From Bispira polyomma (Eukaryota): a DNA stretch of 64,000 nucleotides. The position numbers and the translations under genes are program-made. This document shows positions 1 through 64,000 of this stretch, piece by piece; within the stretch, counting starts at the first letter, position 1; the number at the start of each line of letters is the position of its first letter. The stretch spans positions 35,278,001-35,342,000 of the forward strand of contig OZ287749.1 of assembly GCA_965649765.1 (NCBI GenBank), read 5' to 3'. The notes beneath the pieces were generated by a model. The model ran no database searches and was not told the origin of the DNA. It saw nothing but the letters and a program-made list of their open reading frames with translations.

Positions 1-99
1 ATTATTCTATGATTTGGTGATTAAATTTTGACATTAAGTTAGTATCTTAGGAGGTACAAAAAAAGGAACAAAATAGTGGTGCTAATTGTATTGCATAGA

Positions 100-1720
100 A
101 TTTGCGACAAAGTAGTACTGGTAAATTTTGGAAAGATGTGAAAATAGTTAAATCTGCAAGTATCAGTTTACCTTTTTAAGTTGATAATTTTTTTGGGATT
201 GAAAATATCAGCTACGTATTTGCACATAAGTATAAATCATTGTACAATAGTGTTGCATATATGAAAGTAGAGTTATTAATGTTAACTGACCGCATATATT
301 CAGATATTAAGGTAAATTGCCAAAAGAACAAGTGTTACTCTACACACTCATTTACTATAGACAATGTTACTGAAGCAGTTAAAAGCTAGTAAAGGTAATT
401 CAGATCCATACACAGATAATATTGTAAATGGTTGTCCTAGACTATATGAATATCTATGTCTGATTTACAATGTTATGATTATCCATGGTTCAGCCCCTCT
501 AGAATTGTGCACGGCAAAAATAATACCAATTGTTAAAAATAAGCGGAAATCTCTCAATGATTCTGATAACTACAGATCAATAGCTATTAATAGTGTGTTT
601 AACAAACTACTAGATATACTAATATTAAACACAAATAGACATGTCTTAAATACTAGTGAACTTCAATTTGGTTTCAAAGCCAAACATTCTACAACTCAAT
701 GTATGTATGTTCTAAATGAAGTTTAAAGTATAAAAATTGTAACACCAGTGCATTTGTAATGCTACTAAATAATAGCAAAGTTTTTTTTGAATATGTAAGT
801 TATTTTGTAAACTAAAAAAAACAGGCCTTTGTCCTCTCCTTAAAAGAAAACTGCTCTACATCTATACAAATCAATTATTGCCTATTAGTTGGAAAATAAC
901 TTGTCCAAAGAGTTCTCTGTGTCTAATGGTGTAAAGCAAGGAGGAATTTTGAGTTGGATGTTATATTGTTAATCTTTATTATTGTTAACTATGTTATTAA
1001 GATGATATTGCTATCATGGCACCCAGTATTCATCTCCTAAAAGTTATGCTCTCTATATGTGAACATTTTGGAAGTGACTAAAATCTTTTATTTAACACCA
1101 GTAAAAACCAATTAGAACATTTTATTGGCGAAAAAGATAGCAAACTTAAAATAATTCATCATATTTGTGTAGCTATTAAAGTAGTTAAATATGCTACTTG
1201 CTTGGGTCACTTGATTGTACCAGAGTCTAATGAGCTATTTATGCAGAAATGTATTGATTTATTTGTAAGTGCTGCCAGTGGTATTAATAAGTTTTTAAAT
1301 GATGCATATCTTAATTAATTTCAAGTACAAGCTATTCAAAACCTTTTGCATGCTCATATATGGATGTGTACTATGGAACTATACATTAAATATTATGCAA
1401 AAATTCTGCACACAATGGCGTAAAATCATTTATAATGTTATCAACAGTAAAAGTGTACATGTAAATGTTTGTGGCAAATTAACAAATAATACTAGTAGGT
1501 CTGTGAGCTGTGGTAACGTACACCTTATTTCAGAAGTCTTAAGATGTAGTAAATTCTCAATTTTTAAAAATAATGCTCCTAATGTATGGTATAGAAGTAT
1601 TGAAACCAACATGCCAAAACGATATTCACCATCTGACTATCATAATGTTTAAAATATAATGGATCCTTTGTCCATCAAAGAATGTTCTCTTTTTCAGAAA
1701 AATGAAATCATTTTATGCTA
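100..1720 (+). mobile_element. Decayed non-LTR retrotransposon (LINE, CR1/L2 group) reverse transcriptase region
   Basis: ORF 364-726 has LINE RT N-terminal motifs (IIPIVKNKRKSLNDSDNYRSIAI, QFGFKAKHSTTQC). VSNGVKQGGIL is readable at ~920-950. Many stops and frameshifts. Boundaries approximate. Confidence 0.85.
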
Positions 1721-1949
1721 GATTTTCTTTGTACATGTTAATAGGGATAGGATTCAGGGTGCACCGAGTTAAGGACATCTAAAATTTCCTTCTCGCAAAT
1801 CGCTTTATTATTCACTGCTGCCTTCTAATTATGGTTAATCACATAGCATTTTCGTAAACTGTACTTATATTTAACTCAATATCATTTTTTTTGTTGATTT
1901 TTATTGCCCCTTTTTAGTAATTTTCACAAAATTGTTTTAACCTTCCGCC

Positions 1950-4660
1950 ATTATGGCCCACATTCCCTGTTATTCGCATCCGTTTTTCTGTGAATTTTGG
2001 ATCTCCCTTTCTGCTATGTGACTTCTTCTTACATGTTTTTGGTTCTATAACTGTTTTAAACATAATACTATACATCTTGCATGCTGCATTATCTGGCTGT
2101 AATTTGATACTTTTTTTCCTGCTTTTGTAAGTGTTCCTTGATTTCTGAGATGTCGAAGTGTTATTTCACACTCCTGCCTTACATGGTTCTGGCCGGTGCC
2201 AGAATTCATGAGTGGAGCCCCTGCACTTGGTCCATCTCTCCTTACCTCCCTGGATATTTCCAAATACACATTACCCGCCTTCCAAACCCCTGGGTTAATA
2301 GTGTATTAACCCTTTTGCTTAGCGCTTTCTGTGGCGACGTCAGCATAAATCCTGGTCCCCACCATCCATGCTTAAGATCGGTGCGTTTAACGCCCATTCC
2401 TTGCGGAACAAGGCACCTGCAGCTATTGATCTGATCATAGTCTATGATCTGGATATTGCTGACGTGGCTCAGCAGTGGGGATACTACATCTTTTCTCACT
2501 GACTTAACTCCTCCGGGTTACAAATTTTTCCAGTTTTCTCAGGTTGCACAAATGCGGAGGAGGAGGAGGCATCTTTGCAAAAAATTCTCTTTCCTGTGAA
2601 ATTAAAAAAACCTAGTCTTATTCGTCTTTTGAATCCATCACATTCGAAATTACAAATGGTTATCATTCATTTCTGGTTTCTTTTTTTTACCATCCAGCCA
2701 GCCCTTCTCTAGGTACCTTTACTCAAGAGTTTTCCGAATTCCTTAAGACCCTCAACCTTCTTCCATCTGAAGCTATCATCCTTGGTGACTTCAACATCAA
2801 GGTCGACATATATAATACTGTTACAAAAGATTTTACCAACCTCCTCAACACTTTTGGTTTCTCACAGTTCATCTCAAGTTCAACCCACCTCCACAATCAC
2901 ATACTTGATCTGACAATTGTAAGACCAAATTCAAATCTCATCAGTGGATTATGGGTGGCTGATGGGATTTTGGATCATTTAGCAACCTTTGCTTATTTAA
3001 ATTTCCTGGTACCTGCCTCAAAAATAAAATAAAATAAAATACAGAAACATCAGAAAAATCAATATTGATAAATTTAGAGACAACATACTAGAATCAAATC
3101 TCATGCAACATCCATGCAAAAACGCTGATAGTCTCAGCCTACAATACAATAACAGCCTTTCTACCATCCTTGACAAACATGCTCCTTAGGTATCTAAAAT
3201 CTTTTCCCCAACAAACCCCATGAATGGACCAATGCGGTCATCACAGAGGCTAAGAGACGCAAACGCCAACTCGAGCGTCAATGGTGCTGTACCATATCCT
3301 CTTGCGATAGAAACCGTTACCACAAAGCCACAAACTATGGCTAATATCTAGTGCCAAAATAAAACACTATGATTCCATCATGAGTGACAATCAAGAGAAT
3401 CCCAAAAGGCTATGGGCCTCCATCAACAAAATTCTACTTAGAACATCCAAGAAAGTTTTCCCCATAAATCACTGTCTTACATTTTTAGCGGATAGATTTT
3501 GAAAATCTTTCATTGATAAAATCAGCAACATTCGTGACGGTTTTGTAAAGATGTATCACTTCTGTCCCCCGATTCCAGGGTATAAGGTTTCCAACCTATT
3601 TCATTTTAGTACATTGTCCCAGCAGGATGTTGTAAAACTCATGAAATCCTCTCCTATTAAATCTTGTGAATTAGATCCTATCCCAGCAGTTATTCTAGAT
3701 CAATGCCTTGACAATCCCATAACTAAAAATATTAAATTATTCCCTTTGGGATGGTGTTTTTCCTACCTGTTTCAAGACTGCAAATGTAACCCCCTTAATA
3801 AAAAAACAAGGATTGGATAAGAACCAGCTAAAAAACTACAGACCGGTGTCAAACCTTAGCTTCATTTCAAAAGTTGTCGAGAAAGCTGTAGCACAACAAA
3901 TTTCTGACCACCTAAACAGACAAAGCATTAAAAATCGTCATCAATCTGCTTACACAAAATTCCACTCTACAGAAAGTGCCCTTTTTTCAATCAGCAATGA
4001 TATCAATCTTGCACTAGACCACAATGAAACAGTGGCCCTCACCCTTCTAGATCTTTCAGCAGCATTCGACACTATTTATTATGGCCTGCTCTGCGACACT
4101 CTCAAGCAGTGGTTTGGGATAAATGGCAGTGTCCTTAAATGGATCAGATCCTACCTTGCTCATAGAACACAAAGAATTAAATTAGAGGATAACCTATCCT
4201 CTTCCATAAACTTACCATACGGAGTATCCCAGGGATCTGTCTTTAGGCCTCTACTTTTAACCCTTTATACTCATCCTCTCAGCACTGTCATCAATAATCA
4301 TAATATAAAACACCATATGTATGCAGATGACACTCAAGCCTATCTCACCCTCAACCCTCAAAATGCAAATAAATTATTGACCTACTTGCAGACTGTCTGT
4401 CCGATGTCCAGGCGTGGATAAACTACTCCAAACTAAAACTAAACCTGGACAAAACAGAATTCATTTTCATTGGAAACAAAGAAAAACAGTGAATTCTTAA
4501 ATTTTTTGTTTCTCATCTTCCTTCTGGGAAAAGACTGCAACTGCAACTCTCTTCTGTTCGGAGTAAACAAGTCACAGATCAAAAAGCTCCAGTTCATCCA
4601 AAACTACCTCTGCAAGGTTATTTTTCGCTTGGGTTGTGGCACCGACATCACTCCTTACCT
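1950..4660 (+). mobile_element. Decayed L2/CR1-clade LINE ORF2 (2A-like leader, APE endonuclease, RT)
   Basis: APE motifs LKIGAFNAHSLRNK (~2371), IILGDFNIKVD (~2775) and THLHNHILDL (~2885). RT ORF 3813-4421 has [34 protein letters not shown] and YADD, followed by KLKLNLDKTEFI and CNSLLFG. Frameshifted, with an internal deletion near 4535. Confidence 0.92.
2309..2359 (+). other. 2A/StopGo-like peptide (TLLLSAFCGDVSINPGP) upstream of the LINE APE domain
   Basis: ORF 2138-2434 contains a Leu-rich tract followed by GDVSINPGP (2333-2359). This matches D[V/I]ExNPGP except for E->S and lies directly before the endonuclease. Confidence 0.7.
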
Positions 4661-4844
4661 TTTTTACTTTACTCAAATTATTTGCTGTATTAAACATAAA
4701 TAGAAATACACTATTTAAGAACAACCCAAATTGTTTCTCCATACTATTTTGGGGTACAATGGTACAAAGATCGTTGTATTGTATTCAAACTTATACTCAG
4801 CACATTTATTTACATTTTATCTGGTATTTGAAGTGCTAATTAAA

Positions 4845-5018
4845 CAACTTTTCTTGACTACCAAACAGCAATAGTATATCATTCCCCTAACTGAAGGTTA
4901 CGACAGAGGACACCCATTTCAGAAGACATCTAAGCGACAATGTATTTGCCTTACCTACTTGCCCTAAGCTTGGATTGAACCCAGGTCCTTTGCATGTTAC
5001 CTACTTAGCCACAGTGAC
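4845..5018 (-). mobile_element. tRNA-derived SINE remnant
   Basis: Minus strand has an A-box-like TGGCTAAGTAG and a B-box GGTTCAATCC with shortened spacing. No full cloverleaf. Confidence 0.5.
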
Positions 5019-6821
5019 AGATAAAAAGATCAAGTGAGTAGAACAACTCAGCATGGGTGTTCCCCTTATTCTGGTTAAATCTTTAATACATACAACTAGG
5101 GCTGTGTCTCAACTCATTAGTAAGAATAATGGAAATCCACATCAAATAGCTTTATGTTGACTTTAATACTGGTCCTAATTAAGTTGCACCTGAGGAATTT
5201 CCTCGTTTGTCATGTAAGGGTATTCAATGCACTTTACCTTTGTTGGTGTTCTATACTTATTATACATGGATTCCGTGAGTCAAAACTGAAGAAACGTTTA
5301 TCAACTCCCTTAGTTTTCAAATTGATTTATAAATGTGATTTGATCAAATCATAATCCCCATATTTGCAAGTGAGTTTTCTTGATTTATAAATATTTAAAA
5401 CAGGAAAGTTTTTGTGTTTAGTTTGCACAATTGCTTGTAAAAGTCATCTCCATCAAGTGTCAACAACCCTTTCACCAACATACAGGGGTGATACAGGGGG
5501 TGATCTAGACCGAATAATCTGTCCCTATTTAGGAAGATTCCTGCTGTTATTTTGTCGACGGAATACAAAAAACGGCTACCATAAGAAAAACGTTGTTAAT
5601 TTGGTGGGACGTAAAATGGCCGACTGAGTTGTACCAATATATGTGGTTTTAGTTTATATTTTATATTATTTGATATGTACCACATCGGCAAGAAAGAACA
5701 GACAATCGGCTACTATAAAATATATAAGGAATGAGGGGATGTATTTATTTTTACCAAATTCTATCTCTATATATGCCGATTTTGATTTACAACATTTTGC
5801 TTATGGTAGCCATTCTGTCCCTTTTCGTGTATTCCATCAAAATATCAGCAAGGAATCTCGCAGAATAGAGACAGATTATTCGGTCTATTTGATTTAACTG
5901 TCATTAACAACTAATTGTACGAAGATCTACTGTATTTGCTATGAAGCACTGTTACTGATATTTCTATGGAGACAAAATGAAATGATTAATATAATAGGAC
6001 CACTCTGGCCTTTGGAGATTCTATAGTAGCTGCATTACAAATAAACATAGCAAAGATATTTAGTGGTTAGTTAATGCTGCCGTTCTTTCTGTATTAATCA
6101 TCATCATAATAATAACATGGTGGATGTGCGTTTGTAATAACACAGGCCTCTAACAAAAACCTCTTATGGTAATGTCCTTGACTGTAAACAAATAGGTCTA
6201 GCTCGGAAATTTGATTATGTCAAATGTTCTACACCAGACATTCCTTGACATACCCAAAGTAGCACTCGGTATTAGGTTTGTAATTTTACCTTGATTGATG
6301 AATTCCAACTGATGTCCTACGACTCACCACTAAGTGCCCCTCAAAGTGAATTCCTTTTCTGTCCCTTTACTCTCAAAAGTATTGTTTTATACAGGTTCCA
6401 ATTTAATATTACTTATTGAAGAGGTGAAATGTTAAAAATATACAGTCTATCCATACTTTTGAGTATGGTTCTTTTAAAGGTGCCTGCCTTGGTTTAACAT
6501 ACCTTTATAAGAGTTTAGTGACCAGGAGCTTTCTTTACCTATCTTCTCGAAATCCATCTGTCGGCAAAGTAGAAGAAAAGTCTATGTTCATAAACAAAGC
6601 ACTGAGTTTAGATTGCTAACCTGCTGAGACCTGTGTTGAGTTCACCTACAGTTTACTCTCTCATTGTGTAGCCTGCAGGGGCATTGGGTTTCTCCTGTGA
6701 TAAGGGACTTTGTTCTTTAAATCCAACAAATACTCTAGTTATGCAAATACTCTAGCTCTGCTTAGATTACCTCAGTATTGTGTGTCTTTTTAAACCACAT
6801 CATGGGAGAAGACTACACTTC

Positions 6822-7107
6822 AAGCTTGGGCTTCCTTTCAGCAGTCATCGACTTGGCCGATTTAATGAAATCCGATCCGACATCAGCCAATGTAGCGCCT
6901 CCTTTCATCTAATATGTACTAAATATTTCCAAAATCGGATCGACCTCCTGATTCTTTCGCTCACTGACTGATAAAATATGTTGGCCAAACAGACATCTGC
7001 CGACGTCTGATCTAATCTGCTGCAAATAGGAAGCACTTGGTTATATTTTGTAATGACCAATAAAATCGGCCTATTCAGAAAAACATGCTAAAAGGAAGCC
7101 AAGGCTT
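6822..7107. mobile_element. MITE with ~22-bp imperfect terminal inverted repeats (Harbinger-like)
   Basis: Left AAGCTTGGGCTTCCTTTCAGCA versus right TGCTAAAAGGAAGCCAAGGCTT. CpG-rich interior. No clean TSD. Confidence 0.55.
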
Positions 7108-8586
7108 ACATAACATCCAAGTCTATAGGAGGAGGGTGATATGAGATAAACCAATATTCTCCTGTGTCGTCCACATGGTTAACATATAGTGGAGACTTCC
7201 AATAGACTACTGAACATAACATATGGAGAAGTCATCACACACTGGTGGGCTCAATGCTGCATTTAATTTGTAGACAAATATATCTGTCCAAGCAAAAATT
7301 CGCCTTCTGCAAGGTTATGTATCTACTTCATGGTAATTTACAAGGCCAGAGTTGAAATAAGACTGTGTGATGTGCTGGCCAACAATATATGATTATTATG
7401 GAGACCTGTGGTAAAAGTAACTCTACCCATTTTTGTGATTATTATTCAGACTTGTGGTGTAAGAAACTCAGTTTTGTGATTATTATTCAGTCACCTTCTG
7501 TCTTTGTTGAACTGATTTTTAAAATGATGATATTTTCCATTACTGTGGAATTCAGTATTTATACAAATATATCTTTTTTGTTAAAAACAACGTAAATATC
7601 TTATTTCAACTACCTATTGCCCGAATTTGTGACAAGTTGATGTAAGTTACCATTTTCCACTCGACTAAAACTATTGTAAATTTATTCAGAAAAAATAGCA
7701 TTATATAATGTGAGACCTTAATCAGAATGAGCATTCTCTCTGTGTAAGAATTAAATGAAGTTAAAAAGTAATAATGTTAGGGACATTTAATACCAAAACA
7801 GTCAAACAGGTACAAATAGTGTATGATGTGCCATGGTTCTGAGAACCACAGCAAGTTGATTGTAATACAATGTACCATCAAAGTTAATTGTTGGTTATAA
7901 TGCAATGTGACATTAAGGCTTTCCAGACATATAACACAGCTGGTTGGTCTTTAAGCTACCAATGATTCTACAAACTTTCCTGTGTAACAATAAAAACAAC
8001 AATAAGTCACCAAAAACCATCAATAATATCATGGTATATCAAAACCTAATCAATTTGCCCCCTAATGTCAAAGTATTGATAACACCTCTATTTATAAAGA
8101 AAGCAGACATGTTTGTATTGGACTGTGATATTGTAGTTAGTGAAGGCTATAATTGCTCTGTTATCCCATTAAATACTGACTCTTTACAAACAGAAAGTTA
8201 GATGAAGTGAATGTTCTCGGACGGGTGTTGGTTGGCTTTTAAAAAAACCTAGCCCGGATTTCTCTACCATCTCCAGTCAGATCCGTGATAACTAAATCAA
8301 ATAAATACATGTGCCATCCTCCCTGCTGATTGAGCTAACCTGTAGACATATCCGGACCGACAACTCCTGAGGTTAATACAAACACAAGGAACTAACAGCT
8401 CCAAGAGTAGCAGATATCTGCAGCTAACGACAGGCCATGTTGTGTTTTATGATTCCTTGGGGCATTAACAATGGGCATGTTGTAAGTAGGAAAGTATTAG
8501 AGAGGGAGCAATAAATAGAGAGGGTGTCTCCTAGTATGTGTATAACATGACCCTGTGACTAGTCTCAGTACTTTACTGCTACTGAC

Positions 8587-9345
8587 TGAAATCTGAATCT
8601 ACCAGAGAAGTCATTGTATTGTGTCGACTTAAAATCTAAACCTACTACAGACGTCATTGTATTGTGTGGACTGAAATCTGAACCTACCAGAGACGTTATT
8701 GTATTGTGTGGACTGAAATCTAAACCTACCAGAGACGTCATAGTATTGTGTGGACGTAAATCTGACTACACCAGAGACGTCATTGTATTATGTGGATTTA
8801 AATCTGAACCCACAAGAGACGTCATTGTATTGTGAAGACTTAAATCTAAACCCACCAAAGTTGTCATTGTATAGTGTGGAATTAAATTTGAACCTGTCAG
8901 AGACATAATTTTTTTGTGTGGACTTAAATCTGAACCCACCAAAGACGTCATTGTATGGTGTGGATTTAAACCTGAACCTGTCAGGGACATCATAGTATTG
9001 TAAGGACTTAAATCTGAACTGGTCAGAGACATAATAATATTGTCAGGACCTAAATCTGAACTGATCAGAGGCGTGATAGTATTTTGTGACTTAAATCTGA
9101 ACCTATCAGAGACGTCATTGTATTGTGAGGACTTAAATCTGAATCGGTCAGAGACATATTTGTATTGTTGGGACTTAAATTTAACCCTGTCAGAGAAATC
9201 AATGTATTGTGTGGACTGGAATCTGAACCTGTCATAGATGTTATTGTATTGTGTGGACTAAATTCTGAACCCACCAAAAAACGTCATTGCATTGTGTGGA
9301 CTTAGGTCTTAACCCATCAGAGATGTCATTGTATTGTGTGGACTA
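8587..9345. repeat. 42-bp minisatellite, ~18 copies
   Basis: Unit CTTAAATCTGAACCTACCAGAGACGTCATTGTATTGTGTGGA; gives a 14-aa periodicity in the spurious ORFs. Confidence 0.95.
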
Positions 9346-12300
9346 AATAAAGTCAACCCTAATTATATATTGATTATAACCATCCCAGAATGTGCACACC
9401 AAAAAAGAGTTAATTTGATGTCACTAAGGTATTTGTTAATCATATCATTTGTATTACATGACCTGCACATTGGAGGGTGTAACAGCCAGTAAGTGGCAGT
9501 GTAGAATTACTTTACTTTATCACAAAGAGAAATAGAATATATAAATGTTATAAAAGTCACACAATGATTTCCAATTTCATTTCCGATGATTTCAAATGAT
9601 TTTATATTCTATTCTAAATTAATAATTAAACGAATAACATTATTATGCCCTGTTGTCACTACTCAAGCTTATAAATTTTAATTTTACCAGTTCTTACTTT
9701 TTCTTGAAATATTAAAAATAATACATTTAACAGCAAAAATATGAAAGTAACATTTTGATCACAATCAAACATCTTTGGGACATTTTGGGTAAAAGTGTAG
9801 GAACATATGAACACTCCAGTTTCTGATGATATTACATTTCTGTTAATATGAAAACAATTTCCCAATTGCACGAGCATCCAGCTTAATAAATCAAACTCAT
9901 AAACCCACTGTTATGGCAAATGATGGCAATGTGACGTCACACTGCTGTCCAATACTGGCCAAAATTTAGTTACTCAGTGTGAAGATTTGTTAAATACCTG
10001 ATAGGTTTCAATGGCTTCCTGTAAAACAGTATACCATACACGAAAAGAGGTTGTTTATGCTACACTGGATATTAACTACAAATGTCACATGAATGAACAA
10101 GCATAATTCGAACCCACATCAGTGAGAGGCCAGTCATTGTGAAGCTATTTGTGTTTGTCTTCAAGATAACTCAAACCAAAGAAATAAAGAAATATGTGGC
10201 TCGGTCTGTTTCCGCGTCCTTTAACTTATATGTATGTAAAGCCCAAGTAAAAGACATGTTAGTTTAATATAATCAGTATTTGACAAATAAAGCACCTTAA
10301 AGCTAGGTAAGTTGATAACCAACACCTACATGTGCATGTCGTACCAGTATTAAAAAGTTGCTCTCTGCAGTCTACGTCATTTTTGAAGTTTACTGTTTTA
10401 ATTTGTAAGCTATAGCTTTCTCCCTTTTTGCTGATTGTAATAATTCTCTTATCTTTATTTGCAGAATTAAATATCGCAAAGAGTTGCACACACTAAATAA
10501 CATTTTTCTATTCTGGACAGGCAGCAAGGCAAAAATGGGTGTGTTTGGTCTATTTTTTATGTATAGGTATTCTCTACTGGTTTGCTTTTTTAATGTATAG
10601 GTATTCATTCCTGGTTTGCTTATCTGTAAAAATGGTAAAATAATTTTTAAAATCTCATTATAAATGAGTAATTTATGCCCTAAAAACTGGAAATGACCAA
10701 TCATTATTATTGTCAGAATTTTTAGTGCTTATTTTCGTTGTAACAAATTCTAAGGTGCAAAAAAAAATAAAAACCTAGCCAAAAATCACTGATGATTGAC
10801 GGAAGGAAGTTGTCATCACTACGTCCACCGAGAACAGGCTATGGAACAAAAGCATTATTAAACAGATGACATCAGTTTATTGTGAACAATATTTTGAATG
10901 GCATATAATAGTCCAATACACAAAAAGAAATGATTTGTAACAGAAAAGTTAGCATTATTGAACTGCAGAATGTGCTGGATCGCTGTACATGTTGCTAAAG
11001 TCATGTGCAGTGCAGATTGCTACTTTTTGATTATTAAATGTTATGACTTGTGTATTAGAGTTATTTGGGGTGGGGGATGAGGGTCGTGACCCCTTGGAGC
11101 CCAACCCCTATATCCGCCTGTGCAATCATTACATACATACTTGGAAAAGCAATCCATTATTTTGAGAAATGTCATTCAGTTAATTCATTATTGTTGACGA
11201 TGATAAATTAAGTGACTTTGAAATCAGCAGTAACCTGGCGTAATATAGAATTACTAGGAGATCACTAATTTCAACATAAAAGTTTTAAACAATAAAATCA
11301 TAGTATTTAGTATTAATTGAAACCCGATTTCCATGTTTTTTAAGGAAATCATTTTTAAGGAAATTATATCAATGTAACCATAGCAGCATATTATAGTTAT
11401 TTCAAACTCTACATCATTATCTTTTTATGATATATTTTTTTAATATGTTGACTTTAGATATCAAACTACAGCAACATTTAGATCAATCTGATTGATTAGT
11501 ATCTCATGATGCAACAGAAATAAGCAATGGTATCAAGATCTGGCTGGATGTTAATGTTAAATCTTTCAGCATTCCCCTGATATCTGTTTGGTCTTGTTAT
11601 CTTCTGATTGAATTGTTATCAAGTTGTCAGGAAGTATTAGCGATAAATTAGGACGAAGTTTTTAGATTACAAAAGGACAGAGCATAAAATATTTTGCCGC
11701 ACTATGTTCACTGAATACACATAATAATTTCATCATGATGATTGTTTCTAAAAATATATTGATCCAGTAAAGCATTTTCAAAAAAAGTATGTTGTGTTAC
11801 CCTAATACCACATCAAATTCCCTTTAAAATGCAGGTTCTCTCAATGTAGCAAGAAATGGACAGTCATATTTGACCCACAGAGCCTGTGCAAATATGTCTC
11901 TGTATAGACTTAAACAGTTGTTCCACTGAACATAACAACATTGGCGTCAGTTAATCACGTAATCAGAGTTGGCAGGGGAACCAAGCTCACTCTAACAACA
12001 GATGCAGGAAATCTGCTTTTTACCTGATTTAACCTTCGATCAGTGTAATGAAACGTTACCAGTGGCTCAATTACTAGTCTAAATTAAAATTAAAGTTAGG
12101 GGCGTTGTTTTTATAATGCTTTTGTTTATTGATGACAACGTCTTGCAATGAGTGATTTAATAAAAATGGTGTGTTCTGTGGGATAGGTGTCCTGTACTTT
12201 ACCTTTCACGGTCTACAAAACTGGCAACAGCTCAAAACAGGAAGACGATGCTAGCAAATTGTGTAAGTTTGGTGTCTCGTGTCCATAAATGTGTGGCTTC

Positions 12301-12727
12301 ATTGAGTTTGGTACTTCATGATGCAAGTAACGCAAGAAGTGATATCTCTTCTCAGCATTCCAAAACCAATGCATCACTATGTGGAAATCTTTTGAATGCT
12401 AGCATGTATGTACTGCGTGATATATATCAAAGAATATAAAAGATGAGAAACCCGAGGTAAATGTTAGGTCAATTTTTTGAGTCTTTGGCGCTCTGCACTG
12501 ATATCAGTGAACACATAAACCTCTCGCAGTTAACTTTGTTTTATTAGCTTGCTGTAAAGCAGTGCTGCACTACAGAATAACAATGATTTTACTAATTTGT
12601 TCTTTCTGATTAGGAAGGTTGCATGGTAAAATACTTCTTCCTTATTTGTTAAAATACTAATAGTCCTTCTTAAGAAACCTTAATTGATTTGTAAATTTAG
12701 GGTCTATCAAAATTGATGCCTGTGTAC

Positions 12728-13075
12728 GGATTTCTGTCACAGTGTCACAGGGGGGTAAAATGTCTTTCACCAGACTCCCAGATAGTAAGGATTTCTGTCA
12801 CAGTGTCACAGGGGGGTAAAATGTCTTTCCCAGACTCCCAAATAGTAAGGATTTCTGTCACAGTGTCACATGGGGGTAAAATGTCTTTCCCCAGACTCCC
12901 AAATAGTAAGGATTTCTGTCACAGTGTCACAGGGGGGTAAAATGTCTTTCCCCAGACTCCCAAATAGTAAGGATTTCTGTCACAGTGTCACAGGGGGGTA
13001 AAATGTCTTTCCCCAGACTCCCAAATAGTAAGGATTTCTGTCACAGTGTCACAAGTTGTAAAATATCTCTTCTCA
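12728..13075. repeat. 60-61-bp minisatellite, ~5.5 near-identical copies
   Basis: Unit GGATTTCTGTCACAGTGTCACAGGGGGGTAAAATGTCTTTCCCCAGACTCCCAAATAGTAA. Confidence 0.95.
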
Positions 13076-14753
13076 GACTACTGTATGTTATGTCACCACA
13101 CAGACTTTCTGTCTGCACTGAGAATTCTAACTCCGATAACGCAAGACAAACAGGAAACAACTCCCCATAACTCTATTCTTTTGGCCGGATTTACAACTAG
13201 GGAGGGGGTGTGAAAAAAATGTGAGAAAAACGTCATTTTTTGTTGTACCATCTATGTTTTTACGCATAAAGCGTATGTGGAAACCCGGCTTTGGGTGTCG
13301 CATGTGAGGTGTGAACTGTATACAGTGGATTGGCCTAAATCTGCAATCAATGGAGCAGAAGTGAGTGGAGCCAGTGTATTACTGCTCGGCAACAAAACAT
13401 TTATCCTAAAAAACAACACTTGTGGTGGTGTTAAAAGTGCAGTACATAAGCCACAGCCTTGTGGAGGTGAGAAATACTTCTTTCTTTTAAATGTTCTTTT
13501 TTTGTTGTTTCTTTTTAATGTTCTTTTTGACGAATAAATGATAGTTGTGGATCTTAAGGGTATGAAGATATCATGTTTACATCTCAATATGCATTACATA
13601 AAGCTCTGCTGATATTGAGATATTTATAAGTTACATATTTTCAGAAAGAAAAAATACAGAGACTCTGAGATCAGGCGGATAATTGCTAATGCAAGCGGTT
13701 CTGTCATGGGAAGCTTACTTGTATTTAAATGTCATCTATTACCGTCATTATTGGCCATTAGAGATGCATTAGCTGGTGGTATTTAGCTGTATTGGCTGTA
13801 AATTGGGGTATAAGAAAGTATTACATAGGTAATGTTAGAGCTACATCATGTCACTCTGTCTGAATATCTCCCAACTCAAGTATTGTGTGTTCTGGAAATT
13901 CTGATAAGATTACTGTGCTTTGCTGATTTGTATGTTAGGATACCTTAGGGACAGCAGCTGGAAGAGTTACAGGTCAGTTATTTTCTAGTGTGATGGTGTA
14001 AAATCTAGTTGAAAAGCCTAAAATGTCCAGGAAAAAGGATTTCTATTAAAGTGATTTTATAGATTTTATTAGGTGGGAGATCTTCTAATGTGATCGTTAG
14101 CTTGGACTGCAATGTTGAATGGCGGGTCGATGATGAACCATGTAGGGGGTGTAGATTTTTATATTTATGGTTAATGTTGAATTAGTCTTATATTTATGGT
14201 TAATATATTTCTCTTATACAGGTGGTCTGATTTCATAAGAATAGTGAAAGAATTAATTGATGTAAAAATACAACGTTTTAAATTGAATAACCTAATACAC
14301 CTTTTTTCCTTCTGGGATCCTCGTGCCTGGTAAGGTGTCATAGCCGACATAATTAGAAAGTATGTCAAATCTTTAAGCAAAATGGTTACTACTAAAGCCC
14401 GGAAAGTCACTCGGAACCGGAATAGAGCCACAAAAGTGATGAATTATAACTCAGACAATACTTAATGAATTTTTATGAAACGAAAAGCTTCTTAAAGCTC
14501 ATATTAGATCTTTCTCATGTAATTCATAATACCTCCCTCTGAGCTTCCTTTTTAGAAGGTTATTGTTGTTTAAATAGTTTTGCTAACTTTCTACAGTAAC
14601 TTGAAGTTGTGGACTTAAGATTAATTTCAAGAAATGGCTTCTTTACAGAAATACTGTCAAAAGTAGCCTATTGTTGTTTCAAAATGCACTTGTTAAGAAA
14701 ATGCCATCAAAATGTTTAATGTAAAACTCCTGTAAATGATGTCAGTAAATTAT

Positions 14754-28104: not shown

Positions 28105-29419
28105 TATTTACGCCAATCTAAGTGTTGTTGTTTTTTTGTTTTGATGAGGTTGAAGGGCTCATGCAGCAGACGACTCATTAACACAAGACATGCAGAGCAG
28201 TAGATTGTCCTTATTATCCATACACACGTTGGATTAAATCACTAAACCTCCAGCTGGGAACCTTCACCACCATATTACGTCACATGTCCGGTAGTGAGGC
28301 TGTAGAATACTGAGTGCTCGATCTGTTTATGTAGCCTGAGGGGAGGCTGAGCTTTGTCACAACTCTAGGAGACTTCATAGAAGACCTGCTTTATTGTACA
28401 GACACAGATACTAACTCCAATTTGTTCATTAAGTCAGAACTCTATGAGACCTCCTAGAAGACCTGCTTTATTATACCACACAGATATTGTGTTAATTTAA
28501 GTGAATGTTAGATCAAGAATACTTTTACTGTCGTGTAGGTTGTGAGGAGTCAGCTTTTTGACAACAAATTTCACAATGCATTTTAGCTGGGATTAGAAGG
28601 CTAGTATAGACGGCTGTGTCACTTTTAATGTTTAATTCAAGGAAGTGCTGAAGAGTTGTCTGTGTTATGTAGTAAGGCTCTCAGTCGTTTGGTGTTAAGA
28701 TTGTGTTGGGTATAGATACGGTTTGTGTTGGATATACGTAAGTCTCCGTGAATTCTAAGTAGGTAAGTCTGTTTACATACATCGTTATTGGATACCCAAG
28801 GGATAATTAAAAAAAAAGATTGATGGATTAAGTTTAAGTAGTGAATTCGAAATTTGAAATATCTATGTACATATGTAGTTAGAACTGTGACTTGTGAAGG
28901 TTATGGGTCCACGTCCACCAAATGTTATCAATAGAGAGTTTTTCTGTACAATGGTTTGCTGTGCAGCACACAAGCGGCCTAAACAGAGGCAGAATGACAC
29001 CTGGGCCCGTATTCACAATTGTTTAGCAACCACTCAATTAGATCATGTGAAGTCAAATATTTATTAATGATTATACTACATGGTCATTGTTTATGACGAG
29101 ACTTTTTCCACGTGCAACAGGGAATTAGTATGCAGTTTTAATTTCCCGTTCCATGATAAATTAATGCTTTTTACGGTTTCCCGTCTATTATTTGAATTAT
29201 GTAAACATTGCGCACAACTAATGATTTTTAATATATAAAATAACAGATATATTAACTGTTATATCTGTGTACCTTGTTTTTTATTAAGTCTATATGAGCG
29301 TGTATATGAGCGACAATGGTAGAATTTGATGCAAATTAGGCAATCTATCATCGTTAGGAGCACCCCACCCCCCACCACCACCAACCACCACAAGCACCAA
29401 CTTCCATATGAAGATATTT

Positions 29420-29547
29420 CAGTCAGAATCTCGTCCAGGAAATGAATGAGAATTAAAAGATGGGAGTTAACGACTTGGGAATCTATTTTATTATTCTCTA
29501 AAAGTTAATGATAACATAGGTTTACAAACATGGGGAATTTAAAGCCC
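29420..29547 (-). repeat. Split direct repeat B2 (128 bp)
   Basis: Matches 29886-30013 with 3 mismatches by eye. Contains AATAAA on the - strand (29487-29492). Confidence 0.95.
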
Positions 29548-29723
29548 CAACACAGTATACTAATAAGATACTAAAACACATAAAACATCTTGTAAAACAA
29601 GTTAGTAGTACAACACCACAAGTGTGAATGATTAATACCAACATTAATGGCTAGTTCAATACTAGAACCCATAAAACACGTAAACAAGGGTTGGTGATGC
29701 AGCACCAAACAAGGGTGGGTGGG

Positions 29724-29885
29724 ATTCAAATCATTTAACATAAAAGTTCAATATAATGAGGTGGAGAAGCGATGCAGCCGCTTATATAGTGGGTGGTCAG
29801 CCCCTATTGGTCAAGAGTGGACGAGTCTAAATTTGCACCAGGCGATTCTGACTGAAGGTAATAAACTTTGCGTTTATTACCCCCA
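29724..29885 (-). repeat. Split direct repeat A2 (162 bp)
   Basis: Matches 34811-34972 with 4 mismatches by eye; directly abuts B1. Confidence 0.95.
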
Positions 29886-30013
29886 CAGTCAGACTCTCGT
29901 CCAGGAAATGAATGAGAATTAAAAAATGGGAGTTAACGACTTGGGAATCTATTTTATTATTCTCTAAAAGTTAGTGATAACATAGGTTTACAAACATGGG
30001 GAATTTAAAGCCC
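29886..30013 (-). repeat. Split direct repeat B1 (128 bp)
   Basis: Copy of 29420-29547; begins 16 bp after the YR stop codon. Confidence 0.95.
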
Positions 30014-30029
30014 AAGCCCAAAACAGCAT

Positions 30030-31001
30030 TTATGTAGAAGAATTTACCAAATGTTGGAAAGTAAGAGGGACCGTGTTAGTTTGAGAAGTATTGGAGCTAA
30101 GGTAAGACCAGACTGCATCACTCCTCCATGTACCATGCATACGAATGCTGTCCACATCTACATTCGCATCGTATGCTAACGTCGCTGCAGAACGACGAAA
30201 CGTATGGAAGCCATGCCCTAAAAGAGGCACTTCCATGATTCTTAGAATTGAAGCTAACCTGCGTCTAAGCATAGACTGGGTCAATATCTCATAGTGATCA
30301 GTCAAGAATAGAGGATCTTGGGGTGGTAATTTGAATTTGTCAAGCAGTGATTTGAGAGCCTGAACTGGGCACATGAGGGGATTGTTCACACAAGGTAACT
30401 TTATGATATGAGGTTGGCTAGGCGCCTGCAAATTCTTAGCCCATTTCAATGCTATATGGGCACCTGGGTATTGAAATGTCGCGTCCTTCCTACAAATGTT
30501 CCTCATGGGGTCATATTGTGTACTGGAGGTAGGAGCAATGTTGGATATTCTGAGGAAGCCATAAAAGGCCACTAAGAAAGCTGTTCAATATGTAAGTGAA
30601 CTCTCATACATGTTGCATAAACGTGAGATCTCATTCAACTGCTGAAGGGAGAAAATGCTTTTGGTTCTCATGGTACGGGGACCTGTGTGCATAAGGGACT
30701 TTAGGAACTTTTTAACTATTGGTGCCTCAAACACCATATGGGGCAGGGAGTATTTAATGAAGAAAAATTTGAGTGCTGAGACATAGTTCAAAACCACCCT
30801 ATATGTTACACTTTGTGATGCTAGAAACTCCATAAACATTAACATGGTCGCCTCAGACCCACAATCACGAATCTGATTAACAATATTAAATGCCACAAAC
30901 AGTCTGAACTGGTTTTTGTACTGCCTCTGGGTGTTGGGTCGTATGGCATGCAAAGATCTCTGCATAGCTGCGTCCAACATGGGTAGCAAATGAGGTGACA
31001 C
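30030..31001 (-). pseudogene. Tyrosine recombinase of the Ngaro element, one in-frame stop
   Basis: ORFs 31001-30585 and 30572-30030 are in the same frame, separated by one TGA (Y*TAFLVAFYGFLR). Catalytic motifs: FLRISN (R), HTFRR (HxxR), HGTWRSDAVWSY (W...Y). Confidence 0.9.
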
Positions 31002-31009
31002 AACTACAA

Positions 31010-31711
31010 TTAAAAATCAAACAAAAACATCATGTCCCGATGTACATTTTCTATGATACTGTCAGTAAAGTCATTCCTAACTTGACTTTGACTTGAACGG
31101 GACAACTTATCAGCTATCTGGTTAAGTTTACCTGGTATATGTGACACTGTGAGTTTTATATTGTATTTTGCCACTATAAGCCACAAATTCCTGAGAACTA
31201 AGGCCAAAAAAGAGTCTCTGGTTCTACCAGTAGAAATTACACTGACTGCACTTTCATTATCACAACAAATGTGAATGTCCGAATTTTGCCATTGTGGCCC
31301 CCATAACCTTAGGGCAACTAAGACGTTATACATCTCATAATGGGTAATGGATAGAATGTTTAAAATTGGTGAGGGAATAGCCACCGAATACACATGCTCT
31401 TTCCACACGCCTCCCAACCTAGTCAGAGTGGCATCTACAAATACCTTGTCTGGACGAGAATCACGCTCATAATACACTATCCCATTGAACTGCTGTAAAA
31501 AGACTATAAACCATAAAATGTCCCCTCTGTATGCCTCGTCGGCAGGAAAAACCTGTTGGTCCTTGTTAAGTCTCAATAAGGCCAAGAGCCTATTAATAAA
31601 GACTCGAGAGCCAGGAACACATTTAGATATATATAATAATTTACCTAGTAATGATTGGAGTGATTTGTTGGTTACCTGGTGGACTATGATACTAGTTTTA
31701 CATGTAGTCAT
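31010..31711 (-). CDS. RNase H domain of the Ngaro pol (frameshifted from RT)
   Basis: LQSLLGKL, VFVDAT, HYEMY, CCDN and HIPGKLNQIADKLSR give the D-E-D-D set typical of DIRS-type RNase H. Removing one base from a 7-A run near 31725 would join it to RT. Confidence 0.9.
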   Translation of the reverse strand: MTTCKTSIIVHQVTNKSLQSLLGKLLYISKCVPGSRVFINRLLALLRLNKDQQVFPADEAYRGDILWFIVFLQQFNGIVYYERDSRPDKVFVDATLTRLGGVWKEHVYSVAIPSPILNILSITHYEMYNVLVALRLWGPQWQNSDIHICCDNESAVSVISTGRTRDSFLALVLRNLWLIVAKYNIKLTVSHIPGKLNQIADKLSRSSQSQVRNDFTDSIIENVHRDMMFLFDF

Positions 31712-32966
31712 AATATCCTGTATTTTTTTCAGGGGAGATTCTAAATTCTCGCTTGGTCATGTCAATTTGTATGCCCATAACGGTAAAACACGTGGTGGGA
31801 GGGACAATTTTCTTCGGGTTCAGAGGAAAACCTAGGGATTTAATTACTGCAAGTAGAGTTTCAAAAGCAGCTTGTGCCTGGTCCTGATGACAAACTGCAT
31901 AAATGTCATCTATATAGTTGTACACTGTGTAACCATGTAAACTCATGATGTATCTTATGAAATCTGAGCATCGCTGGAAGATAGAAGTGCCATGGACAGC
32001 CCCGAAGGGCAAATTTCGATCCAGATAATACCTGCCATTCCATGATAGGCCCAGATGCATGACATCTGCAGGGTCCATCCTGATATTACAGAATGCTCTG
32101 GAAATGTCGGCCTTATATAACCTAGCTTTATCACCTAACTGGGTGAGCTGAGGAATTAAATCATTAATATGGGGAAGAACTAATGTGAACTGACTATCGT
32201 CATAAGTTTCTCTACACGTGGCTTGGTTGACTGAGGTGTCCCCATATGAGAGATCTGAAATAACCATTTTTGCAGAGCCGCTATCTTTATCTCTGGTCAT
32301 GAGGGGGGCCCAAGTAAACTCCGAATGTGAAATGTTTTGGAAATGGCCTAATAAGGCTCCCTCCTTTAATTCAGTGGAAATGTATTTTTCAATGGCTTTG
32401 CGTTCACATTTCGCAGAATGGTGGTTCTCAGAAGCAGTATTACTGATATGGTGATTGGGGGCTAGGCCTAGGGGAAACCCATATTTGACATAGTCAAACG
32501 ATCTCTGGTCATGATAACCATTTCTATACTCATTCCAACCTTGCCAATGAAGGCCTGAAGGGAGAGGAAATCTACAACCTTTATAATTGGGGACACCCGA
32601 GTCCTTGATTTGATCAGCCATGTACAAATAATGTTCTAAACTGTCAATGTCTACTTGAGGCCCTTCTGGGGCATTTACAGCCAAAGTATCACTCGCTACG
32701 AAACCAAATTTTCTATTGAAAGGAACTTTATTTTTAAACTTAACTTCTTTATCTAAACCCTGGTGTACGGGAGGCCAGGTCTCCCAACAAGTGTCTTGTG
32801 ATATCTGATCTCGAGGATCATTACCTACGAGTTGAGTACCCACACTATTACAGAAACACATGTTATGCCTGACACATTCAGGGGTGCAAAGTCTAATAAG
32901 GGGAGCACCTACAAACGCACTCACTTTTAAATCTTTAAGATTATTATAAGGGCCATGCTTGTGCAT
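31698..32966 (-). CDS. Reverse transcriptase of the Ngaro pol
   Basis: 422-aa ORF with DLS, KADISRAF, LPFG, YIDD and LGFPLNPKK motifs. Confidence 0.92.
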   Translation of the reverse strand: MHKHGPYNNLKDLKVSAFVGAPLIRLCTPECVRHNMCFCNSVGTQLVGNDPRDQISQDTCWETWPPVHQGLDKEVKFKNKVPFNRKFGFVASDTLAVNAPEGPQVDIDSLEHYLYMADQIKDSGVPNYKGCRFPLPSGLHWQGWNEYRNGYHDQRSFDYVKYGFPLGLAPNHHISNTASENHHSAKCERKAIEKYISTELKEGALLGHFQNISHSEFTWAPLMTRDKDSGSAKMVISDLSYGDTSVNQATCRETYDDSQFTLVLPHINDLIPQLTQLGDKARLYKADISRAFCNIRMDPADVMHLGLSWNGRYYLDRNLPFGAVHGTSIFQRCSDFIRYIMSLHGYTVYNYIDDIYAVCHQDQAQAAFETLLAVIKSLGFPLNPKKIVPPTTCFTVMGIQIDMTKREFRISPEKNTGYYDYM

Positions 32967-33105
32967 GCCAGAAATTAAACTGTAAGAGTTAATTATTGAT
33001 AGTCTCGTGCCTTCTCCCCTATGACATGAGGCCGTTGTATAAACAGGACACCCGCCACCACTAATCTTAATTAAATTAGAGTCATGTTGTGATGAATCAG
33101 TACAA

Positions 33106-33251
33106 TCGTGTCAGTCCTATTCAGTGGTAGATTTCTTCTTATTTTGGCATTCCCCCTCTGTGTGGTTATTCGCTCTAAAACGAGCGAATAACCACACAGA
33201 GGGGGAATGCCAAAATAAGAAGAAATCTACCACTGAATAGGACTGACACGA
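33106..33251. repeat. Perfect palindrome, 70-bp arms with 6-nt loop
   Basis: 33106-33175 is the exact reverse complement of 33182-33251; loop TAAAAC. Confidence 0.97.
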
Positions 33252-34743
33252 CACGACCTTAAAGCAGTAGGAACAAATATGCCTAAACAAGGTCTGTCCA
33301 GAACTGTCTTGATGGTCACTGGAATGAGAGCATGAACCCTCGTTCCACCATTTACACGCGACCTTCTCAGTAGTAGTTGAAGTGGTTGCTGTGGGAGTAG
33401 TCTTAGGAAGGGTCACAGATCCACTGAAAACTGCAGTTTGGGAATAAGTTAGCCTGTTGTCCCCCAAGATGCGTGTGTCTGTCCAATTGATGGAACCATC
33501 CTCGATTTGGTGCATGCTGACAGCAAATGTCCCTCTCGCGATGTGCCAAGATAAATTTTCACTAAGTTTAATTGTCTCATCCATCTCAGTCAGCATGGCC
33601 CTACTAATGATGGGGTCAGGATATTTTTAACTAGGCCAATTACAAAATTGCCCATTGTCAGGTCATCGTAAGTCTGTATTTTCCTATTGAGCCCAGTCAA
33701 GCAGGCCTCATTGGGCCATTTCATGTGGGAGGAGGCATGAGACGTCTCAGCTGTATTATATCTGCCGCCTTTACGATGGCGCCCACTTGTCCAATCTCCA
33801 GTTTGACACAAGCTTCAAGTGCAGCAATCCTCTCGTCCACCAGGAGCTGCACCATTGGATTGGCTCTCAGGGATTCCAATGTAGTGGGGCTATCAGGGTC
33901 CATTTCCAACGCACGTTTCCTATGATCACCTGCTGTGGCAGTACACATTGGGTGATGTGGCTGTTGTATCTGTACCGGCCACCCATATTGGTCCTTATAG
34001 GGAAACATGTTATTGAAGTTCATGTCTCGTGGTATGTCTCCGTTACTATGTTGCATGAGAGCCTGTATGCACGGGGTCTGCACGCCAGAGTTCAATATAG
34101 CCTGAGTATTAAATGGCTGTGGTGGTGTCCCGTTTGGTTGCTGCCAGTTCCCCCCTCCCACGAGAGGTTGTATTGGGGCCAACCCTGGTGTCTGGGAGGC
34201 GAGATCTTGTCCCATAGCGGGATCCTCATTCTCTAGCGTCAACTTATGCTTCTTGTTCTTGGCTGGGGTTTTCTTTGCTTTGGTTGTGTCTCGTACGAGA
34301 ACTGCTGTGTCTGCGAATGTCTTAGAATACCTAGAAGCAGGACTAGTCAATACTGTGCCCGCAGTAAATAGGGGCTCTTGGTCATCTGTCTCGACTCTCG
34401 AGGTCAAAATAGTCTCAGGTTCTCGCAAACGAGGAGTGTCCACTTTCGCAGAGAGGCCTATGACCCTCTGTTCCAAAGACATCAATTGATTCTGCACTGA
34501 GGCCAGGACAGAGCTTAACATAGCATCATTGCTTTTGCTGGAATGGCTACGGTGATGTGTTTGTTCACTCTCCTTGGAGGGTATCTCCTGATGACCCACC
34601 TCACGCCGGTCACTCTCCTTACCAACTTTTGTAGGAGTCGGTTTTTTCAGACAACGCGAGTTCACTGGTCTCTCATGTTCCTGATCACATTTCTTGCAAA
34701 ACGCAGACGTCTTTTGATTACTATCCTGTGGGGCAGTAGCCAT
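33117..34743 (-). pseudogene. Gag-like ORF1 of the Ngaro element, two frameshifts
   Basis: Three consecutive ORFs (34743-33721, 33811-33590, 33596-33117). N-terminal Cx2Cx3Hx7C, central WPNE/YDDL motifs, C-terminal CKWWNEGSC...H...HICSYC...H...C fingers. Collinear with the second gag at 35.8-36.9 kb. Confidence 0.8.
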
Positions 34744-34810
34744 AACACAAAATCAGGGAAGTACCCGTCACTAAAAGTATTTAAAAAGGAATAAGCCCTA
34801 TATGGAATTC

Positions 34811-34972
34811 ATTCAAATCATTTAACATAAAAGTTCAATATAATGAGGTGGAGAAGCGATGCAGCCGCTTATATAGTGGGTGGTCAGCCCCTATTGGTCA
34901 AGAGTGGACGAGTCCAATTTTGGACCAGGCGATTCTGACTGAAGGTAATAAGCTTTGCGTTTATTACCCCCA
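34811..34972 (-). repeat. Split direct repeat A1 (162 bp), 5' end of the Ngaro element
   Basis: Copy of 29724-29885; ends about 67 bp upstream of the gag ATG. Confidence 0.95.
34842..34897 (-). promoter_or_regulatory. Pol II core promoter in repeat A: CCAAT, TATATAA, Inr
   Basis: Minus strand: CCAAT 34897-34893, TATATAA from 34875, TCATT with its A at 34844 (31 nt from the TATA start). Duplicated in A2. Confidence 0.65.
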
Positions 34973-35799
34973 AACTGTTTCTGACCTTTGACTCGGTAGT
35001 AATCGCTTACATATGTTATCTTATATCTGTTTTTCTGTGAATAGCAACTAATAGACGAAGTCTCAACTTGGAACCCGTTTTCCGTCTGAGACTTGAGACC
35101 TCTTTGTGAATATGGCCATTGGACAGCTATGCCATTGAAAAAATGTGTCCTCTGTTTACAAGGGTGTACACTCACTCATGTCACTGAAGATACCTATAAA
35201 ATGGGCTATAATAGACTTGTATGTGCATATAACTGGTGTAATTAAAGTAAGTTAGGCTCCTTGTTAACTCTACTTCTTTAAGGGACCTCGCTAACTATAC
35301 TTTATCAAAGAGATAACATAGTATAGACATATACCCTAGCCTTAACCTAAATATACAAAAATAAAACATGTACAAACGTAACTAAAAAACAAACAATTAC
35401 TGTGTTAAATGTGAATTGTTTAATGGTTGTATGATACATGTCAATCAGATGTATATAAGGTAATAATTCCCCATTAGATGTGCATGTATACAACACCCAC
35501 AACACACCACCTGACTGCAGCTTGTATTCTCAAGGTGTCTGTCCCTTTTTTTACAGACAACTTTCAACTTTTGTACTTTCCATGCCATTAAATAACATGG
35601 TTTCATTATAACTTAACAATAATTTTAATAATTATCTCTTGATAGAGCGCAGTTATGGACATCACCGTTATCTATATAAATTATCTTTGACATCATTACC
35701 CCAGCCTGGATTTTTCCAATTGTTCAGTCTTAGAAGCATACTAGGTACGTATGGTGCATCAAAGGCTTAAAAGCCTGGTCAGTTTCTGTTTCAATCCTG

Positions 35800-36965
35800 T
35801 AGCTAGACCAAGGTGTGTGATATGTGATGAAGCGTTTGACAGTCTTGTAACAAAATGCACAAGCATGCTTTTGGAGAGTATTTTCCTCTACATGGTCACT
35901 ATCTTGATTACAATGACCTCTATTGAAAAATCTACACGGGACAGGTTGGTTATTTTGACCAGCCTTTTTTGTCTGCTGCTGCGGTGGGTAAATTGTGCGT
36001 TGAGTATATCTAGCCCGTAGGCGATTGACAGCCTCAAAATTAGACCATGTTAATTTCCCTCGTTCCATTTCTAGTAAAAGAACCTTGTGTGCAGTTTTGG
36101 CAGTAAACCAATTGGTTTCTTGTGCATCTTGAAATAGAATTTGGCAATACTGCAACATATTTTGCCTTATTTGGGGATCAGTTTGTTCAAGCACACATCC
36201 AATAAATCCCTGACTGAACTGAATACCAGTAAGATCATCATATGCCACATTCGACCTGTCATTACTACAACAATACTCATGGGGCCATGTGATATCTACT
36301 TTAATATGATTGTCACCATTACGAAACAAACCAGACTTTAACTTTTTACCTTGTAATTCAGTCCCGTGGGCTTCATCTAAGGAGGTAAGGTGAGAATCTA
36401 CACGCCTCTGTAATTGCACATTATTCTTCAAAAAGGTAGCTGAAGGAACCACTAATTTATCTACATCTTCTATCTCAGGGTCGGGAGCTCGCCTAGCTTT
36501 CTGCACTTCCTTAGCCCACTCGGTATCAGACATAGGCACTTAGCCCGCACATGGTGGTGATTTCGCAGGGGAAGTTAAGCTAGGGGCTTTCTGAGTAAGG
36601 TCATTAGCGCAGACTTGCTTAAACATCTGAATATCTTTAAGTCTATCACCTTTCACTTGCTGCATCTGCTCATCCAGCTTCTTCAGGTGTTGCATGATGA
36701 CGTCCAGCTTGTCCACTACAGGAGCCTGAGCGGTGTCGGAAGCAGCATCTGACCTCTCGTCTGGTTCGGTGAACATCTGTCCAGCAGGAATCTGGAAATC
36801 GTCTGGGCAGCCAGAGGCATTCTCTTCAGTCATCTTGCCAAGGACCAAATCTTCTGTGGTACTCAACGTAAACGGGCAGCTCTCCCCCACAGGCTTGCAG
36901 TGACGACTGTCACACTGGTAACAATAAGCAATGTTCTTCACAGCCCGCTATAGCTGGCTTCTCAT
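35800..36965 (-). pseudogene. Gag-like ORF of a second, truncated Ngaro/DIRS-type element
   Basis: ORFs 36941-36540 and 36539-35730 are in frame across one TAA. An in-frame ATG at 36965 is followed by an early TAG. Motifs Cx2Cx3Hx7C, KLKSG, WPHE, YDDL, LLEMERGKLTW and CRFFNRGHC...HACAFC. No RT follows. Confidence 0.8.
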
Positions 36966-37539
36966 ACTATACTTATTCTTTTATAAAAAAAATAGTGTCG
37001 AGGCACTAACCTAACTGCCTATTCTAAAACTAATTATATTGGTTTTTAAAAATTTTCTTATGATACAATGGCTCGCAATGGCAGTGGGACCACTACTGAC
37101 TAACCTGACCCGTTCATAACGTGCTCATACATGTACCCGTAGTACACCCAGTAATCTGTGTCCCTTATTTGCTTTACCCAGATACTACTGAACCTTCAAT
37201 ATCTCGAACTGTCCAGCATTTACCCGTTTCTCATTTCATGCAGGGGCTAGCTTGGCTCAGCTCCCTGGATTGGTCTACTTTAGTGTCTAACAATATCTGT
37301 AAAGCACCAGCACTACAAATTCGTTGTCCGTTCACCCAGCCAAACAGTTACTATTATGGTTGTCCGTTACAAGAGCCACATGTGTTTGTCCGTTCACTAT
37401 GGTTGTCCTTTGTCCACTAACAAGGTCAGGTTTCTAGCAGCCACACCCACCAAAGCTAAGTGTCGTATTAAGATATCAGAGTGAGGTAATGTCAGCCCCC
37501 AAACTGAAATTTATACATACACACTGGTATCTTATTAAG

Positions 37540-37575
37540 ACTAAGGATACCTAGTGTTTGCACCAGTTTATATAG
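37540..37575 (-). promoter_or_regulatory. Candidate TATA/Inr promoter of the second element
   Basis: Minus strand: TATATAAA from 37574 and TTAGT with its A at 37542 (32 nt spacing), oriented toward the gag. Confidence 0.4.
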
Positions 37576-37985
37576 ACAGCCATGTCTAGCCAAACCTTGT
37601 CACAAGACCTGAGTGATTACACCTCATGACCATGTAGGTTAGATGGAAGGCTAGATGTATGGCTAACTCCCAGACAGGAGTAATTCACCCCACAACCATT
37701 ATACTGTCAAACAGGCCACACACTTCCCAACATTTATACATTAATAGTATATAGCTACATAACAGTAATTCTCCCATGAACTTTACACACTAGTGACCAT
37801 ACAATTTCAAATACCTTTCCAATAACAACATACACATACTATATGTAACATGGCATGAGACAGACAAACCACAAATACTAGGTACAAATAGGTTCACAGT
37901 ATACAGAGCAAACCAGCATTATCGTAAAACCTATAACAGTGAATGCTACTGATTTACACCAAACTGATCTTGATTGTGCCACTCA

Positions 37986-38160
37986 AGCCACACATCTACA
38001 CGTGCTAACGTCTCACAACATAGTAAAGCAATATCAACTCAAAACGTGGTAGTTTCGTGTCAAAGTGACGTCTTTTCATAAAGGGGGGGGGGGGGGATCG
38101 ATTGTGAAGTTTTGTGACGTTTTTATGACGTTTCATGAAGTTTCGTGACAATGTTGGTAC
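37986..38160. mobile_element. Truncated copy of the ~600-bp Harbinger-like MITE
   Basis: Homologous to 14761-14900 and 48415-48555; ends where the CAGGGTTG hAT-like end begins. Confidence 0.7.
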
Positions 38161-38164
38161 CTTG

Positions 38165-39110
38165 CAGGGTTGTGGTCAAATCCTTTGAAAAGGATATAAA
38201 TCCAAATCCAATTCTTTTCAAAATTTACAAATCCAATCCAAATCCTTTCATTTATAAAAGGAATTAAATCCAAATCCTTTATTAAAAGGAATTAAAATCC
38301 TATTGAACACAGTCCAAACTTTATTTACAAAAAAAATAAAAAACATGTCATGTTACAAACATAGAAGCACTTGATGTACACATATTTACTATTTTTTATG
38401 TATTTACTATCTACTATGTTTATTGTTACTATTTTAGTTACTTTTCTCACTTTGTCAGCACTAACACATTACAACATAACACCATATATTTTTTGTATTA
38501 CACAAATAGAATGATCTTGGTCTGCTCACTCGGTGTGGATAATTTTTTATTCTGAATTAAAGCATGTTTCCTTTGAAATGACATAATGTAATTCTTTAAA
38601 ATTATATGATATATACTGACAAAAAAAATAATAGTGAAACATCTAAAAAGTATTATGGAAAGATATTGAAGATACACGCATATTGCATTAATCAGTGTTG
38701 GAAATTGTCCCCTTGTTTAAGTTATTTGTACTTTTACTATACAAGACCCATTTAAAATGCATTACTAATTATATCAGCATTACAGATTATAGAACATATA
38801 ATATTGTTTTGCCTCACCCTACTATAAAACTACCCATATTACATTATTAAGCATTGTTAAAAATGTCCTTAGGTTAAACGTGTGTACTTCTACTAAACAC
38901 TGATCAACACCAAAGACACACAAAAGTCTGAGTAATTAGTAAACATACCAGTAAGTGCCTCAAAAGGTTTGAGGAAGCTTTTGTTAAGGCAGAAACAAAA
39001 GCTGTGCAGTGTTTGTATTTAGCTTTAAAATTTCCATCAATTTCATTAGGAATGTCAAACTCCCTGAAAACCTTAGGTTGTTTACAATCCATAATAGTGT
39101 ACTTCAATAC
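38165..39110 (-). mobile_element. hAT-like DNA transposon remnant with BED zinc-finger exon
   Basis: CAGGGTTG terminus at 38165 followed by repeated AAATCC subterminal motifs. ORF 39107-38904 contains AKYKHC...KASSNLLRHL (BED-like, first Cys replaced by Tyr) followed by a GTATGT donor. The other terminus was not found. Confidence 0.6.
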
Positions 39111-41339
39111 TTCAACACTATAATGATCTACAGCATTGTGAAATAGTAAAATTATAAGTATTGTTTTTATTTGTGAGATTATTATTTGTTTTTAATTAAA
39201 AAATAACTGTGACCAGGACATAACACCAAGTAGCAGCCAGGTCCCATTTATTTGTGTAAAGTACCGTGTCCAAGGGTACAATCACCATACCAGCAGTAAG
39301 GACCAAACTTATAATTAATTATTATCATGTAAAACCTCTAAAATGTATTTTCCAAAGCGACTTTGATATTTGTAAAAATGCTTAATTAGGGGGAATCTTA
39401 ATCATAAACAGTTTATTTTAAAGACAAAATTGAATTTATTAGAAATAAATATGTAGAGCCGAATTGAGGAATGTACCTTCTGACACATATTGTTACAATT
39501 TATTTGTCAAGAAATACAATAGTGGCCTCATTAGGTTTGGTTATAGGCTTTCTAAAAAAATACGTTTTTTAAATTTGATTTAAACTGTCAACAGAAATTG
39601 AGGGTCTATTACTACTAATCATCTAAGATACTAGAGGTTCATAAATTACTTTTTATATCAGTTTTTACTTAAGTTAGGATCCACAGGAATATAACAATGT
39701 CTTAGATCCCCTGTCAGGTAGGGTTTAAGACCCAATGCAAAAATGTCCTTTGAGCCTTGTCTTAATGGCATCTTTGGCTGACCATTTTAGTTTCCCCATA
39801 CCCTAAGAAGCTGTTGACAAATCTCTTGTGGTAGTCAGCTTTAATTTCATGCTTTACCGAGACATTACTCATGGCACTGCATGACAGACAACAGTTGTAT
39901 AAATATGGATCAATTAATAGCAATTGGAAACCACAAGAATAAGATTTTCTTATAACCGCCCATTACTGGACGTCTGCATTCCTGATCATCAGACGTGATA
40001 ATATAAAGTAAAACAACTGAAAAGTGTACAGTTGTTCAGTGATATCATGTATAGCAAGTGTCTTAGCATCAAGTAAACAACTTATGTACTGAACTACCAT
40101 AAAACCTTGTTGAGACTTGTGTACAATAATAGCCTTAGAAGAATGGCTGTCCCAAACAATAGGTGTGGTTTGTTTGAGAATATTTAATATATTCTTTATT
40201 AACACATCTCAGTCTTGGGACTAAAAAGGCTGTAAAGCAGGTACAACGACCGAGCTTCAGGTCATCCTGTTACTAGAGTGAGTAGTTATTTACACTAGTA
40301 TTGCCTGTCGAGGGGGTATTAAACAAGGACCAAGTAATTACTGAGAGGCTGAATGTGATACCTTCGGTAATAAAGCAGCTCCAGTCTGCTAAGAGTTAAT
40401 TAGGTGGTAGCTGTATGTAACTGAAGACATTCTATACAGAACAAAGTGTGTGTGTGTGTGTGTGGAGGGGGGGGGGGGTAGAACTGCCATTGTGAAATAG
40501 GGCTATTACATTAAGTTTACACTGACCTGTATGCAACTGAAGACATTCTATAGAAAAGACAGTGTGTGAGGGGGAGGTGTGTGGCTAGAACTGCCAAACA
40601 CTGAGCCAGTGAGATGTTACTGTAGATGACTTTTTATGTCATCTTTTAGCTGAGAGAAGTGGGATACATACGTCACACTAACCATGGTCATGTCCACAGA
40701 CAATGTTGGGGAAGTTATACAAATACAGTCGTACATACACAAGAAAGGATCAAAGATTTATTGGAAAATTTGTTTTGTGCAGTCAGAAGAGCTTTTTGTT
40801 GATAGTGCTGCTTTTTCTTAAGAAGAATTGTTCAAAGAAGCTGTAACGTTATTAATCATAATGTACCCATACACACGAAAATGTTGATTTATAAGAAATA
40901 TGCACACATACAAAATCTTGCTTGGATCCACGCACTTGAATGGGTACATTATCGTTTGTACATCTTGAACCAGACTCCCATCACACTTCTGGTGCATAGA
41001 CATATGTGTTTGATATACTACGACGGTTAAAGGACACTCCTGTTGTAAATACTAATCGTTATACAAAAGGACTGGGAGTTACTGTGATGATACACATATG
41101 AACTACCAAATTTATTGTAAACTAATTGCAACTTATGTCGCAAACATAAAATATCTATTTATATAATATACATATAATATAAAACTTCATTAGTTAAATT
41201 TATAGCTTACCATAGATTTATAGAACGTCCACAACCTTTTTAATATAAAAGAAAATATTGATACTATAGACATTTCTCAAAAGTACTTATTTACAATAAA
41301 GTACAAAGATATATCAGTTTCCCAACTTTTCCCACCTCT

Positions 41340-41531
41340 GGGCGGCGTGAGTTTGAATCCCGTCGATGCCTATGTGGGAAAGGTGGTAGTTCCTTACTTT
41401 GGGCAGCTGGTTTCAGTGCAGAACCTTGACCGACTGTATGCAGTGTTTCCTCCCAGCGTTTCCAACTAACTGTCCCAATATAACCTACTAAAAGATACTA
41501 GAGTGAACGTTAAATATCCAAATTCAAATTC
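41340..41531 (+). mobile_element. 5'-truncated tRNA-derived SINE
   Basis: B-box-like GAGTTTGAATCCC, then ATGTGGGAAA...TTTCCTCC body shared with 58573-58718, and a short (CAAATT)n tail. Confidence 0.5.
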
Positions 41532-41646
41532 CCAACTTTTTCTTGTTGATCTTGGGAATATAAAGTTTCATTGATTTGGTAATGATTCTCAGCATAAATG
41601 ATTTGTTTTCATGTGACTAGGGTTTCCAATCACATATAAGACATAT

Positions 41647-43803
41647 GTGACATGTTGTAATTACAGGATATCATAGTGTGACTTTTTATAATTTCAGGAT
41701 ACTAAAGTGTGACTTGTTGTAATTACAGGATACCATAGTGTGACTTGTTGTAATTACAGGATACCATAGCATGCCATGTTGTAATTACAGGATATCATAG
41801 TGTGACTTTTTATAATTACAGGATACTAAAGTGTGACTTGTTGTAATTACAGGATATCATAGTGTGACTTGTTGTAATTACAGGATACCATAATGTGACC
41901 TGTTGTAATTACAGGATATCATAGTGTGACTTGTTGTAATTACAGGATATCATAGCGTGACTTGTTGTAATTACAGGATACCATAGTATGACTTGTTGTA
42001 ATTGTATCCACCGAAGCAATTCTTGGCGGATACTATGGATTAGTCATTGTTACTCCGCTGCCATCGCCACCGCATCAGTGTGTTTAAAGATTTTGCCATT
42101 ACCGCTCTCCTGGAAAAACTTTTCCACCTAGGCTCCTGGAATTTACAGGAAATGTTCTTTATTACAAAACCTTGCCTGGCAATAATTTTGGCCTTATTTT
42201 GACAAACAAGATGGCCGCCACGGGCATTTCTTTCAAAATTATCAGGCTTTTAACTGTGTCTGTTTCTCAGCTGTAGAAGGTTGAATCTCTTTACGGATGA
42301 TATGTTTAATGAATATATATGTCCTTTATAAGCATGCAGACATTTAACCTTAAATCTCCTCATTCAAGGTCATTGACAGAGTGCCAAAGTACCCCAACTG
42401 AGATTTTGGCCAAACTTTCCCTAGTGCCTATATCTCGCTTAATATTGGTCCTATAGGTTTGGGATCTCAAACAAACCTATAGGAAATCATGGGCTGGGAA
42501 TCTTTTCATGTTGTCAGGTTTGACCTTGGGCCCCTCGTTCAAGGTCAAATGCGGATGGCCAAACTTAAAAGTGCCTATATCTAGCTTAATATTGGTCTTA
42601 GAGGTTTGGGATCTGAAACAAAACTATAGCAAATCATGGGCTGCGAATCTCTTTATGTGGTCCGATTTGACCTTGGCCCTCTTGTTCAAGGTCAAATGAG
42701 GATGGCCAAACTTTAAAGTGCCTATATCTCGCTTAATATTGGCTCTACAGGTTTGGGATCTGAAACCAACCTATAGGAAATCATAAGCAGGGAATCTTTT
42801 GATGTGCTCACATTTGACTTTGGCCCTCTCCTTCAAGGTCAAACAGGGATGGCCAAACCTAAAACTGCCTATATCTCACTTATTTTTGGTCAAACAGGTT
42901 TTGGATGTGAAACCAACCTATAGGAAATCATGGGCTGGGAATCTTTTGATGTAGTCTGATTTGACTTTGGGCCCCTCGTTCAAGGTTAAATGCGGATGGT
43001 CAAACTTGAAAGTCCCTATATCTCACTTATTATTGGTCCCAGAGGTTTGGACTGCCAAACCAACCTACAGAAAATCATGGGCTGGGAACTTTTGATGTAC
43101 TCAGATTTGACCTTGGGCCCCGTGTTCAAGGTCGAATGCGGATGGCCAAACTTAAAGGGTCTATATCTCGCTTATTAGTGGTCCGACAGGTTTGGAATGC
43201 AAAACCAATCTATGCAAAATCATGGGCTGGGAATCTTCACATGTACTCTGATTTGACCTTGGGCCCCTCTTTCAAGGTCAAATGCAGATGGCCAAACTTA
43301 AAAGTGCCTATAACTCGCTTATTATTGGTCCTACAGGTTTCAAATGTGAAACCAACCTGTACGAAATCAAGGCCTGGGAATCTTTTGATGCGTTCCAATT
43401 TGACATTTGGCCCCTCGTTCGTCAGTCTTGGTCAAACTTAAAAGTGTTAATTACAGGATACCATAGTGTGACTTGTTGTAATTACAGGATAGTATAGTGT
43501 GACTTGTTGTAATTACAGGATACTATAGTGTGACTTGTTGTAATTACAAGATACCATAGTGTGTCTTGTTGTAATTACAGGATACTATAGTGTGACTTGT
43601 TGTAATTACAGGATACTATAGTGTGACTTGTTGTAATTACAAGATACCATAGTGTGACTTGTTGTTATTACAGGATATCATAGTGTGACTTGTTGTAATT
43701 ACAGAAAATTATAGTGTGACTTGTTGTAATTACAGGATACCATAGTGTGACTTGTTGTAATTACAGGATAGTATAGTATGACTTGTTGTAACTACAGAAT
43801 ACT
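41647..43803. repeat. 31-bp minisatellite split by a 1.45-kb insertion
   Basis: Unit GTGTGACTTGTTGTAATTACAGGATACCATA; about 11-12 copies on each side (41647-42003 and 43448-43803). Confidence 0.95.
42002..43447 (+). mobile_element. Helentron-associated (HINE-like) element with ~7 internal 146-147-bp tandem repeats, 3'-truncated
   Basis: 5' TTGTATCCACC subTIR, hairpin 42004-42033 and a degenerate (CCG)n tract, a ~350-bp core shared with 59.4-59.8 kb, then 147-bp units each containing ATTTGACCTTG...CAAGGTCAAAT. Confidence 0.75.
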
Positions 43804-44380
43804 TGAGTGTCACTGAATGGTTTGTAATAATAACGTACTCATATAGATTACAAGTGAAAAAAATGTACCCATACAAAACATTAGGTCTTCCTATTTTATT
43901 TTAAAGGCACTTATATGAATTCATCCCTGGTTTTTCTCGCTGCTGAATTATGGCCTCCCTCAATATCTCTCTTATTACAAATCTTACCAACATGATTTTT
44001 TCAGGTCTCTGTAGGCGTGGTCAACTCTAACCCTAACCCTAACCAAAACATATAACTGACATATAACATTTTTACCTTTGACTTTTACAAAGGTCACATG
44101 ATCCATAACATTGTTTTTATGTTACGCATACTTGTCTCCAACTTTTCTCTTTTCTCTTACTTCTATAAGATTTGGTTTATGCATTATATAAGATAATATC
44201 TGGACGCAAGTCGATTTTTGGATCAATCAGGGAAATAATGACCGATTGATGGGCGATTGAATAATAATAACTCCTGCATTAATTATCTCTGTTATTGTAT
44301 GTGTGCTAGATATGTGTATCTATATAATAACATACATACGTAGAAGGAGTTAGGGGAATTACCAGCCCCTTGTGCAAACA

Positions 44381-44839
44381 GAATCCCTGATAAGTCCCCA
44401 TCAGGACAAGTCCCCCATCATATGTTCCCCACCCGAAAAGGTCCCCATCAGCCAAAGTTAGAGGGGGGAGAAAAAGTTCTCATCAAGTTTGATTTTTTTT
44501 TTATATTAAAGAACAATTAATTATTAGCATAGTTGTTTTCTCATTCATTAATATTTTAATCTAAATGTCATAGATCTAAAGTCCATATTTTTAAAGTTTG
44601 GGATAGAGCTATTTAAATAATTCTATATTTTGGAAAAAACGTCAGTATCTCTTTATTGAATTAAATACTGGAGAAAAATCACATTATCACGAAATTTTAG
44701 TTCTATTAATCTATATTTATTGTCTTAATTTTAAGAAAAAAAAATACAAAATTGATGAGTACTTTTCCTCCCCCCACTCAGGCTGATGAGGACTTGTCCT
44801 GATAAGAGACTTTTCGTGATGGGGACTTCTCTGTACACC
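44381..44839. mobile_element. 459-bp Mutator-like MITE with long imperfect TIRs and 9-bp TSD
   Basis: Flanked by GTGCAAACA at 44372-44380 and 44840-44848. About 130-bp inverted arms built of AAGTCCCCATCA / TGATGGGGACTT motifs, with an AT-rich centre. Confidence 0.8.
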
Positions 44840-45059
44840 GTGCAAACAGAGGAGCTAAACTAGCAGAAGCTGTGGTTTGTACAATAGAGTCTTATTTTAC
44901 TCGTGCCTAATGTGTAACTTTAAGGCAATATCTAAAGGAACTGATAGATAGTATATGGAGGTCATGAATGTTATTGAGTAGTAATTTGTGAAATGTATCA
45001 CATATAATGTCACCAAGAATGGGCAATAAGGATGTATTTTGTTCTACTCTAATCTAGTC

Positions 45060-45360
45060 ATACTTTTATAGCGCTTAATCTTTGTACAACAAATTCTAAG
45101 GTGCAACAAACCCAAAACGTTAATCGAAAATCAAAAATAGTGGGCGGATGGAAGTCGTAACCAGGGAGACTACCGTAAATGGTTGCGACGGCTAAGGTGG
45201 AGGAGAAAGTTTGAGCCAGGCGAACATGATCAGGTAGGCTGTTCCAAATGAGGGGGCCATCATGAGCTAGGCAGTGATTGAACTGAACTTTGGATTTGTG
45301 GATGCGAGAGTCGAAAGTGGGAATGTTAAGGTATAATTTATCAGGGTTATTTGTTATTTT
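45060..45360 (-). mobile_element. 3' end fragment of an L2/CR1-group LINE
   Basis: ORF 45432-45058 contains DGPLIWNSLPDHVR, the typical ORF2 C-terminal GPxLWNxLP motif. Confidence 0.65.
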
Positions 45361-45492
45361 GGCAATGAACTTACCAGTGAAAAAAATTAAACTTGCTTTG
45401 TATGTGTGATATGAAAAATGCCAGAGATTCAAATGGCTTTAACCAAAATGCTTTGCTTTGAAGAGACCATTTATCAACGTCATCCAGATTCT

Positions 45493-45628
45493 TTAGTCTA
45501 TCAATTGGGGTAGCACCAAAGAAAAGAAGACTTCCACTTTAGTCTATTACTGGGGGTAGCACCAAATAAAACAAGACTTCCACTTCAGTCTATCACTAGG
45601 GGTAGCACCAAATAAAAGAAGACTTCCA
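45493..45628. repeat. Three tandem copies of a ~45-bp unit
   Basis: TTAGTCTATCA...GGGGTAGCACCAAATAAAAGAAGACTTCCAC repeated three times. Confidence 0.85.
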
Positions 45629-45679
45629 TTTAAAAAAAAACATCTTCTGAACCTGGGGATGATTTCTTTGAACCTATTT

Positions 45680-45850
45680 GGGGTTTAACCACATTAAGCC
45701 GCATTGTGACTGCCAGGTTTATTTGTGGAGGAAACCAGTACTATTTGCGACATGTAAACTTTCTGACATAAAGGAAGCAGTGAGGGTCAAACTGAATGTC
45801 CTCATAGATGAGAGGCTAGTGATATTTAAACAGACACTAGATAACCACAT
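45680..45850 (-). mobile_element. Degenerate tRNA-derived SINE
   Basis: Minus strand begins GTGGTTATCTAGTG (A-box-like) and contains GGTTTCCTCCAC, as in the SINE at 58.6 kb. Confidence 0.4.
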
Positions 45851-48407
45851 CTGTGTATATAATAAGTTAGTGTGATCTGGTACAGCTACATAGTAAGTAT
45901 CATCAAGTCAGTACTGGCTAACTATGTATCAGGGAGTAGACCGATGCAATTTGGTATGTGGGTGTATTTGGGAAAGCTCATCACTATTTAAATGTCACCT
46001 TGAGGTCAGTCTCAAGGGATTTAGAGGTCAATTTTTAATTACGAATAACTTGCATCGTATTATACTGATCTCCCTGATATACATGTATATGACCTCTATA
46101 GACAACATGGCAACGTTTGAGACATCCAGGTACATTATGTAGCTAAGTATAAGTACTGTGTACTGAATATGTACTTAAATGAGGATTTTGACTGAAACTC
46201 ACAAATTCGATGTTCTGCTACCTTTAGGTTTGCTACAACATAATATTTCAGTTATTAGGGTTGGGATCTTCAGCCAGTTAATAAAGTACCTAACCTATAG
46301 AATTGTGTTGTCTTGGATACAGCTTAATACCTAATCACCATATCGATATGCAATTCTGTTCTCGTGGAGCAAAAGAAGTGGCAAATTGGTTGAACTGAAA
46401 CAATAAAATGCACTTCTCAATAAAAAAAATAATTTGACCATTATCATCTAAACTTACAAGGACCGTAAATATAAATAAAACAACATTCTTTCATTTTTAT
46501 ATTATTTGTCCCTACTTTGGTGGACACCATGTAACATTTTGTAAACCAATCAGTCACAATATGGACTGTTTAGGGAGTGCAATTTGTGGTAAGCGGTCTG
46601 GAAAGTAGGCTGGCCATCAAACCTGGTCATAATGAGGACTGGCAGAGTAGTATGAAAGGGTGGCCAGGTCTGGGCTTTAAAACAAGTCAAGCTGTAAAGA
46701 AAACTGTCACTGCAATGGCAGCTTAGTGCTGTGGTATGGTCATTACTGGTGTAACCAGTCAAATTAGCCCTGATGTACAGCCGATCAGTGCAGTGATTTG
46801 GCCACACTGTGACACTGATTAAGACCTATGTTGAGAATAGATGTCACAGAGTCATGAGATAAACAGGCCTTATGCCACTATTACTGTGAAATCATTACTT
46901 AGGCTGCTGCTACTTGAGAATGTCTTCAGGCATAAACACAGCAAGAGGAACCACCGAACAAAATATGATGGGGAGTTGTTGTTAAACTGTGAGTATTTTA
47001 TTATGTAATGCTCTTCTGTTGTAAGGCTTAGCTTCATCTATTACAATTTTACTGGTACTACTACATATAGCTGTGAAAAGGGGCAACTCGTCAAGTGAAA
47101 GTCAGGAATAATGAAAATTCACTATGGTAAAGCATGTCCATCAACGATTACCTACGAATACCACACAATTGCAACACAACCTTTATGTTATACTACCTTT
47201 GGTATATAATGGCCACACCACCAACAAGAGGTTTACAACTCCCATAGCTTACCCATTAGGCCAAATACAAAAAGGATTTGATGGCTTCTTCCCAGAATCC
47301 ACAAGGTTTAGTTTGATGGGACCAAAACTCAAGAATCATTCATATGTCTGAATTTTTGAAACATTTGTAACCATATTAACAGAGGCTGTCCTGAATACAC
47401 CTGTATGGAGTGACACTAAGCATAACATACTTTCAGTTTCATGATTCTTATATAATATCTATAGAGTGGGGTTATATTTAGTTTTTATGTCACTACTATA
47501 TATTAAAGAAATTTATTTGAATAGTATAAACACATTAACCTTTCAAAAGCACCTGACATACTTCCACCCACAAGGGATCTAGTAAACCACCCTACAAAAC
47601 AAGTAAGCTGCGCCAACATTGTATAAATAATTTAAAATAAAGCATTTACCTTTATTACCGTTCTGACATCTTTACCTTATTTTCTTGAGGTAAATATATT
47701 ACATTTTAGAAGGAAATATAGGCACTACTGTTTATTCCCAGTATTAAGTATGCCTGCAAAGATATGGCTTATGTGCGGATGTACCTAAAAGGAGAGAGCC
47801 AAGTAAGTGCGAGGCCAACACTTATCTCAATCACAAGTCGTAGGTTATGGTCACTTATATCAACACAATTAAAGGGACCATAATAGAACCACAAATACCG
47901 GTTTTTACCTGTCAAATCAGTTTGATAACTGAGTTAAAAGTCCTGTAATCACAGATAATGTGCTTCTGCTGCAGTAAATTTTAGGGTATGCAAAATTGGA
48001 TATTTGAACAGATGAAAAAATTAAAACGGATATTTGTGGATAAATATGTTTTCATACTACACACTTGCCAGTTTCTTAGCTCAGTATTGATCATCATAAA
48101 CACGGCCAATTAAAGGCTGGCTATTACTAATGTAGTTACTAAAGCCCCGACAACTTCTAACATAGTTAATGGACGAATTCTGAGTAGAGAAAGAGGCTAC
48201 TTATTCTGTGCAGATATGGCGACAATTCAATGCTAATCATAGACTGGGGCAAGACATTACATCTGCTATTTACATTTATAGATGACTTACTTTACTGGGT
48301 ATATACAGCCTGTCACTGATTTCTTCTTCTTCTGCAACTTCTGTAATCATGTAACCATGATTTATATTACACCTTGGCATTTAGTGTATTCTGTAACCAC
48401 ATTTATG

Positions 48408-49019
48408 TTCTAGTCACACCTACACGTGCTGGCGTCCCCTAACGTAGCAATGCCACATAAACTGAAAATGTGGTATATTGTGTCAAAGTGACGTCATTTT
48501 CATAAAGGGGAGTCGATTATGACGTTATTGTGACGTTTTGTGACAATGTTGGTACTTCTACACACAGAGCAGGAGAAAAAAACGAAGACTTTACTGATAA
48601 GATATCACTACCTACTACTACATAGTGCTACTGTACTGTTACTTACTGGTGCGTTCTGTTGCCTTCTGCTACTTAGTGAAATGTTTATCGACTGACGGAG
48701 ATGAGTGGAGACGATCTCACTACTTACTGCTACTTACGGCTACGTTAAGCTATGTTATCCTACTTATACAGACGAGTGGAGACGTCATTGAGAATCGGAG
48801 AGCTCTGTCACGATTATTTCAAACCGTTTGAAATAATTGTGGTCGCGGACCAAACGGAGACGTTTCAGGAACGATATCATCCGTTACTTAACGTCACGGA
48901 ACGAACATCCCAGGGATCTTTACTTTTGCATTACCTTCTACTACGTTTGTACTAGGTTTCAAAACAATTGAAAACGTCACACACACGCAGCTCCAGTAGC
49001 TGTAGGTGTCACCTGGTTT
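48408..49019. mobile_element. ~600-bp non-autonomous TIR element (Harbinger-like MITE), copy 3
   Basis: Left GTCACACCTACACGTGCTGG, right CCAGTAGCTGTAGGTGTCAC; collinear with 14754-15377. Confidence 0.75.
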
Positions 49020-50131
49020 TTAACATTTGTAGTTGTTATTGGTTATTGAACACCAAGCATTTCCTTCTTTCTGAGCTAAGAGAAACATAGTGATTAGAAA
49101 TGATTACCATCTAATTAATCATGTGCTTCTGTTGAGAAAACATGTAATCGTTAACAAATTTTGTTTTATTCAAAATAAGACACATGCGAATGTATTTTCA
49201 AGCCACACTAATTTACCTGACTTTACTGTATACAGAGCTTACATCTTCTGCAAACCAAATTGCTGGTTTTAGGATCCAGAGTTGAATCTGGTTCAATCTC
49301 ATATCCGGGTCAATCCGGATTAGTCTGAACAAGGTGTAAGTTTGGTGGGATTATAGCACTCTTTGATCAGGGTGTTGTTGTTGTTGTGAAGTTGTCTAGA
49401 TATTGGACCAGAATGGTTTTATCTGTTACACTTATCATTGTTGCAACGTACAACACTCATAGTTTCAGCTTAAAATTCAGTCAAAATGGCATTAACAGAC
49501 AAATTAAATAAATTATACAGGAACTGAACAATTTACTTCCAATATATTACCACCTGGTAAAAAACTAGTTTGATAGGACTAGAAATGTTACTCCCCTTGT
49601 TTAATCATTAATTAAACAAAATGCACAATGTTTGATTTATTAATTTTCCAACTTTGCTCCACATTTAATCCGAAGGATCTCGCAATTTTTTTAGCGATTA
49701 TATTACATACATAGAGATACATAATAGATATGATGTAATTTTACACTTTAAGGCCAAGGTATTTTGGTCCCTTATATACCATATCAAAGATGTTTAATGT
49801 TGAGAATGATTTGATTGCTTTGACTGAGCTAATGAACTAGTTAACATTTTAACCCATTGAGAGTACCATTGTTTCCGTGTACCATGTGTGCAGTGATTCT
49901 ACCCATACTAAAAGAGAGGTGATGTCATAACGTGCACGTTTAGTATACAACTATGTGACCCAGTACTTCTATAATGCCATCTTCACACACACGCCCAAAC
50001 ACAGACTGTTGACAACTGTGTCTGTGAAACCGAATTGCATTATGAATAAATCATTTGAGACAATATGATCAATATTTTAGACAATATAGTAAAAAAAAAA
50101 ACCCACTACATCTCCATCTGTTTCTTCTCAG

Positions 50132-50294
50132 GCACACTGGTAGATTCTAGGGCAAATCACAGGCTGTCTGCCTTGAAGTTCCACCAGACTCACCCTAGTA
50201 TCACAGAGAATGAAATAGACTATCCCCCCCCACCCCACCCCCGGCCGGGGTTTGATGGCTGGCGTTTTGATCTGAGTGAAGTGGCGGTTGAGTT
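50132..50294 (+). other. Candidate internal exon upstream of the SK exon
   Basis: Acceptor CTGTTTCTTCTCAG ending at 50131, donor GTGAGT at 50295, open frame (GTLVDSRANHRLSALKFHQTHPSITENEIDYPPPPHPRPGFDGWRFDLSEVAVE), GC above background. Confidence 0.35.
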
Positions 50295-52502
50295 GTGAGT
50301 AAGGAGGAATGTGTATGTGTAATTCCACTCTACTCATGCTAGTGGCGTGGCCAATATATTACACAGTCAAAATACAACTATCTTATTGGAACCATCTTTA
50401 TGAAAGCTCCCTGGCTAAAACTCATTAATCTTTCAGCTCAAACCAACGTTAGTTAGATCTTTACCCATTGAAGTCTATAACCAGTTTTTCCCTGAAACAA
50501 GATATGAGAAAATAAATGACCTTGCTGTGTTACCTTTGACAGTTACCGTTAGATACTTTACTTAGAAATGTTAAAACTAATGGTATTCATATGCTTCTCA
50601 CAGTAATAGTTTTAGATTGGCTATGTTCTATGGACTGTAATATAATCATGAAATAGATATTCCATATTTATTTGTTTTTATTATGTGTGCTGTAAACAAA
50701 ACAATGAACGCTTTTAATATTCTGTCCAGTAAAAATAAGAGAAATACTGAAGGTTAGTGAACCATTTCATTATGGCAAAGAGCTTTTTGGTGTATTTTTA
50801 GCAAAGAATACAAACTCTCCAACGTAGTTATTCTCAGAAGTAGTTTACCCTCATCCCCAGCAAAGATCTATATCACGTGGACAGCTTGGTTATATGGCTT
50901 AATAAGAATCATTCCAAGCCTTTCATCCTGATGGTTTGTTCTGGGTTCTCAATCCCTTGACTTTCCACTCCTATAGATTCATTACTGTAGAAGACGTGAG
51001 ATAGCAACTCACTGGCCTTAACTCACAGTGTTCCCAGTTAAAACTTCATGACACGCTGTGCTACTCACACACTTAAACTTGTATACATTAGCTCATTCAT
51101 TATGTGATATATTCTAACAAGTTCCTTTTAAAAAAACAATACAAATATGAACATTTCGACCAATGTTGTTAATATACAGAGTTGGAAAGGTGAGTAATGT
51201 CCATATATTTGAGCCTCAGCCAGGCTAGGTGTTACATTAGGGGATCTACTACACGTCAGTCTACACTTACCACAGTAATGTCTATAAATATTTCAGCCTC
51301 AGACAGGCTAGGTGTTACACTGGATCACATGGGATCTACTACACGTCAGCCTACACTTACCAGTCTACTCGCCCCAACACAGGGACTTAAACTCACCTCC
51401 AGCTACCGCCTTAGCCTTCAGTTTAATAACACCTATAATTACTCAGATAATTACTTAAATTCGTATCTTCTGTCATTGTTTCCCTGAATTCAGACACCAA
51501 CCTTCAAAGCTTTCACTCTACCCACCAGTGTAGCAGCCTGTAGTTACCGCCCACCACCTTTACAGATCCTACTCGGGTATATAGACAAACAGCCACCCTC
51601 CTGTCGGTACTTCTGGCCCTAGTTAAATCAAAGGCACGAGTGATTGAAATCCCTTCTATTTTTTTTAATTTTTTTTGTCTTTTTTATTTGTAGGTTATGG
51701 AGCGCTGATGTAGGAAGTGATTTGCCTGTGTCAATCTATTAAACAGAAGAAAAAAACGTGTATGGAAATGTGAGCTCTGTATCATTATTTAGAGCTGAAC
51801 AGTTAAAAGTCGTTTTTTGCTAATTGAGGGATGTCTTTAAAGAGAAGTCAGTGACCAGAGAGAAAGCTACAGTGAGGGCCAATAATACTGGACTTGTATC
51901 CACTAGTACTGTGCTCCCGGGAGATGGACAGCACTTGACCTCAACAGTCACCCCTGGAAAAAAGTCGTCTGCTCAAGTCATGTTCTACACCTCACTGCTA
52001 CAAAACAATCAATTATATTGGCGGGAAAACGGGCCGTTTTCTAAAAGCGGTGTCTGCTGTCACTAATCAATTAAACCCCTCCAATCTTGTCAATATTTGT
52101 CTCACTCTGTGTTAATACTTGATAAATACAGAGAACTGGATGAAAAGTGTATGTCTGTCTACACTACCTTGTTTATAACTTTGTTCACCTGATTTGTTCA
52201 GTTTACAGAAATGATCCTGTTTCCCTTTTCCATGGAGAAAAAAAGCACAACCACGCTCCAATTAAATTAGTAGAGCAGGAAGATATTGCTTTCCCACTAC
52301 AAAAACACAACTCCATTTAGAGCACACGTGGTTGGGAGTTGCTTTTCTATTTGACTTCAGCATATTAGTTTCCCCTTCCTCTCTAGACGGAACCCCTCAG
52401 GGAAAAACAACACTCTTAATAAGGTTTGCTTAACGTTGCCAAGGCACCCCAGCTGATTCCTTGTAATCTAATCCCTCATTGGTTCCGCCCTGTTTACTAT
52501 AC

Positions 52503-53903
52503 ATGTCTAAAATGTCAGTTTTCCTAGTTGCCCCGGCCAATGAAAAGCAGTGTATTGATTCCACAGAAGAGTTACTGACGACCACTTCCCCAGTCTCGGA
52601 TTGCAGCAGTAGTGCTGATGCAACGAAAGCGGTGACAAGTGGCGCGGGAACAGAGCACAGCAGGCAGACGACATTTAAAGAGGACGGCAGTGAGGGTGTG
52701 TTTGGTGAGGTAATTACTGTGAGTAAACTAGTGGGTCAAGATGGTGGCAGGGTTCTGGGGATGGACCCCCGTACATTATCAGCCTGTACTCACAATACAC
52801 AGGCAAACCAGTCTTTTAGTACACACCCTATGAATAAAGGCACTGTCAACGACGGATATAGCTCTGGGGAGATTGAGCTCAAATATTACGGACCTGGTAT
52901 GAGTAATAACAACAATTCTAATGGGGAGACAGAAAAGACTGGTACTTCTCTGAACAGCAGTAACTCCCCGGCTGCAGGGGGCAACACTAGCAGTAACAGA
53001 AGCCCCAGTGGTTGTAGTTTTCACAGTACAGGGGGCTTACTAGGGTCCCCTGCTACCAAAAAAATGCCCTCCACCACGAAGACGGATAGCGATGGCAATT
53101 CCCAGGCAGGGATCAGCTCTGGTAGTGGTAGTAGTAGTGCTCAGCAGAAATATCAGTGTATTGATGAATCTGGAGCAGACAGTTGTAGTGAGAGCTCCCC
53201 CAATGTTGGCTTGGCTGCACTCAAACAACAGCACTCAAGCATTACAACAGCACACCATCACACAGCCTCTCCACGCTCTCTGCTAGCTAACACACCTAGT
53301 GTCCTACTCCGCGGTGGAAGTTTGGATGGTGCGTCCACTCTGGCCCCCAACGACAGTCAAGTAGGAGCGCGTCTAGAGGACGGTTGTGCAGGAGGAGGGG
53401 GTGGAAGCAGCCGACAGAGGGTATATGACACCCAGGGAATTAACGCTGGTCTAGAAGGCCGCCGCTCATTTAGGAATAGCCAGCGGAACACAAACCCCCA
53501 AGTACATGCCAACAGAGAGTCAGGGTTATCGGACATTGGGGCAGATTATCTGAGAGTCAATGGGGCCATACGTCCATTCAAACAGCTACAGAAGCCCATC
53601 TCTACACAATCACTTCCCTCGTCCACACAAATGAGTTTTAATAGTGAGGACTGTAGTGGCATTGCCCTAGTTGGGGTGGATAAAGAGTACCCCAAATATA
53701 CTGAGGAACAACTCGCAAACAATAAGCCTGTCCCTGGCACAGAGGACATTGACAAGCCCAACGTGGGCTATAGGCTCGGTAAAAGGAAAGCCCTATTTGA
53801 AAAACGTAAACGGATATCTGACTATGCTCTGGTGTTCGGTATGTTTGGGATAATTGTGATGGTAGTGGAGACAGAACTGTCCATGGCCAAAGTTTATGGA
53901 AAG
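52503..53903 (+). CDS. KCNN: Small-conductance Ca2+-activated K+ channel (SK/KCa2), N-terminal coding exon through S1; 3' partial
   Basis: The ORF ends in [43 protein letters not shown], the conserved SK pre-S1/S1 sequence. Phase-0 donor AAG|GTAGGT at 53903/53904 matches the known SK intron position after S1. The 5' boundary is uncertain: ATG 52503, acceptor TTTTCCTAG ending at 52527, or a later Met. Confidence 0.93.
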
Positions 53904-55107
53904 GTAGGTTTAGACAACTTTATTATGTGTTCATATGTGAACACTGTGTATATTTTAACCCATTTTAGATAAAATACCTGTATGTATTAAGCAGTTGCAC
54001 GTAATATTGTTCTTTTGTTAAAACCGGTTAGTGTAGTTATTAAATTGCATGTTTCACCTTGAAAAAATTATTTCTCACAAACTTATTGCAGTATTTAGTA
54101 ACTATGATAAAATACATTAGATAGGGAGGCTAAAAAAAGCAACCATATTGGCTGCTAGATGAGATGTAAAGTGAGATGTTGTTTAATGGAGTGCCTACAG
54201 CAACACGTAGATTGAGTCCTTGACATTTTACAGGCTACATTGTTTAATTACCTTCTCAGAGTTCGCTAAAAATAGCCAAGAAGTAAAAAAGGGCTGCTGC
54301 ATTTTTGTATCTTGGTTGTGCCGCCTTTAAAAGCCTGTGTAGCGAGTAATCAGAGCTGGCCTTTCTCCCCCACTTCCATTAGTGGCATTGTGTCCTGTGT
54401 AAAAGAGCAGCTCATCCACAATGAATGAGGCTTGTGACCTGTGGTCTCTCTCACCTTGTACATTGAAGGGAAGGCCCCAATCCTCAGCTCTACCAATATT
54501 CTACTCAGACCTTTGGCTTGTTTTCTCTTCAAACAATCTTATTATTAGGCTGGTTACCGCTTTTCAAGGCAACTAAGCTCAATACATTAATTACTGTATG
54601 CAGGTTCACCAAGTAAATAGCCAGATCACTGGTCTGATCTTTGGGTATTTTTTAGAAGACACATCAATGCATGTGAAGTGAAATGGAGATAAAAGAACTG
54701 TGCACCTATCTGAGGTCATTGAAATGGCATGTTTTTGTATGAATTAATTGTACACCAGAGAAGTCAGTTCAGGCATATGTATGTGTATATAATGATCGAT
54801 CCACTTGATACTGAAGTACACAAACAAAATAGCACACTAAAGAATTGCGTAGTGAGCAATCCCAAAGAGAACAGCTGTGTTGTACAAAGCAGCAGCATCT
54901 CTATATTTACATCTCTACAGACTCTTTACAGTAACATCATCAAGCTCAACAACACACAGCCCCCCCCCCCCTCTATACCACCCCCTCCCTGTACAGCTAG
55001 CCCACTCTTTTTTATCCTATATATTGGGAAGTGCTGGCTCACTCATTACTCTCTCTATGACTACTCACTTTTACAGCCACACATCCAGACTGCTGTCCAG
55101 GTTTTCT

Positions 55108-55108
<1 letters not shown>

Positions 55109-55147
<39 letters not shown>
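55109..55147. repeat. (AC)n microsatellite
   Basis: About 19 uninterrupted AC units. Confidence 0.95.
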
Positions 55148-55148
<1 letters not shown>

Positions 55149-58100
55149 TTTGTACATCTTATAGACTGTCATACTAGGCTGCTGTTACAGCAATTACACT
55201 TAGACTAGTTACTCTCTGGATTACAGCCACATACTCTGTAAATACAAATTGTCGCTATGAATTAATTTTAGCTATTTTTGACAACCATCTTGAAAAATTC
55301 AAATAATTCACTGTGAAGCAGTTTTTAAGTTGTGTTGATGCTGTAATATAGCCAATAGTGGAAATTAATTCTGGTGGTAATTTCTTAGTTATTCCAAATA
55401 TTTCAGTTTTTAACACATACCAGTATCCTACCAGCAATATATCATGTCACTTTTGCACGCTGTACTATCTTATCAAATTTCTTTTGTTTTAACTTAGATT
55501 TATATGTTCTAGTTGACTTTGTTAGACATATTGTGGTCTGCTTCCTAAGATATTCCTATACTAAATATTATTATTACGCCTTACAACCTGGTCTAATTTA
55601 CAAATACCTACGTGGCTAGTCTTTGAGTTAGACAAATAAACGTGGTGATGCTGTAAGTCGTCGATCTGTCTGTAGATTTCCCTCTGATATCACATTTTGA
55701 TACAAACTATATTGAAGTCACGTTTGTGTTGGTGACCCTCTGACATTAATATGTCACAGAGACGTCGCTAACATGGAACATGTACACTTATGATCACCAA
55801 TCTGTCACTAACATGGAACAAATACTCACATGGATCATCACTTTTAACCAAAATTAAAATCCCCCATTAAACCATGACAGAGCTACGTATCCTCAATGAA
55901 ACATTTTGAAATGTTTCGACATGTAAAACAACTTATCGTCACAGATTTATTCGTGACACATATTGAGCGACAAGTTGTGTTAATGAGACCGAGGTGTTAT
56001 AATTCATTGCCTGTGAGATGTGTACTACTTTGTCAAGCTATACTCCACCTTATGTGCTTACCTTATGTGTATGTTGTGGGATTTTGAAATTGATAATGCC
56101 TTGGTAACTGACTGGCTGGACTGCTGCACATATGTTTTCTGTCCATTCTCTAGAATTATCTGCCTATTTACACATTTTTGCCAGTGGTTGCACCAGCAAT
56201 GCCCAGAGTTGACACTATAATATCCGCAATGTACACTGTGTGATCATAAACCTGCCAATCTCGTGACAGATTTCTGTCTGTGTCATCTGTAGCTAGCTCA
56301 TGATGTAGTCTGTGGCATGCTGGACTTAGAACATTACTGTATATACCACACTCAGTGTACACTTCATAATTTACTGCATGGCATGTGTTTTTGCTTCTCT
56401 GATCTTTACATATCAAGAGAAGTAAAGCTACTTATCATGGAAGCCTTGCCGTCTTTGTCAACTACTAATACTGGAAGTTTTACTGGTAAAAACCAAATTT
56501 TATGGTATATTTTAGTTAAACCAAAGCTTCTTTCTTGTTTACAAAATTTCAATTTATCACAGATATTTAATGGAATTTTCAGTCTACTTAATGTTGTTTT
56601 CTCAAGTTTACATTCCACTAAGCACTGCAAAAAGTTTCAAGAGCAGAAACCGAGGAGTAAGGGTGTTAAATGTTAAACTCAGGCCAGGGTTTACTTTGCT
56701 CTGACCAGATCACATCACGTTAAAGCTAAGGGAGAGTGAATAGAGTCTCAGGTAATCTGTTTCACTTGGACGTTGTACAGAGTTACCTGACCTCTGACAA
56801 CTTGTCAATAATTTTCCAATTTGATTTGGCAGACGTCAAAGCTCTAAAGGCAAGAATAGCATAAAAAAATATACCAAATTATTGTAGGGTAAGAAGAAAC
56901 AGTGGAGAGTATTTGTGTGGCTTTCACCGATAGCACTTCACTCTATACATATGACGTGCCTTTAGTTTCTGTCAGTCTTTTTTTAAGATAGAATATGGTA
57001 AAGTATAAAGTTTCATGTTTGGTGCAGTAAAACTCGATATGATTAAGCAGTGAACAGCAAAAACAGTACAGGCAAAAAAGACAAACGGCCACTATAAATA
57101 ACTGTATTGTAATCAATGTATGGACCTGTGTGGCAATAACTGGCATGTATCACAAAGCCATCAAGTTACAATAACTGGGATCATATTTAGGCCAATGTTT
57201 GTAATGTCCAAGCACCACCTTTTGGTGAGTGTAAAGGCTCTTCATATCACAAAGAAATGTGTAGAATTTGAAATTTGGATTATGTGGCACGTAGATATAT
57301 CTTGTTAGTGATTTAAACCTTCTATATTTGACTTCTGATAGGACATGGATGATCATGGTATATATTGGGGATATATCTCAATGGCCAATCCAACAGCCAA
57401 ACCTTTGAATCCTATATCAACGAATTCAACCAAAAGGTCATCATATAAAGGTGAACAATGTCAAGGCTAATAATTAACTTGTGTTTAAAACTTGTCACAC
57501 GTGTCCAGTTGAATTTTATACATAGTTGACGGTGCACTATTTATCTGCCGGGAATCATCTTTGATTGGCACATAACCCCCTTTCAACAGTTTTGGACGGT
57601 GTTTTTGCTGCCCCCACTCTCAAGATTTGTAAAATGTAAGAAATAGAGTTGAAATATATGAAACAATTACTTAAACCCTAAGTTTAGATACAAGAAAAAT
57701 ATTATTTTTGAGTGGTATCAAGACGTATTAGATCCCTGAACTTTCAACCTAGATCAATATGTTATTTATGGGTCACTGGTCGTATTGGAGAAGATATGAC
57801 GTCACTATTGGTTAAGTTACATCACTAGCAATCAATTGCTTTTTATTTTATAGACAAGGGTTATGTACCCTGAAATTTTTCAACCCGATTCATCAGCATT
57901 TCAGTCATAATTATCAAGTACAGAACTATTTGGCATTTATTAAAGAAGGATAGAACAGCAAGAAATATCACCAGAGAAATCTTCTATTTTACTGCTATAA
58001 ATATTCTTGTTTAATTAGACAATCACCACGGTCCAGAGTTTACGAGGAAATGTGTCCCCTGCAATGGTGCTTTTATAACCACACAGCCAAGTGATGTAAG

Positions 58101-58572
58101 CTGGGAGTGTGATGTTAGAAATCTACTTTATGACACTTGCACTGATCAATACTTTGTTGCGTTCAGAATGGTGTGAGCACTCGAGTTAATGACATTGTTA
58201 CTGCTGCTCCCCTATTGGTCTACTCACAAAGGGCTTGTTCCCTCCGCCATTTTGGATGATCATGACAGGAAATAGGGGGCTAGGACTTCCGCCCAAGCAG
58301 GTTAATGAATAGATAGAGGCTGTAAGAGAGAAGTGGACTGAATGGATTTTCCGTCTGGACAGAACTCTGGTAATGGGACAGCTAGCCAACTTCTTTAACC
58401 AAAATTACATCTAGCATAATACAGTAGCATCCAAAGATTTCATAGCAATAGAGATATGCCAATAAAAGCAGCCAGAGCTTGCTGGTTGTTCTCAGAATGA
58501 GGATGTTATTAGGTGGATTGCTAGCTATATGTAATCTGTGGCTCTGTTATATCTGCTCTTGTATTATTAAGT

Positions 58573-58718
58573 GCCAGGATGGCCCAGTGGTTAAAAATCA
58601 CTTTGCTCTCATCTCTTAGGACACTGGTTCAAATGTCATTAGGCCCTTCATGTGGGAAAATATGTCACATTCTGTAACAGGTGAATGGTTACCTTGAATG
58701 TTTTCCTCCACCATAATA
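58573..58718 (+). mobile_element. tRNA-derived SINE
   Basis: A-box TGGCCCAGTGG, B-box-like GGTTCAAATG, body ATGTGGGAAA...TTTTCCTCCACC. Confidence 0.55.
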
Positions 58719-59400
58719 GATATGGTAACATATATCTTTACTACCAAGGTACAACTATCCTTAGATTAAACCCCTCGTAAACCTTACAGACACTTTTTCA
58801 TTCAAGGTATATATTTGCATCATATAAAACATTTCTTTTTCAAAGTTCAAGTAAATACACAAAATTGCAGATAATTTGTTATAATGAAAGAAATAACAAT
58901 AATAATGTGTATGTGCACACACTTTAATACAATGGAGATATAAGAGCAACAGTTACCCTGGAGACGGCCTCTCTAGCTGCTGAATTCTGCTGTGTGCTCC
59001 AAACAGGATCAAAATGGCCCATGTCATTGTGTGAGTTCTCCAGTTAATCACATCAGGGACCTCCTCCAAACAGTGCAATTAAAATCTGAGACACTCCCCT
59101 CACTTAAAGCTCAGGACCTGGAGCAACCAGGGTGAGGGACAAGGAAGGAGTTTGGTGGGTTTATTTCCGACAAGTCAGTGCATGTGTTAGTTGATAGACA
59201 TATACAGTTCATAACTATTTACATATTTAATATACAAGCATTAAATTTACTGATGTTTTAAAGCTTACAATGTGGATGCAACATATATTGATGGTTTCCA
59301 TTCATCAAGTAGAGACTTTAAGAAAGATTTTCCGTGCATGAAGTTTGTTCAAAAGTTTACTTAAAGCTGGTCAAGCTAAATCGCCAAGCTTTAGTTTCGT

Positions 59401-60880
59401 AAACTTGGGTGGATGCTAAAGATTTGTCTTCGTTACGCCGCCGCATCAGTGTGTGTAGAGATTTTACAGTTTCTGCTATCCTGGGAAAACTTTAACACCT
59501 AAGCTCTTGAAATTTACAGGAAATGTTCTTTATTACAAAAGCTTGCCTGGGAGTAATTTTGGCCGTATTTTGAAAAACAAAATGGCCATGACGGGCGTTT
59601 CTTTAAAAATAATCAGACTTTTAACTGTGTCTGTTTCTCACCTGTAGAAGGTTGAATCTCTTTACGGGTGATATGTTTAATGGATATATATGTCCTGTAT
59701 AAGCATGCAAACATCATGCAAATCTCCTCATTCAAGGTCATCCAGAGAGTGCTGAAGTACCCCAAGTGACCAATTTTGGCCAAACTTTCCCAGAAGTGCC
59801 TATATCTTGCTTAATATTGGCCCTAGAGGTTTGGGATCTAAAACCAACCTATAGGAAATCATGAGCAGGGAATCTTTTGATGTGCTCAGATTTGACCTTG
59901 GGCCTCTTCTTTAAGGTCAAACAGGGATGGCAAAACCTAATAGTGCCTACATTTCGCTTATTTTTGGTTAAACAGATTTTCATTGTGAAACCAACCTATA
60001 GGAAATCACGGCCTAAGAATCTTTTATGTGGTTCAATTTGACCTGGGCCCCTCATTCAAGGTCAAATGCGGATAGCCAAACTTAAAAGTGCCTATATCTC
60101 ACTTATTATTGGTCCCAGAGGTTTGGAGTGCCAACCAACCTATAGAAAATCATGGGCTGGGAATCATTTGATGTGCTCTGATTTGACCTTGGGCCCCTCG
60201 TTCAAAGTCAAATGTGGATGGCCAAACTTAAAAGTGCCTATATCGCGGTTATTATTGGTTCTAGAGGTTTGGAATATAAAACCAACCAACTACAGGAAAT
60301 CAAAGCCTGGGAATCTTTTGGTGTGGTCCGATTTAACTTTGGGGCCCATGTTCAAGGTCAAATGTAGACGGCTAAACTTATAAGTGCGTATGTCTCACTT
60401 AATATTGGTCCCAGAGGTTTGGAGTGCCAAACCAACCTATAGAGAAATCATGGGCTGGGAATCTTTTGATGTGCTCAGATTTAACCTTGGGACCCTCGTT
60501 CAAGGTCAAATGTGAATGGCCAAACTTGTAAGTGCCTATATCTTGCTTATTGTTGGTCCTAGAGGTTTGGGATATAAAACCAACCTGTATGAAATTAAGG
60601 CCTGGGAATCTTTTGATGTGGTCCAATTTGACTTTTGGCCCCTCGTTCAAGGTCAAACGGGAAGGCCAAACTTTAAAGTGCCTATCTCGCACTTATTATT
60701 GGTCCCACATGTTTGCACAATGAAACCAACTTGTGCCATCTAAGGCTTCAGCATAAATGCCCTATAGGAAATCATAGGCTTCTAGCTTGGGTGCTAGCTA
60801 GGGTGCTTGCTCCCTAGGGTGCTTTGTCTTTCTGGTGGATACAAATATGCATTGGTTCTCCTATGTGCAAGGTGTAGTTT
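59401..60880 (+). mobile_element. Second HINE-like element with ~6.5 internal ~147-bp repeats and intact 3' end
   Basis: Homologous to 42002-43447. The 3' GGTGGATACAA (60834-60844) is the reverse complement of the 5' subTIR of the first copy and is followed by a short stem-loop and TAGTTT. Confidence 0.75.
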
Positions 60881-62706
60881 ATGCTGCGTTCAGCAAGCCA
60901 CTCATAACTTATAAGTTGAAACTTGTCCAAATTTATAGTCTGTTTAGTTAAAATACAATTTAGAACCTGGACTAATAACTCCATAGCAACATATTTCTTG
61001 CATATTGGCAATGCTGCTTTATTTTTTGGAACTACTACAGCTAGCTTGCTTAAATTTAGATATATTTATTGCTATGACAGTTTGCCCACAACTTAATATA
61101 ATCTCATTTTGAAAAACAATAAGTCATTGACAAACTATGGCTCTGCTTGGTTGAAATACAATATTTAGCTATTTTATCATTTTCTACAATATAGGAAACT
61201 TTCATATGTCTGGGCCTGTAGTTAAGTGAGCAATAGCACCCATGTATCCACCGCGTCTCCAATGCGATAGTTCTAGTTTGTTATTAGTGTTGGAATATTA
61301 ATTCTATATAGGTCAGAAGACAGCAATAAATATTGAGATTACTTACTCCACTAGCTATTACCTGTGTGAATTACATACTCTACCTGATAAGTTCCTCTAT
61401 CTCTCTCTGTATAGAGCTATATTGGTGAGCTCACAAAAACAGCAGATGCACATTGTAGTTGTGCTATTTAACACTAGCTCTAATGGCTTTGTAGATGGCC
61501 ATCAATATGATATATGTACTACATGTTTCACAATGAGAGCCATGTGTGGAATCACCTTGGTGGAACAACAACTCTTCCTTATAACAAGAGTTGCCTACCA
61601 TTGCAGACGACTGTGGTGCAGCAGTAGGACCAGAACAAATGAGCAATTGGTTTGGTGTACAGACCATGTCAGATATAGGCCCCGGGTGTGTAGGTGGCTA
61701 AAGTGGTCACTGACAAACTACTGATGTCCATTCCAGCCTGAAGTGTTAGTCTACATCTGATATCATCCTAGAAGTACAGTGTAAGTAGTAACAACTGTAC
61801 ATGTGTCCTAACACTGCTGTACGCCAGTGTAATACTAGTACAGTCTATAGTAGGGTGTGATAGCTGTAAGTCATTAATATAGATGGTAATATACATCAAG
61901 TATAGCTGTATTATTACAGACACTCTGCAGTGAACACAGCACCGAGTAGAGCTGAGTAAACCTACTCACTATGGGAAACATGTGATGTTTGGTGAGGTAA
62001 TGTTGTAGCTAGAAGGTATTATGTGTGTGGAGTACACTGCTGGGAGAGTATCTGACAGCTCAGTACTCAGAGCATTACCACATTTTTATCTCACTATCTG
62101 AAGCTCTGAAAGAAAAGCACTTACTCCAGATAGCTGACAACTTACACCTACATCCTTGTCAGATTAACTCAATGGAGAAAAGTCATAATGCTGTTAAATA
62201 GAGCATCATGTGAGGAAAAACTCATTACACCTGTAGAAGGGAATATTGTCCAGTGAACGGTCAACTCTGGCAGATCTATGGCCTTTGTCTTGATAATATT
62301 ACCAGCTAGCAAGAACTTCTGACATAGACGATGACATATTTTAACTGTCTTTAGTATTTTAGTGGGTACATTCACCTGTCCTTAAATCACTTATCTCTGT
62401 GATCTGCAATAAAAAAGAAGAGGATCACACACCTCTCAATGTTCATTACCGCATACAGAAATGTTTTGGTATTGTTTGTTTCGGTCTTGATTTCTGAATA
62501 CAACTGCCATCAGGTTTTTATCTTTCTCTTTGACAATATCAGCATAAACAACCTCGGAAAAAGGATGTCATTTTATATGTTAATCTTTGAGAAAAACTAA
62601 TTAAACAAAGACACTGGAGACAGTAAGTGGAGGTCTATTTGTTGAGCCAGAGCAGTAAATCTCATTGAGATTTGTAGCTGCAATATAGACTGCAATCTGA
62701 TTGCAA

Positions 62707-64000
62707 TCTAATAAATGCGTAACACGCAATATAATACACTCAATATAAGAGTTTATTTTAGTAAATTATACTGTTTTGACTGACATGCTGAGATATAAAT
62801 ACAATATATTGGAAACTGAGATATAAATACATTAAGAAATTATAAACTTAATTCTGCTAGTCTTCTTTAGTTTTGTGACTTTAGAACAATTTTCGGGGAC
62901 AATCGCAGTTTATTCAAAACATGGGAACCATAAATTGTCACAGTGCAACAAATTTCTATTGCTAAATAAAACACCATCATTGCTTTGAAGAAATATTATC
63001 GCCACTTTCTAATCACCTGGTTAAAAGTTATTCTAACCCATGTTTGTGTATATTAGAATTCCATAGAAATCTTTGACTGGCCAACGTTACTGAGAGCGAG
63101 ATTAATACATGAAACTTCATGAACATATGTGTGTCATCGCTCATGTTTAGATTGGTCAAATTGCAAAATAGCTCAGAAAGACGGCTGTAGCATAATAAAC
63201 ACAGCTACAAACTGAGTAACGATAGTCTAAAACCTTGCCAACACCCCCCCCCCCCCCAACACACACATAAACACTTCTTAACACAAAATGGAAGTTTGTC
63301 TTGGCAAATGTACAAACCTTGTAGCTATTTCGTCAAATTGACGTCATGTTTTAAACTCTTTTGAAGCACGTGTAATACAGCATGTGGTTTCCTCTGCACC
63401 CAGACTCAACTAGTTTTGGTATTGCAAAGCAAGTTCGCTGTGTTACAGCACCTTGTACATATTTTACGTCAATGGTTGCCTTTCCACAATGTTATTCATT
63501 TCATACTTAAATGGCGAGTAAGATATTTAAGAAAGTTAATCCATTCCTTTTAATAGTGGTGCAAGTATTGTGTAATTTTGTTAAACTGTTTACAGTAGCA
63601 TATATTTTAATGAGTCAGTTTAGCTAGGCTAGTCTCACTCATTGATGAGGTGGTGCGGATTTTGTGTTGCAATCGCATTTTTGTAAAATCAGCCTGAAAA
63701 ATGAACTTTATACTTACCAGGTATCCTTTTTTTAATTCTGGGGATAATGCAGTCAATTCGTTTTCTTAATAAAAAACTATAATAACGGTTTTAAAGCACT
63801 GACCTAGGTTGACATGGGTTTGACATATATAGTCACATAATTCATTTTCCAGCCATGTAAAAGGCCCACTGTTCTTCAGTGTTTTTATAAACGCTGTATA
63901 TAGGCGAATAATCAATGAAATCAATCTCAGAGCGCCAGATATTCTAATAAATGCGTACCACTCAATATAATACAATCAATATAAGAGTTTATTTTAGTAA
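62707..64000. repeat. 58-bp direct repeat pair, 1236 bp apart (62707-62764 and 63943-64000)
   Basis: TCTAATAAATGCGTA.CAC.CAATATAATACA.TCAATATAAGAGTTTATTTTAGTAA at both sites; the second copy runs off the window edge. Confidence 0.8.

Follow-up and report, generated by a model that had tools for sequence, protein, structure and literature searches.

The window, a stretch of 64,000 nucleotides from the genome of Bispira polyomma (1.04 Gb, 75 contigs), carries on its minus strand a decayed retrotransposon whose parts are collected in Table 1. Its split direct repeats are arranged as A1-ORFs-B1A2-B2, and its domains follow in the order reverse transcriptase (RT), RNase H, and tyrosine recombinase (YR); A1-(ORF1, RT/RH, YR)-B1A2-spacer-B2 is the layout described for Ngaro elements (PMC8547959, PMC9210276). 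The copy is degraded, with a stop inside the YR and with both ORF1 and ORF2 in fragments. Judged by its sequence, the TATA-like box of A1 is likely a promoter, in which case transcripts would miss the A arm of the hairpin described below. Elsewhere in the window, an open frame of 501 codons (52467-53972, plus strand), the end of which matches the SK potassium channel family, is likely the large first coding exon of a host gene, and minisatellite or satellite arrays with periods of 31, 41, 42, 44, and 147 nt occupy positions 8584-9347, 18041-19065, 27765-28207, 41534-43933, and 59436-60735.

Table 1. The Ngaro element of the window and the stems of its B1|A2 junction (window positions).
Feature	Positions	Strand	Remarks
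Decayed Ngaro element	34972-29420	minus	5553 nt
A1, 5′ split direct repeat, 162 nt	34811-34972	minus	Element 5′ end at 34972; 98% identical to A2
TATA-like box within A1	34869-34875	minus	CCAAT about 20 nt upstream; sequence reading; same offset in relative L191
ORF1, gag-like, in pieces	33117-34752	minus	C-terminal Cys/His cluster; ORF reading
RT and RNase H	31010-33110	minus	Split over two frames in the window copy; RVT_1 E 1e-13; RVT_3 E 2e-4
Tyrosine recombinase (YR)	30030-31016	minus	Stop near 30585 breaks the frame; PF00589 and PF02899 matched above cut-off by an open-frame relative
B1 repeat	29886-30020	minus	Poly(A) signal 29953-29958; terminal invariant ACTG box 29889-29886
Crossover point B|A (circle-junction equivalent)	29885-29886	minus	Border of middle stem and unpaired spacer
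A2 repeat	29724-29885	minus	
Spacer separating A2 from B2	29555-29723	minus	
B2, 3′ split direct repeat	29420-29554	minus	Element 3′ end at 29420; host DNA at 29418-29419
Inner stem	29857-29866 with 29872-29881		5-nt loop
Middle stem, with ACTG/CAGT box inside	29844-29854 with 29886-29896		11 bp in the family, one mismatch in the window copy
31-nt extension	29855-29885		Unpaired spacer (29855-29856 opposite 29882-29885), inner stem, and loop
Second inverted box, within the extension	29879-29876		Sense +7 to +10
Distal stem (29818-29825 with 29896-29903) and side palindrome (29825-29838)	29818-29903		Palindrome degraded in the window copy; least conserved part

No methyltransferase follows the RNase H: in the window copy, as well as in L113, L081, L284, L289, and L286, the ORF continues for only 27-35 amino acids past the RNase H match, and a match reaching to about 30 residues short of the ORF2 end leaves no room for such a domain. 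The methylase family likewise had no match among 11 proteins. By its layout, its domain order, and the absence of both a methyltransferase and a target-site duplication (see below), the element is a member of the Ngaro superfamily of the DIRS order, and it resembles the published Ngaro elements in all these traits (PMC8547959, PMC9210276, PMC13465315, PMC4157794); the portions of these four descriptions accessible to us give neither a fold nor a cut site at B1|A2. Unlike some described Ngaro elements, it has no SGNH hydrolase ORF, only about 10 nt separating the recombinase stop from B1. DIRS1-like elements are described with a methyltransferase, long inverted terminal repeats (ITRs), an ICR in inverted form, and NTT as a trinucleotide common to both ends, whereas the present element has direct repeats and no shared trinucleotide; a DIRS1-like identity was rejected, the window element having no inverted terminal repeats, ICR, or shared terminal trinucleotide. 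Inside ORF1 there is a perfect 70-nt inverted repeat with a 6-nt gap (33106-33251); contigs of other copies skip its second arm (joint 33175 to 33255), and the repeat is therefore either a fold-back duplication private to this copy or an error in the assembly. Directly upstream of the element lies a second, older ORF1 of the same kind (35730-36947, minus strand; 24% identical over 139 amino acids, E 5e-17). The host sequence harbouring the element is a high-copy repeat (29300-29419 and 34973-35100), whose empty copies show the uninterrupted target.

All comparative data come from one genome, B. polyomma GCA_965649765.1. A search for the YR gave 151 matches, from which 140 whole loci were taken, and the B1/B2 boundaries were set by self-comparison of the loci, blind to any motif. 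Every cluster of at least three copies broke at ACTG|TG. In a motif-guided pass the junction was present in 91 of the 140 loci, the other 49 being without a motif junction. Two further searches and 31 more regions, again with motif-blind boundaries, added 13 distant junction types; these distant loci (L201-L291) partly overlap, most are without a repeat boundary, and L271, with an A match starting off-motif, was excluded. We then worked with 27 representatives, one for each junction type, which were selected by visual inspection. The identity among their YRs is 21-84% (median 35%), and a tree covering only copies from this genome places them in four supported clades. Metagenome and viral contigs, scanned with profiles, contained no relative, and the 148 homologous proteins that were found came without accompanying DNA. 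The B end carries ACTG in 27/27 representatives, and the break follows ACTG in all of them. A partner box lies 23-40 nt into A, downstream of the break, in 26 of the 27, as exact CAGT in 24; L241, which is without it, was omitted from the pair counts. Among the loci, L113 and about 35 near-identical ones form a young family with repeats 99-100% identical and open frames, which, as far as sequence can tell, points to recent activity of the group in this genome.

The sequence-only reading had proposed that the B1|A2 junction folds into a three-segment hairpin, and all six arms that it listed read correctly. The three stems form beyond chance: as DNA, the 86-nt junction stretch folds at -20.2 kcal/mol (z -6.6, 0/200 shuffles as good) and the other strand at z -6.2; over the junction folds of both strands z is about -5.3 to -6.8, and the RNA fold gives the same picture. 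The genomic ends do break in the bulge, between 29885 and 29886, and A ends and B begins at the same base in all 30 loci of the window family. As had also been stated, the outer stems exist only where B and A are joined; taken with the flanking DNA, the two ends of the inserted element fold at no better than z -1.1 and +1.9. An element with split direct repeats indeed carries hidden inverted complementarity. The details required some revision. The middle stem of 7 bp is true for the window copy, where B1 has a change at 29894, yet it is 11 bp long in most copies; the perfect 10-bp inner stem owes its perfection to base 29865 of the window copy, where a G-T pair (plus strand) or an A-C mismatch (minus strand) is found in A1 and in most copies. 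Besides the 11-bp middle stem, family members mostly show one non-canonical inner-stem pair and, separating the middle from the distal stem, a side palindrome. As for the 13-nt complement reported at the outer end of the element, 11 nt stand and the TT at 29418-29419 is host DNA, since the two bases preceding B vary among copies and the empty-site contigs join 29419 to 34973 with 0 shared letters.

Compensatory changes across Ngaro families had been suggested as a check of the fold. Within this one genome, pairing beside the ACTG box is indeed kept by two-sided change. Pairs -1 to -4 are nearly invariant (25, 26, 26, and 25 of 26 Watson-Crick), while the variable pairs -5 to -7 are still paired in 57/78 cells, against 23.1 ± 4.2 with partners permuted among families (0/10,000), although neither this nor the following permutation counts are exact probabilities, given the kinship of the families and the choice of the best-pairing candidate as the partner box. 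The nine families of the window clade contain 16 cells with two-sided change (0/500 shuffles) and are 77% paired, compared to 31-44% in slid controls; five families of another clade are 94% paired (4/500 shuffles). The inner segments have no common sequence between clades, and their mean fold is -4.1 kcal/mol, compared to -1.7 for halves swapped between families; taken alone, the inner segment is better than 95% of its shuffles in only 10/26. For the distal stem the covariation is modest (16/20,000 permutations; own partner within the top 5 in 11/26), and in only 15/26 is the junction unsurpassed in stability by any other 60-mer within about 200 nt. RNAalifold on a MAFFT alignment recovered the outer stem and missed the inner one, because 4 of 9 families pair one column off. 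Overall, the junction fold is conserved as a structure, with an inner stem that is family-specific in sequence. A chance pairing or an assembly artefact, for which the weak folds of some representatives (L275, L289, and L291) could be quoted, is hardly credible in view of z values of about -6 and a junction recurring in 91/140 loci, and is refuted by the covariation.

The position of the break within this structure is very regular. On the sense strand (window minus) the break directly follows the last paired base of the ACTG stem, at the border with the unpaired spacer, and the first position past it is a T-T mismatch in 24/26. At positions +2 and +3 (52 cells) we counted 17 Watson-Crick pairs, 19 G-T pairs, and no A-C. 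A second inverted box, a degenerate N-A-R-Y located in the inner stem, starts at +7 in 13, at +5 in 7, and at +8 in 2 of 27 representatives. A single bulge occurs at +10, on the cut arm, in 8/26, and bulges elsewhere were seen once on the cut arm and once on the other arm. The middle stem is the predicted binding arm of the cleaving recombinase.

We then considered the ends of the insertions and their targets. Located from internal anchors, 69/72 A1 and 79/84 B2 ends lie at the junction base (19 and 7 loci, respectively, are without that end in the fetched stretch); larger deletions, indels, a misplaced anchor, or tandem units seem to account for the off-canonical ones, and a shift of 4-8 nt is found in none of the 72 A1 and 84 B2 ends. 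The homology of the flanks to the junction is at most 2 nt (71 left, 79 right). No target-site duplication was found: after removal of five doubtful or tandem rows, direct repeats over 64 sites equal those of shuffled pairs, bar one 5-mer, and the empty-site joint of the window element shows 0 overlap. The flank homology and the direct-repeat counts also reject a shared trinucleotide microhomology of the DIRS1-like kind. On the other hand, the target sequence is biased, mainly on one side, in a way that resembles the ACTG box: it holds 1.16 bits at -5 to -1 compared to 0.27 at +1 to +5 (null mean 0.15, 99.9% 0.36). In the families with a 6-nt spacer (n = 41), G at -5 in 18, A at -4 in 24, T at -2 in 28, and T at -1 in 24 echo GACT; over all targets, -1 is G in 9/87. 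In the same families +1 is A in 28/48 (p 3e-4) and T in 11/48; this A pairs with the opposite T of the hairpin and not with the base of the duplex. In the 4-nt-spacer clade +1 is unbiased (A in 17/47) and +6 is A in 28/47, like the second box of the element itself. These splits by spacer length were made after seeing the data, and the idea that +1 is always A fails overall (34/79, p 0.07), holding only in the 6-nt-spacer families.

A two-strand exchange over a mismatched overlap should yield two types of ends. From the homogeneous ends we infer a single exchange at the junction; Loot et al. (10.1101/2022.09.11.507474) similarly argue from end homogeneity for a single cleavage at attG, and replicative resolution has been shown for integrons (PMC3458562). 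Since one-strand exchange is also known for the double-stranded attP of VGJ-phi, homogeneous ends are no proof of a single-stranded donor. Indeed, both inverted boxes and the 6-nt spacer exist in duplex form as well, which keeps alive a different reading: the donor would be a double-stranded circle with an ordinary two-box core site, integrated by one exchange as in VGJ-phi, and the hairpin would act elsewhere, for instance in protecting or positioning single-stranded cDNA ends at circle closure. With a Cre-like recombinase (see below), a double-stranded circle as the standing DIRS model (PMC7192593), and VGJ-phi as a precedent (PMC4246890), this is the strongest of the alternatives; we nevertheless consider it unlikely. 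It leaves unexplained why the fold rebuilds exactly both boxes, why an unpaired spacer begins at the break in 24/26 families, and why A exceeds the duplex-homologous T at +1 in the 6-nt-spacer families. Moreover, VGJ-phi needs homology on the exchanged side, which is absent here. On the other side it has none (PMC4246890).

Tyrosine recombinases become linked through a 3′-phosphotyrosine to the arm that they bind, and this arm is located 5′ of the cut. It is only on the sense strand that the paired ACTG box, like the target bias, is found 5′ of the break, and the chemistry therefore points to this strand as the substrate. The sequence-only reading had folded the plus strand, which does fold well; it is the chemistry that favours the minus strand instead. 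The folds add a weak preference, the sense fold being of lower energy in 18/26 and the G-T pairs at +2/+3 (19, against no A-C) favouring sense, while the inner stems show no strand preference (mean z -1.6 vs -1.8) and the inner mismatch of the window family favours antisense. That the folded substrate is instead the antisense first-strand cDNA, i.e., the window plus strand, we regard as improbable. This cDNA is the first single-stranded DNA made and accumulates in DIRS-1 (PMC7192593), and in the window family it folds equally well, its inner mismatch becoming a G-T pair. However, its cut would be expected 31 nt inside A, and no such ends were observed; moreover, a target bias 5′ of the cut exists for the sense strand alone. 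Since the cDNA that accumulates in DIRS-1 is mostly linear and of antisense polarity (PMC7192593), the scheme proposed below has to postulate a sense single strand or a cruciform, which is its weakest step.

The sequence-only reading had taken the junction as the site of recombination or priming, which may act as a folded single strand. The recombination part is supported by the covariation, the position of the break, the single type of ends, and the one-sided target bias, the folding itself being predicted; priming is less likely in view of the poly(A) signals, which lie 52-243 nt before the B end in 25/27 representatives. TATA/CCAAT motifs are found about 75-220 nt into A in the window clade. 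Given these positions, transcripts would miss both outer ends, and an RNA hairpin is predicted only at the internal junction. A role in RNA or cDNA during reverse transcription (self-priming of an ACTG-3′ end on the CAGT box, a template jump, a pause, or a packaging signal), with the overlap with the crossover a mere consequence, appears to us somewhat less likely still than the duplex donor. No primer is known for this class and a terminal hairpin has been proposed as the primer of DIRS-1 (PMC7192593); the slightly favoured sense strand is that of the RNA, and the fold is stable as RNA. Against this, the poly(A) signals make a free ACTG 3′ end in RNA unlikely, priming at A2 would presumably bypass the spacer and B2, and the copy of the ACTG box in the target points to recognition by a protein. 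Rfam also gave no family at the gathering level for the junction, the one match (E 0.43) being at chance level.

The recombinase was modelled from an open-frame relative with AlphaFold2 (55-row alignment, pLDDT 90.5). The best match of the model is Cre (Z 19.1, rmsd 4.0, 269 residues aligned), followed by XerA, IntI (2a3v; Z 16.5, rmsd 4.1, 243 aligned), XerH, and Tn1549 Int. The modelled YR is thus closer to Cre than to IntI and shows no special link to IntI.

Taken together, predicted folds and sequence comparisons suggest that the junction hairpin is probably a folded sense-strand attachment site of the attC/CTX kind, integrated by one strand exchange plus replication. The internal junction templates both genomic ends, and the B|A joint would be restored during reverse transcription, with the internal B1|A2 as template. 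As a free single strand or an extruded cruciform, the sense strand of this joint would then fold and set the two inverted boxes face to face over an unpaired spacer of 4-7 nt. One recombinase monomer would cleave after ACTG and its partner would cleave behind a degenerate G-A-N-T-W in the chromosome; a single pair of strands would be exchanged without homology, and host replication would resolve the junction. By separating the arms of the hairpin, integration would leave outer ends that no longer form a site.

A close parallel is the attC site of integrons (PMC5027507, PMC3458562, 10.1101/2022.09.11.507474), in which, as described there, structure is kept without sequence except for a short box at the cut, the cut is at the outer stem beside the spacer, the genomic target is short and degenerate, and the ends are homogeneous, all as seen or predicted for the Ngaro junction and its insertions. 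An attC is built of an R box, an unpaired central spacer, an L box, extrahelical bases, and a variable terminal structure (PMC5027507), and the Ngaro junction shares the two stems parted by an unpaired spacer, the variable terminal loop, and a frequent single bulge. The two differ in several respects: the box is AAC in attC and ACTG here, where no microhomology is present at the cut; the extrahelical bases of attC lie near L″ (PMC5027507), which we read as the other arm, whereas the Ngaro bulge is on the cut arm and is missing in most families; the modelled recombinase is nearer to Cre than to IntI; and the donor would be made by reverse transcription, its use as a single strand being predicted. 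Lacking AAC and microhomology, the junction is not an attC site, yet it likely works like one. As described in PMC4246890, attP(+) of CTX-phi is likewise a site paired within one strand, lost on integration, and joined by one exchange that replication finishes; the attP of VGJ-phi shares the single exchange completed by replication and shows that a double-stranded donor is possible. Both phages use the host XerCD at the fixed dif site, whereas Ngaro encodes its recombinase and has dispersed targets.

Among the retrotransposons, the joined ends of DIRS1-like elements consist of an inverted repeat plus an extension of 9-75 nt, mostly 26-48 nt in the table rows available to us (PMC3266345), close to the 23-40 nt found here. 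For DIRS-1 itself, a self-complementary junction, a terminal hairpin, and single-stranded cDNA have been noted, with the double-stranded circle retained; according to the same source, no experiments had addressed the specificity of the recombinase, and amplification of the circle junction did not succeed (PMC7192593). A far-reaching view would make Ngaro the eukaryotic counterpart of integron cassettes, with a folded sense-strand junction, one homology-free exchange, and host replication; the same stem-plus-extension geometry would recur in DIRS1 (ITR plus right extension), one hidden hairpin site would serve all tyrosine-recombinase retrotransposons, and the double-stranded-circle model would be wrong for the class. 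We put this forward tentatively, as a generalization that may well not hold. Our literature search found no account of a folded Ngaro junction; Goodwin and Poulter (2004) and Poulter and Butler (2015), which may mention a hairpin, were outside its scope. Within the accessible text of PMC9210276, PMC3783388, PMC4157794, and PMC13465315 the word "hairpin" is absent, and that of PMC8547959 and PMC6681497 contains no relevant passage on a junction. The integration of tyrosine-recombinase retrotransposons is poorly understood, and this locus with its relatives predicts the strand that folds, the cut, the two bound boxes, and the target. If the proposed scheme is true, recombination through single-strand hairpins, described so far in bacterial integrons and filamentous phages, would extend to animal genomes, carried out there by a Cre-like enzyme and needing no homology, and would account for insertions with exact ends and no duplication.

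Contigs of three DNA runs cannot reveal circles, whose junction would be indistinguishable in sequence from the internal one. Several loci show rearranged copies. L292 (G000:C8:57134752-57146697) contains three head-to-tail copies connected through B|A junctions, with a period of 5502 equal to the A1-A2 distance, and reflects unequal crossover or a concatemeric cDNA. In L127 and L146, A and the spacer recur after B2 as a tandem repeat of the terminal unit. L014, L015, L018, L028, L029, and L030 are solo A-spacer-B elements and one single-B element, matching the recombination expected between split repeats. In L283 (1592-1726 as oriented) an in-place inversion covers the first 135 nt of A1, which are 100% identical to the reverse of A2. 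Finally, an inverted segmental duplication probably gave rise to L231 and L232 (G000:C7:12454575 and C7:12463237), two copies of one family that lie in inverted orientation at a distance of 8.7 kb and share their B2 flank.
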